DNA from: Hemiscyllium ocellatum
Taxonomy: Eukaryota
Reading direction: 5' to 3'
Assembly: GCF_020745735.1 (NCBI RefSeq)
Contig: NC_083419.1
Coordinates: forward strand, 28,542,085-28,606,084
Length of the DNA: 64,000 bases
Shown: piece by piece, positions 1 to 64,000 of the stretch
Position numbering within the stretch: the stretch's first letter is position 1
Layout of the letters: every line of letters begins with the position of its first letter
Made by a program: the position numbers and the translations under genes
The notes under the pieces: generated by a model
Database searches by the model: none
The model's input: the letters and a program-made list of their open reading frames with translations, nothing else
Told to the model about the DNA's origin: nothing

Positions 1-690
1 GATCCAAGCCCACCTAACCTACACTAGCCCACTTTCCTCCATATGCCTATCCAACGCCCGTTTAAATGCCCATAAAGAGGGAGAGTCCACCACTGTTACT
101 GGCAGGGCATTGCATGAACTCACGACTCGCTGAGTAAAGAATCTACCCCTAACATCAGTCCTATACCTACCACCCCTTAATTTAAAGCTATGCCCTCTCG
201 TCATAGCTGACTCCATATGTGGAAAAAGGTTCTCATGGTCAACCCTATCTAAACCCCTAATCATCTTGTACACCTCTATCAAGTCACCCCTAAACCTTCT
301 TTTCTCCAATGAAAACAGCCCTAAGTGCCTCAGCCTTTCCTCATATGATCTTCCTACCATACCAGGTAACATCCTGGTAAACCTCCTCTGCACCCGTTTC
401 AGTGCCTCCACATCCTTCCTATAGGATGGCGACCAAAACTGCACACAATACTCCACATGCGGCCGCACCAGAGTCTTATACAACTGCAACATTACCTCAG
501 GACTCCGGAATTCAATTCCTCTGCCAATAAAAGCCAGTACGCCATATGCCTTCTTCACAGCACTATTTACCTGGATGGCAACTTTCAGACATCTGTGTAC
601 ATGGACACCAAGATCCCTCTGCTCACCCACACTACCAAGTATCTGACCACTGGCCCAGTATTCCATCTTCTTGTTACTCCAGAGTTATAG
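1..690 (-). mobile_element. CR1 LINE 3' fragment (RT C-terminus)
   Basis: ORF 19..666 [19 protein letters not shown]...RGDLIEVYK...TRGH, a typical CR1 ORF2 end. Confidence 0.92.
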
Positions 691-2822
691 TGAGAATGAC
701 TTTCCTCAACATCAAGAAAGCATTCAGTTCAATGTGATATCAAAGAGCCTGGGAAAGACTAAATTCAATGGGTATCTCAAAGAAATTACTCCAGTGCCTG
801 GATTCACACCAAGCACAAAGAAAGATGGTTGTGATTGTCATCATCTCAGTCCCAGGACACAGGTATCAAATTAACTTTTCAATTGCTTCATTGGTAGCCT
901 TTCTTTGATTATGAAATGAGAAGTAGGCTGTTTTCTCTTTGTAAGTGTTCAGCTCCATTTGCAGTTTCTGAAATTCCATGTCAAAGTGTATCAAAACTTG
1001 CACCAGTACCAAGTAACATATATACTACATTAGTGTCAAGCAATGACTATCTTAACAAAGAGAGGCCCTTTCATAATTTTCCACTAATGCCACAAGATGG
1101 GCTGCAGTAGCTCAAAAAACCAGCTCACACCAACCTATCAAGATCAGTTAGGAATGGAAAATGTTGAAAATTGCATTGTGTGTTTTTTTTTCAACTTAAG
1201 GCCACCATAGTCATACATGTTCCAGTAGAAGAAGTCTAGAAGAAGAATACAGGAGCCCATGTTTTAACAGCACTTGCAGTCTGATTGTGAATGCTCCTTC
1301 CTCAGTTTTGCTGAATCTTGCTATTTCTATTGAAAAGCTTCACAATGTCAATGAAGAGAATGAACCTTTGCAACATTGTGTTCATTGATGTACAATGTTT
1401 GAAAGATTTTTCTACTTTCTGTTGATGTTTTAAATTGGCTTTAGGGAACACTTTACACCTGCAGGCTTGTTTTAGACACACAAGAGACATTTCAGTTTCA
1501 GGCCTTAGTAACAGGAAAGCCTGTACTGTGTACGCACAGACTGATATTGCAAAATAAAACACCTAAATCAAAGTATAATAATTTCAGGGCATTACAAATA
1601 GTTTTTGCCTATGAAAGAAATGTGACCGTGGGCCTTTGACTACACAGTGGCACTGTATTGCTGATTAAAATTGCATTGTCAATGCTAATCTATCTTTTCT
1701 TTGTGTATTTGGAGTTTTTATCTGCATTCTCATGTCGGCAATAGTGGCTGCAATGTTTTGAAAGAATAATAGCAGGTTTCACAATCACAAATGAAAGAAG
1801 GAAAAGGTCTTACTTTTCCACACGGGGGTAAAAGATTTGAAGGTGTTTTCAACACAATTATACCTACATGAGATGAAAATAGCTACAACTCAACAAACTG
1901 TTGCCCCCCCCCCCAGACAACTATTCCAAAAACACATAAAGATATCAGAGATGCCAAGATCTTTTTTTTCTTTCAGAGTCCAGAATGACTGAGGTCAAGG
2001 CCATGGACAATAAATCCCACATTCCAACTCCTGTGAATGCTGATAATTGCAGGGAACCAGCTGCAAAGCAATGACACCAGTCTCAGGAATAGAGTTGCAA
2101 CTTATTCCAATGTGGTGTTGCTTATCCCACACTGAATTGTGTCCTGTTGCGGTCGAACAATGTAAAGCCTATGGAAAACTCAACCACTTTGTGTGTCTTT
2201 GAAGGTCATCAGTGAAATATTATCTGTTGATTTAAAAATTGGTCATTTCACTGTACATGACTAAGTGCATTGTTAATTTAATGGAAAATGTAAAAACTTC
2301 AGAATATATAAGTGTTATTGTTGAGGATGAATGTTTATAACCATTGAAATATGCTATCCCTTCCATTTATTTAGAAATGGATATTTATTGAAAATTGCAT
2401 TTTGTGCACTTGAGGCTACCATGCACATGTACCAGCAGAGAGATTCTAGAAGAACAAATAATGGAAACAGCAATTCACCTTCTGAATATTCCTTGCTAAA
2501 TCTTGCTTTTTCTCCCCTATTACAGGTAACAGATGCTAGTTTTAACAGTGAATCTTACACCCCCCCTAAGATTATGAAATGAAGCAGTCAGCTTGAGTGT
2601 CACATATTCACTAAATCTCTCTTACCTCAGTAGAGAAATGTGGCTGCAATGTGCATTATGAATTGATGCACAGCAGCAAATAGTGGAGAATTCTCAGCAG
2701 CGTCTTTCAAATCTGCAAACTCCACCACCTACAAAGAAAGATGCAGATATATTAGTTTATGTTATACATTATTTGGCTAAAGCTCCTTAACTAAAAACAT
2801 TCTGGGGAGATTTCATCACTGC

Positions 2823-3052
2823 CTATGTGTGGAGTATGCACATTCTCCCCATGTCTGTGTGTGTTTTCTCCAGGGGCTCCGGTTTTCACCCACAATCCAA
2901 AGATGTGCAGGTCAGGTGAATTGACCATACTAAATTGCCCATAGTGTTAGGTGCATTAGTCAGAGGAAAATAGGTCTGGGTGGGTTACTCTTCTGAGGGT
3001 AACTTGTTGGGCTGAAGGGCCTGTTTCCACACTGTAGGCAAATCTAATCTAA
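2823..3052 (+). mobile_element. 5'-truncated HE1/V-SINE-type SINE
   Basis: V-SINE core GTGTGGAGT..GGTTTCCTCC and (TCTAA)n tail. Confidence 0.8.
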
Positions 3053-3082
3053 ATGCAAATAGTTTAACAGACTATTTTACTA

Positions 3083-3388
3083 GCAGCACGGTGGTTCAGT
3101 GGTTAGCACTGCTGCCTCACTGCACCAGGGCCCCAGATTCGATTCCAGCCTCGGGTGACTGTCTGTGTGGAGTTTGCACATTCTCCTTGTGTCTGCGTGA
3201 GTTTCCTCCGGGTGCTCAGGTTTCCTCCCACGGTCCAAAGATGTGCAGGTCAGGTGAATTGGCCATTCTAAATGCCCATAGTGTTATGTGCATCAGTCAG
3301 AGGGAAATGGGTCTGGGTGAGTTACTCTGCAAAGGGTCGTGTGGAATTGTTGGGCCCAAGGGCCTGTTTCCACACTGTAGAGAATCTA
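3083..3388 (+). mobile_element. HE1/V-SINE-type tRNA-derived SINE
   Basis: GCACGGTGGTTCAGTGGTTAGCACTGCTGCCTCAC head, B-box-like motif, V core, TCTAA tail. Confidence 0.88.
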
Positions 3389-3629
3389 AAACAAAACTTC
3401 TCGATAATCAACAAAGGCCAGCCAATCCTAGCAGTGCCTGTATCCCAGTAGCGAGTATGCTGTATTGGCTGTGAGTCTATTTAGAGGATGAACTCTCAGG
3501 TAGTAACTGCAACTAATGTGAAACCAATATTTTAGTGACTAACGTTTAAGGGAGGTAGATCATTTTCTGAGTAATGCTTAAGCCATGATTGAAATAAGTG
3601 AACTGTTTAATGGACTCTTATGACATTAG

Positions 3630-4108
3630 GCAAAAGTGAGGACTGCAGATGCTGAAAACCAGAGTCTAGATTAGAGTGAGTAAAAAGTGAGGTCTGCAGA
3701 TGCTGGAGATCAGAGCTGAAAATGTGTTGCTGGTTAAAGCACAGCAGGTTAGGCAGCATCCAAGGAACAGGAAATTCGACGTTTTGGGCCAGAGCCCTTC
3801 ATCAGGAATGAGGAATGCTCTCCTCATTCCTGATGAAGGGCTCTGGCCCAAAACGTCGAATTTCCTGTTCCTTGGATGCTGCCTAACCTGCTGTGCTTTA
3901 ACCAGCAACACATTTTCAGCTCTAGATTAGAGTGATGCTGGAAAAGCACAGCAGGTCAGGCAGCATCGGAGGAGCAGGAAAATCGACGTTTCCAGTAAAA
4001 CGTCAGGAATTCCTGACGAAGGGCTTTTGCCGGAAACGTCGATTTTCTTGCTCCTCGGATGCTGCCTGACCTGCTGTGCTTTTCCAGCACCACTCTAATC
4101 TAGACTCT
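3630..4108. mobile_element. Two nested palindromic Penelope-derived mini-elements
   Basis: Inner hairpin ~3680-3920 with TSD TCTAGATTAGAGTGA (3665-3679 / 3921-3935); outer element with TSD GACTCTTAT(G/A)ACATTAG (3613-3629 / 4103-4119). Confidence 0.85.
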
Positions 4109-4479
4109 TATAACATTAGACACTGCAGCAGGTGGCTGAGACACAGAAATAAAGAGAGATCTGGTTCCTTTAAGTACAGAATGATGAAAAATGTACATAA
4201 CAGAATGGATTAAATCACTGCCTTCTGTGCTATAAAATTTCGGTGTTTCTAACCGGGGAGCGTGTTGAGATGCAAAATGTGGGCAATGTTGGAAATTAAT
4301 ATGTATACAAGCGACTGTAACTTGCAGATCCAACCGAGCATCCCCATCATTTGCAGTACCGGCAATTTGTGATAAATGTCTGTCACAGATCATTGATGAA
4401 TCTTGTCCATTTTGGGTGTACACGCTGTTTCTGTATGCTAAAACTCCCTCTGAGCGTTTACAGCTCCCTGTCAGTTTGG

Positions 4480-4745
4480 TGACACGGCGCTGTTTTAGCC
4501 AAAGCCCTCCCACACACGGTGGGACACTGCTGGCCGCTGATAGCCACCTCGGTCGCGGAGTTCCCCGCGGTTCTCTCGCTGTAAGCGGAATGCTGCTACT
4601 AAGGTGAGCTAGCTGCACGTGTGACAGGGGACTCTCTCCGAAACCAGAGCACCTAACTTTCGATCACTGCTTGCAGTTGACAGAGGAAATATTGGGCGAG
4701 TTGCAGTCCCTTCCTGGAAAGATCTTCAAATATGCAAATCTTTAC
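4480..4745. promoter_or_regulatory. Candidate immune enhancer/promoter (CpG-rich motif cluster)
   Basis: NF-kB GGAGTTCCCC 4557-4566, E-box CACGTG 4616-4621, GAGGAA 4683-4688, STAT TTCCTGGAA 4711-4719, octamer ATGCAAAT 4732-4739. Confidence 0.45.
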
Positions 4746-5318
4746 AGTTTATATGCAAGAAAAAAAACGCCGCTTTGTTTTATATTTGTGAATTTTACAA
4801 ATAACCGTCACTTCTCGACATTGTAAGATGCTCGTGCACAAAGAAATACAAATAAGCATTTTATAGGATGCTGTGTTTTGCCAAGTTCATACTTTTATAG
4901 AGAAAGATACATTAGCTATGCTAATCAATCGATTACTGAACTGCGGACAGCAGAATTTAATTTTGTTATTTTTAAAAGAATCGAACTCTTTGAAGTTGCC
5001 AGTTGTTATTCTTACAATGTATGCTGGATTTCTTTTTTGGAGTTGTTGGTAGTAGCTGTTTTGAAATAAAAGGTTTTTTTTAAAATCATGTTTCCATAGC
5101 AGTTGACAACATATGATCGTCAGTTCACTACACTCCATGCCTCATACGGTAGCAATGCAGCAACAGCATTGCTGGCGGTCAGTGATAATTGGCAGGTTCT
5201 TTAGCTCTCTATGGACGTTTCATCTGTTTCTTGACAGTTTGCCATCGCCTTCAACTCTCAGGGGCAGGCCATAAAAGTAGATCCTGAGTGTGCCTCAGCT
5301 AGAACAGAATTGAACCTG

Positions 5319-5432
5319 CTGCAAATGTGTTGCTGGTCAAAGCACAGCAGGCCAGGCAGCATCTCAGCTGTGATCTCCAGCATCTGCATTGCAGCTGTGA
5401 TCTCCAGCATCTGCAGACCTCATTTTTTACTC
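5319..5432 (-). mobile_element. Short Penelope-derived terminal fragment
   Basis: Same terminal sequence family; TSD CAGAATTGAACCTG (5305-5318 / 5433-5446). Confidence 0.7.
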
Positions 5433-6222
5433 CAGAATTGAACCTGGACTGTTAACATTATTTTGAAACTCACAGAACCATATCAGCAAATCAGTCTCTC
5501 AGGTATGAAACATTAAAAAAAGTGACCCTCTTTTTCTTTTAACATGATTTCCACAAAGAACCACAGTGATTGTAGACAGTCTTGTCACATCCTCGCAGGA
5601 TTACACAAGGTCCGTCATCAAATACTGCACTGATTACAGCAGTTTCATGGACATGGCTACAGTCATTTGTTTTTAATCTCACCGATCAATTCTGACCCCC
5701 TCCAGCACTTAGAACAGCTTCTCTCAACTCACGTGGTTCCCAGGATGAGCTACAAGGTGAGGTCAACAAAGCTGAAGTTGTTCTGGCTGGAAAGGAGATT
5801 AAGGGGGATTTGATGATGAGTTGTCTAAGACTATGACAACTTTAGATAAAGTAGTCAAAAAAAATTTTTTTTTCTCCACCAGTAGTCAAACAGGAGACAT
5901 CAGTGATGAAAGGAAAAGGAAATTGAATGGGCTTTTGTTGGGAATAAACTTACAAGATGACAGCCATAGAGTGGATCAATGTGACTGACTGGAATGTTCC
6001 ACAGAGAGCTGGAATGGGCTTGATTAGTTATACCATTTTAAGAGGCCATGTGACCTATGTCCTGCAAAAGCAGGAAAATGCTACGGCTGATCAAAAAGCA
6101 GATTGCTGCTGATGTCCGAATTATGAAAATGCTGGGAGGCAGGAGTGTGCAAAACAACAGAGTGGCCAGCATCTATATAGAGAGAAAATAGTTCATGCTT
6201 CAGGCCTGTGACCTTTCATTAG

Positions 6223-6388
6223 TTTTGCTATAAATTCTGTGTTACAATTGTGTACTCCACAACCATCTGATGAAGGAGCAGTGCTCTGAAAGCTAGTGTT
6301 TCCAATTGAACCTGTTGGACTATAACTTGGTGTTGTGTGATTTTTAACTTTGTACACCCCAGTCCAACACCGGCATCTCTAAATCATG
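6223..6388 (+). mobile_element. Short Penelope-type terminal element with hammerhead core
   Basis: CTGATGAAGGAGCAGTGCTCTGAAAGCTA; flanking TGAC(C/A)TTTCATTAG duplication. Confidence 0.7.
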
Positions 6389-6679
6389 ACATTTCATTAG
6401 AACTGGGAAAAATTAAATGTGTAATAAGTTTTAAGCGAAAGATTAATGGAACAAAGACAAAAGGAATATCTGTGATAGGGTGGAAGAATGGAGGTGGAGA
6501 TGGGTAGTGCAGATGCTGGAGATTAGAGTCAAGATTAGAATGGTGCTGGAAAAGCACAGCAGGTCAAACAGCATCCAAGGAGCAGTAAAATCAATGTTTT
6601 GGACAAAAGCCCTTCATCAGGAATCCTGTATAAAAAAGATCAAATTTCAGATGTTACATATGTACACAGGAACAGGAGA

Positions 6680-7960
6680 AAGTTCTTTTGTCACTTGAGA
6701 CTGATTTCCTTTCAATGAGATCAGGGCTGACCAGCGACCTAACTCCACATACTGCCTTTTTCTCATATTGCTTAAAATCTTCAAAGCTATCAACCTCAAA
6801 TAAAGAATTTACAACTGATTTGTTTGTTGAAGAGAGCTTCAAACTATTACCACCTTATACGTACACACCTTCCTCATTCAATTGGTGAAAGGTCTGGTTC
6901 TAATCTTTGAGACAATGCCCCCTAGTCTGAACCTCTGTATGCAGCAGAAATAAGTTCTTACCTATCCTAACAGTTCCTCTTGATAACTTCAAACAAATTG
7001 TCTATTAACCACAATTAATTTATTCTTCTTTTGTGGCTTACCCTTGGAATCCAGGAGTGATTTTAGTAAATCCATGTTGTTCTTCCTCCAAGGCCAATGT
7101 GTTGGTCTGGTCCTCATAGTACTGCAGCTCTGCAAAGTCTCTTAGACTACACCTGAAATATGAGTTCAATCCCCTTATATTTTGATCCTCTGGATATAAA
7201 GCTTAACAGTCGCTAAGACTTTTTTGATATTTTCTGAAGCTGTTGACAGCATTTTAATGTACTAAATTCCCATTGGATCATCACTGTTCATAACTTCTCA
7301 CCATCTAGAAAGCACTCTCCTACTTTTTATAAATTCAAAGTGGATGACCTCATGGCTACTTACATTGAAATCCATTTGTCACATTTCTGTATATTCTCTT
7401 AGTTTATCCATACCTCTTTGTTTTATTTCTATTACACGGTTTACAGTATCATTACAAAATCTGGACATGAGGCTTTCTACCCCATCATTAACTTATCAAT
7501 TAATATATTGAATAATTACAGTACATTAATTGCATGATGCCAATTGGAGTAACTGCCCATTATCCCTACCCTCTGTCTCCTTCTGCTCAGCCAATTCCAA
7601 AACTCTATCATAATTTGCCTTCAATTCTATCAGCTTCAACGTTAGTTGATAGCCTTGGAGGAACTTTAGCCAACAATTTATGGAAGTTCACGTAAATAAC
7701 ATACATAGTCATTTCACTCTCCACTGTTTTAATTATTTCTTCAAAAAATTCAAGTTCATAAGACATGTCTTACCTTTTACAAATTTACACTCTCACTCTG
7801 ATGAACTGAAAAATTTCAGTGTTCAATCACTCTATCTTTAATTAAAGATTTTAAATTATCCAAAAACATTAGATTGTAATCCTCTAATTTCCCTCAACCT
7901 TCTTAAACAGACAATATGATCAATTTTCTAATCTAAAGGAACAATTCTCAAATCGAAAGA
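6680..7960 (-). mobile_element. Old degenerate CR1 LINE fragment
   Basis: Decayed similarity to the CR1 RT antisense sequence; no intact ORF. Confidence 0.55.
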
Positions 7961-8049
7961 ACTTTAGATTAGTCAGAATGAGGGAGTAGGTACCAAATTA
8001 AGAAGCAGAATCTCAAAGGTCACAATCTCTGCATTATCACATGTGCCAC

Positions 8050-10790
8050 ATCCAAATTAGCATGGGGCAAATCAAATGAGAGAGCTGAATCCACATCCAA
8101 AAGACTGCTTGGGAAAAGGTGGTTCTAGTTCATAGCATCACTGCATCATAACGAGGGAAATCAGATGGTCTCCATTTGACTTGATCTGAGGACAGTATTC
8201 TTGTCAACTACATAACCAGGATAGTAGAGATGGCTTTAAATTGAATAGTGGGGCAGGGATCAAAGAGTAAAGTCAATGTCAAAGAGAAGTGATCAAGAGA
8301 TAGTGGCAAGAAGAGATAGAATCTATAAATCAAAAAGTCAACCAACAGATAAGACTAAAATCTACAAAGAGATTAAGAGTATGAAACTAAAAACCCTGTA
8401 TCTGAATGCATGTAGCATTCAAAACGAAAGATGAACTGAGAGTGCAAATAACAATGAACAAGCACAATCTGGCATAGTTACAAATCCACGGTTGCAGGGT
8501 GACATGAATTGATATCTGACTGTTGAAGACTACATGGCATTTAGGAAGGACAGGATGGTAGCAAAAAGGGGAGAGATGACTGGGTTAGCAAATGATAGTT
8601 TGAGGGAGAAAGGAGCAAATCCAGAAGGATGTTCTAAAAATTAAATAAGGGCTGCAATGAGAGCATGAAAGCAAAACTGGCTAAAGCAAATTGGCATAAA
8701 AAAATAGGTCAATAGAGATGCAGAGATAGACATTTAAAAGAATATTTCATGATACTCAGAATAGATACATTCCACTGAGTAGGAAAAAAAAATCTAATTC
8801 TAACCATCCGTGGTTATTGAGAAATGATAAAGATAGTATCATGCTTAAAGAAAAAGCATATCATTCTGCAAAGATAGGGGCAGTTTAGAAGATTGGACAG
8901 CAAAGAATGACCCAAAAAAGTGAACAATTAAAGTATGAGAGAAAGCTGGTCAGAAACATAGAAGCAGATAGTAATGGCTTCAACAGATATTAAAAGAAAA
9001 GTTAGTAAAGCAAGTGTTAGCCTGATAGAAAATGAGACGAGAGAAGTAAACATGGAAAATAAGCAACGGCAGATATTTTGAACAAGCATTTTGCATCAGT
9101 CTTCTCTAAAAAGGATACAAGTAACATCCCAGAACCAATGATAAATCAGGAAATCGAAGTGTGATCTGAAGTCAGGAAAATCACAATCACCAGAGAAGCG
9201 ATACCAAACAAATTGTTGGATTTGCAGGCTGATGGACTTCATCCTAGGGTTTTGAAATAAGTGGATAGTGATGTAATCGCTGCCTTGGTTTTCATTTTGC
9301 AAAAACTCATTGATTTAGGGACAATCATCTAGATTAGATGATGGTGAATGCAACTCCTTTATTCAAAAAAAGAGACAGAAAGCAAGAACCTACAGGCCAG
9401 TTATCTTAATATCTATCATAGGGAAAACGCTAGAAGCATTTATTAAATAAGTTACAGCAGAGCACTTAGGTAAGTATGAAATAATTGGGTAGAGATTGGA
9501 TTTTATTAAAGGGAATCATGTTTGACCAATCTACTGGATAATTTTGAGGAGGTAAAGTGTGCTGTGAATAAAGGGGACCAATTGGATGTACAGTGCTTTA
9601 GTTTTCAGAAGACATTTGATATGTTGCCACATCAAAGGTTAATGCAAAAAACAAAATCTCCTCGTGTAGGGGGAAACATATTGGCATGATTAGAAGATTG
9701 GCTGGCTAACAGGAAGCAGAGAATTGTGATAGGTTGAGTTTTTCTATATTGGTAAGATATCATGCATGGTAAACCACAGGGATCAATTTTGGGACATCAA
9801 AGTTTCCAATAAAAGGAGGAAGACAGACAAAGAGTAGCAACCACATGGTCAGTGAGGAAGAGAGAGAGAGGGAGCTACACTGCTGACACAGCAGTGAACC
9901 TGCACAATTACTGCCTCTGCTGTTTGAGTTCATGTATTCCTGGATGTCAGAGTGTGTCCAGGAAAAATTAACAAAACAGTGAAATGCACAGCTGCCAAGG
10001 AAGTGATAGAGGCTGGTACAAATACAACATTTAAAAGAATGGAGATATGAATAGGAAGGGTTTTGAGGGATATGGACCAAGTGCTGGCAAATGACTAGAT
10101 TAGGTTAGGATATCTGGTCGGTATGGACGAGTTGGACCGAAGGGTCTGTTTCTCTGCTGCATATCTCTATGACTTAGATGAAGGGACAGAAGGCATTTTT
10201 GTCAAATTTGTTATTGACACAAAGATGGGTAGGATCTTAACTTGTGAAAAGGAGGGTACAAAAAGGTATTAATAGGTTAAGTGAGTGAACAAATTCTTAA
10301 GTGAGCAAAGATGTAGGAAATTGAGTGTAACATGGAAAAATGTGAAAATGCCCATTTTGGCAAGAAGAATGAGGAAGAAGCACTTCTTATGAATGGTGAG
10401 AAGTTGCAGAGCTCAGATGCAAAAGAATCTGAGCACCTTTGTACACGAATCATAAAAGTTTAGTATGCAAATAATTAGGAAAGTTAATAAAATGTTACCA
10501 TTTATTGCAAGAGAAATTGAATACAAAAGTAATTGTGCTTCAATTATGCAGCTGGGGAGTTCACTGCACAGTACTCGTGAACTTACTTAAACACATTGGA
10601 GGCAGTTCAGAGAAGGTTTACTTGGAATGAGTAGGTGGATTTTTGAGGAAAGGTTGGACAGGTTTAGCTTGTATCCATTGGAATTTAGAAGAGAATACTT
10701 GATCAAAACGTAAGGGTCTTGACAGAGTAGATACAAGAGAGGATATTTCTTGTTATGGGAGAATCCAGTACTAGGTTAAAAGAGATTAGC
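8050..10790 (+). mobile_element. Old degenerate CR1 LINE (endonuclease-RT region) with nested fragments
   Basis: Decayed motifs (YRPVIL-S..GK.LE, GIMFDQ/LLD, FQKTFD.LPH, WLEDWL.NRKQR); a CR1 tail fragment at ~9990-10172. Confidence 0.65.
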
Positions 10791-10799
10791 TGAATCATT

Positions 10800-11627
10800 T
10801 TTAGCTGACGACACCCCTGTTGTAGGCGGATAGCAAACAATGAGGTGACAGAATACAGGAAAGAGGTAGAGTTCTTGGTGGTGTGGTGGAAAGATAACAA
10901 TCTCTCCCTCAATGTCAGCAAAACTAAAGAGCTGATCATTGACTTCAGGAAACGAGGAGGGCAAGCCCCTATCAGATTAATGGAACTGAGGTAGAGATAG
11001 TTGAAAGTGTCAAGTTCTTAGGAGTGACAATCATCAATAACCTGTCCTGGACCACCCACACTGATGCAATAGGCAAGAAGGCACAACACCTCTTCTTCTT
11101 CATCAGAGTGCTAAGTACATTCAGCACGTCAAAAAGCGCACTCACTATCTCTCACAGATGCACTATGGAAAGCATTATCTGAATGCATCATGGTTTGGTA
11201 CAGTAACTGCTCTGCCCAGAACTAAGAAACTACACAGAGTTGCGAACACAGCCCAGTCCATGACGCAAGCCAACCTTCCATCTATTGACTCCATCTACAC
11301 GTAGCCAACAAAGACTCCTCCCACTCCAGTTATAATCTCTTGCGACTTCTTCTGTCAGGCAGAAGATACAAAAACTTAAATGCACATACCAACAGGTTTA
11401 AGAATAGCTTCTTCCTCGCTGTTATTAGACTTCTGAATGGACCTCTCAAATTTCAAAACCAATGTTGATATGAATTTTGGTGCACCTTCTTTGCAGCTGT
11501 AACTTTGTATTCCTCGCTCAGTTCAGTCACCCAATGATCTTTGTATGATATGATCTGCCTGTACAGCATGCAAAACAAAACTTCTCACTGGTTCTTAGGT
11601 ACGTTACAATAATAAACCAAATCAAAT
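10800..11627 (+). mobile_element. Rex1/Babar-like LINE 3' fragment
   Basis: Translates ADDTPVVG..EYRKEVEFLVVWWKDNNLSLNVSKTKELIIDFRK; AATAAA near the 3' end. Confidence 0.7.
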
Positions 11628-12575
11628 ATGGAGTCTTTGGAATCATCCTCCTGAAAAGATGGTGGAAAGAGAGTTTGAATATTTTGACAGCAGAGGTAGA
11701 TAGATTCTCATTAAGCAAGGAGCTGAAAGAAAATCAGAGGTAGTTGGGAATGTAAATTTGAGGTACAATCAGATCAGCCATAATCTTATTAAATGTTGGG
11801 TTATTTGGTGAGAATATTTTCAATGCTTTTTCATTTGAAATCTTGAAATGGAAACCATCTGGTCTTGCGTATTTATCACTGTTATATGCAATTAATTTCT
11901 TCAATACAATTACTTTGTTTACATTGACTCAAAACGAATAGTGTCCCTTATTCAACATTAGATTGAGGGGTGCTATTATTATAAATACTTATTCAAGGTT
12001 GTATTTCAGCATGTCCACCATTCACTTATCATTAATAATACAACATGCTTTCAAGAAATACAGCTTGCTTACAATCACCCACTTTTTACTAATGCAATTG
12101 TAAAACTTGTTGTTGGTTTTAATATGCATCACAAGCCTTTCATTTTCCCTTTTGTAGCTTATATTGGTCATTCTTTGCATCATTTATCAGGAGCTGTGCT
12201 GTTCTCACATTTTAATTTATTTTATATTATCACTCATCTCCTTAGCTGTGTATGACTATCTTTGATGGCAAGTAGATCCCTTGGCCTTTAGGACATAAAC
12301 ATATTCAACATTATGATCTTTTGATAACTGTACTGCCACAGCTTTAAAAAAAATTTACTCATCAACAGTTGTGCAACATTTACAATGGAAATTCTGTCTC
12401 ATAGCGCTGAAGTTAACCTTACATCAAACATGAATTTTAATAGTTATTTTGATACTGAGACAGTATGTGACTAACGGTGCCCTACAAGAATCTGTGTTAA
12501 GACCACAACTATTCAATGCATTCATTCACAATCTTAAATGGTGGTGTAGAAAGCTGAATACTCAAACACTTTAGC

Positions 12576-12845
12576 AGATTAGATTAGATTCCCTACAGTG
12601 TGGAAACAAGTCCTTTGACCCAACAAGTCCACACTGACCCTCCAAAGAGTAACCCACCCATACTCATTTCCCTCTGACTAATGCACCTAGCACTATGGGA
12701 AATTTAGCATGGTCAACTCACCTAACCTGCACATCTTTGGATCGTGGGACTGTGCAAACTCTACACAGGCAGTTGCCCAAGGTTGGAATCAAACCTGAGA
12801 CCCTGGTGCTGTGAGACAGCAGTGCTAACCACTGAGCCACCGTGA
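12576..12845 (-). mobile_element. HE1/V-SINE-type SINE
   Basis: (AGATT)n tail and reverse-complemented tRNA head. Confidence 0.85.
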
Positions 12846-13212
12846 TGCTTGACTATACTTCACATAAAAAGTGTGTTTGGGTGAATGTGACATCAAAGAA
12901 CTGAAGTAAAAGTGAAGTAAATAGGTATTAAGCAGAATATTCCACTAGTTGCAGTTATATCTACCACAAAAGAAAATGATTACAACTGCCAGAAACTGTT
13001 CAGGCTAAGGACCACAAATAGCGATATTCTGCTTTGTGTTGAAAATATGCAAGTTCAATAGCGGCCATGCAATAACCAACCCCAAGGAAAGAGTGTCTAA
13101 CCACTTCTCTTTGGCATCCTGTGGCATGGTCATCATTAAATTCTCAACTATCAACATCTTAGGAAGTCAACCATTGACCTGAACCTTAACTAACTGCATA
13201 AGTAATATCTTC

Positions 13213-13441
13213 GAGGAAAAAGTGAGGTCTGCAGATGCTGGAGATCAGAGCTGAAAATGTGTTGCTGGAAAAGCGCAGCAGGTCAGGCAGCATCCAAGGA
13301 ACAGGAAATTCGATGTTTCGGGCATAAGCCCTTCATCAGGAAGCTGATTCCTGGTGAAGGGCTTATGCCTGAAACGTCGTATTTCCTGTTCCTTGGATGC
13401 TGCCTGACCTGCTGCGCTTTTCCAGCAACACATTTTCAGCG
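13213..13441. mobile_element. Palindromic Penelope-derived mini-element
   Basis: ~95-bp inverted arms; TSD CTGCATAAGTAATAT (13194-13208 / 13442-13456). Confidence 0.85.
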
Positions 13442-13795
13442 CTGCATAAGTAATATGGCTACAAGAGCAATGCTGAGGTTTTCTATGTTGATCCACCTCC
13501 TAATTTGTCAAAATCTTTTGCAGATGGTAGAAAGACATGCCAGAACTAGAATGGAAAGCACTTCACTTGCCTGGAAGGTGCTGTTCCAGCAACACAAAGT
13601 CCCACTTTAGACAAAGAAGCCTATCACTTTAAACAATCATTCTTCCATCCACAGTGCACCCTGGGTACAAGATGCATTGCAACAATTCACCAAGGCTCAA
13701 AAACATTATAAAAACAACAGCAGCAAAAGTATGGAAAAAAAAATGACCTACAAAGTCCCATCCAAGTCACACACCAACACAACTGACATATATTG

Positions 13796-13921
13796 TTAAA
13801 AATCACACAACACCAGGTTATAGTCCAACAGGTTTAATTGGAAGCACACTAGCTTTCGAAGCAACGCTCCTTCATCAGGTGATTGTCATCACCCCAGTCC
13901 AACACTGGCATCTCCAAATCA
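13796..13921 (-). mobile_element. Short Penelope-type terminal element with an intact hammerhead core
   Basis: Same family as 6223-6388; flanking TGACATATATTGT duplication. Confidence 0.75.
13847..13881 (-). ncRNA. Minimal type I hammerhead ribozyme motif
   Basis: CAC CTGATGA A GGAGC GTT GCTTC GAAA GCTA GTG: both core boxes, helix I (CAC/GTG), helix II, palindromic AGCT helix III. Confidence 0.65.
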
Positions 13922-14322
13922 TGACATATATTGTAATTGCTTCATTTTAACTGGATCAAAATCCTCAATCTCTTTCCTTAAAACTATAGTTACTTTCACA
14001 ATATAGATTTCAGTAATTCAAGAAGGTGCTTCACCAACATCATCCAAAGAATAATTGGAAATGAGTAATAAATGTTGGCTTCACTAGAAGCTTCCACATC
14101 CCATTTATGATTTTTTTTTAAAAAGAATTCATTGAAAATGCTGCAGACAAGATTTACAAACAGTAATTTAATATTCTCCATAGAAATTAGCTTATTTTAA
14201 ATATCAATGTAATGTAAAGCAAAATACTGGTAATCAACTTGACTTAGATCACAGCTCAAAAGAATAGGCCAATATAAAAACAAACATATTTTAAATAACA
14301 AAAACATTGGGAAAAGTCAACA

Positions 14323-14387
14323 TTTATTTTATACCAAAGAGATATTCATATTCAAAGTTGAAGTGGATTGATAGCTCATGTTTTATT
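14323..14387 (-). terminator. Candidate MDM1 polyadenylation signals (AATAAA at 14387-14382 and 14328-14323)
   Basis: Two AATAAA hexamers 70-140 nt after the stop codon on the minus strand. Confidence 0.5.
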
Positions 14388-14459
14388 TCAAAAATGTTAA
14401 AACCTTAACAAAACCTAACAGGTCCTTCCATGAAAAAGAACAATTTAAAAAAGTTTAGT

Positions 14460-14575
14460 TCATGAATTTTTGCCCCAGAAATTCTCTCTTCTTTTCTGAG
14501 CACGCTCAAGGACTTGAGTGGCAAGTGAGCTGGATGCTGCTGATCGTGCAGAAATCTGTGACATTCGATCGTCTT
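14460..14575 (-). CDS. MDM1: MDM1 last coding exon ([16 protein letters not shown]...RENFWGKNS*)
   Basis: Polypyrimidine-TTTCAG acceptor; conserved MDM1 C-terminus; TGA at 14462-14460. Confidence 0.95.
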
Positions 14576-17500
14576 CTGAAAGAGAGAATAAGATGGGATT
14601 GAAGCATAGTTATTAAATTATTGTAAAAGTTTTGTAACAACAATTCATATCACATATTTGTACAAAATAGGAGAATCTGGATTTTAATTGGCACTCAGCC
14701 TGAGTTAAAGTGCTGTATCTCAGTGTCAGAGAAACTCAGCAGGTTTGGCAGCACCTGTTAAGGGAGACACAAAGTGATCATCGAATCTAATGACTTCTTC
14801 AATTCTGGTTAGAACATTAACATGCAGAAATGTTAAGTTTCCCTCTTCACAAGGCTGTCAGACTTGCTGGATTTTTCCAGCACTTTGTTTTGTTTGAACT
14901 CTTCAGCATTTGCAGTACTTTGCTCTTAACTCTGTGTTACCAGGCTGCACTAATTTTAATTATTCGAACGTGGGTTAGAATCATAATCTGGGATAAAAAA
15001 CATCCAGAATGTAATAGGCTAACAGAGTATATGGAGGAGGATGGGAGCAGGTTAATGTGGTATATAAAAACAGGATACAACATTTGGGCTGAATGGCCCG
15101 TTTGTACTGTACATTTTATGGAACTTTGGTCTCTGCTCTTTTCCATCTTCCCAAATTGAAAAATCTATTAGTCTACAAGAAATCTAATCTCTTTCAAACT
15201 TATTCCTCCTCCTTTTTCTGAGGTGGCATTGGTTTAGGCTAGAGTCATTCCACTGGACTAATCAAAATACAATCTGAACAAAAGCTAATATCAAAAACAC
15301 ATATGAAGAAAGACGTGGTTTAAATATGACAGTGAACAAACATCAATATTTTGAGCTTTTACTTTGGAGTTGCAGAAATTGACAAAATGTATTTAGATTG
15401 CATTCGCAAGACAGTGCTTGCTATCTACAGCAGTGAATGCATTTCTGCTTTCTTATAGACATCAGTCGGTCAAACAGGAAATATCTTCACTGTATTTCAG
15501 CTTCCTTAAATATGATAGTAACGTCAATTGATCTGCTTTAACAGTTGACAGCAGAAGAATAAACACTTCACTAGATCATGAATTCAGTTTAAAGACAATC
15601 AGATTTATTAAACAATAAATGGTTAAATGAGCAGATGAAACTATACATTAGGCATTTATCTAATGTTTAACCTACAGCTATCATTCCTTACAATGCAAAA
15701 ATATTTGTTGGGTGTACCAAAACGTATAATGCTATTTGTTTTTCAAACTGCTCTTTATCAAGTTAACTCATCTTTATGTTTCATCTTTCCTGTACCTTGA
15801 CTTCTGTAATTAACCATTTCCTCCCCAGTTTATTTGAATATGGTTAATAGTCAGAAATAAAAGTTATAAAACAACTTAAACTGCTAGACAATGACAACTT
15901 TGCTCAAATAACATTAAACTGTTCTTTGAGTTATAATTAACAATTCAATAAGATGGGACGGCATGGTACTGGTTTACAGGAGGCAACTTAATTTTGTTTT
16001 AACTTTAAAATCTTCAAATTACCATTATCAGCAGCAACTGGGTCTGTTGGTGGTATCCTCAGCAGACTTGCCCTTAGTCCTCCGGTATTGCCTTTATGGG
16101 AAGTTGTAAAATAAGTTATTATTGATTCTTAGTTGTGATACAGAATTATTAGATACAGTTGTACCAAGCTTGTTAAACCCCCATAATCCTTCTTTACACT
16201 TTCTTGAAACATTTTAATGCTAACACACTACAATTCCAAACAAATTTCTAACATGGAAAAACCATACAGGACAATTGTACTCAATTCACTACTGTATCAG
16301 GAGCTGCAACCCGCATATCACATTTAGCATCAAAATTCACTAACCAGGCACTGTGTAAATTTGACAAGTTAAGAATGATTAGATAGCTACCTACATTGAA
16401 CCAAGGAACTGAAAATTCCAACTAGCATAAGGAAAAGGCCATAGTAGTTTAGAAAGGTTTAAATATCTCTAGAAAGCTATAATTTTACTTTTCTAATTTT
16501 GTTTCTATGTTTCAATAAAATTATGTATCTTTAATCAGCTTGTCCTGCTGCCTTTTAAAGATTTCTATACATGTACCCCATGGCACCTCTGTTCCTGCAT
16601 GTGGTTTAAAATTATGCCATTTTGTATTAAATGTCATTTGTCACATGTCGCCCAGTTCACCAACCTGTCTGTGTTCTCCTAAACACTGATTAATATGTTG
16701 ATTACCATTATGTTGGAACTCCGGATGTCTAAGAGTTCCTTGTATCCGATGAGGGCAGTTCTGAGATGGCAAAACAGTGACTGAAGCAGATTTTGCATTA
16801 ACAGTGGGATGAAATTTCAACGATGTTAAAATAGAAGGTTCAGACTTTGCATGAGATGGGCTGTTGAGATTTGCAGATCTGTATTCTTCCCTCATAGGAA
16901 TGGGATCAGAAGTCTTAACGCCTGCAGTAGGGGACTGCTGGAGTGATTCAGTCTAAAAAGTACAGAATAATATGCATTACTCAAATAATTTAAGTACAAT
17001 ACTGCAAAGATTACAAAACTATCTGGTAAATCAGCTTCATCTAGTGATTTAGTGGGTAAGTGAAGCCACGTAAGACAAAATTTCAGGTTCCAGTGTAGGG
17101 CTGCACTAAGTTATCTGAATTCAGCCTAGGCAGTAGTGGGGGTACCATAATAACTTAATGGCTAAGCAGGAGGGAAATCATCTAGGATTCCAACTCTGAT
17201 TACAGTTGAATAATTCTACGATATTGCTCTAGTGAGACTCAACATGGACTCGACAGACTGATTAGCCTTCTTTATTCCTATAAAGACTCTGGAACCCTTG
17301 TTGGAAAGTTTAGAAATGTTTAAAATAAACTGAGCTTGGCTATGACGTAGTCTGGAGTCAAATAACTGAACAGATAATGGTATCTCAATTTAGGAAATAG
17401 GCGCTCAAGTTATATATCCCAAACTTGAGGATGCTAGTTTCTTTTCTCTCCAATGCATCCCAAGATGCTTGTGTTTTAATTTATTTGTTAAAGCATACTT

Positions 17501-20500
17501 ATTTACACGAATCTAGTGTGCCACTTTCTAAATAAAACTATTTTCCCTAATCAAAGTGCAGGCAAATCAATTCAATCTCACTCACTAGCACGCCACCCGA
17601 GACCAGCTGATTGGTCAGAAATAGATTGAATTTCAGGCCTGCTGTATTGCACAACGCAAGTTGGTCAAGAAATACCTTTGCTAATGGGAACCAAGATATC
17701 TCTCATAAAAGTTCTGTACCTTTTTCAGTATTTTGCTTGGTGATTCTGATAAATATTTATAGGGCGAATATGATTTTCCCAATGGAGGCTCTCTCCTTCT
17801 GCAATGGGATGGTGGCAATCTGACTTTAGAAGGAGAAACTAAAACAGCACCCCCTGGTGGAGAAAAATTAAGATTAGGATGTAACAATTATTACGTGGTT
17901 AGACTTAGACTTAGACTTACAGTGTGGAAACAGGCCCTTCGGCCCAACAAGTCCACACCGACCCGCCGAAGCGCAACCCACCCATACCCCTACATTTACC
18001 CCTTACCTAACACTATGGGCAATTTAGCTTGGACAATTCACCTGACCCGCACATCTTTGTGACTGTGGGAGGAAACCGGAGCACCCGGAGGAAACCCACG
18101 CAGACACGGGGAGAACGTACAAACTCCACACAGTCAGTCGCCTGAGTTGGGAATTGAACCCGGGTCTACAGGCGCTGTGAGGCAGCAGTGCTAACCACTG
18201 TGCCACCGTGCCGCCGTGCCGCCCAGTCTAAATGGATTTGTAGAGGAGATTCAGGCTGTTGTATACCATCCCTGTCCTTCCACTTACACATACCACCTAC
18301 AATTTCAGCAGTAAAAGCTCACAAAACTTTTAAATTACAATTACCTTGAAGTATACATTTTGTTCAAAAAAATTATATAATCCTTTTGAAGGCTGCATAG
18401 GCTGTATTAACTGATCACTTTTTCCAGACCTATGTAAAATTGGTTATTGTTCTGCAACAGTTGGTTTGCTGCAATTTTAAACATTCTTGTTTTCCGTATC
18501 TCCAGTTTACTACATTGCTGGCTTTCTGCATACTGTGAATAACTGATACAACCCACAGTCGTAAAAAAAATTAAACCTTTTTGATTACCTTGATGTGTTA
18601 CAGAATGTATGGAAATTTTCATTTGAGTTCAGGTTTTAATAACTCATAATTACATTAATTTTTCTTTGCAAACTTATTTATTCTTGAAGCACTCAGCCCT
18701 TCTCTCCTTCTGGTCTACATTTCTGATTATTCTGGCATCTTCCCACATCTTGATTTAATTTCTGCTTATTCTCTAGATGGTGGGAATTAAGAATCCCACT
18801 AATAAAATTAAATTTATTCATTAAACTGAGCCATGGTTAATTAATGCCAGTCAGTATGAATATATTTACTTTCCATACCGTAATGCTGAGCAGCAAGAAA
18901 CACATACATGGTGCAGCTGGAATAAACAAAGAGGGGAGCAATTTGGGGTAAACAGGAGAAAAAAGGTGCAACAGGGAAAGCTAGAACATATTTTATAATG
19001 GATTTCTCCAAAACAGTACACAAAGCTGCCTTCTAATCTAGTAAAAAGTACATGTCAAAACTCTTATTACAATTATTAATTTCCACAACTTTTGAAATCG
19101 CACTTAAGGGTAACAAAAAAAAAAGCTGAATCTCTACAATTATTATAGACAAATGCTATTTGTACCAAATTAAGAAATGCTTATACCAATAGCTGGTGTG
19201 GTCAGATCATGATGTGTTCTCAGCGTTCCACCCGTTGACTTAAGTTTTGGTGTAGGCAGCCTCCCACCTGCATCAGAATCAAGCTCAGAATGTCCATTTG
19301 ATTCTGAATTTACTGTTGCGTCACCTCGTACTTTTACAGGGACAGGATCACTAGAAATTTAATTAAATTAATATTATTCCATTCTTACAGCAATTAGTTA
19401 ATTCGGTTGAAGAAAAAAGGATCTTGTGCAGAAGAAAATTAAACTGTACAAATAATCAGCTTTCTAAAATGGTGCAGAAAGCAAAGTTTGTGAGAAGATT
19501 TGTAGCTCGGGTGCTCGTTGTTGTGGTTCTGTTCGCCGAGCTGGGAGTTTTTGTTGCAAACGTTTCGTCCCCTTTCTAGGTGACATCCTCAGTGCTTGGG
19601 AGCCTCCTGTGCAGTGCTTCTGTGCTGATTCCTCTGGCATTTATACTGGTTTGAATCTGCCGCTTCCGGTTGTCAGTTGCTGTCCGCTGCAGTGGCTGGT
19701 ATATAGGGTCTAGGTCGATGTGTCTGTTGATAGAATTTGTGGATGAGTGCCATGCCTCTAGGAATTCCCTGGCTGTTCACTATTTGGCTTGCCCTATAAT
19801 AGTGGTGTTGTCCCAATCGAATTCATGTTGTTTGTCATCTGAGTGTATGGCTACTAAGGATAGCTGGTCGTGTCGTTTCGTGGCTAGTTGGTGTTCATGG
19901 ATGCGGGTTGTTAGCTGTCTTCGTGTTTGTCCTATGTAGTGTTTTGTGCAGTCCTCGCATGGGATTTTGTACACTACGTTGGTTTTGCTCATGCTGGGTA
20001 TCGGGTCCTTTGTCCTGGTGAGTTGTTGTCTGAGCGTGGCTATTGGTTTGTGTGCTGTTATGAGTCCTAGTGGTCGCAGCAGTCTGGCTGTCAGTTCAGA
20101 AGTACTCCTGATGTATGGTAGTGTGGCCAGTCCTTTGGGTTGTGGCATGTCCTCATTTCGTTGTCTTTCCCTTAGGCATCTGTTGATGAAATTGCGCGGG
20201 TATCCGTTTTTGGTGAATACCTTGTATAGGTGTTCTTCTTCCTCTTTTTGTAGTTCTGGTGTGCTGCAGTGTGTTGTGGCCCTTTTGAATAATGTCCTGA
20301 TGCAACTTCGTTTGTGTGTGTTGGGATGATTGCTTTCATAGTTCAGGACTTGGTCTGTATGGGTGGCTTTTCTGTATACCTTCGTGGTGAATTCTCCGTT
20401 CGGTGTTCTCTATACCATCACGTCTAGAAATGGGAGCTGGTTGTCCTTTTCATCCTCTCTCGTGAATCGATTCCTGTGAGTGTAGCATTGATTATCCGGT

Positions 20501-23500
20501 GTGTGTTCTCTATTTCTGTGTTTTTAATGATTACAAAGGTGTCGTCCACGTATCTGACCCATAGTTTGGGTTGTATTTGCGTTAAAACTGTTTTTTCTAA
20601 CCTTTGCACTACTGCTCCTGCTATGGGTCTGGAGATCGGTGAGCCCATGGGTGTTCCGTTGATTTGTTCATATATCTGGTTGTTGAATGAACATAGAACA
20701 TAGAACAATACAGCACAGAACAGGCCCTCGGCCCACGATGTTGTGCCAAACATCTATCCTAGATTAAGCACCCATCCATGTACCTATCCAATTGCCACTT
20801 AAAGGTCGTCAATGATTCTGACTCTACCACTGCCACGGGCAGCGCATTCCATGCCCCCACCACTCTCTGGATAAAGAACCCACCCCTGACATCTCCCCTA
20901 TACCTTCCACCCTTCACCTTAAATTTATGTCCCCTTGTAATACTCTGTTGTACCCGGGGAAAAAGTTTCTGACTGTACTCTATCTATTCCTCTGATCATC
21001 TTATAAACCTCTACCAAGTCACCCCTCATCCTTCGCTGTTCCAACGAGAAAAGGCCGAGAACTCTCAACCTGTCCTCGTACGACCTATTCTCCATTCCAG
21101 GCAACATCCTGGTAAATCTTCTCTGCACCCTCTCCAAAGCTTCCACATCTTTCCTAAAGTGAGGCGACCAGAACTGCACACAGTACTCCAAATGTGGCCT
21201 AACCAAAGTCCTGTACAGCTGCAACATCACTTCACGACTCTTGAATTCAATCCCTCTGCTAATGAACGCTAATACACCATAGGCCTTCTTACAAGCTCTA
21301 TCCACCTGAGTGGCAACTTTCAAAGATCTATGTACATAGACCCCAAGATCCCTCTGTTCCTCCACCTGACTAAGAACTCTACCGTTAACCCTGTATTCCG
21401 CATTCTTATTTGTTCTTCCAAAATGGACAACCTCACACTTAACAGGGTTGAACTCCATCTGAATGTGAAGTGTGTTGTGAGGCACAGGTCCAGTAGTTTA
21501 AGTATGCCGTCTTTGTAAATAGGTTCAACGTCCTGTTGTCTATTATGTATGTCCAGCAGTTGGATATTGTTTCTCTGGCTAGGGTTTTGTCAATAGAGGT
21601 GAACAGTGCTGTTACATCGAATGAGACCATGGTTTCTTCCTTGTCTATGTGTACATTTCTGATGATGTCTGAAGACAGCTAACAACCTGCATCCATGAAC
21701 ACCAACTAGCCACAAAACGACACGACCAGCTATCCTTAGTAGCCATACACTCAGATGACAAACAACATGAATTCGATTGGGAAGACACCACTATTATAGG
21801 GTAAGCCAAACAGAGAACAGCCAGGGAATTCCTAGAGGCATGGCACTCATCCACAAATTCTATCAACAGACACATCGACCTAGACCCTATATACAGGCCA
21901 CTGCAGCGGACAGTAACTGACAACCGGAAGCAGCAGATTCAAACCACTATAAATGCCGGAGGAATCAGCACAGAAGCGCTGCACAGGAGGCTCCCAAGCA
22001 CTGAGGATGTCACCTAGAAAGGGGACGAAACGTTTGCAACAAAAACTCCCAGCTCGGCGAACAGAACCACAACAACGGTGCAGAAAGCAGCTACGAAAGA
22101 AAGTTTCTATTGAGCAGACAATTCATTTAAAGCACCACTTGTGCCAGCTAAGTTTTATTTCTGTAAAAGTTTAAATTTAAAGTGAAATGGGGACTATTCA
22201 CACTTTGAGATTTATCCAAAATCCCACAGATAAACTTTTTATTCACCCCTCAAGTACATGTAGAAAACATAGAAAATTACAGGTCTACACTAGATCAGCA
22301 GTACAGTTACAACACAGTACAGAGAAGATAGAACGTACAACAATACAGCACAGTACAGGCCCTTCAGCCCTTAATATTGTCCCAATCTTATATCCTATTC
22401 TAAAGATTAAACTAACCAACATACCCTTCATTGTACTAATTTCCATGTGCTTATCCAAGAGCAGTTAACAATTATTATAAATAGTTCTAACATGGGGAAA
22501 TAAAGACAAAATTTAAGGACTGCTCATTACCTATACATTTGAAAGGGGTCAAAATGAGTATTGACTATATAAAAGGCTGTGATAAAATTTCATTTGTAAG
22601 TTTTGGGACTCATTTTAATACACATTCCCAAATAACCCCTTCTCCAGTTAATACATCAATACCTTTCAATAACTGTTTCCACTTCTGCATTTCTCTCAAC
22701 CTCAACTTCCTTCTCAGCTTCATCATTTTGGCTTTGGTTGCCTTCTGGTAGTTCTGGTGCACATGGCTTCTCTTCCTCATCATTCCATGCCAATTTCCTG
22801 CTGACTGGAAGGGTAGGAACATCTAACATACTATTGTCTCCTATACCATTATATTTTGCTCTGGCTTTCTCTGGTGATGCTTGTGCTGCAGAATCAGACT
22901 GCAGTTCTTGTTTTGTTATGCTGGAAGTATTTGGTATTTCTGTTGTTCTAAAAATATTAAACAAATATCCTCTAAGCCAGCAATATTGAGATATGTGTAC
23001 ATCATTTAACTGGAAAGACTTACAGCAATATTTACATGTGATTCATGAAATGTATTAGATTCAACAAAGCCACTAATTGTATAAATAAGAGCATTTAACA
23101 TTAGACAATTTTGAAAATTATTCAAAATTACATATGCAAACTCTTAGTGCTGCAGAAGAAAGCATTGTGGGGCTCTAAATATGATGGATAAATTTTAATC
23201 CACACTTGCTATTGTAAGTGAAAATATGACTGCTGCCAAAGGGTTTCGACTACTTCCTGCTGCGACAGCATATGTTAAAAATAAGTTCCAAAATATGTAC
23301 TAATCTACTGATTCATACTTGCAATTATTTTATACACACAATCAAATACAGAAACTGCTCGAAAGGCTCACCGGGCTGGCAGCATCCATTAAGAAATCAG
23401 AGCTAACGTTTTGGGTGGAGCGACCCTTCCTCAGAAGGTTCTGCTGAGTTTTTCCAGCGGTTTCTGTTTTTGTTTGATTTCCACCATCCACAGTTCTTTT

Positions 23501-26500
23501 GGTTCAATTAGTTTATGCATGTTTATTTGTTATTAATCTATACCTTGCAAGGTCCAGAGTTTCGACATTGTCACTGACTGTTTCTTCAGTATCAGATGAG
23601 GAGGAGACCTCCCACAACCTATTTTGTTCTGACAAAATTTGGGTGAGATGATCCCTGGAGAAGTGAGTGCCCAGTGCTCTCCTTTTATATGCTTCTGCTT
23701 TTTCTCTAAGTTCTTTCACCTGTGACAGCAGAGCAGAAGGATAAAAATAAACCTACAGCAGCTTTGATCAGTCTTTCCATAAAATTGTTCAATTCCTGTT
23801 ATGGTCAACATTGTGTAATTTGAAAAGCTAGTTAAAGATAAGAGATCTTTCTGCTCTAAATATATAAAACAGTTGCTGTTCTTACATCTTCAAAACTGCA
23901 AACAATGGTAAAGAACAACACTAGCATAGTAAAGTAGTTGCTAATTATAACTACTTAAAGAAAAAGTTCACTTTGCTAAGTATGCATTTATTAAAACCAG
24001 AACATGCATGGAAAGTACAATCTAAAAACTAACCTCAGCATACCAATAAGAATTTAGGTTATTTTCAGTACCCTACAGAGAAAGAAGGTAGAAATAATTT
24101 GTAAATAGTTTGCTTTTGAAAATCTAATAGCATTAAATGTATTCTAAATTGAAATTAGTGAAACATCAATAATTTGCTGCAAGCATTGGCTGAGGAATTG
24201 TATCATGGTACAAAAGCGCCCCCTGGAGTGTCCTATAAAAATGTTTTAAAAATATAACTGGATGAATATACAAATCTTCAAAAGAAGATCATTTCAATTA
24301 CCACAGATATCATTGAGGTATTGGATTCAGTTAGGCTACTTTCAAATTAACTATCCTGTTTAAAGGGGTCCCAATAAACTTTAGGAGTGTTAAAAGCAAG
24401 TATTGGCATTAGTTCGGTGATCCATTATTCACCTACCCCTTCAGATCGGTATGCTCCTCTACTGTAGTCATATTGACAAGGAGGCCTAAACTTAGTCTTG
24501 TATTCAGACTTAATTTTTCTGGAAAAAAGAAGATGCAAATTGTAACTTTTGCAAATGTGAATGTGGCAAATCATACCTCATAATTAAATTGCACATTTTA
24601 AGCATACAAAGATTGTACCTAAGCCCTTTGCGTGAGCAGATGGGTTTATGCGGATTCTGGTGCTTTAGAAGCTGTTTATCTTGAGGTTGTTGTTCCTTAG
24701 TCTCCTGTCCCTGGTCTTTTGAGGTGGATTCTGTTGACTTAGGATGAACAGTCTTCAGCTTATTATATTGAATAAATTAAAACTCAAAACCCCCTCCCAG
24801 CATGCAACAATGAATGTAACACAATGAATGTAACAATGAATGCATTTTTCACAAGTTCTCGCCAAAGAAAAATTATACTCCTTTAATTATGATACTGCTT
24901 TCATTATTGTATAAAATGATTATTTTATACAATAAAATGGAAAAAAAAACAAAAATTGAATCTTTAAGAATAAAAATAAGAATAGAAAGAAACAATATTT
25001 AAGGTAATTTTCAATTATATTTGATATATTTCTGACATCATTTTGAAAACAGGTACAAAGATTAGATACTTCAGGTGACTATTTAATCTGGCCTGAACTG
25101 TGCACTGATGAACAACATGCTAGAGCAGGGAGTGTAATACCTTGTGATAACGTGAACTCATGACCTGTTAAGAGAATTGATATCCTTGCAGAATCATCTA
25201 AAACCATCTACAGAAATCTGAAAGCCGATTCCTTGTCAACCTTTTCTGCTGAAGACGGTTGACAAAAAGCATCAACAAGAGGGTGAGACATTTTGATACA
25301 TGTTCAGCAGGTCGCAACTAAACTACCGTTTTTCCTTGACCATAAACAGAAAAACTGAGCAAACAACATCCAATTACCTTTACTGGAGACAGATTTTCTT
25401 GCTCAAATGCTAAAGCTTCTTTTCCTTCAAAGTCTTTACGGAAACGCAATCCTTTAGGTGGCTGCATACCTTTAAACTGACTTGAATATTCAGTTTCACT
25501 GAGCATCTTACTGAATTTAAATGGATGCACATGCTTATTTCTGGAGTGAAAAATCTAGAGAAAGGGACAATATTTCTTAATGTTATGAATAATAAAGATG
25601 ATACCCTTTAAAGGAAACTTCCTACTGCAATCCCTCCTTGTTGTATGATATAGACCATACTAACTTGAACAAGGAGCTAGAGACAGAAATATTAACAAAG
25701 TATTAATTTTGATCATCTAATATGAATTAAGGAGAGACGGTGGCATAGTGGTAATGTAATTGGACTAGTAATCCTGAACCCCAGACAGAAGCTCTAAGCA
25801 CATGAGTTCAATTCTCACCAAGGCAGATGGTGAAATTCTGGAATAAAGTGCAGTGGTGACCACGTGACCACTCAATCGTTGTTAAAACCATCTGGATCAC
25901 TAACATCCTTTAGAAAAGGAAATCTGGCATCCTTATCCAGGTGGGCCTACATGCAATCAGTTGACTCTTATCTACCCTCTGGGCAATTAATACTGGCCCA
26001 GCCTCTCATTCTATAAATGAATACAAAATAAAATAGCAGGTTAATAAACTCAATGTCTTTTGTTTACACAGATATATTTATTGGAATTACAATTTGAAAA
26101 TAATATTTTCTAAACTATCCCCCATTCTCACTACAGGTACTGCTGCAATAACATCGTCGTTGCGTCCCAGCGGAACCTCGCTTAACAGAAAATCACTTAA
26201 TAAAAATAATGGGGCCTATGGGAAAAGTGAGGTTAGGGGCAGACCAGCAAAAACAAAAATCACAATTGATTGATTGATCAAAAATCACCAAAAGACTAAT
26301 GCAAAGAATAGCACAGCCTGAATGAAGGTTAAAATCACATTTTTTTAACATAACAAAACAAAAGCAAATTTAACACAACACATTTAAAAAATGTAAGAAA
26401 GCTGCTCTCTGTACAGTACCTCTTACAGAAAGTTGCTCTGTCGGCAGCTGACATTAGCGCATGCACAGAACAGCACACAGACTTCGGCGCATGTGCAAAA

Positions 26501-29500
26501 CGACACAAAGCCCGGTGTCGACAGCACATATGTGCAGACACACATGCATGCATAGCACGGCAAGAACACTGCCGCATGCACAGAACGGCATTAAGATTTT
26601 GGGACACACATTGGCACATGCTGGAATCATGATATTGCCATTTTAGAAAATGATGGAACCATCCAGACATTCAGTTCTCAAAGGTCAATCCTTAGTACCT
26701 GGTTCGCATTTAAAGCCCTCCTCTAACATATGCTTAAAATCTAACTCTTTGACCAAGCATTTGCCACTTCCAGCCCTTCAACTGGCTCAGTTTTTTTTAA
26801 AAACTAATTGCATTCCTGTGTATCTGGGGATGATTTCTTATTATATAATTAATGGTAGGCCTTGGGTAGCATTGTAGAACAGAGGGACCTAACTTCACAT
26901 CCAGCCTTATTAAGAATTCCTATTTTCTTAAATCAAATAAGCAAAGATAAACGTACATAAAAATGATGAAACACATAAAAGAACACAGGAGCGAGAAGGG
27001 GACATACAACCCATCAAGTCTTTTTCATCATTGCTATGAACATGGTTGATCTTGGGCCTCAACTCCATTTTCCTACCCACTCCTCACAACCCTTAGTTCC
27101 AAATTCTCAACCAGCCCTAAATATACTCAATGATGGCACATCCACAACACTTTGGGGTAGTAAATCCCAGAGATTTGCAAACCTCCGAGTGAAGAATTTC
27201 TCCATACCGATCCTAAATGATCAGATGCTTGTCATCAAACCATGCTCCCTTGTTCTAGATTTCTCAGCGTCAGGAAAATTTGTCTTAATACTCACAATGT
27301 TAAGCCCTTAATAATTTTGAATGTTTCAATGAGATCACTTCTCATTATTCTAACTGTCAGGGAATATAGACCCATAATTCAGCACAGGACAACCAACTCA
27401 TCCCATAAGGCCATACGACGTAGGAGCAGAATTTAATCCATTCAGCCCACTGAATCAGCTCCCCCATTTGATCATGGCTGATATGTCTGTCAATCCCATT
27501 CTCCAGCCTTTTCCCTGTAACCTTTGAACGCCTTATTAATCAAGAACCTATCTATCTGTGTCTTAAATACACCCAATGACTTGGCCTCCACAGCCTTCTG
27601 TGAAACTGAGTTCCGCAGATTCATCACATTCCCAGAAATCAATCTAGTCAATCTTTGCAGTACTGCCTCTTATGCAAGTCCTCCTCCTAGGCATTCACAT
27701 GGATAGTGGATGATTTTCTTCTGCTCCTTTGTTGTGGGTCCTATGATGACTAAATAGTCCAATGCTGGATATGTATCCCTTGCGTCAGATGTTGCTCGAA
27801 GACGTAGGAGTGTGATGCTCAGATTTTTGTATGCATCTTCCAGTGTTTGTATTGATTTCCATCTGGACATTGCATCTTTTCTCCAATTTGGGCAGTCTTG
27901 AATTGTGGTCTCATCAAAGCCCTGTACAATTGTAGCAAGCCTTCTTTATTCTTGTAATCCAATCCTTTTGTAATAAAAGACAAAAATAGAAATTGCTGGA
28001 AAAGCTCAGCAGGTCTGGCAGCATCAGCAGAGAGAAATCGGAGTCAACGTTTTGGGTTTTGGGTCAAGTGACCCTTCTTCACAACGTTAACTCTGATTTC
28101 TCTCCACAAATGCTGCCAGACCTGCTGAGCTTTTCTAGCAATTTCTATTTTTGTCTCTGATTTACAGCATCTGCAGTTCTTTCCGTTTCTTTTGTAATAA
28201 AAGCCAATATGCATTTTACTCCCTTATTGCTTGCTGTACCAACATGCGAACTTTCCGTGCTTGTTGTACAAGTATACCTCTGAAAACCAACATTTAAAGT
28301 TCCATTCGTTCAAAAAGTGTTTTCTATTCTTACAAAAATCAGTAACCTCACAATTACCCATACCAAACTCAGTTCAGACATTGTTACCGACTCATCCATA
28401 TATGTATCTTTCTTTACAGGCAATGTATACCCCTCAGTGCTTGCATTCCCTGCTAGCTTTGAATCAACAAGTGTAGATTTGTTTGACTACCTCTTCACCT
28501 AAGTTATTAACACAATTTATGAATAGCTGAAGCCCCTGCCAAACTCCACTGTTCCAAAGATCAATATCCATACGTTGAATTAGGCAGCAAAAAACTTTCA
28601 GAGATTTACAGATATTTTATTAAATCCATAGTTCAGCAAAAACATCAATTTCCACCTTTTCTTTCTGGAGAAGAAACAAACTTTTATTTTAAAAGAAATA
28701 AATTAACAAATTAAAAAACCTGTCCCCTGGGGTCCCATGACCTTAGACAAAACTCACCACCAAAAGGTAGAAACTGAGGGGGGCTAAATCAAAATATCAA
28801 GGGAAGGGAAAATAATGCATCCCAGTCCCCCCCAAGCACACAGAAAAACCAGCTTCTATTTTATTTTCAGTACCCACCACAAATCACCCCACTAATTAAA
28901 TAATCCAATAACAAATTACATTCTCTGCCCGCCAGGGGCAGTATCGCAATAACAAAGAAAGAAGAGCGGACAAAACAAGGCAGGGGACAAAATCAAATTA
29001 GAGTCAGTGGGGAAAATTGATTCACTGTAGCCACCATGGTGACCTCCTACTCAAAAAGACTTCAAGGTTAGCAGTGGGGACAGTGTGTTGCTCTCAGAGG
29101 ATATGGAGAGAATCCAGATTTTCCTTCAACATTTTAATAATAGGTCTTTGTATTTTCTAATCAATGTTGTTACATATTTGTTTCGAGCAATTGGGACACA
29201 GAACTTGCATTTCTTACACTGACATCAGCCTGTCAACTTGAAAATGCCTCATTTATCCCCAACATCTCAGAAAGTATATAATGTATGAGCAGGTAGGGAA
29301 AGAGTTCAGTTTAGAGTTGCTTGACAAAGACTCAGCTAGCATGACTTTGACTAGATGTGAACTTGCAGTAAACAATGCAGGTGCTGGAGGCAAGGGAGTG
29401 GTTTAACAAGGTGAAGAACGTCTATTGTATCATACCAGATGGCTTATTCTTTATTGTTGATGCTCGCTGATTGTAACGGTCACCCAATCAATGTAGATGT

Positions 29501-32500
29501 CGCCTTATTTGGATGTTGCTCCCTGTAAGTAACGATATAATTCCTTAAGAATCTGCTGCTCGAGAGAAGACAGAGAACTCATGTCCTTGTGTACATGGGC
29601 AATCTCTCTCTCTCCAGGACTCGGAATAAAGGTGAAGAGGAGCCATACTGTGTCTAATGGTTTGCTTCAACTGATACGGAAATGTGACGACAAGATTGGG
29701 GTGCCAGGTAGGAGTCCAAACGAATAGTTACAATCAGATTGTATCCAGTGATTGCCCAGAACATCAGGATCTCAAGACGGACAGGCCCACAAGGTAAACC
29801 TCAGTCCCTCTCGATATTCCTTTGTGTTGGATACTGTCTCCTCATTCAATCACTTTATATTCTACGGACTCCTCGAATGGTAATTAGTTCAGTCGAGAGA
29901 CACAGTTTCGTAAACGCACTGACAAATAGGGGTTCTGGTCCCCTGGGCTTAATAAGGGTTCGAGTTCCTGGACATATAGAGTAAGAAAAGGGGTTTCAGT
30001 CACCATGAGAAGTAAAGTGAGAAAGGGGTTCGAGTCCCCAAGGTAGAAAGGGATTAAAGTCTCTGAGGTAAAAGGGGGTTAAAGTCCTCTAATGGTGAGG
30101 TTTGACGCTCTGAAAAAAAAATTTAGAAATCAGGAACTTCAAAGAAAAACTTCTAAACAAAATTTGGTACTCCTTAAAGTTATTGCCTCTATCCCCCGCA
30201 CTCCCCTTAGAAGTACCTTTAGGACAACATGGGAAAAGGAAAAACAAAAGTGGAACCCGTCTGCTCGGATCCCGACACTGAAGTGCATTGACTGCCAGGG
30301 AAGCTTTGTCCGGGTTTTTATTGTGGGAGTCTCAGTTTCTGGGCTGTGGACTTGACTTGGCGAGTCTTTTTTCTGGGGAAGGGGAGTGGCTTGTACTGCA
30401 GCGCCATGTGGTCCACTGCGAATGTTTTATTTTTTAAGTGTAATTTCATCAAGAGGATGCGAGAAAAAAAAATTAGATATGCTGAAATTATGGTTGCACT
30501 AATACTTGGATTGAAAAATGAAGTTTCAATATAAATTATGCCATACTGAAAGTGTTTGATATTTAAATATTTTGGTTTGTTAAAATATTGGTTCAGAAAA
30601 TCCTTTTAAGTAACTGTCTTGCTTTATTTGAATTAGGATCTCAATTCAATGTGTTTTGTGGACGATGTAATAGGGCAGATTTTGTTTTTATATTATTATA
30701 CAACATTATGTCTTTTTAAAAATTATCAAACTTGTAACTTTAAAACAAACTGATCGAGGACCTTGAGCCCTGATTTGTTTGAAAACCTACAATGCCTGTT
30801 TCAAAAAACTAGTGTGTCACTGGTCATGCTTTAGCCAGATGAGAGTATTGTATTAAGATGTTTCTGCTGTTTTTTAATGTAGACTTTTCACAAAGAGTGC
30901 ATTTTAATTTTGATGTTTTGTTAAGATTTTAGAGGATATTAGAACTCAAGGCTGAGCTGTTTAAGTTCTGTCAATTATTCTTAAGACTTCATTGCCCCCC
31001 TTCATATTGCAAATTCAAAGAATGTTAATTCCTACCAAAGTTGCCACTTTAATTCTGACTATTTTATTTGTGAAGTTTCATTTGGAGAACATATTTTAAT
31101 ATATTCTGCATTTGTTTTCAATGAATATTTGAGATTTAAATCTGAACTGAAACTGCACTTCAATGGCTAACGCACAGGAGACATTTTGTTATTTTCTTGC
31201 TGTTCTAGTTTTTGAAATACTTTTCCTGACAGCTTTCACGTTAGCCAAGTATTAATTTGTCAAAGGAAAATAATCTTTGAATAAGCTGAATGAGGTCCCC
31301 CGCGGGTTTGATTTTAGGACCATTGATTATTGTTTATTAAGTGACTGAATTGTTTCAGCAGTACAATTTAGAAGCTTATGGACTGTACAAAACTTGATAA
31401 TGTCATAAATAGTGAACAGATTTCAAGACAACTGAAAATGTTGAAGTAGGCAGGCACAATTTAATGTGGTTAAATGTGTGGCTGTCTTCATACTAATAAC
31501 CACCTTGGCAAGGAAGGAACGAGGGGAAATGCAAAGATACTTTCAGCAGCTAACATCGTCTCTGGAGTTTCTCCATCCACAGGTAAGGCGCGCCTTCGGA
31601 CCACCACCCAACCCTCTACAACCTGATTCAACAGATTTAATGGTAAGGTCCTAGGGAGTGTTGCTAAACAAAGATCTTGGAGTGCAGGTTCATAGCTCCT
31701 TGAAAGTGGAGTCGCAGGTAGATAGGACAGTGAAGGAGGAGTTTGGTATGCTTTCCTTTATTGGGCAGAGTATCGAGTACAGGAGTTGGGAGGTCATGTT
31801 GCGGCTGTACAGGATAGTGGTTAGGCCACTGTTTGAATATTGCATGCAATTCTGGTCTCCTTCCTGTCGGACAGATGTTGTGAAACTTAAAGGGTTCAGA
31901 AAAGATTTAAAAGGATGTGGCCAGGGTTGGAGGATCTGAGCTACAGGGAGAGGCTGAACAGGCTGGGGCTGTTTTCCGTGGAGCATCGGAGGCTGAGGGG
32001 TGACCTTATAGAGGTTTACAAAATTATGAGGGGCATTGATGGGATAAATAGACAAAGTCTTTTCCCTGGGGTCAGGGAGTCCAGAACCAGAGGGCATAGG
32101 TTTAGGGTGAGAGGGGAAAGATATAAAAGGGACCTAAGGGGCAATGTTTTCACGAAGAGAGTGATAAGTATATGGAATGAGCTGTTAAAGGATGTGGTGG
32201 AGGCTGGTACAATTGCAACATTTAAGAGGCATTTGGATGGGTAAATGAATAGGAAGGGTTTGTAGGGATATGGGCCAGGTACTGACAGGTGGGACTAGAT
32301 TGGGTTGGGATATCTGGTCGGCATGGACAGATTGGACCGAAGGGTCTGTTTCCATGCTGTACATCTCTATGACTCTATGAATTCCCCAGTCATGAGCACA
32401 AAAAGTGAAGCTAACAACAGTGAAGAGGAGTTCTGTACGCTTTTTGTCAGTGGCCTTCCTATGGACATTAAGCCAAGTGAGCTTTACCTTCTCTTTTGAC

Positions 32501-35500
32501 CATTTAAGGGATATGAAGGTTCACTGATCAAACTGACATCAAAACAGCCAGTTGGCTTTGTTACATTTGACAGCAGAGTGTGAGCAAAAGCAGCAAAGAA
32601 TGCTGCCTTCATCTAGCCTGCAGCTGCACCTGCCGCACTTCATGATCAGATGCGCTGGTATCCCCCATCTGAAGCATCTCGGGAAGGATGACTGTCTTGT
32701 CAATTTTGTTAAGTTTTTAACTGCCCTAATCCAAGAATTCAGATTTCTCCTTGGAGTGATGCAGAAGGACAGACTGGATTTTGTTTCCAGGTTGGACTTC
32801 ACTGAAGGAGATTTTGGATAACTAGCTCATTTCCACTCGACTTGGAGAGGGTGGAGTGATCACTGACGACTGTGGGTTTAAGAATTCTACTGGTGAAGTT
32901 TCTTCCATATGGGAGGATCCTGCAGATTCTATTTGCTGCATGGACTGGTAATTGTTGCTGTTATAATCAGCTAGGAGAAAGTGAGGACTGCAGATGCTGG
33001 AGATCAGAGCTTAAAAAATGTGTTGCTGGAAAAGCGCAACAGGTCAGGCAGCATCAAAGGAACAGGAGAATCAACGTTTCGGGCATAAGCCCTTCTTCAG
33101 GAATGAGGAGGGTGTGCCAAGCAGGCTAAGATAAAAGGTAGGGAGGAGGGGCGCTGGGAATACGATAGGTGGAAGGAGGTTAAGATGAGGGTAATAGGAC
33201 CACAAGAGATTAACGCAGATCTCTCCAGCTTTCTCATTTCCCCTCCCCCCACCTTTTCTCAGTCCCAACCCTCAGACTCAGCACCACCTTCTTGACCTGC
33301 AATCTTCTTCCTGACCTCTCCACCCCCACCCCCTCTCCGGTCTATCACCCTCACCTTGACCTCCTTCCACCTATTGTATTCCCAGCGCCCCTCCCCCAAG
33401 TCCCTCCCCCTTACCTTTTATCTGAGCCTGCTTGGCACACCCTCCTCATTCCTGAAGAAGGGCTTATGCCCGAAATGTCGATTCTCCTGTCCCTTTGATG
33501 CTGCCTGACCTGCTGCACTTTTCCAGCAACACATTTTTAAGTTGTTATAATCATTGCATGTTGTGTGTCAATAACCTGTTTAAGTACTGGCAGTAAGATT
33601 CTTATGAAGAAGGAGGTAGTGTCATCTAGGTGGTTATCATGGAATGACAAAGGAGGGAATGAGAAAGTGTATAAGCAGGTAGGGAAAGAGTTAAGTTTAG
33701 GATTGCTTGACAAAGGCTCAGCTAGCATGACTTTGACTAGATAAGAATTTGCAGTAAACAGTGAGGTGCTGAAAGCAAGGGTAGTGGTTTAAACGAGGTG
33801 AAGAACATCTATTGTGTAATGCTGGGTGGCTTAATCTTTATTGTTGATGCTTGCTGATTGAAACAGTCAGGAGAAAGTGAGGACTGCAGATGCTAGAGAT
33901 CAGAGCTGAAAATGCACAGCAGGTCAGGCAGCATCCAAGGAGCACGAGAATCGAAGTTTCAGGCATGAGCTTCTTCAGGAATGAGGAGAGTGTGCCAAGC
34001 AGGCTAAGATAAAAGGCGGGGAGGAGGGACTTGGGGGAGGGGCATTGGAAATGCGATAGGTGGAAGGAGGTTAAGGTGAGGGTGATAGGCCGGAGTGGGG
34101 GTGGGAGCGGAGAGGTCAAGAAGAAGATTGCAGGTTAGGAAGGTGGTGCTGAGTTCGAGGGTTGGGACTGAGACGAGGTTGGGGGGGGGGGGGGAAAATG
34201 AGGAAACTGGAGAAGTTTGAGTTCATCCCTTGTGGTTGGAGGGTTCCTAGGCGGAAGATGAGGCGCTCTTCCACCAGCCGTCGTGTTGCTATGGTCTGGC
34301 GATGGAGGAGTCCAAGGACCTGCATGTCCTTGGTGGAGTGGAGGGGGGAGTTGAAGTGTCAAGCCATGGGCTGGTTGAGTTGGTTGGTCTGGGTGTCCCA
34401 GAGGTGTTGTCTGAAACGTTCTGCAAGTAGGCGGCCTGTCTCCCCAATATCGAGGAGGCCACATCGGGTGCAGCTGATGCAGTAAATGATGTGTGTGGAG
34501 GTGCAGGTGAATTTGTGACGGATATGGAAGGATCCCTTGAGGGGAAGTAAGGGAGGAGGTGTGGGCACCTCAACTTCTCCACCCATCTCACCCACTCCAA
34601 CCTCTCACCCTTGGAACATGCAGCCCTCCACTCCCTCCATCCCAACCTCACTATCAAACTGGCAGACAAGGGAGGCGCGGTGGTAGTTTGGGGCACCAAT
34701 CTTTACACCGCTGAGCCTAAATGCCAGCTCACGGACACCTCCTCATACTGCCCCCTTGACCATGACCCCACCTTCCACCACCAAACATCATCTCCCAGAC
34801 CATCCATAACCTCATCTCCTCAAGGGATCTCCCATCGGCCGCCTCCAACCTCATAGTCCCACAACCCTGCACCGCCCATTTCTACCTCCTGCCCAAAATC
34901 CACAAACCTGACTGCCCCAGCCGACCCATTGTCTCAGCCTGCTCCTGCCCCACCGAACTCATCTCTGCATACCTCAACAGGTCCTATCCCCCTTAGTCCA
35001 AGAACTCCCCACCTACGTTCGGGACACCACCTCCACCTCCTCCATGATTTTCGCTTCCCCGGTCCCCAACTCCTTATCTTCACCATGGACATCCAGTCCC
35101 TGTACACCTCCATCCCCCATCACGAAGGACTTAAAGCCCTCCGCTTTTTCCTTTCCCGCCGTACAAACCAGTACCCTTCCACGGACACCCTCCTTCGATT
35201 GACTGAACTGGTCCTCACTCTGAACAACTTCTCTTTCCAATCCTCCTACTTCCTCCAAACCAAAAGAGTAGCCTTGGGTACCCGCATGGACCACAGCTAT
35301 GCCTGCCTCTTCATAGGATATATGGAACCGTCCATCTTCCACAGCTACATTAGCACCACCCCTCACCTTTTCCTCCACTACATCAATGACTGTATCGGCA
35401 CTACCTCGTGCTCCCACGAGGAGGTTGAACAGTTCACCCACTTTACTAACGCCTTCCACCCCGACCTCAAATTTACCTGGACCATCTCAGATTCCTCCCT

Positions 35501-38500
35501 TCCCTTCCTAGACCTCTCCATTTCTATCATGGGCGACCGAATCAACACGTACATTTACTATAAACCGACCGACTCCCACAGCTACCTAGACTACACCTCC
35601 TCCCACCCTGCCCCCTGTAAAAACGCCATCCCATATTTCCAATTCCTTCACCGCATCTCCGCCACTTCCCGCTCCTCCACCCTTGAGCCCTGCACCTCAA
35701 TCGTTACCAGGACAGAACCCCACTGGTCCTCGCCTACCACCCCACCAACCTCCATATACATCGTATCATCCGCCGTCATTTCCGCCACCTCCAAACAGAC
35801 CCCACCACCAGGGATATATTTCCCTCCCCTCCCCTATCAGCATTCCAAAAAGACCACTCCCTCCGTGACTCCCTCGTCAGGTCCACACCCCCCACCAACC
35901 CAACCTCCACTCCCGGCACCTTCCCCTGCAACCGCAAGAAATGCAAACCTTGCGCCCACACCTCCCCCCTTACTTCCCTCCAAGGCCCTAAGGGATCCTT
36001 CCATATCCGCCACAAGTTCACCTGCACCTTCACACACATCATTTACTGCCTCCGCTGCACCCGATGTGGCCTCGTCTACATTGGGGAGACAGGCCACCTA
36101 CTTGTGGAATGTTTCAGAGAACACCTCTGGGACACCCGGACCATACAACACAACCACCCCATGGCTCAACACTTCAACTCCCCTCCCACTCCAGCGAGGA
36201 CATGCAGGTCCATGGACTCCTCCATCGCCAGACCATAGCAACACGACGGCTGGTGGAAGAGCGCCTCATCTTCCCTGAGGAACCCTCCAACCACAAGGGA
36301 TGAACTCAGACTTCTCCAGTTTCCTCATTTCCCCTCCCCCCACCTTGTCTCAGTCCCAACCCTCGAACTCAGCACCACCTCCCTATCCTGCAATCTTCTT
36401 CCTGACCTCTCTGCCCCCACCCCCACCCCCACTCCGGCCTATCACCCTCACTTTAATCTCCTTCCACCTATCGCATTTCCAATGTCCCTTCCCCAAGTCC
36501 CTCCTCCCTACCTTTTATCTTAGCCTGCTTGGCACACTTTCCTCATTCCTGAAGAAGGGCTCATGCCCAAAACATTGTTTCAATCCAAGGAGCAGGAGAA
36601 TCAGTCACCCAATCAATGTAAATGTTGTTTTATTTGTATGCTGCTCCCTGTAAGTGATTATATCATTTCTTAAGAATCTGCTGTTTGAGAGAAGGCAGAG
36701 AACTCTCGTCCTTGTGTACATGGGCGATTGCACTCTCTCTCGGGCTCGGAATGAAAGGTGAGGAAGGTAGAGCTATACTGTGTCTGAGCCAGAAGGTACA
36801 GACTGTATATCTGAGTATTTGCTCCGATTGATACTGGAACGGGATGACACATTTACTCCCTGTCCATTAACCAATCCTTTATCCATGCTAACAGATGGCA
36901 TCGTCCACAGTGAACCCTTATTTGTGAGCAAGGTTTGGTGTAGCACTTTATGATTATTTTTGGAAAAGACAAACATAATTGATATATACTAATTATATTT
37001 TTTAAAAATGTCTCAGAATTTTGTCGTAAAGGATTACCATTTTTAAAACCAAGTTGACGTATTCTAATCAAATGAAGCTTTTCTAAGAGAATTGTTAAGA
37101 TTTCTTTAATGTTAGGTTCCAGCACCTATTATGTGACTGATGGAAAGCTAACTGACCTCGAGATCCTCATTTTCCCTCACTCCTTCCTTGTGATAGCAGT
37201 GGTACATTTACTGGCTTCTAGTTGGTTAGGACCATTCCAGAATCTAGGAAACATTGGAAGATGTAGCCACCTTTGCAGCAATTTCTTTTAAAACTCTGGA
37301 ATGCATGCCATCAGGTCCTGGTGATTTGTCAGATTTTAGTCCCTTGAATTCTCTTACTACCTCTCTGCTGATTTTAAATTATTTGATTTCATTACTCTTC
37401 TTATTCCCTGAATTATTCTCTGTTTCAGGTATATAATGCATGTCTTCTACCAAGTAGACTAAAAATATCTTTGTTCAATATACAAAAATTAAACTTGCCA
37501 CAATTTTTGTGACAAGCTCCAATATTTTCTTGCTTAATGTCATGTTCAGTAGTATACCTATTATTACTGGGTCCAGAAAACACTCCCACTAGTGTTTTGC
37601 AACCATTGTTATTGCTAATTTCCACCCATACTGATTCTGTTTCTTGATTTTCTGAGTTAAAATCCTTTTCTCCAAATGCATAATTTTACTTTCAGGGCTG
37701 CCTCTTTTCCATTTTTCCTGCCTTCTCTAAATATTGTATATTTAGAAGATTTATTTTCCATCTTTAATCATCATGGTTTATAGGATGAGCATCTCTAAAC
37801 CACTTTTCTCAATGTGTGTTGCCGTATTCGCATGCAGCAAGATCTGGACAAAATCCATGATGTGGAGGTGCTGGTGTTGGAATGGGGTGGACAAAGTCAG
37901 AAGTCACACAACACCAGGTTTTAGTCCAGATTTATCTGAAATCACAAGATTTCAGAATGCTGCTTCTTTGTCACTTCACCTGAAGTGCTCCAAAAGCTTG
38001 TGATTTCAAATAAGCTCGCTGAACTACAACTTGGTGTCATGTGACTTGTGACCAGACAAAATCCAAGCTCGAGCTGATAAGTGGCAAGTAATATTCACAC
38101 CGTACAAGTGTCAGACAATGACCATCTCCAATGAGAGAGAATATTACCTTATCTTCATGACATTAAACGGCATTACCATTGCTGAATATCCCACTATCAA
38201 TATCCTGGAAGTTACTATTGACCAGAAACTGATCTAGACAGCTACATAAATACTGTGACTATAACAACAAGTCAGAGAGAGTCATTCATCTGTCAACTCC
38301 CCAAAACCTGTCTACCATTAAGTCCACAAATCAGGGTTGTGATTATGAATACAATCCACATGCCTGGATGAGGACAGCTCCAACAATACTCATGAAGCTC
38401 AATACCATTCATCACACAACAACTAACTTGATTAATGCTCCAGCTTAAACATCCATTCACTCCACCACTGATGCACTGTAGCAGCTTTGCATACATTCTA

Positions 38501-41500
38501 CCATCTAGAGGATAAGGAGATGGGACCTGTAAATTTCCTTCACAGCCACACACCAACTACAATTCCACTTCCTCGCTGTCACTAGGTTAACATTTTGAAA
38601 CTCACTGTCAAACACCATGGGAACACTTCCTTCAAGTGTACTGCAGCAGTTTAAAGTGGCAGCTCATTGGCATTTTCTCAAGGACAAGGAGAGACACTAA
38701 ATGTAATCTGCACAGCCCAACACTGTAAACACTCTGTCCTACATCAATATACTTTTCTACTACCTCAACTTTTACTTTTGTTTGTCTTTGGTTTTCCAAA
38801 TCTGTCTTTGATTAAACCCTCTTCCTCACCTGTCAATTTAAACAATATGTACTAGCATATAAACATAAGAGTGTGTTAAGTCCCTTCCTGCCACATCCTA
38901 TTTACTCTTATTCATATTTACATATTGTGCTCAACCTCATTTAAGTTTCCAAACCTCTCCTGATGTGAACCATTTCCCTTCTCCACCCCCTTCCCATACT
39001 TTTTTTACTTAAAGTCCTCGCCACAGTCCCAATTTAATGATTTGCCAGAACACTGATCATAGTGTGGTTCAGATGAAGACTATGCCAATGGTACAGCTTC
39101 CTTTGCTCCTCTCGGTATTGATGTCGGTGCCTAATGAATCAAAACCCATTCTCCCCCACACAATCCTGCAGCTGCCCACATTCAGTTCTCAGATTTTATT
39201 CTCCCCACGCTTAAATAATTACTTGTTGTAATGTACACATTTGCAGTTATTTAACATTTGATAAATTACACATGTTTCTAATGGAGATTATATTATGAGA
39301 ACAATTTAGTTTCCTCAGCAACGTTTGCACTTTCACTTATTACTTCCATACTTGGGTACTTACTAACAAGAATTTTCTGTGAAGCAGAAAACAGAATGAT
39401 AAACTATACCTGCTCTGCAGTCAGCAATGGGGAATTGTCCATCCGGCTTTTCCAAGCAAATTGTCTCTGGTACTCGGAGTTTTTTTTTAAACTCTTCTGT
39501 GGTATAATTTTCAATGGTGCTGTTTCCTTAAATGCATAGCTCATCTACCAATAACAAGCAGAACATCTTTAATCCTAGTGCTGACTTTTCTCATTTTAAA
39601 GCATACTATATGAAAGTTAATTTATAAAAATGGGGAATTCAAGCCACTCACGGAACCTACCAGTACGGAAGATAAAAGTTATTTTTTGTTATGTTATGAT
39701 GGAATTAAATTTTCTTTTTATTTCTGATCTCAAACATTAACAATACTCCTCTTCCAACACTGAATTTTCTTTCATAATTTTTAAGTATACTTTTACACAA
39801 CTTCAACATCAATCTTAAGCGAACATTACTCCCTATTTCCACCCATTTTAGAAGACCAGTCACAGAGGACTTGCATCTATGCAGGGTGTACATGACAGTT
39901 TTCCTTCCGTTGAACTGGAAAGTGTTTCAACAGCTAACAGGGAAAACAAGAAGCATGGCTGGGAGTTAATGCAGTCACAACCAAAAGGGATCCTATATTT
40001 GATCATTTCTAGCAGCAAGCCAAAAATAAACAGCAGTCACCAAGAAATGATTAAGCTATGATTTTCAGCTAGAGTATGGGCAAAAGGAGTATATTTAGCA
40101 AATTAATTGTTGTTAACGCATGAACTATAACTGTCTTGACAAAGCCCTATGCAATGCTGAGGAAATTCCTTCGCTGGGAAATATTATGCAATAAGAAGGT
40201 ACAACAGCAAAATGAAATTGGAGCAGTCATAACATGCCATTACTTGAGAGCTAGTTGAGTGGAAAATGTGGTGAGAGAAAGAATGTGTAAAGGCAGCTAG
40301 TAAATGGAAAGCAACATTCAACGTAACAAAGAAGCAATGGTGATCTTGAGGGGAGATTGACCAGATCAAATCAAGATATTTCATACAGTTATATGCATCC
40401 TATTATTTAAAGGAATTTACCTGATTAAATGGACTGCCTAGCACCAAACGCACATGCGGTGGGCTGAAAAGTTCAACCTCAGTATCTGAGGTATTGCCAC
40501 AAATATTCTAATTCCCAAGGTAATTTATTCACGGTTATCAGAACAGAAATAAATTACGAAATATTATTTTGGTTTTTCTAAAGACTCATTAAATCATTAA
40601 TTGCATAATAAGAGCAAAACAACAATAACAATCAGCAATTAACCTGACTGCTAGGATCATTCAGGATAAATGTAACAGGTGCTAACTGTGCTGTCTATAT
40701 TAATTTCAAAACACAGTTTTATTGTTTTGCAATTGTAAAAAGTATTTTGCAATACCAATACCCATAGCCCCTTAAAATTAGTTTGAGAGTGGGTGAATAT
40801 TAGAGAAGACATTTAACTTTCAGTCGCTTTAGAGCTGCTTGCTAACAGTATGATGATGTATTTTTAAATAATTCATATTGCACTTTGTCACATAAGGAAA
40901 CAAAACAATTGTTACTGAAGATTTAAAATATAATTCTCAGTTCACAGTTACTAACCGATCATAAACTACCATGCTAGCAACTTTGTTGCTCTGTTCGCAT
41001 CAATTGTTCTCTTTACATATTCCAGAAATGACTGTTCTATAGCTATATATTTCTGAGAATAGTAAAATCATTCTGCACAATATCGTCTTTTTCTGCACAA
41101 GCATATGTTTGCATCCAGGGCTAAATATCTTCCAGAGAAATAGGTCAGGTTAAGATTTTTTTGACTTTTGATTTATTGTTGTTACATGGACATAGATACA
41201 GTGAAAACTGTTGTTTTATCTGCTATGCAGGTAGATTGTATCATACAAAGTGCATCAGGGAGCAGAATAGAGTGCAGAATCCAGTATTGCAGTAGAGGAG
41301 AAGATGCTGAGAGAGAAATAAACATTAACATTAAGAGAACCATTCAAAAGTATGATAACAGCAGGGAATAAAATATAATATGTTCTAAATGACTGTTGTA
41401 ATCCACTAACTACTAGTACTATGATTCCTCTATAAAAGATGTGCAATTGCTTAAAAGACTTCGACTTCTTAATAAGGTGTTAAATGTAACAAGGTCCCAC

Positions 41501-44500
41501 ATAGACATTCTCATAGATCTTAAAAACAAAATCGAAGGATTAATACAAAATAATTAAACATTTTGATATTTTCAGAAGATAGTTGTAAATATAAACATTT
41601 AATTTTGGCAGTTATTTAATATAGTCTACAGAAGACTAAAAAACAAGTGGCATAAAATTTTAATTGTCATTCCTACTTACACCATTATGAACTGCCTTAT
41701 CCCCACTCTTTTTTCCAGAAGACATGTTGGCTTCTTTTCCTTTCTGAACAACTGCAGCCAATTGCCTGTCTCTAGCCAGTGATGGTTCTAATTCTGAATG
41801 CAAATGACAGTCCACAGACCGTGATCTGGCAACTTTAGGCTCTCGAGGAGCATTGGGAGTTTTGGATTCTTCCTGGTTATCTTGATCCTTCTCAGTTCCT
41901 CTTTCATTTAAAACAGAAGATTGTGGTTTAGTTAGTTCAGACATTTTGGGTTCTGGTTCATGAGATCTACTATTTGAATCACTACTCCAGTCCCACTGAA
42001 AAGATTTTGAAGCTTGAGGTCTGTAGTATGGCACACGTTTCTTAGAGATAAAATTTGGCTCCTTTGTATTCCCTATAATACAAAAAGATATTTTTTAAAA
42101 TCCTTATCATAATCAATTAAATTGTAAAATCAGATTTCAGATTTTTCCCCAGTAAACAAACTGCATTTATATGGCAGATTCCATATCCACTGGACTCAAG
42201 TTGTCTTACAGTCATGGCTAAATATATTTGAACAAGCTAGAGAATCATCCTTCTAATGTAAAAAATATGACAGCTTGTGCAATCTCAGCAAACTCCCATA
42301 AATAGCAAAATGATAACGACCAGGTATCAGCTTTTCTAATGTTAATTGAGTGACAAATATTGTCTCATATGGAAAATGGCATCTCCAAACGTGTAGGGCT
42401 CCGTGGTATTGAACTGAAGTATCACCTTTGATTTTTGTTCCCGAATGTAATTCAAAAGTGATTGTGCTGCCAACTGTGTTCCACCAGCTGATTGTTATGT
42501 TTCAAGGACTATTTGTGACACTGCAGGTTCATGTTCTGTTAGAACTGATTCCTGCATGTCAATCTGTTTTAGGTCTCTTGTGGCGGAATGGTACTGTCCT
42601 GACCTCTAGACCAGAAGACTCAGATTTGAGTCCTACTTGTTTGAGAGGTGCGTAATAGTAACTCTAAACAGGTTGAATAGAAAATTTAAAATATCAACTC
42701 CTTTTTGAAATGAAATATTCATGACAAAATTTAGTTTTAAAGCTTTACATGATATTTCCAACAAGCCTCACATTCCCCAGTACACAATTTATTTTTGGAG
42801 ATACTTCAGCAATGTGCCTTGGGATACCTACATGAAATAAGATTAAAATAATATTTTGTTGTTTTCCAATTTAGCTTTTTATCTTTTGAAATGTACTTTT
42901 CTGCACATGTTCAAAATCCTGCATTAGATCCATTGTAACTTCCTCTGTTCCAGCATCGATATGGTTGGAGTGTGATACAAGGAAGAAATAACACTCAACC
43001 TTTTCTTAAAAAAAAATCTTTTATTCTGATTAATCTTTACAGCATCATATCCTGCCTCTAGTTGGATGCCCATAATTGCATGCAACATTTCAATTTCATC
43101 AAAACAATCACTCTGCAGCGAGTATCATTTGTTTGCCACTGTACTGAACACTTCAATCTATAACCATCTGTAGCTTTCATATGGTCTTTCAATTTAAATT
43201 CCCACCTCTAAAATCAATGCATCCTGGTACCCTTTGATATTTCTCTTTCTCTAATTTATTGCTGTTTCAGTTTCCACTTTTCTCACTGCTGATTCCCTAC
43301 AAAAACTATAGGCTCATGTTTGCCTGCAATGATCTGGCAACCTGTCTCTGAACTCCTGCACTTTTATCTGATAATTTGTTGTACTCCTTTATTTGGTATT
43401 AGCAAACATCAATATAATTCATCCCAAATCAATATCAAATTTATAGGGAGCATGGGATAAAAAGAGGGAAGAATCACTTAATTACTTAATACCTTATTAA
43501 TGAAGTGTTAACTCTTTTTCTCTCATCATAGATACTACTTGGTTCAATCAGTATTGTTAGCACTTTGTTTTTACTATCTAACACTCTCAGTTGGACAATT
43601 GTGAATTTATTTTGGTTACAAAAGCAGCGCCTACAGTTAAATGTTTATTGAAAATTATCACTTGCGTATAATAGGCTTACCCAGCTGGTCTGAGGGCAAA
43701 CCTGCCCAAGGTACTTTTTGCTTAGAAAGGGGACTAGAAGAATTTGATCTCTGAGAGTCGTTCCATTTGAAATTTCGTTTGTATTCACTTAAACCCTAAG
43801 TAGTAAGGTAGACAAAATAATTTGAATTCAATGTCAATTACTGAAAAGTCAAACATTTTCTTTCAAGAAACATAAAACTATTCAATACATAATATATGTC
43901 AAAAACAAACTTTAAAAGGATACATCTTCTTGGTTGACTGAAAAATAATTATAAGAGATGCAAGGAAAAAAAAATTTTGTTTCTTTCACATCAGCATATC
44001 TCAAACTACAATCACACTTAAATAATTACTTTTGAAATGTAGTCAATATTGTAATGTAAGTTAACATCACAATCAACTTGCTCACTGTAAGAAATTATTG
44101 ATTAGATTCTATTTGATGGTGGCGTTTAAGCTGTGTAAGCTGGTCTGGATAGAATATCTATGGTTACCAATACTCTTCGCATTCCTGAAGGAGTGATCAC
44201 AAAACTTTTATCAAAGATTTAGGATTTTCAAACATTATTGCATTTTTTAAATAAAAGTTTGGTTCCCGAAAGGAGCACGTTTACTCCTTTTTCAGTAACT
44301 AACTGCAGTACCAAAATTAGGGAGAAAAAACAGGATTTTACTTTCCCCCCCAATGGCACCATAAAAAGTGTTCTCTATATCTGCAAAAGATGCACTATGA
44401 TGTCTTCACAAAGTATAAACCGCAGTCTTTCTATCATCCGAGGACTGTGCTCTCTGATCCCAAGAGATGAAAATAAGGCCACTTCCTTACAGTTGTTATT

Positions 44501-46031
44501 ATTTTGCTTGATAACTGTCATATTCACTCAGTTTACTGGTTCACACATGTACTAAAGTAGTGCTACCAAATACTGTCCACTGCACAATGCTCATCAAAAC
44601 TCAGTCTTCTCTCAAATGATACATTAGTGCTGTTTATCAATCCTACTTTTTCCCCAAGGCTGCTTGCATTCCAAGGATGCTCAGGCAAAGAATTCTATTC
44701 CTGAAGACGCCCAGAAAATTGTAGGGAGAACACTACTACTCTTTATATTGTGCCGGGGAAACTCATACATGCACAGAGTAGGTAGAGGTGGGAGGGCCAC
44801 AGCTTGACGTGCAAATGGCAAGAAATCAGACAATACAACCTCTTTCAGAACTATACTGGAGTGTGTAATGATTTATTTAAATCCTTAAGTTTGGCCAGCC
44901 ATCCTACTGATTCAAGCTCTACCAACAAATTATAAATCATACTCATCACAATGCTATTTTTTTTTAAATTACAATTTCTATTTAAATACACCTGATCCAT
45001 TCATATTCCTGGTTCCAGTTTAGGCAGTAATAAGAATAAATTGTGGAGGATACTTTCACTTTCTGTCCATATAACTGACTCAACTACTTCATTTGGTGGA
45101 ATAGAAATTAAACAAAATTATAGGCAAAATATTCAGATGTAACCTTTTATCAATTGCCTTTGAAAAATTAATCCAACCCAACATCAAATAGTGCGCAATC
45201 ACAGCCAGATGGTGTGTTTATTTATAGGTACTGTGCTGCAGCAATAATGCATGTAGCTTTGAATCCTTACCTAATCCGAGTGGTTTTAATCACATTCATC
45301 TCCTGAGGGGTGGTTATTGCCAGATTATAGGAACTGATTTTAATTTGTTTTAAAGGGGAACTGGAACTGTATTTTTATTTGGTCACATCTTTTAGCTGAT
45401 TTTGTAATCATTTTTACAAAAGGTTGAATTTTCCTTAATACCTGTTAAATAACTGAGCCTGGACGGGAAGAAAATATTTCAAAGATGGAATGAGTAGGGT
45501 GAAAGATGGGGTACGAAGGGGAGTGAGTGAGTCAGAGGTTAAGTAATGGGGTGAGGGCAGGCAGGGGTTGAACGAAGGAGATGAGGGATATTGAGGTTTA
45601 TGGCGGGAGGGCTGTGAGTGAGAGGAAACCGCATAACGGAGGAAATGGAGAAAGTGAGGACTGCAGATGCTGGAGATCAAAGCGTGGCACTGGAAAAGCA
45701 CAGCAGGTCAGGCAGCATCCGAGGAACAGAAGAGTTAATATTTTGGGCATAAGCAGTTCATCAGGAATGTTGGGGTGGGTGGGGAGCTGAGACATAAATA
45801 GGAGGGTGCGGTGGGGTGAAGGTAGCTGGGAAGGAGATAGTGGAAGGGGAGAGTGACAGGGAAAGAAAGAGGGGAAAAGGGGTGAGTGAGGAAGAGGGGA
45901 AAAGGGGTGAGTGAGGAAGAGGGGAGGTGAGGAAGCCACAGGCAACAATTTTGGCAGACTGCATGTTATTAAAATTCGACTGTTTTACATTAAAGATCAG
46001 TGAGAGAACTCACCTTGAAGTGCAAGGGCAT
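14460..46031 (-). CDS. MDM1: Nuclear protein MDM1 (centriolar microtubule-binding protein), 15 coding exons, 762 aa
   Basis: Joined exons 46014-46031, 43681-43795, 41681-42072, 39410-39544, 25378-25554, 24619-24758, 24437-24518, 24034-24072, 23544-23719, 22663-22947, 19187-19350, 17720-17853, 16706-16952, 16023-16091, 14460-14575 give 2289 nt, all GT-AG with matching phases. Recognisable MDM1 motifs: [108 protein letters not shown]. Confidence 0.96.
16023..16091 (-). CDS. MDM1: MDM1 exon 14 ([11 protein letters not shown]...)
   Basis: 69-nt phase 1 to 1 open exon; AAAG acceptor, GTAATT donor. Confidence 0.8.
16706..16952 (-). CDS. MDM1: MDM1 exon 13 ([17 protein letters not shown]...[14 protein letters not shown])
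   Basis: ORF 16641..16895; conserved motifs and canonical splice sites. Confidence 0.94.
17720..17853 (-). CDS. MDM1: MDM1 exon 12 ([10 protein letters not shown]...)
   Basis: ORF 17681..17887; CCAG acceptor, GTACAG donor. Confidence 0.92.
17899..18222 (-). mobile_element. Young HE1/V-SINE-type SINE in an MDM1 intron
   Basis: Near full length with CpGs retained; (TTAGAC)n tail. Confidence 0.9.
19187..19350 (-). CDS. MDM1: MDM1 exon 11 ([10 protein letters not shown]...[11 protein letters not shown])
   Basis: Conserved MDM1 motif; phase 2 to 1. Confidence 0.94.
20690..21459 (-). mobile_element. CR1 LINE 3' fragment nested in the Penelope element
   Basis: ORF 20925..21485 CR1 RT end; (ACATAGA)n tail; TSD TGAATG (20684-20689 / 21460-21465). 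Confidence 0.92.
21998..22037 (+). ncRNA. Minimal hammerhead ribozyme motif in the Penelope terminus (mirror copy 19556-19595, minus)
   Basis: GCA CTGAGGA T GTC ACCTAGAAAGGG GAC GAAA CGTT TGC. Confidence 0.65.
22663..22947 (-). CDS. MDM1: MDM1 exon 10 (...[11 protein letters not shown]...)
   Basis: ORF 22656..22964; TTTTAG acceptor, GTATTG donor; 285 nt. Confidence 0.9.
23544..23719 (-). CDS. MDM1: MDM1 exon 9 ([25 protein letters not shown]...LDLAR)
   Basis: ORF 23513..23719; highly characteristic MDM1 block. Confidence 0.96.
24034..24072 (-). CDS. MDM1: MDM1 exon 8, 39-nt microexon ([13 protein letters not shown])
   Basis: CTGTAG acceptor, GTTAGT donor; supplies the conserved WYAE preceding VKELREKAE. 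Confidence 0.88.
24437..24518 (-). CDS. MDM1: MDM1 exon 7 ([14 protein letters not shown]...GAY)
   Basis: TTTTTTCCAG acceptor, GTAGGT donor; fourth repeat motif. Confidence 0.9.
24619..24758 (-). CDS. MDM1: MDM1 exon 6 (LKTVHPK...SRKGLR)
   Basis: Open frame whose phase 0 to 2 change is required to join exons 5 and 7; weak AAG acceptor with an in-frame alternative 6 nt downstream. Confidence 0.75.
25378..25554 (-). CDS. MDM1: MDM1 exon 5 (...[10 protein letters not shown]...)
   Basis: Overlaps ORF 25318..25530; CTAG acceptor, GTAATT donor; third repeat motif. Confidence 0.92.
25733..26020 (+). mobile_element. Old tRNA-derived (Deu/SacSINE-like) SINE
   Basis: GGTGGCATAGTGGTAAT head, GAGTTCAATTCTC B-box-like motif, CACTAACATCCTTTAGAAAAGGAAATCTG core. 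Confidence 0.55.
26132..26640. mobile_element. Possible Tc1/mariner (Tigger-like) non-autonomous DNA transposon remnant
   Basis: TA-CAG start with GCTGCAATAAC..GAAAATC..CCTATGGGAAAA typical of such MITEs; internal GCGCATG(C/T)GCA repeats. Confidence 0.35.
26985..28560 (-). mobile_element. Degenerate CR1 LINE fragments with nested insertions
   Basis: CR1 3' tails and antisense RT remnants; the host LINE continues at 29200-29266 and 36850-37800 across the ERV. Confidence 0.6.
27980..28188. mobile_element. Palindromic Penelope-derived mini-element (second subfamily)
   Basis: Inverted arms; TSD CTTTTGTAATAAAAG (27965-27979 / 28189-28203). Confidence 0.8.
29267..29692 (+). repeat. 5' LTR
   Basis: TCAGAAAG...GACGACA; contains CCAAT and AATAAA (~29625); similar to the 3' LTR at roughly 85-90% by eye. 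Confidence 0.88.
31529..31632 (+). pseudogene. Retroviral integrase C-terminal remnant
   Basis: [32 protein letters not shown] resembles the helix-plus-LQPGD region of gamma/epsilon-type IN; correct position within the LTR element. Confidence 0.5.
31637..32380 (+). mobile_element. CR1 LINE 3' fragment inside the ERV
   Basis: ORFs 31658..31939 and 31915..32244; (CTCTATGA)2 tail abutting the RBPMS2 copy. Confidence 0.9.
32392..32712 (+). pseudogene. RBPMS2: Processed, internally deleted RBPMS2 retrocopy inside the ERV
   Basis: [61 protein letters not shown]...AAKNA, then a jump to [20 protein letters not shown]. Intronless RRM plus RBPMS2-type C-terminus; premature stops and a frameshift. Confidence 0.9.
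32909..33659 (+). pseudogene. Retroviral env transmembrane/cytoplasmic remnant split by a short Penelope-derived insertion
   Basis: Removing the insertion (TGTTATAATCA duplicated) gives [40 protein letters not shown] directly before the PPT. Confidence 0.6.
32973..33540. mobile_element. Penelope-like terminal fragment with inverted ends
   Basis: Shares termini with 33870-36601; hammerhead-like CTGAAGA..GAAA on both strands. Confidence 0.8.
33660..36849 (+). repeat. 3' LTR interrupted by a Penelope-like element (LTR parts ~33660-33869 and ~36602-36849)
   Basis: TGAGAAAG...GATGACA; the LTR alignment resumes exactly across the CAGTCA duplication. Confidence 0.88.
33870..36601 (+). mobile_element. 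Penelope-like element (RT + GIY-YIG) with inverted 3' copy at its left end
   Basis: ORF 34929..36278 ([29 protein letters not shown]); [18 protein letters not shown] endonuclease motif; TSD CAGTCA. Confidence 0.9.
36850..37800 (-). mobile_element. Old CR1 LINE fragment (host of the ERV insertion)
   Basis: LLAWIKDWL motif; antisense SPGPDG-like segment. Confidence 0.6.
38055..38700 (+). mobile_element. Degenerate CR1-type LINE 3' fragment
   Basis: [31 protein letters not shown] remnants. Confidence 0.6.
39410..39544 (-). CDS. MDM1: MDM1 exon 4 (...[11 protein letters not shown]...)
   Basis: 135 nt open frame between TAG and GTATAG; second repeat motif. Confidence 0.92.
41681..42072 (-). CDS. 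MDM1: MDM1 exon 3 ([19 protein letters not shown]...)
   Basis: Overlaps ORF 41660..42034; TAG acceptor, GTAAGT donor; phase 1 to 0. Confidence 0.93.
43681..43795 (-). CDS. MDM1: MDM1 exon 2 ([11 protein letters not shown]...[11 protein letters not shown])
   Basis: TTAG acceptor, GTAAGC donor, 115 nt, contains the first SEY..F repeat. Confidence 0.95.
45647..45850 (-). mobile_element. Penelope-like terminal fragment in MDM1 intron 1
   Basis: GAGAAAGTGAGGACTGCAGATGCTGGAG terminus shared with other copies. Confidence 0.7.
46014..46031 (-). CDS. MDM1: MDM1 coding exon 1 (MPLHFK)
   Basis: ATG CCC TTG CAC TTC AAG followed by donor GTGAGT; resembles the vertebrate MDM1 start MPVRFK. Confidence 0.9.
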
Positions 46032-46250
46032 GTTCCCGGCAATCCGGCCTCTTGACCCCCCAAGAGTTTCTCAGAACCTAGTGGCACCTCCCCCTTACTG
46101 AGATCCCCATGCCGCCACCCCCCCCCCCCCCGTATCCCTCCTGCCTGAGATGCTCAATACCACCAGGCCCCCACCCAGTCCACTAACCCCTCTGTTCCAC
46201 ACCCCACCCCCCGAGACTGAGATGCTTGGTGCCTTGTCCCCAATATCGCC

Positions 46251-48115
46251 GGTACCTCTCCCTCCCCCGCCCCCCTCACTGTCCCCTGTACCTCTCCCTC
46301 CCCCGCCCCCCCCTCACTGTCCCCTGTACCTCTCCCTCCCCCGCCCCCCCCCTCACTGTCCCCTGTACCTCTCCCTCCCCCGCCCCCCCCTCACTGTCCC
46401 CTGTACCTCTCCCTCCCCCGCCCCCCCCTCACTGTCCCCTGTACCTCTCCCTCCCCCGCCCCCCCCTCACTGTCCCCTGTACCTCTCCCTCCCCCGCCCC
46501 CCCCTCACTGTCCCCTGTACCTCTCCCTCCCCCCCCCCCCCTCACTGTCCCCTGTACCTCTCTCTCCCCCTCACTGTCCCCGGTATCTCCCTCCCCCGCC
46601 CCCCCCTCACTGTCCCCTGTACCTCTCTCTCCCCCGCCCCCCCCTCACTGTCCCCTGTACCTCTCTCTCCCCCGCCCCCCCCTCACTGTCCCCGGTACCT
46701 CTCTCTCCCCCGCCCCCCCCTCACTGTCCCCGGTACCTCTCTCTCCCCCGCCCCCCCCTCACTGTCCCCTGTACCTCTCTCTCCCCCGCCCCCCCCCTCA
46801 CTGTCCCCGGTACCTCTCTCTCCCCCGCCCCCCCCTCACTGTCCCCGGTATCTCCCTCCCCCGCCCCCCCTCACTGTCCCCGGTATCTCCCTCCCCCGCT
46901 CTCCCTCACTGTCCCCGGTATCTCCCTCCCCCGCCCCCCCCTCACTGTCCCCGGTACCTCTCTCTCCCCCGCCCCCCCCTCACTGTCCCCGGTACCTCTC
47001 CCTCCCCCGCCGCCCCCCCCTCACTGTCCCCGGTACCTCTCTCTCCCCCGCCCCCCCCTCACTGTCCCCGGTACCTCTCCCTCCCCCGCCCCCCCCCCCT
47101 CACTGTCCCCGGTACCTCTCCCTCCCCCGCCCCCCCCCCCTCACTGTCCCCGGTACCTCTCTCTCCCCCTCACTGTCCCCGGTATCTCCCTCCCCCGCCC
47201 CCCCCTCACTGTCCCCGGTACCTCTCTCTCCCCCTCACTGTCCCCGGTACCTCTCTCTCCCCCTCACTGTCCCCGGTATCTCTCTCCCCCGCCCCCCCCC
47301 TCACTGTCCCCTGTACCTCTCCCTCCCCCGCCCCCCCTCACTGTCCCCTGTACCTCTCCCTCCCCCGCCCCCCCCCCTCACTGTCCCCTGTACCTCTCCC
47401 TCCCCCGCCCCCCCCCTCACTGTCCCCTGTACCTCTCCCCCCCCCGCCCCCCCCCCTCACTGTCCCCTGTACCTCTCCCTCCCCCTCACTGTCCCCGGTA
47501 TCTCCCTCCCCCGCCCCCCCTCACTGTCCCCGGTACCTCTCTCTCCCCCTCACTGTCCCCGGTACCTCTCTCTCCCCCTCACTGTCCCCGGTATCTCCCT
47601 CCCCCGCCCCCCCTCACTGTCCCCTGTACCTCTCCCTCCCCCTCACTGTCCCCGGTATCTCCCTCCCCCGCCCCCCCTCACTGTCCCCGGTACCTCTCTC
47701 TCCCCCTCACTGTCCCCGGTACCTCTCTCTCCCCCTCACTGTCCCCGGTATCTCCCTCCCCCGCCCCCCCCTCACTGTCCCCGGTACCTCTCCCTCCCCC
47801 GCCCCCCCCTCACTGTCCCCGGTACCTCTCTCTCCCCCCTCACTGTCCCCGGTACCTCTCTCTCCCTCACTGTCCCCGGTACCTCTCTCTCCCCCTCACT
47901 GTCCCCGGTATCTCCCTCCCCCGCCCCCCCCCTCACTGTCCCCGATATCTCCCTCCCCCGCCCCCCCCCTCACTGTCCCCGATATCTCCCTCCCCCGCCC
48001 CCCCCTCACTGTCCCCGATATCTCCCTCCCCCGCCCCCCCCCTCACTGTCCCCGATATCTCCCTCCCCCGCCCCCCCTCACTGTCCCCGATATCTCCCTC
48101 ACTGTCCCCGGTAAC
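46251..48115. repeat. C-rich (G-rich on the minus strand) minisatellite, about 50 units of ~27-40 bp
   Basis: Tandem units such as GTACCTCTCCCTCCCCCGCCCCCCCCTCACTGTCCCC(T/G), with variable C runs and short variants. Confidence 0.97.
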
Positions 48116-48260
48116 CCCCCGCTGTCCGTCTCCTGACTCTGTTGCTTTCTCCGTTTCCTTGGCGAATACCGCGTCCTTCGCCACGCGCAGGCGCACTGGA
48201 CACGCGAACCTAATTTTGAACCAATCAGAAAGCAGAGCCTCTCTCTTAAAGGGCCCACCG
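48105..48260 (-). promoter_or_regulatory. Putative MDM1 promoter
   Basis: CpG-rich unique sequence with NRF1-type CGCGCAGGCGCA (48184-48195), CCAAT (48221), CHR-like TTTGAA (48215-48220), and RFX X-box-like GTTTCCTTGGCGAA (48153-48166) and GTCCCCGGTAAC (~48104-48115). Confidence 0.65.
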
Positions 48261-51200
48261 GCCCGTCTCAGCAGCGCTCCTTGTGGCCGTGGTCATGACT
48301 CACAGTCGACTCGGGGAGAACTGTGCTGTGACAGATCGCAATTTTACATGCGTGCTGTGGTCTGGGGATATCTGTACTGACGGTAGAGGCTCCAGCTTCC
48401 TTTCAATAGCGTGGCCTGCTAAGGACTTGTTCTTATTTCCCTGTCATGGATGTACATGTTGGAAGGATATGCAGGTTGATTCTCAGCCTTTTTGTCATGT
48501 AATTTATGTAACTTCCTTTGGCATCGAGTCCTGGAGTGGAACGCAATAGCTGAACTTCTGCTTCAGAGGCCGGGGCACTACTCACTGTACTATGGGCCTC
48601 CTTCTAGCAATTGCATTTGACCATAAACGTAGTGAAGCAATAATGGGGATTGGGTGGGCTTTGCATTTCAATTGAACATTAATTACAGATGCACTTCTGT
48701 AGTGGATCAGATGAGCATCCTAAATACCAGAAATTAGCCATATGTTGCCACTCTCTTTTCTGTCTCATTAAAACAGTCCACAATCCATGATGTTAGTTCT
48801 GAATTCAAATTAAGGAGTTAGTAATCTTCCATGAAAGACAGATGATGAGAAAACCTTTCTCTCAGAATTCTTTGTAAGTCTCATGGATCTTTAGAATTCT
48901 GTTTCCCAGAGAGTTGTCATTGGATCATTGGAAGCAAGATCATGTAATATATTTAAGGTGAATGTAGACAGATTCTTGACTATCAAGGAACTGAAAGGTT
49001 GTTAGATTAGGCAGGTATTAAGGGAAGAGGACACAATCAGACCAGCCATGATCTCACTGAATGGTAAAGCATGTTTGACGGACTGAATGGTCCACTTCTG
49101 CTTCTAAGGCATATACTTCCATGAGCCTCCATCCTATGAAAGACTCTTGTGTAGAGTCATAGAATGACTACTGCTAAGAAGGTGGCCATTTGGCTCATCA
49201 TGTTTGTGGTGGCTCTCAGATTTTCCTCTTGGTCCAACTTCCAGCTCTATCTCTGCAAAACCCATAAGGTTCTGTCCTATGAAATTAATAAACCATATGT
49301 CAGGTTACTATGCTGCTATGTCACATGGTTAATGAAGTAATAGAGCTTTGAAATTGGTCATTAATATCTGATGTTTGATGTAGATTTCTTAATTAGAATT
49401 TTATGACAATTTTATTTGATGGAAAAAGTTTTTTGTTTCCTCGGGTTACTGTGCTAAGCCTATTTTCAGCAACAGGACAAATTTACTATTCAATATTGGA
49501 AATTAATAAAATGTTGTTAGATGTATAAACAAATTAACAAAACTATCTTCTTTCCTCCAATTCAACTATGAGTGTGTTTCTAGATATTTAATGATCAAGA
49601 TCTGTTTAGACTAAGATATTGAGGGGTACAGTGATATGGTCCCTCCCTCTGGGCCAGGACATCTGGGTTCAAGTTCCATCTGCCTCAGAGACATATCCGA
49701 ACAGATAGATTAAAATAACGTATTGGGAACTTTTGTGGTACAATGGTAGTGTGTTTCCTTCTGGCAGGTTCCATAAAATCTAGCTTCAATTCCCAGCTGC
49801 CCTTGACATGGGGCAGGTTGGTTAAAAATAAAAAGAGAGTTGATAGCATATTGATAATGTCACTGGATTGGTAATCCCAAACACCAGGTTAAGGTTCTAG
49901 GAGCTTTTGTGGCACAGTGGCCAGGAAAGTCCCACCCAACAGGTTGATAAAAAAATGTCTACAACACAATATTCATAATGTTTGTGAACTGCAAGAAAAC
50001 TGTATTACTAATGTGAAAGTTGGGTTACTTACCTTTGATATTTTCTCTTATCACATAAAGCTTTATTACTAGAATTAATTCGAACATTTATTCAATCAGA
50101 ATCATTCCTACAGGCAATGGTGAATGTTATCAAAGAAGTATGCAAAGTAAATGCATACAAAGGATCTAAATGAAGTAAAACAGATCATGTTAGTTGCAAA
50201 GACCGTGCTGTGCATCATTCTGTAATAAGTCTTCAAGATTGTCAATAAGTTACACATTTTTAGAACAATCCACAAGTAATTCAAAAAGTGTTTTTGTTTG
50301 TTTAATTGTATGTGTTCAATTTTATCATAAAATTAGTATCCTTGAATTAATTCTATTACTAGTTTGATTTGGTTGATATGTGAAAGATGTGGTGTCCTTA
50401 TGTTAGGTAATTCTCATACAAATACGCTTTCCAAAACTGCAAATATCAAAGCCTATAATTAAAATCTCAATACTGGTCACTGACATGTTTGCATATCTAT
50501 TGCAGTGCAAGATTTCCTGATATGGTTTTTCTAATTTGTTACACTCACCTGTGGATATAAATAAGTTGAATTATTCAGCAGGACCATGTTGACACCTTTC
50601 ACATTTACAGTGAGACTTTGTAAAATGAAACTTTTGTATTCTGCTGACCATTGGGGGATGAAAATATTTTCCACAATTTTTCAGGATGAGGATACCTCTT
50701 TGGAAAATAATATTATAGCAATAGAAAATAGTCTAAAACTATTTGATGTTTGTGTTTTGTCATTAAGAAGTAATGGTTATAACCACAAATATATTTTTCT
50801 TCCATTATTTGCAAAATGCATTACAGCTTGTCAAATCACTACTGAAAACAAAACTGCGAAGAAAAATGGCCCTGGATGAAGCATCAGCAGACAATGAGCC
50901 AAGGACCTCTCTTTGAGCAGATTAGAACTACAATATTTACCTTATGGGACATATTATGTTATTATGGTAAACCTAACTACAATGAGAAAAGTCTGAAGAC
51001 CATTTTGTTTAATATGAAGCAAGTGCCAGCTGCTTGAACATAATTAAGGTGCCCTCAGAGATGGGACTTATGCTGATATCTTTTGGAACTTTCATAGCAT
51101 CTCACAGTGGAAATTCTTCCTTTTATTTCTGCTGTTCTTACTCCTCCTATATTCCTGAATGTGCTGACAGTTTAGCCTGTCTTTCATTATCACCAAATTT

Positions 51201-51309
51201 TGCAGTACACAACATAACCCTGGAAACACAGTCATAACTGTGGTAAAGAAATGCTCAATAAATTTTCTGTTGGTAACGGGCTTCTCATTCTATCACAGCT
51301 GTGCCATGG

Positions 51310-52210
51310 CCCCAACAATGAGTTATGAGCCATGTCAGAAGATGGTAGTTCTGGTCACCTAGTAGCCAGCCGGGAACATGGCAGGCTGGTTGAAATGAAG
51401 ACGATAGCATTAACCAGAGCATGATATGAACACCAGCCATAGAGATGCATGATAAGCTGGTTAAGTTGGAAAGCAGATTGGATGTTCAGAGTGTGGATTT
51501 TCTTTCTCTTCAATAATACCAGAATACTGGTGGTCATGACATACTGTGTACTTGACTGGATGAAGTCCATTGCTCTCTGGTCTTGTTTCATATTCTGTTT
51601 ATTAGGAAAGTAATGCGGCTTTTCCTTCTGGCATAGAGACCCTCTGAGACTTCACTGATTAGTTGGTACATAGTAAACTAGGATATAGCGATGTACAACT
51701 GACAGGAAATTGTCGATGTCACCTGCTGCAGTCTGAAATCATAGAAGGTACTCATGGAATCCCTATAATGCAGAAAGAGGTCCATCATGTGCAGCAATCC
51801 TCCAAAGAATAGCCCAACCACATCCAGCCCCCTACTTTATCCCCATAACCCCACATTTACCATGGCTAATCTATCTAGCCTACAAACCTTCGGACCGTGG
51901 GAGGAAACCAGAGCACCCAAAGGAAACCATTGTAGAGTTGGGAAGAACATGAAAACTCCACACAGTCACCCAAGTTTGGAATTAAATCTGGGTCCCGGAT
52001 ACTGTAAGGCAGCAGTGCTAACCACTGAGCCATTGTGTGAAATATCCCTGTAATGTAAAAGTTAAGGACCATGAGACCAGAACAGCTACAGTTAATACTC
52101 TTCTTCTCTTGGTTCAAGATTCCAGTTGCAGCTGCAGCAGGTAAAACATCTTCAGTAAAATTGGATGGATGGAGCCCAACGTATACTGCAGACATCTATA
52201 TTTTTGCACC
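51310..52210 (-). pseudogene. Decayed PIF/Harbinger transposase split by a SINE
   Basis: Collinear remnants VLNFYITG / FQTAAGDI..VHRYI / KRKKIHTLNIQ..IMHL / GWLLGDQNYHLLTWLIT match Harbinger motifs (LNFYATGSFQ, NRKGFHSLNVQ, GWLLGDxGYPL..WL.TP). Confidence 0.75.
51740..52040 (-). mobile_element. HE1/V-SINE-type SINE nested in the Harbinger remnant
   Basis: Reverse-complemented head GCAGCAGTGCTAACCACTGAGCCA and V core. Confidence 0.8.
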
Positions 52211-54029
52211 CTCAGGCAACTTCAACAATGGTAATCAATGATTACTACCAAAATTCTATATTAAAGTCAAATCTTCAGACAGGTATCTCTTCATAACAGA
52301 GATTCCATTCAGCATGTATTTTCACCTTTTTACCAAAATAACCCTCAAAATGCCTAGAAGTCAGCTTTAAGGTTAGATACTATTAGGACAGCCGAACATA
52401 TAGACAGAAGTAGACTGTTAACTCAGGTTTAAATTAAGAATCTAAAATCAGCTATTTCCTTTAGAATAATTCTACATTTAAGATTAAATCCATTTGAAAA
52501 TAAGTATCAGGCTATCATAAATGGTGTGAATGTATTTTAAATATTCAGCATTGTGGTTATTTACAAATCAATATTATCTCTAGAAAGGAGAAGATGGAAA
52601 AGTGATCTAATGGAAGTCTTTCAGCTTATGAGAGGCTTTGATAAGGCAAACATAGAGAAAATGCTTCTACTTCTGGGCAAGATCAAATTAAGGGCCATAT
52701 ACATATAGCACAGTTTTCTTTGCAGTCGGGAGCATTATTTTATAGTTTTGTTTGTACAACTATTAAAATATTTAGTAGCTATACTTCTGGGACTCAGTAT
52801 AATTTAGTTTGTTTATTTTTCAATTACATAATTTAATTTCCTCTATTTTTAATAAGAGTTATATAATTTTGGTCTATTATGTACAGAAGCTAAAAATATG
52901 AATATTCTGCTCAGAAACTATTATATTTAAATCCAATTGATGAGTTTACTTCTCACTGTTATTTTTCCTGTCAGTTCATAGAATCATAGTTACTAAATGT
53001 AAATTAATTTATAGTAGATGGTCTCATTTGCATTCTAACTGTGTTTCAGTGGTAACATGCATAGGCCAAGCAACCTGAAATGTAACACAGCGATTGAACC
53101 TAATGGTTCTCACTTCCTGAGAATTCTTGCATTTAATAATGTCCAAAGCTATTGAAAAGATACTGGTATTGAAATAACATCAAAATTAATTTTAAGATAC
53201 TTAATAATATGGATGTTTTATTCAGGTGGCTGCTCACAACATACATTTATAGCCATTTAGGTAATAGTGAGGCTCCTTAACAGAACTACACTAGATATGG
53301 AGTTCAAAACAGATTTTCTGCATTTGTAATTATAATTACTGTGTGCAAGCAATGATTAAAAGCTGGATTGAAAGACCAAACACTCAGTATTAATAGTACT
53401 TCTCTCTTCTAATTACATTTTTGCTCAGCTGAACCTCATCCTGTTGCAGCGTCATTGAATTTAGTTGGTTTGTAATGATCATGAGTATCAAATTTTGGAA
53501 CTTTTAGCATTAGCGGTTTACACTGCAGTTCTGAGTGGAACTATATTTATTTTTAAAAGCAGCTTTAATTAAAATGAATAATATCAGGAGCTCACCTGGC
53601 ACTGCTCCAGGACAATCAGCTTTAATGTAGGCTCAACAATTGAGGACACTACAACAGTGAACTCATACCCAGTTGTAACCTGACCCCATTTATGTTGTGA
53701 CAGACTTAATAGGCTCAAGAGAATAGCAATCCCTGAACTACTGAAATCTGAGGCTATGTTGAATTGTACAGTAAGAACATGCATTTTTTAAATAATGGTA
53801 AAACACTGTTGTTTTCAATTCCAATAAGTATTAGAAGTGTGAGAAAAACAAAAATGTATAATGGTTAAAAGTATTTTTTTAATTTACATGCAATCCCTTT
53901 ATGCACAGATTGTTCACAGTATCAAGACAGCTACACCTGCATCAGAAAGTTCCATCTCCTCAGCCCAGACTGGAAATTGGTCCTTTGCTGCAGCAGTGTA
54001 ATAGTCTCCCAGTTTCCACAACATGCATA

Positions 54030-54740
54030 TTTACATGGGAACATGACGCCTGTCAAGCCTGCTCTATCATTTAAAAGGTTAGTTGAATACTTTAATGTAT
54101 TTTTCCATAATATCCTCATAACATTTTTTATGTCAATGGTAATCAGAAATCTATCAATATCTGTTTTAAATATACTCAGATACTGAGATTCTGCAGCCCT
54201 CTAGCATAGAGAATTCCAAAGATTCACAAACTCTCCGAGTAAAAGTAAAATCTCCTCATCAGTCCTAAGTGGCATCCTCTTTATTTTTGAAATGTGTCTC
54301 CTGGTTCTAGTCTCCATAACCAGGGGAAATATCTTAGCTGTGTCTATCCCTTCAAGTATTTTGTTGGTTTCAATGAGAACACATCTCATTCTTTGAAAAT
54401 GTAGGGAATACAAGCTCAGTTTTCCTAATCTCTCTTCATAGGACAGTCTTGCCATCCCAGAAACGAATCTGGTGAATCGTCATTGCTCGCCTTCTATGGC
54501 CATAATATACATCCTGAGGTATAAAAAACCAAACCTGCGCACAATGATCCAGGTGCAGTCTAAGCAAACTTCTGTACGATTGAAACAAGACTTCATTAAT
54601 CCAGTACTCATATTATCTTGAGATAAAGGATAAAATTCCATTATCTTTCCTAATAGTTTGTTGCATCTGCCTTTTTGCTGTCAATGACTTATTGACAAGG
54701 ATATTTAGGTCCCTTTGTAATTTACACTTTCCAACCACTT
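54030..54740 (-). mobile_element. CR1 LINE 3' fragment
   Basis: ORF 54201..54455 LSYEERLGKLSLYSL...TRRH. Confidence 0.75.
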
Positions 54741-57493
54741 CATAAAGGAAGTTGGCTCAGTGCTGAATTAGTGGAAGTTCGTGAAATCTATAAACTGGGG
54801 CTAATGAAACTGAATTCTCATATAGGTCCCTACAACCAGCAAAATGAAGAAACTCATTTAAACCAGAGGGCTTAATTATCTAACATTCCTATTATTTTAT
54901 CTTCTTAAAATTTTCTGAAAAAAATTAGGATTCCAGGATTCCAGGTATGTAGGATTCCGGGGATCTGTTTCCTTCCTGGTGAACTGTATTTTTCCATTTT
55001 AATGTTTTTATACTTCCACTCGAAATGTCCAGTGGTGGACTATGTGAAAATTATTGATTGGTGATTTGATCACTAACACCTTCATAACATCTCAACTTCA
55101 GCCATCATAGCTCATCTTCTACTGAAATTCTCATTCATACCTTTGTGATCTCTAAACATGACTATTCAAACACACTGCTTGCTGATGTCCCATTTTCTTC
55201 CCTCCAAATCAAGCTACAATTTGACTTTAAAATTCTCATCCTTACTTTCAAGTCTTTCAATGACCTTGTACTTCCCTATCTTTGATATCAAGACTGACAA
55301 TCCTCGAGATATTCCTCTAATTCTGACCTGTTGTACATTCCCACATGTAACTGCTCCACATTGGACACCATGCCTTCTATTGCCTAGGCCCCAAGCACTG
55401 CAATTCCCTGCATCTTTACTCTTTCATCTTTTAATTCAATTTTTAAAGCCTACCTTTTTACCAAGCTTCTGTTTTGCTGGCCTAATATCTGTTTGTATGA
55501 TTCAACATTTTATAGTTGCTGTATTAATTTACCAAGATTACTACACATATGTAAAATATGTAAAGTGTCACTTGTGTTGACCTACGCTAATTTGTTGTAC
55601 CGGTTATGGTATATTCCCATGATTCATATCCCAATGATTTCTTTTTCTCTGTTTAATTAATTTCAACATATTCAATTAATTTTTCTCCTCTGTGAAGCCT
55701 CCAGAAATCTTTTTCAGCCACCTCATAATTTCAGTCCCAACCTTTGTTTGGGTCCAATTACCACCTAAAAAGCACACTGGCAAATTTTAATCTGTTACGG
55801 ATTAAAACTGCATACATGAAGGATATAATTGTAATGAATTTTATGAATTTTAAATTGTAGTCAAAGGATCAGTATATTTATTTTTAAAAATGCACAATTT
55901 GCAACTTTGTTGTATATTAACTTGATTCCTTTGTGGGATGTAAACATTATTAGCAAGGCCAGCATTTGTTACAAATTTCTATTTTCCCTTCAGCCTGGTG
56001 GCATGGTAGGCCATTTCAGAGGGCTGTTCAGTTTTGGATTCACGCGTAGGCAAGACCTGATTAGGATAGCAGAGTTCCATCTCTAAAGTGAACTAGTGGA
56101 ATTTTACAGCAATCAGTGGTAATTGTCATGTTCACTAATATTGAGATGAGTTTCATATTCTAGATCTATTAAATGAATTCAAATTGAATTAACCACATAG
56201 TGAGATTCTAATCAACGTTTCCTAGAGCATTAGACCAAGATTACTAGTCTGGTGATATTATGACCTTGGATGGTAACAGAATGTCTCAAATTTGAAACTA
56301 AATCATACTATGAGCATATCACAGCCACAATCAAAATATTAAAAGGCCCTCTTATTGTTTTCAAAGAAAATATTACTCTTAGAGACTAGGAGACACATTA
56401 GTTGGCATTTAATATTCCAAAAAATCCAAATCCAACTTAAATTCTTACAAACAAAAGGGGCAAATACCCTGAGATTTGCAGATAATTAAGAAAAACTATT
56501 TCCATGTGAAAATAATAGTTATGATTTAATGTTCCGTGGTTAATATTATGCCACATTCTTTTAGAATGTTAAGGATGCTTTCACAAGCTAAGAAAATGCT
56601 AACTTGTCCTAATGAAAGATAATGAGAAATTCAATTCTGTATATATCTTGGCTGTGATACTTCCTGGGTACAGTTGTCAATATTTGTGAAAATCCCCAAA
56701 AACATTATATGTGGTGTGATATTCAGTAATTGTTTACATTAATTTACTTAGACTATGTATACTGAAACTTGACTACATTGAGTTTGTATTTTTACCCCCA
56801 GCATAATTATTTACCTGTAATTTTTAGCTGAAATTGGTCAGGTCCTAATTGATAAGCTGTATCAAGGCACAGTTTGCACCCACAGCTTGTCTGTTTAATG
56901 CAAATGAGGCTCCTGCTTAATTTTGATCAGATCTCAGATCAATATCTTTGGCTGTCTGCCCAGTTGTTCTGCTTATTTTGTGCCAGAATTCCCCTCCTAA
57001 TATACATTAATAAACATTAATATCCATTAACGGCAGCCAGAATGCTTACAGGTCTTTAGCTACCACTCCAACTGATGGATTGCCCTCTCGTGTCTAATTT
57101 CAGTATGATAAATATTAATAACATTTTCTACAAAGTTTAGCTTTTCCTTTTATCAAGCTAGAGCCATGCTGCATGCAGATTCTGCTTTAACTGCTGATTT
57201 TTGTTGAATCAAAAAAAGAATCCTTTTGTTCCCCCACCCATTTCCTGACATATTTACTAGGCACTTCTCACTCATGCATTTGTCCTTTGCAGAAACATTA
57301 AAGTGAATTAATCCCATGACATTTCAGGAGGTTAGCAGCTTGAGTATGGAATCTCACCCAACCATATTTTCAGCAGCTAATTACAGAACTCATTTCTGAA
57401 ACACGTGTCTGAATAGTATCTTAGACAATATTCGTCCTTTATAATATAACTTCTCCTCTTTTATTATTTAATTTGTATCTTTTGAAAAAACTA

Positions 57494-57810
57494 GGTGGCA
57501 CGGTGGCACAGAGGTTAGCACTGCTGCCTCACAGCGCCAGAGACCTGGGTTCAATTCCCGCCTCAGGTGACTGACTGTGTGGAGTTTGCACATTCTCCCT
57601 GTGTCTGCGTGGGTTTCCTCCAGGTGCTCTGGTTTCCTCCCACAGTCCAAAGATGTGCAGGTTAGGTGAATTGGCCATGATAAATTGCCCATAGTGTTAG
57701 GTGCAGGGGTATATGTAGGGGAATGGGTCTGGGTGAGAGCGCTTTGGCGGGTCGGTGTGGACTTGTTGGGCTGAAGGGCCTGTTTCCACTCTGTGAGTAA
57801 TCAAATCTAA
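57494..57810 (+). mobile_element. HE1/V-SINE-type SINE
   Basis: Full tRNA head, V core, TCTAA tail. Confidence 0.9.
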
Positions 57811-60800
57811 TTTAGAGCTAAGAATTTTTAACTCGTAATACTTCTCTGGCTATGTTGTGATTCCAGCTAACATTACTATTGGACAAGTGAGATGCCCATA
57901 TGAAATCTGGCTTGATAGACCATATTATGTTTTTTTTAATTTAATGTTCAGCCTTTCACTGAAATGTAAACACACAAAGCTCCAGATTTGGTTTCAACAA
58001 TTAAACAAAGTTTTATTACACAAAATAAATAAAAATAAACCAGGTTTTCTAAGACTAATACAGTTTGAATGAATGCTAAACATATGACAAAATAAAATCC
58101 ATTTACTCTCCGACATTGTCACTTTACAGGTAATCAAAATCCAAAGGAGTCTTCCTTCTCCATCAGAATTGTATATTTGATTTAAATGTGTCTTCACAGT
58201 TTTTATCTTGTGAGTTATGGAGCCTTATTTATTGATAATTCACATATCTAAGCTGACAGCTTAGACTTTCTCAGTCTTCCAGTAGTCTGTAGAGTTCTAA
58301 CCAAACACTTCCTGGTCTGGAAATTTCACAAACCACACTCTTTCACTAAGATAATTTATTCCCTTTATTGGTCTCCTTTTCTCCACTCCTGGTTAAGATT
58401 TCCTTTCCTATACCAAAAAAGGTTTTGAAATATTAATTGAAGTGCAAGTATTGGTATAACTTAGCCGAGATTATCAGGGCCATAGTGTTGAGCACAATTC
58501 TGCGCCTGGAATTTGGAAGTGGTAGTGGCAGGAAGACTGTTGTGATCTTTCTAGAATTGGTCAATTAAGGATGGTCAGCAAACTAGGGAAGCACAGGCCA
58601 AAAAGTGGGGCCACAGTCCAGTATTGCTGGCAGTTCTACCCAAAGAGGTGGGTGTGGCTGATGCATATCAGAAGACACAGGGATCCCTCAATTCTGAGGC
58701 AATCATTGCAGAATTATTAAAATATAAAAAAAAATGGTAGCCCTCCTACTGCTGGACCATCAGTGTGAAAGATGCCCGACATTTACAACAACAAGATCAC
58801 AGGGCATTTGAAGCAGGCATAACTGAATCTCTCACATGACAACAACCAGGCTTCAGCTTCAGTTAGATGCTTATCTGTTATTAGGAAGAGCCTGGCACAT
58901 CACCAGTTTGACAGCAAGTGGGCATTTATTGAGTGTAATTAAAAACCTGACACATAGCTGATGCTGATCAGAGCCCTGCCTCTGACAAGATCATTTGGAA
59001 TTCAGATTGAATCAAGAAGTAACACCGACCATGGCCAATTGCATTTGAAACAGATTCTAGTATAAATTCTAAACTTCTAGCCCAAATACTTATCCATTTC
59101 CCATTTTAAAGCTAATATTGACTTAAATTCTGGTACAGGTAAGATATTCCTTTTAACTTCTCCCCATATGCTTTTGGTAATGATCTCAAGTATCTAGTCA
59201 AGTGATAAATGGAAATGATTCCTTCCTAATTGTATTATCCAAAACATATAATAATTTTGAACATTCTATACAAATTTCCCTTCATAGTTAAATCCTTTCA
59301 TCACTGGAATCATTCTGGTAAATGTTTTGTTGTGTATTCTTTCGCCAAGACACATTTACAAAAGCAAAGAGCCAAAGTTGTAGATATTTCTAATTAGTCT
59401 GTCAGAGAGGTTATTACACATCTATGAATCTGGGCCTTCTGGCTCAGCACCTAAGGTTCTATAAAATATTGAAATTACAACCTAATTGCTGATATGTGTA
59501 TGTTCAACATTACTCCAGTTTGTGACTGTCCTATCCCAAATCTCTAAAGCAATAAAAGAAACTCCATCAAGAAGTCGTTATGCACTATGCTATATTCCTC
59601 AAACAGCATATTCCACTCCCCATCACTGGCTTGCATCCCAATGTTTGACAGTGATATGAAAGAAAAACCTCTGTAATATTCAGTAAAGAACAAGACTATG
59701 GTAATTCCAATGCTATTGATGATCACTAATGGCAACACTTGTGCTTGCTTTGCACAAAATGGAAATGCATCTATATACAAAGAGCACTTCAAAAAGGTAA
59801 ATCAGCTGTGTTAATTTCATGATTCAATGCATTTTAAATGAGTTTGTTTTCCTCCTTTCTTCTGCATAGAAACTAATAGCTGCCTCATTCTGCTGTAACT
59901 AAGCTAATATTCTAATCAGATTAAGGACTTGGACAACAAACAACTGGCCTAATGCAGCATTCAGCGTTAAGAATTGCACAATACATGATTTGATTTGAAA
60001 CTGTGTAATGTTGGGTGAAATAGTATTGAAAATTTATCTTATATACATGAAATGTACCCTAGCTTTTCTCAACAAGTTGTGTTGCTTAACATTGTGTACC
60101 TGCATTACAGTTTCTATTAGCAGAATTCTTCAAGCCCCTGAACGGCATGGGCAAAATGGCAAGTTGATTAGGAAAATATGGCAAGATCAGAGAAATAACA
60201 TTTTTAATGTTGAGGAGAAAAAGACTAATTTTTCACCGAAGGCTTGAATCTCACAAATAAGTAACCAAGCAGTCTGTTTGCATCCATATGTTATCTATGC
60301 AGGCATTAACGTTCGATTATTACCATTTCTTTCCTTATTTATAATCATTCGCTATTCTCTCAGAGGGCAGAAAGAAAGTGGGTGGCAACATAAAAGTCAG
60401 AGCGGGTAATTGGCAGCTCCATTTTCTCCCCCAGGCCTCCATTTTGGCTAGCAGTCAACAATATGTCAGAGTACACTCCGTAGGTGGTGATCATCACCAT
60501 CGTTCATTCATGGAACTTGGCATCGGACATGTACCAGCTTCATCACATTGTGGTATATTTCCAGTTCACTTAGAATAAAGGTTACCACTTCAGTACTGCG
60601 TCTTGGAGGGCACTAAGACCTTGGGTTGTAATGCTGCTAACAAGTCCCCTTGCACAGAGGATCAGACACCCATCCTGTGCATCAGAGCAATGTGCACCTC
60701 ATGACCCCTAGCTTGCCCTCTTATTGTACTTTGATTTTGAACCTACTTTAATGCTCAAGTATTGCTGCCTTTCTTTTCCTTGCCTTTTTATACATTGCCC

Positions 60801-61023
60801 CCTCAACCAGAACTTTTAAGGTTCATGGTACTTCTGCCTTGTCATTGACACAACGCCAGGCAGCTCCTCATGGTTGTCAGCAATCACCAGTCAAGGGCAT
60901 GGACATATTCTGTATGGCACTGTGCTATACCAATGTGCCAACAACTCACATGGCAAACACAATGCATGTGCTTCAGCCTCATGGTCATGTCTCAAAGTCA
61001 AAATACAGTAGTCCTTAGACAAG

Positions 61024-63268
61024 GCAAAAGTGATGACTGCAGATACTGGAAACCAGAATCTAGATTAGAGTGGTGCTGGAAAAGCACAGCAGGTCAGGCA
61101 GCATCTGAGGACCAGGAAAATCGACATTTTGGGCAAACGCCCTTCACCAGGAATGGAGACAGGGAGCCTCCAGGGTGGAGAGATAAATGGGGGTCGGTGG
61201 GGCTGGGGAGAAGGTAGCAAAGAGTACAATAGGATGAATGGGGGATGGAGGTGACAGGTCAGAGGGGAGAGTGGAGCGGATAGGTGGGAAGGGAGATTGG
61301 CAGGTAGGACAGGTCATGAGGACAGTGCTGAGCTGGAAATTAGGAACTGGCGTAAGGTGGGGGGAGAGGAAATGAGAAAACTGGTGAAGTCTACATTGAT
61401 GCCCTGGGGTTGAAGTGTTGGAGGGGTGGGGTTTGAGGGCAGAGGTGCAGGATGTGGATGAGATGCATCGGAGAGCATCTTCAACCACGTGGGAAGGGAA
61501 ATTGCGGTCTCTAAAGAAGGAGGCCATCTGGTGTGTTCTTTGGTGGAACTGGTCCTCCTGGGAGCAGATACGGTGGAGGTGGAGGACTTGGGAATACGGG
61601 ATGGCATTTTCGCAGGTGGTAGGGTGGGAAGAGGTGTAATCCAGGTAGCTGTGGGAGTTGGTGGGTTTGTAAAAAATGTCAATGTCAAGTCGGTCATAAT
61701 TAATGGAGATGGAGAGGTCCAGGAAGGGGACGGACGTGTCAGAGATGGTCCAGGTGGAATGTGTTGGTGAAGTTGATGAACTGCTCAACCTCCTTGCGGG
61801 AGCACAAGGTGACGCCGATCCAGTCATCAATGTAGCGGAGGAAGAGGTGGAGAGTGGTGCTAGTGTAACTACAGAGGATGGACTGTTCTATGTAGCCGAC
61901 AAAGAGACAGGCATAGCTGGGGCCCATGTGAGTGCCCATCGCTACCCCTTTGGTCTGGAGGAAGTGGGAGGATTCGAAGGAGAAATTGTTGAAGGTAAGG
62001 ACCAGTTCAGCCAAACGAATGAGAGTGTCAGTGGAAGGGTACTGTTGGGGATGTCGGGAAGGGAAGAAAAGGAGGACTTGGAGGCCCTGGTCATGGCGGA
62101 TGGAGGTGTAGTGGGATTGGATGCCCATGGTGAAGATGAGTCGTTGGGGGCCAGGGAAACGGAAGTCTTGGAGGAAGTGGTGGGCATGGGCGGAGTCTCG
62201 AAATTACGTGGGGTGTTCCTGGACCGGGGGGGGGGGAATAAGACAGTTTTTAGGTAGATGGAGATGAGTTTGGTGGGGCAGGAGCATGCTGAGACAATGG
62301 GTCGGCGAGGGTGGTCAGGCCTGTGGATCTTGGGAAGGAGGTATAATCGGGCGGTGCAGGGTTCCTGGACTATGAGGTTGGAAGCTATGAGTGAGAGATT
62401 TCCTGAGGCGATGAGATTGTGTATGGTCTGGGAGATGATGGTTTGGTGATCGGGGGTGGGGGGGTGAGGTTATGGTTGAGGAGGTGGTAGGAGGACGTGT
62501 CTTCGAGTTGGTGTCTGGTTTCAGTGGTGAAGAGGTCAGTGCGCCAAACTACCACTGCACCCCCTTTATCCGCTGGTTTGATGGTGAAATTGGGATTGGA
62601 GCAGAGGGAGTGGAGGGCTGTGCGTTGAGGGTGAGAGGTTGGAGTAGGGGAGGGGGGTAGACAGGTTGAGGCATTTAATGTATCGGAAGCAGTGGGAAAT
62701 GAAGAGCTCAGGGGTGGGTAATAGGCCAGCGCGGAGTGTCCAGGAGGATGGAGTGTGTTGGAAGTGAGTGAAGGGGTCCCCGGAAGGTGAGCGGGAGTCT
62801 TGATTGTAAATGTAAGCTCGGAGGAGGCAGAAAAAGTGTTCGACGTCACAGTGCGTATTAAATTCATTGATGCGTGGACGGACGGGGATAAAGGTAAGGA
62901 CTTTGCTGAGGACTGATTGTTCATCCTCAGTGAGGGGGAGGTCTGGGGGATGGTGAAACCTCAGCAGGACTGGGAGCTAGGACCTAGTGTGGGTGTGGAG
63001 CTGGGAGTGGGGGCAGAACCTGTAACTGGAGTGGGTGTGGTGGTAGGGGGAATGGGGGTGGCGTCATGAGCAGGGGTGATGTTCCCCTCAGGTTTCTGGG
63101 GAGCGGGGATGGTAACAGTGGGATCTGTGGGGGGCATGTCATCAGAATGCAGGTGAGTGGCGTTGGTGGGGCGGAAGTAGTGGCGAACATGGCAGTGGGG
63201 GCGGAAATCGCTGAGTGTGCGATGTCAGCACTGATGTGAGGGAGGCAGAAGTGATGTCACGTATGGTG
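61024..63268 (-). mobile_element. Penelope-like element with internal deletions
   Basis: Minus-strand RT remnants (GVAMGTHMGPSYACLF, LRYIDD, FLDL, YKPT); TSD CTTAGACAAG (61014-61023 / 63269-63278). Confidence 0.88.
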
Positions 63269-63691
63269 CTTAGACAAGTCAAGGGGTCTGTCATTATTCA
63301 GGATTTATGAGCACAGGACATCATCAGATATCAGTTCAAGGACTTGGACAGGAAGCTTTGGTTTTTGAGGCCAATCGGAGTCAAACAGTCTGGATCACTA
63401 CAGTGGAGTACTGCTCGGTCAGTCATGCAGATCCATTCAACTGGTCTGCACATAATTGTGAGTCAGTCAGGGGTCTAGTCACTCATCTGTTAGGATTGTC
63501 TTTCCAAGTCAGTTAAGGCAATGGGTCAGGATCAGTCCAGGGGATCTGTTCACTGAAAGTTCAGCAGTTACCAGAGGCCAGTGCTATGATGGGAAACCCG
63601 AGAAAATAAATTGCTGAATTGAAGGCAGCATGCTGGAATGCAGAAGGATTAACAGTTGTTCAGGGGACAACTCAACACATAAGGGAAGGAG

Positions 63692-63841
63692 CCGAGGAGC
63701 ACGAAAATCGATGTTTCGGGCAAAAGTCCTTCATCTATTCCTGATGAAGGGCTTTTGCCCAAAACATCGATTTTCCTGCTTTTCCAGCACCACTCTAATC
63801 TAGACTCTGGTTTCCAGCATCTGCAGTCCTCACTTTTGCCT
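63692..63841. mobile_element. Short palindromic Penelope-derived element
   Basis: TSD ACATAAGGGAAGGAG (63677-63691 / 63842-63856). Confidence 0.82.
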
Positions 63842-64000
63842 ACATAAGGGAAGGAGATGATATGGTGAGAGGGCAAAGAGTATTCCAGAAGGTTCATCAA
63901 TGGTCACCACCACCCTGGCTTCGATGAGTGTGACAATATATGACTAAGCTGTATGCCTGAAGGTCAAGTGAGTAAAGTGGGGAGATCGGCAGTTCAGTAA

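What the first reader, a model, noticed from the sequence alone, without database searches (positions are those of the whole stretch)
29267..36849. Endogenous retrovirus gutted of its genes and loaded with non-viral, host-derived cargo
Seen in the sequence: paired LTRs, a PBS, a PPT, and only stubs of gag (20 codons), integrase (~35 codons) and env (TM helix). Between them sit ~1.2 kb of non-viral-looking sequence, a CR1 3' end and a spliced RBPMS2 copy. Established: defective retroviruses keep the cis signals and replace gag/pol/env with transduced cellular RNA, as acutely transforming viruses and VL30-like elements do. Inference: this may be a member of a non-autonomous shark ERV family that captured and spread host mRNAs, a natural gene-transduction vector sitting antisense in an MDM1 intron.
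Basis: partly seen in the sequence, partly recalled or inferred. Interest (0 to 1): 0.85.

Follow-up and report, generated by a model that had tools for sequence, protein, structure and literature searches.

The report
Shark LTR element carrying captured RBPMS cDNA
An old, gene-less retrovirus-like insertion in a bamboo/epaulette shark MDM1 intron carries a spliced, shortened copy of the host RBPMS gene, and the same shortened copy sits on at least three other chromosomes, so it was probably copied around the genome as cargo; this is a shark example of a known process, not a new one.

Summary
The structure is real but messier than described. A 411-bp 5' LTR (29282-29692) pairs with a 3' LTR that a 2.7-kb Penelope-like insertion splits in two. 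A TGG-starting candidate primer site and a purine tract sit in the expected places. No gag, pol or env homology could be shown, and there is no 4-6 bp target duplication. The RBPMS copy is confirmed and spliced.

New evidence:
- Three short 'RBPMS2-like' proteins of Chiloscyllium plagiosum, on three other chromosomes, share this copy's odd internal deletion.
All these copies therefore descend from one founder cDNA.
- The paralogues read straight through where the CR1 fragment sits, so the CR1 piece is a later hit. The two Penelope-derived pieces have their own target duplications and are also later hits.
- The whole composite is present at the same site in C. punctatum and absent from that intron in Stegostoma.

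Best reading: an LTR-mediated retrocopy that was re-amplified as a non-autonomous element. The LTR context of the paralogues could not be checked because no DNA was available. Verdict: new member of a known kind, moderate interest.

The parts
29269..29281 (+). 13-mer just before the 5' LTR that repeats the end of the purine tract plus the first 7 nt of the LTR (12 of 13 identical). Unexplained aberrant 5' end.
   Evidence: only 2 matches in the window, this one and the real tract/LTR junction at 33662-33674; chance expectation 0.13 per window. Identical in C. punctatum.
29282..29692 (+). 5' LTR, 411 bp, TG...CA, AATAAA at 29625
29697..29714 (+). Candidate primer-binding site (starts TGG, 4 nt after the LTR)
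   Evidence: Read from the sequence. Not verified: no tRNA gene in the window or loci.
29715..30228 (+). Leader-like non-coding stretch with a 25-nt tandem repeat at 30020-30087
   Evidence: single copy
30229..30291 (+). Identity unproven.
   Evidence: no relatives for the overlapping 87-aa ORF
30292..31500 (+). AT-rich block of unknown origin (the 3' bound is approximate)
   Evidence: GC 0.30-0.32; no Pfam hit above noise; no other copy in the window, L001, L002 (other than the ortholog) or L003
31562..31638 (+). In the paralogues it runs straight into the RBPMS start.
   Evidence: tblastn of P0155 and P0171: residues 5/7-28/31 map here and residues 28/31 onward map at 32371 and beyond. No Pfam or PDB hit.
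31639..32372 (+). 5'-truncated CR1-like LINE fragment, a later insertion private to this locus's lineage (ends uncertain by about 8 nt because of microhomology with the target)
   Evidence: absent from the three paralogous proteins; present in the C. punctatum ortholog
32392..32712 (+). RBPMS-family processed cDNA copy, broken: four premature in-frame stops, no frameshift, and one internal deletion shared by the whole family
32713..32956 (+). Unassigned stretch: RBPMS 3'UTR and/or an env remnant. It ends in the first half of a hydrophobic run.
   Evidence: no A-run, no LINE tail
32970..33540 (+). Nested 571-bp hairpin element made of Penelope-type terminal repeats, flanked by a 13-bp target duplication (32957-32969 and 33541-33553, 12 of 13 identical)
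33554..33648 (+). Second half of the hydrophobic run plus a basic tail (env-like C-terminus, unproven)
33649..33667 (+). Polypurine tract
33668..33869 (+). 3' LTR, part A
33870..36601 (+). Nested Penelope-like retroelement with about 600-nt inverted ends and a degraded reading frame; 6-bp target duplication CAGTCA (33864-33869 and 36602-36607)
   Evidence: GIY-YIG hits are weak (E 0.05 and 0.16). A 75.6%-identical copy at 61.1-63.0 kb has RVT_1 at E 4e-6.
36602..36849 (+). 3' LTR, part B (its first 6 nt are the duplicated target of the nested insertion)
25378..25554 (-). MDM1 exon downstream (in gene sense) of the intron that holds the element
39407..39559 (-). MDM1 exon upstream (in gene sense) of that intron

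Best explanation
This is an old, non-coding LTR retroelement (retrovirus-like, class unproven) lying antisense in an MDM1 intron of a hemiscylliid shark.

Its interior holds a processed RBPMS-family cDNA. The cDNA was most likely picked up during reverse transcription, by template switching between element RNA and a co-packaged host mRNA (LTR-mediated retroposition, or retroviral transduction). This step is inferred.

The founder cDNA suffered one internal jump that removed the second half of the RRM and the linker. The resulting chimera was then copied to several chromosomes, probably as a non-autonomous LTR element served in trans by an unknown helper. The several copies from one founder are shown; copying together with the LTRs is inferred.

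The MDM1 copy was inserted after the lineage split from Stegostoma and before the Hemiscyllium/Chiloscyllium split. It was later hit by a CR1-like LINE just upstream of the RBPMS start codon, by a Penelope-type hairpin element in the env-like tail, and by a Penelope-like element in the 3' LTR (shown). It now evolves neutrally and does nothing obvious.
For: PROVIRUS ANATOMY
- LTR pair, TG..CA ends, AATAAA, purine tract and a TGG site are in the right places.

RBPMS IDENTITY AND SPLICING
- PDB 5cyj matches at E 6.7e-10 and 4.1e-12.
- Genomic ORFs P0209, P0226, P0232 and P0237 lose similarity right after '...LTSKQ', whereas the copy reads on.
- The copy also reads across the last exon join that the teleost short isoforms define.

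ONE FOUNDER, SEVERAL LOCI
- XP_043545055.1, XP_043546817.1 and XP_043563611.1 lie on contigs of 138, 157 and 72 Mb, while MDM1 is on the 70-Mb contig.
- They share the join '..AKNA|AFT..'. This is not an exon boundary: natural exon skipping gives '..AKNALN|MRWYP..'.
- They also share the upstream ~25 codons.
- Identity between copies is 68-76% at protein level. That fits neutral DNA divergence similar to the LTR-LTR distance (inference).

NO LINE HALLMARK ON THE CARGO
- There is no poly(A), no LINE tail and no target duplication around the RBPMS unit.

LATER HITS
- The CR1 fragment is absent from the paralogues and ends at its native 3' end.
- The Penelope-type pieces carry their own target duplications.

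DATING
- The whole composite sits at the orthologous site in C. punctatum at 92-95% identity with identical junctions.
- It is absent from that intron in Stegostoma.
- K2P between orthologs is 0.04-0.06, against Stegostoma 0.16-0.20, and between the LTRs 0.13-0.25.

PRECEDENT
- PMC5131818 describes the same mechanism, including secondary retroposition.
Against: - No DNA of any paralogue could be read, so their LTR context is unknown.
- No gag, pol or env homology was found, so 'retrovirus' rests on cis signals and a hydrophobic run.
- There is no 4-6 bp target duplication, and the 5' end is odd. The two LTRs could come from two proviruses.
- The PBS is unverified.
- The LTR is single-copy in all DNA available here: the 64-kb window plus about 90 kb from three related loci, part of it N-masked and one locus the same insertion.
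- The stretch upstream of the RBPMS start may simply be RBPMS 5'UTR. That would also fit plain retrocopies.
- The origin of the AT-rich block is unknown.
Confidence: 0.6

Rival explanations
1. Chance nesting. The shortened RBPMS cDNA family was spread by some other route (LINE-mediated retroposition of one founder's transcript). One copy happened to land inside an already degraded LTR element, so the LTRs never carried it.
For: - The LTR context of the paralogues is unknown.
- The stretch upstream of the start codon has no viral hit and could be RBPMS 5'UTR.
- This intron has taken many other insertions.
Against: - There is no poly(A), LINE tail or target duplication at the unit's ends.
- The only LINE piece lies 5' of the cDNA and is absent from the paralogues.
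- The unit sits exactly where gag-pol-env are missing, as in described LTR-mediated retrocopies.
- Inner parts of LTR elements are a small target (inference).
Confidence: 0.22
2. Recombinant or rearranged mosaic. The two LTRs belong to two different proviruses, or to an aberrantly joined DNA. Part of the interior, above all the AT-rich block, is ordinary genomic DNA caught between them rather than transduced RNA.
For: - There is no 4-6 bp target duplication in either species.
- A purine-tract-plus-LTR-start 13-mer repeats at the 5' end.
- An 11-mer is shared by both flanks at unequal distances from the LTR ends.
- The block's GC (0.30-0.32) is nearer to the surrounding intron (0.35-0.41) than to the rest of the element.
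Against: - The block has no counterpart in the Stegostoma MDM1 locus or elsewhere in the window.
- Both LTRs are in one orientation, with the primer site and purine tract at the inner edges.
- LTR-LTR distance fits the phylogenetic bracket.
Confidence: 0.12
3. Relic of an acutely transforming-type virus, in which RBPMS acted as a captured growth-promoting gene expressed as a viral fusion protein.
For: Layout: short gag-like start, cellular cDNA, env-like tail, LTRs. The paralogous ORFs begin about 30 codons upstream of the RBPMS start.
Against: - The cargo keeps only half an RRM plus the C-terminal tail.
- The 20-codon ORF is closed 1.2 kb before the cDNA.
- The copies are germline-fixed and diverge at the neutral rate (92.6% against 92-95% for flanks).
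Confidence: 0.03

Closest known systems
LTR-mediated retrocopies (Tan et al. 2016, Genome Res, PMC5131818; for example HERV-K/FAM8A1 in human, IAPEy cases in mouse, and cases in zebrafish and chicken)
   Same: An intronless partial host cDNA replaces the inner ORFs of an LTR element. The cDNA has no poly(A) or target duplication of its own. The chimera behaves as a non-autonomous element with secondary copies.
   Different: The host group is a cartilaginous fish. The element is old and heavily overprinted. There is an extra 1.2-kb block of unknown origin. Microsimilarity at the fusion points could not be examined, and the LTR context of the secondary copies has not been seen.
Transducing (acutely transforming) retroviruses
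   Same: The order is LTR, leader, short gag-like start, spliced cellular cDNA, env-like tail, purine tract, LTR. Replicative genes are lost (established knowledge).
   Different: The copies are germline-fixed and multi-copy. The cargo is a truncated RNA-binding protein rather than a known oncogene. No gag fusion frame is present and no viral protein homology was detected.
VL30 / ETn-type non-autonomous LTR elements of mouse
   Same: The cis signals are kept and there is no coding capacity. The non-viral interior is presumably served in trans (my own knowledge, not tested).
   Different: No helper was identified. The copy number of the LTR itself is unknown. The interior here includes a recognisable host cDNA.
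Maize Bs1 and rice LTR elements with captured gene fragments (cited in PMC5131818)
   Same: LTR retrotransposons that carry host gene pieces and propagate them.
   Different: Plant Ty1/Ty3-type elements, against a vertebrate ERV-like element here.

Membership tests
LTR retroelement / endogenous retrovirus (provirus) | Two direct LTRs with TG...CA ends | tested here: met
   411 bp, 84-87% identity
LTR retroelement / endogenous retrovirus (provirus) | Polypurine tract abutting the 3' LTR | tested here: met
   19 nt, 17 of them purines, at 33649-33667
LTR retroelement / endogenous retrovirus (provirus) | Primer-binding site complementary to a tRNA 3' end next to the 5' LTR | tested here: inconclusive
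   A TGG-starting 18-mer lies 4 nt after the LTR. No tRNA gene in the window or L001/L002 to compare.
LTR retroelement / endogenous retrovirus (provirus) | 4-6 bp target-site duplication | tested here: not met
   The flanks differ, in this species and in C. punctatum. Odd repeats are present instead.
LTR retroelement / endogenous retrovirus (provirus) | Recognisable gag, pol or env sequence | tested here: not met
   No Pfam or PDB hit for any stop-free piece. Only a hydrophobic run before the purine tract.
LTR-mediated retrocopy / transduced host cDNA | Host-derived sequence lacks the parent gene's introns | tested here: met
   At least two exon joins are read through
LTR-mediated retrocopy / transduced host cDNA | cDNA lies between the LTRs in place of the inner ORFs, without its own poly(A) or target duplication | tested here: met
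LTR-mediated retrocopy / transduced host cDNA | Microsimilarity between element and mRNA at both fusion points | not testable with these tools
   Neither the parent RBPMS mRNA of these sharks nor an intact element of the family could be obtained
LTR-mediated retrocopy / transduced host cDNA | Secondary copies with the same junctions, flanked by the same LTRs | tested here: inconclusive
   Three paralogues share the internal join and the upstream junction.
Non-autonomous ERV family with a helper (VL30/ETn-like) | An autonomous element with matching LTR and primer site in the same genome | not testable with these tools
   No nucleotide search of shark genomes is offered. There is no second LTR copy in the window or in L001-L003.
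CR1-type LINE insertion | 5'-truncated copy ending at the family's own 3' end with a short tandem repeat, in a multi-copy family | tested here: met
   The name 'CR1' itself rests on recollection; no named database hit.
Penelope-like element (nested insertion) | Reverse transcriptase plus GIY-YIG nuclease | tested here: inconclusive
   RVT_1 at E 4e-6 (27.0 bits, below Pfam's 29.6-bit cut-off) only in the 75.6%-identical copy at 61.7-62.2 kb. GIY-YIG at E 0.05 and 0.16, below Pfam's cut-off.
Penelope-like element (nested insertion) | Terminal repeats, often with an inverted partial copy, and a short target duplication | tested here: met
   About 600-nt inverted arms at 89% identity, and a CAGTCA duplication
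Penelope-like element (nested insertion) | Hammerhead ribozyme in the terminal repeat | tested here: not met
   No Rfam hammerhead match at E up to 1 in 27500-38500

The most novel reading that the evidence does not exclude
A non-autonomous ERV-like family of hemiscylliid sharks spread a half-RRM RBPMS mini-gene. Some copies, for example the 132-residue open one behind XP_043545055.1, are kept and expressed from LTR promoters as a new small protein that interferes with RBPMS function.
Probability: 0.1. Interest if true: 0.7.

Novelty: new member of a known kind. Interest (0 to 1): 0.45.

Why it matters
[quoted passage not shown] A cartilaginous-fish case with clear secondary amplification would push the process to the base of jawed vertebrates. 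It would also give a dated example: after the Stegostoma split and before the Hemiscyllium/Chiloscyllium split.

It matters for annotation too. Three 'RBPMS2-like' gene models in C. plagiosum are most likely copies of this cargo rather than ordinary paralogues.

Tried and rejected
SEARCHES THAT FOUND NOTHING
- Rfam scan of 27.5-38.5 kb: no hammerhead or other credible RNA family. My idea that the Penelope-type repeats carry a ribozyme is not supported.
- Pfam and PDB on all stop-free pieces of the 'gag', 'integrase' and 'env' stretches: nothing.
- Protein search with the ORF across the gag-like start and AT-block junction: no relatives.
- tRNA scans for a primer match: none.
- Exact LTR words in metagenome and viral collections: none.
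- PDB search to name the LINE family: nothing.
- Short direct repeats around the AT block and the RBPMS unit: only 6-8-mers of no weight.

DNA THAT COULD NOT BE READ
- No DNA could be fetched for the C. plagiosum loci.
- The Rhincodon locus is N-masked over the site; I left it so.
- Stegostoma lacks the element but gives no base-exact empty site.

REJECTED READINGS
- CR1 as cargo.
- The AT block as local MDM1 intron DNA. It has no Stegostoma counterpart, but this test is weak.

SLIPS, REPORTED AS REQUIRED
- None was entered into a tool or used as evidence.
- Two scripts printed stop-free stretches with their bounds, which implicitly shows where stops lie. I repeat none of those places here.


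Full report
WHAT IS THERE

A self-comparison of the region shows one 411-bp repeat. The copy at 29282-29692 matches 33668-33869 (87%, E 1e-60) and 36604-36785 with its continuation to 36849 (84%, E 8e-42).

- The LTR begins with TG and ends with CA, and carries AATAAA at 29625.
- Four bases after the 5' LTR comes an 18-mer starting TGG.
- A 19-nt tract with 17 purines abuts the 3' LTR.
- The element reads on the + strand.
- MDM1 exons lie on the minus strand on both sides (Pfam MDM1, E 5e-21 to 7e-29). The element sits in the intron between exons 39407-39559 and 25378-25554.
- The exons are 98-100% identical to Hemiscyllium ocellatum MDM1, so the window comes from that species or a very close relative.

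THE INTERIOR, LEFT TO RIGHT

- About 530 nt of leader-like sequence with a 25-nt tandem repeat.
- A 20-codon Met-Gly ORF.
- A 1.2-kb AT-rich block (GC 0.30-0.32) with no ORF, no hit and no other copy.
- About 140 nt of GC-normal sequence.
- A LINE 3' fragment.
- The RBPMS-like copy.
- About 245 unassigned nt.
- A 571-bp hairpin insertion.
- A short hydrophobic-then-basic reading frame.
- The purine tract.

No stop-free piece of the supposed gag, integrase or env stubs hits Pfam or any solved structure.

THE RBPMS COPY

Two stop-free pieces match human RBPMS (5cyj/5det, E 6.7e-10 and 4.1e-12) and RBPMS2 (2m9k) over RRM residues 1-58.

Four genomic ORFs from other vertebrates lose RBPMS similarity directly after '...LTSKQ'. 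Isoform P0250 skips from that point to 'GIRFD'. An intron therefore lies there in the parent genes, and the shark copy reads straight on. Teleost short isoforms join '..AKNALN' to 'MRWYP..', which marks the start of the last exon. The shark copy reads across that join as well. It is therefore cDNA-derived.

It is broken by four premature in-frame stops, with no frameshift against P0154 over 111 residues. It also has one internal deletion.

THE DECISIVE NEW RESULT

The C. punctatum ortholog of this copy has a longer open stretch, and I used that stretch as a query. The best three hits in 5.8 billion proteins are short 'RBPMS2-like' models of Chiloscyllium plagiosum:

- XP_043545055.1 (132 aa)
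- XP_043546817.1 (109 aa)
- XP_043563611.1 (126 aa)

They lie on three different chromosome-scale contigs, none of which is the MDM1 contig. They share two private features with the window copy.

1. The same internal join, '..AKNA' running into 'AFT.P..'. This lies two residues before one exon end and inside the penultimate coding stretch, so it is not the product of exon skipping. One event in one founder best explains it.
2. About 25 codons upstream of the RBPMS start ('LEFLH.Q....GP....PQP.P.DS'). In the paralogues they run without a break into the residues that map from 32371 on.

So the stub and the cDNA form one unit that exists at four or more loci. The 734-bp LINE fragment between them in the window is a later insertion. 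That fragment is 5'-truncated. It ends where another copy of its family ends, with an 8-nt repeat that overlaps similar target bases.

Identity between copies (68-76% in protein) is about what neutral DNA divergence of 0.12-0.16 would give. That is close to the LTR-LTR distance (inference).

THE OTHER NESTED PIECES

- The insertion at 33870-36601 has about 600-nt inverted ends (89%) and duplicates CAGTCA of the LTR.
- It is 75.6% identical over 1.1 kb to a copy at 61.1-63.0 kb that hits RVT_1 at E 4e-6 (27.0 bits, just under Pfam's 29.6-bit cut-off). Two of its own pieces hit GIY-YIG weakly (E 0.05 and 0.16). This fits a Penelope-like element, although the nuclease hit is below Pfam's threshold and no hammerhead was found.
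- The insertion at 32970-33540 is a hairpin made of the same terminal repeats, with a 13-bp target duplication.
- Both are therefore independent later insertions.

COMPARATIVE DATING

- The C. punctatum MDM1 locus (L002) holds the whole composite at the same site with identical outer junctions, at 92-95% identity. That includes the LINE piece, the hairpin and the ends of the Penelope-like insert. The interior of that insert is an N gap in L002, which I left alone.
- All segments, the RBPMS copy included (92.6%), diverge like the flanking intron, so there is no sign of constraint.
- In Stegostoma (L001) the intron aligns up to window position 27868 and again from 38113. In between it has 444 unrelated bases where the hemiscylliids have 10.2 kb. 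The element is absent there, but the empty site is not base-exact.
- Rhincodon (L003) is N-masked over the site.
- K2P distances are 0.04-0.06 between orthologs, 0.16-0.20 to Stegostoma, and 0.13 (part A) and 0.19-0.25 (part B) between the LTRs. This places insertion between the two splits.

ODDITIES

- There is no 4-6 bp target duplication in either species.
- Immediately before the 5' LTR lies a 13-mer that repeats the last 6 nt of the purine tract plus the first 7 nt of the LTR. It matches 12 of 13 positions and is the only other match in the window.
- The 11-mer CATTTAYYCCC occurs only twice in the window: once directly after the 3' LTR and once 21 nt before the 5' LTR.
- I read this as an aberrant left end and a non-canonical joining, or a recombinant provirus. 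That is inference.

MECHANISM

The layout matches LTR-mediated retroposition as described by Tan et al. (PMC5131818). There, reverse transcriptase switches from element RNA to a co-packaged mRNA and back. Part of the inner ORFs is replaced, the retrocopy has no poly(A) or target duplication of its own, and the chimera can undergo secondary retroposition.

- Shown here: cDNA origin, position between LTRs, lack of LINE hallmarks, one founder with several loci, later overprinting, and age.
- Inferred: that capture happened in a particle, that the secondary copies moved with these LTRs, and that a helper existed.
- Main rival: the unit spread by another route and landed here by chance. Only the flanks of the paralogues can exclude this, and the tools returned no DNA for them.

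VERDICT

- right for the RBPMS cargo
- wrong for CR1 and the Penelope-type pieces
- unproven for the viral stubs and the AT block

This is a new shark member of a known kind.

SLIPS

Two scripts printed bounds of stop-free stretches. Consensus lines printed by the alignment tools were not used.

Noticed in passing
window 61147-62976 (-): Second, better preserved Penelope-like copy. RVT_1 at E 4e-6 (27.0 bits, just below Pfam's cut-off). 75.6% identical over 1.1 kb to the one nested in the 3' LTR.
   Followed up: partly
window 3684-4093, 5323-5426, 6508-6624, 13214-13436, 27972-28183, 45647-45769, 61027-61155, 63778-63836: Many short hairpin-forming repeats related to the Penelope-type termini. 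No Rfam family, only sub-threshold miRNA-like scores at 28010-28124.
   Followed up: partly
window 46100-48400: About 2.3 kb proline-rich tandem array with stop-free frames of 650-720 codons on the + strand. Probably a minisatellite rather than a gene.
   Followed up: no
window 22-684 (-), 20771-21497 (-), 9997-10174 (+): Further fragments of the same CR1-like LINE family. No Pfam or PDB name could be attached.
   Followed up: partly
window 19783-21700 (-): Another reverse-transcriptase-like retroelement fragment with long stop-free pieces, between MDM1 exons.
   Followed up: no
C. plagiosum XP_043545055.1, XP_043546817.1, XP_043563611.1: These gene models, named RBPMS2-like or rbpms2a-like, look like copies of the element-borne cDNA. 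One lies antisense inside EXOC6 (Sec15 domains) and one antisense inside another gene. Model spans are 2.2, 2.8 and 17.6 kb.
   Followed up: partly
window 27905-29281 and 36850-38112: The 1.3-1.4 kb on either side of the element are also missing from the Stegostoma intron. The element may therefore have entered, or come in with, other lineage-specific DNA. The right flank holds a LINE endonuclease-like ORF on the minus strand.
   Followed up: partly
L002 14658-14939 (-): The C. punctatum ortholog of the RBPMS copy has a 94-codon open stretch, fewer stops than the window copy. Some stops are therefore lineage-specific.
   Followed up: partly
P0172, P0183, P0188, P0190 (teleosts): Natural short RBPMS isoforms of 91-104 aa join the RRM exon directly to the last exon. 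These helped place exon bounds.
   Followed up: yes

What the first reader, a model, noticed from the sequence alone, without database searches (positions are those of the whole stretch)
32381..32905. RBPMS2 mRNA copy without a poly(A) tail, with a clean internal deletion at a probable microhomology
Seen: the intronless RBPMS2 frame runs from ATG 32392 through the RRM to AAGAATGCT, then continues directly into the C-terminal AF(T)[13 protein letters not shown] segment. No poly(A) or TSD is visible before the env stub. Inference: the junction ATGCT (32600-32604) could be shared by the parent codons N-A and H-A, a signature of reverse-transcriptase template switching. Established: RBPMS2/Hermes is a germ-plasm/Balbiani-body mRNA abundant in fish and frog oocytes, so it is a plausible co-packaged germline RNA.
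Basis: partly seen in the sequence, partly recalled or inferred. Interest (0 to 1): 0.7.

Follow-up and report, generated by a model that had tools for sequence, protein, structure and literature searches.

The report
Shark retrovirus relic carrying RBPMS2 mRNA
This is a dead copy of an old retrovirus-like jumping element in a carpet shark genome that carries a spliced copy of the host gene RBPMS2 in place of its envelope gene, likely picked up once and then copied to hundreds of places after losing part of that cargo; such captures are known, though not at this copy number in the papers I read.

Summary
The intronless, poly(A)-less RBPMS2 copy is real. It crosses five exon junctions of an eight-exon parent gene found in this genome and has four premature stops. 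It is not a lone retrocopy: it lies inside a decayed class I endogenous retrovirus (LTRs 29267-29692 and 33660-36849), replacing the end of pol and most of env. The template-switch signature sits at the mRNA/env junction (8-nt exact match TGGGAGGA, chance about 2e-4), not at the deletion. The 255-nt deletion ignores exon boundaries but has only 1 nt of microhomology: parent and undeleted copies read CATACT, not CATGCT. The deletion is a family mark: 288 dispersed matches to the junction (control 0). Undeleted and differently deleted sisters share the same capture junction, so one capture likely came first. Intermediates show later loss of pol, two more inserts of unknown origin and a change of LTR. 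Cargo decay is neutral. Closest known case: nectin3 replacing env in crocodilian CrocERV31 (six copies). The scan noted this family before in two other genomes. Verdict: new member of a known kind, notable for copy number and a well-preserved series of intermediates.

The parts
29263..29266 (+). left target-site duplication CATC (3 of 4 match to right copy)
29267..29692 (+). 5' LTR (type B; first two bases TC where sisters have TG; ends GACA)
   Evidence: 85.8% to the 3' LTR over 416 columns, K2P 0.161
29693..30130 (+). primer-binding-site-like stretch and leader, shared with type-B sisters; its first part also with a type-B element holding pol but no RBPMS2 (L243)
   Evidence: tRNA identity not tested
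30140..31210 (+). insert beta, AT-rich, source not found; nested in insert alpha
31211..31478 (+). 3' remnant of insert alpha (about 770 nt in less deleted sisters, inserted in the integrase zinc-finger coding stretch); source not found
31479..31631 (+). integrase remnants: end of zinc-finger region joined to the linker after the core (core deleted)
31632..31643 (+). start of the RBPMS2 5' UTR remnant (parent mRNA position about 149)
31644..32379 (+). later LINE fragment (CR1/L2-like, label recalled) inserted in the cargo 5' UTR; absent at this site from the other 29 loci
32380..32603 (+). RBPMS2 exons 1-4 (ATG 32392), 92% to parent, stops at codons 36 and 64
32603..32604 (+). family-wide 255-nt deletion junction (parent mRNA 389|645), 1 nt microhomology
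32604..32917 (+). end of RBPMS2 exon 6, exon 7 (natural stop 32710-32712) and first 208 nt of exon 8; 85% to parent; stops at codons 75 and 100
32910..32917 (+). 8-nt microhomology TGGGAGGA shared by the RBPMS2 3' UTR and env of cargo-free relatives: the 3' capture junction
32910..33648 (+). env stub (transmembrane anchor and tail), broken by an inverted-repeat Penelope-like insert at about 32971-33545
33649..33659 (+). polypurine tract AAAGGAGGGAA
33660..36849 (+). 3' LTR in two pieces (33660-33869, 36604-36849) split by a Penelope-like insertion with CAGTCA duplication
36850..36853 (+). right target-site duplication CATT

Best explanation
The stretch is the cargo of a dead class I endogenous retrovirus copy: a spliced RBPMS2 mRNA stands in place of the end of pol and most of env, likely captured once by reverse-transcriptase template switching in the germ line of a carpet-shark ancestor, and the chimera likely went on replicating as an env-less LTR element while losing pieces. 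Shown: exon junctions, LTRs, target-site duplications, one shared capture junction with 8 nt of exact homology, subfamilies with no deletion, with this 255-nt deletion and with another 185-nt deletion, and at least 288 dispersed copies of this junction. Inferred: co-packaging in a particle; supply of Gag and Pol by helper proviruses for the pol-deleted forms; the order capture, 255-nt deletion, insert alpha, insert beta, loss of gag, change to LTR B; and that the 255-nt deletion was a reverse-transcription error without needed homology. The cargo most likely rode as a passenger.
For: Parent gene with eight GT-AG exons at G000:C181. All 30 loci share the 389|645 junction and sit in the same internal context. 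135 exact 18-mers and 288 19-mers with at most one mismatch, controls 0. Of 14 intronless loci, 4 are undeleted and 10 carry a second deletion. 39 of 44 loci show the same mRNA/env junction; cargo-free relatives L169, L173, L174 read TGGGAGGA at the same place in env, and so does the parent 3' UTR; null 1.7e-4. 7 of 19 elements with both LTRs show exact 4-bp duplications; LTR pairs K2P 0.12-0.21. L241 carries this deletion together with RT and integrase core (Pfam RVT_1 and rve over cut-off). RT of a cargo-free relative is closest to 'p80' RT chains, E 3e-20, against 8e-7 for Ty3 (p80 = murine leukaemia virus type is recalled). Fixed differences from the parent are nearly all synonymous or UTR and shared by all three types; D6E (28/30), P38S (24/28), Y161* (20/27) mark only this subfamily; private changes 142 synonymous to 432 non-synonymous against sites 140 to 442.
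Against: The tree of 54 copies is a star with no supported clade for the subfamily, so the order of events rests on nested structure, not on a tree. The 5' junction falls in a C-rich stretch where homology is weak, and a piece of RT coding sequence lies out of order behind the integrase linker, which a simple double switch does not explain. Y161* is present and absent in every structural class, so recombination among copies blurs the series. No intact helper was looked for or identified; the 30 best env loci were other families. Sources of alpha and beta were not found.
Confidence: 0.9

Rival explanations
1. The deletion was made at the moment of capture by a template switch at an ATGCT microhomology.
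For: ATGCT is at the junction; several other sharks have H-A-A at the right end; the two ends have a loose similarity TGC(A/G)TT, offset 3 nt from the junction.
Against: Parent and 7 of 10 undeleted copies read CATACT, none CATGCT; left end continues A, not T; exact homology 1 nt, null 0.43. Undeleted copies share the capture junction, so the deletion came later. A switch inside TGC would leave one TGC; the copies have two.
Confidence: 0.04
2. The copy reflects an exon-skipped or cryptically spliced RBPMS2 transcript.
For: The deletion is in frame (255 nt) and can be drawn with AT...AC ends, as can the second deletion.
Against: Ends lie inside exons 4 and 6; no GT-AG; ATTAAAT does not fit the minor-intron donor consensus (recalled); none of the shark RBPMS2 isoform proteins read has this junction.
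Confidence: 0.02
3. A LINE-made processed pseudogene landed in an existing provirus and was then carried along.
For: A LINE fragment ends directly upstream at 32379; LINEs are abundant here.
Against: No poly(A); 3' end stops 208 nt into the UTR at an 8-nt match with env; viral sequence is replaced, not interrupted; the LINE is private to this copy.
Confidence: 0.02
4. The cargo helped the element: intact RBPMS2 protein or its UTR signals favoured replication in oocytes, as viral oncogenes do in somatic cells.
For: Undeleted copies share no frame-breaking or non-CpG amino-acid change, so their source had an intact 194-aa frame. rbpms2a RNA is enriched in the zebrafish Balbiani body (PMC6049948, passages). 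Mutually shared parts (mRNA 149-389, 820-974) are kept in both deleted subfamilies.
Against: The most numerous subfamily has a cut RRM and mostly a shared stop; private changes are neutral; internal branches are too short to test selection. Env loss alone is a known correlate of ERV proliferation (recalled).
Confidence: 0.1

Closest known systems
Crocodilian CrocERV31 with nectin3 and CrocERV29 with KIT-ligand (Chong et al. 2014, PMC4299795; passages read)
   Same: Spliced host mRNA inside an ERV; in CrocERV31 it replaces env; several copies from one capture; cargo-free and deletion relatives exist.
   Different: There six and nine copies with ORFs under purifying selection, named as spuma-like ERV4 consensus sequences; here a class I element, at least 288 copies, cargo broken before or during the main burst, neutral decay, two further inserts and an LTR change.
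LTR-mediated retroposition (Tan et al. 2016, PMC5131818; passages and section 10 read), including maize Bs1 and human FAM8A1 in HERV-K as cited there
   Same: Retrocopy replaces internal ORFs, microsimilarity at the switch point (median 6 bp there, 8 here), no poly(A), further rounds as a non-autonomous element, possible multi-source chimera.
   Different: Copy numbers given there are small (Bs1 one to five); the word shark does not occur in its main text; transcription shown there, not here.
Acutely transforming retroviruses with v-onc cargo (established knowledge, recalled; RSV and WEHV also discussed in PMC4299795)
   Same: Spliced host mRNA replaces viral genes; dependence on a helper.
   Different: Germ-line fixed, cargo not shown to be expressed or selected, an RNA-binding protein and not a growth signal.
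Pxyfem, W-linked Masc retrocopies made by LTR template switch (PMC9674220; passages read)
   Same: Multi-copy LTR-borne partial copies of a gene tied to sex determination.
   Different: There they yield silencing RNAs; here copies are about 13% diverged from the parent, dispersed over many contigs, and no small-RNA data were seen.

Membership tests
LTR-mediated retrocopy (Tan 2016) | Spliced mRNA copy flanked by both LTRs | tested here: met
LTR-mediated retrocopy (Tan 2016) | Internal ORFs replaced, not interrupted | tested here: met
   about 1.7 kb between integrase linker and env tail in cargo-free L169/L174 is absent in carriers
LTR-mediated retrocopy (Tan 2016) | Microsimilarity at the 3' switch point | tested here: met
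   8 nt exact, null 1.7e-4
LTR-mediated retrocopy (Tan 2016) | Microsimilarity at the 5' switch point | tested here: inconclusive
   C-rich overlap with an RT-coding piece; relatives differ there; removed in this subfamily by a later deletion
LTR-mediated retrocopy (Tan 2016) | Secondary rounds as a non-autonomous element | tested here: met
   288 junction matches, dispersed, own LTR pairs and 4-bp duplications
LTR-mediated retrocopy (Tan 2016) | Transcription from the LTR | tested here: inconclusive
   no run on record as RNA; contigs only
Class I (gamma/epsilon-like) ERV | RT closest to murine leukaemia virus type; RT, RNase H, integrase, env order | tested here: met
   in relatives L248 and L241; the window keeps only integrase and env stubs
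Class I (gamma/epsilon-like) ERV | Placement in an RT tree with reference retroviruses; primer tRNA | not tested
   no tree with references built; no tRNA gene in the window
LINE-made processed pseudogene | Poly(A) tail and duplication flanking the mRNA copy | tested here: not met
Functional retrogene or v-onc-like cargo | Intact frame under purifying selection | tested here: not met
   four premature stops; neutral private changes in all three types; intact frame inferred only for the source of undeleted copies
RBPMS2 splice isoform | Deletion ends at exon boundaries or splice signals | tested here: not met

The most novel reading that the evidence does not exclude
The element collected germ-line mRNA pieces three times (RBPMS2, alpha, beta) because they carry oocyte localisation or stability signals that put its RNA into the germ plasm; each capture would then have raised its copy number, making this a retroelement that hitch-hikes on Balbiani-body transport.
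Probability: 0.08. Interest if true: 0.8.

Novelty: new member of a known kind. Interest (0 to 1): 0.45.

Why it matters
It is a fossil series of retroviral gene capture in a vertebrate germ line with the donor gene, cargo-free virus relatives, undeleted carriers and several derived forms all in one genome. It shows that one capture can yield hundreds of processed pseudogenes without LINE action, which matters for retrocopy counts and for mapping RBPMS2 reads in these sharks. It also marks RBPMS2 mRNA as likely present where the virus replicated. It does not show a new mechanism or a function for the cargo.

Tried and rejected
Search for the sources of inserts alpha and beta: all 22 alpha candidates were scored and every locus examined lies in the family; for beta only 40 of 588 and 40 of 231 candidates were scored and those fetched were family copies, so a source may be unscored. 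Neither matches the 200 kb around RBPMS2 (beta and the 3' part of alpha; 5' part of alpha) and beta has no phage match (little relevance). Top 30 env loci by Pfam TLV_coat were unrelated families. Tree of 54 copies on 370 non-CpG sites: star, no order. Expression: no RNA holder listed; runs guessed to be RNA hold low-depth junction contigs but may contain DNA, so nothing is concluded. Absolute age: passages of PMC10587355 gave no per-year rate; not dated in years. Minor-intron origin of the deletions considered and rejected (donor consensus recalled). Literature: 9 searches; none listed a paper on RBPMS2 retrocopies or an RBPMS2-carrying ERV in sharks; RBPMS does not occur in the main text of PMC13320880 (passages); supplements and repeat libraries such as Repbase were not seen and could hold this family.
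Full report
Observation. The window holds an intronless RBPMS2-like frame from ATG 32392 to a natural stop at 32710-32712, with premature stops at codons 36, 64, 75 and 100. The best protein hit is a bamboo-shark RBPMS2 at 88%. No A run longer than 2 follows the junction.

Parent. A search with the missing middle part of the protein found the parent at G000:C181. It has eight exons over 111 kb, all seven introns GT-AG, and encodes 194 residues identical to P0139, a record named for two hemiscylliid sharks. The window copy crosses five exon junctions and is 92% and 85% identical to the mRNA left and right of the deletion. The deletion removes mRNA 390-644, 255 nt, from 7 nt before the end of exon 4 to 97 nt into exon 6; it cuts the RRM short. 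It is not a splice isoform.

Microhomology. The left end reads AATGC|ATT and the right end CATAC|TGC, giving 1 nt of overlap. Seven of 10 undeleted copies also read CATACT, none CATGCT; the other three are mutated or deleted there. One nt or more is expected in 43% of random deletions of this mRNA.

Surroundings. The copy lies between two LTRs, 29267-29692 and 33660-36849 (the latter split by a later insertion), 85.8% alike, with a polypurine tract and a 3-of-4 target-site duplication. Upstream are integrase stubs; downstream an env transmembrane stub. A LINE fragment at 31644-32379 is private to this copy.

Family. The DNA search gave 565 candidates, 40 scored, the 39 others at 82-86%. All 30 fetched share the deletion junction. 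Pattern counts give 135 exact and 288 with at most one mismatch, controls 0; the window itself is too mutated to match, and 13 of the 30 fetched match the exact pattern, so about 300-600 copies is my estimate. A smaller group keeps the middle of the gene: 53 matches from 90 candidates including the parent; of 14 intronless loci first fetched, 4 are undeleted and 10 have a different 185-nt deletion with 2 nt of overlap; 8 exact matches to that junction. Among 19 elements with both LTRs, K2P is 0.12-0.21 and 7 show exact 4-bp duplications. Contigs from coded organisms B and C bridge the deletion junction and the mRNA/env junction, so the family is older than this species.

Capture. Cargo-free relatives with pol and env were found through the integrase zinc finger. 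In three of them env reads TGGGAGGA exactly where carriers switch from the RBPMS2 3' UTR, which also reads TGGGAGGA at mRNA 967-974; chance of 8 nt is 1.7e-4. The same junction is seen in 39 of 44 loci of all three types; the other five are truncated or deleted there. On the 5' side undeleted carriers join mRNA position about 92 to a piece of RT coding sequence in a C-rich stretch; that piece lies behind the integrase linker, out of order, which suggests more than two switches. RT of a relative is closest to p80 RT chains in the PDB, so class I (virus identity of p80 recalled).

Order of events (inferred from nesting). Env-bearing virus; capture with intact cargo; in one branch the 185-nt deletion; in the other the 255-nt deletion plus a 5' deletion joining the integrase linker to mRNA 149. 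L241 has this cargo with RT and integrase core still present. Then insert alpha in the zinc-finger stretch, insert beta within alpha, loss of gag and the 5' part of alpha, and finally LTR B with its leader, also seen on a cargo-free pol element. The window is of the last type. The tree is a star with terminal branches near 0.07, so the steps were close in time, and scattered alleles point to recombination between copies.

Selection and age. Fixed differences between copies and parent are nearly all synonymous or in UTRs and shared by all types; I read them as later changes in the parent. D6E, P38S and Y161* mark the deleted subfamily only. Private changes are neutral in all three types (100:309, 118:321, 142:432 against sites 140:442). 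Copies carry T157, shared with whale shark and hemiscylliids, and A64 (C in 30 of 50, the rest likely CpG decay), where hemiscylliids have V. The capture therefore likely falls within carpet sharks before the hemiscylliid A64V change. No date in years is given.

Known cases. Tan et al. 2016 (PMC5131818; passages, section 10) describe the mechanism and its marks. Chong et al. 2014 (PMC4299795; passages) report nectin3 replacing env in six CrocERV31 copies and KIT-ligand in nine CrocERV29 copies, both under purifying selection. rbpms2a RNA is enriched in the zebrafish Balbiani body (PMC6049948; passages). Nine searches listed no paper on this shark family. Two earlier unchecked notes of this scan describe it in other genomes; they agree but are not evidence.

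Verdict. Real, well explained, a new member of a known kind. The deletion is a lineage mark without a homology signature; the capture junction is the mechanistic evidence. High copy number and the series of intermediates give moderate interest, 0.45.

Noticed in passing
window 30140-31478; L240, L242, L261-L273: Two AT-rich inserts (alpha about 770 nt, beta about 1070 nt nested in alpha) travel with the deleted subfamily; they look like captured host UTR or intron pieces but no source was found.
   Followed up: partly
L241 (G000:C50:29081001-29091000, minus strand): A carrier of the same deletion that still has decayed gag-like, RT, RNase H and integrase core sequence; env replaced by the cargo.
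   Followed up: partly
L251, oriented position 3723-3786: A second small piece of RBPMS2, matching exon 7 from its first base to the stop codon, is inserted in insert beta of this copy.
   Followed up: no
L178, oriented 5592-5682: A piece of RT coding sequence lies out of order between the integrase linker and the cargo in undeleted carriers.
   Followed up: partly
L283: A second partial cargo start (mRNA 149-320) and integrase linker sit inside the 3' LTR of this copy.
   Followed up: no
L042 and L043 (G000:C61, 160 kb apart): Two undeleted copies with near-identical matches and flanks, likely a segmental duplication or assembly duplicate.
   Followed up: no
parent mRNA 390-644 and 634-818: Both family deletions can be drawn with AT...AC ends; no minor-intron donor consensus, probably chance.
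   Followed up: partly
P0001 residues 174-221: The C-terminus of this database isoform matches many repeat copies in the parent locus, likely a LINE-derived annotation artefact.
   Followed up: no
window 19516-19922 and 21671-22077: 407-nt inverted repeat, 97% complementary, 1748 nt apart, around LINE-like sequence.
   Followed up: no
window 46100-48150: Long 38-nt tandem array that gives open frames of 650-720 codons on both strands.
   Followed up: no
window 32971-33545, 33870-36605, 3712-3923, 13246-13444: Many Penelope-like fragments (label recalled from motifs) with palindromic or inverted arrangement; two hit this LTR element.
   Followed up: no
G000: Younger env-bearing ERV families with long open frames (1551 candidates), unrelated to this family.
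   Followed up: no
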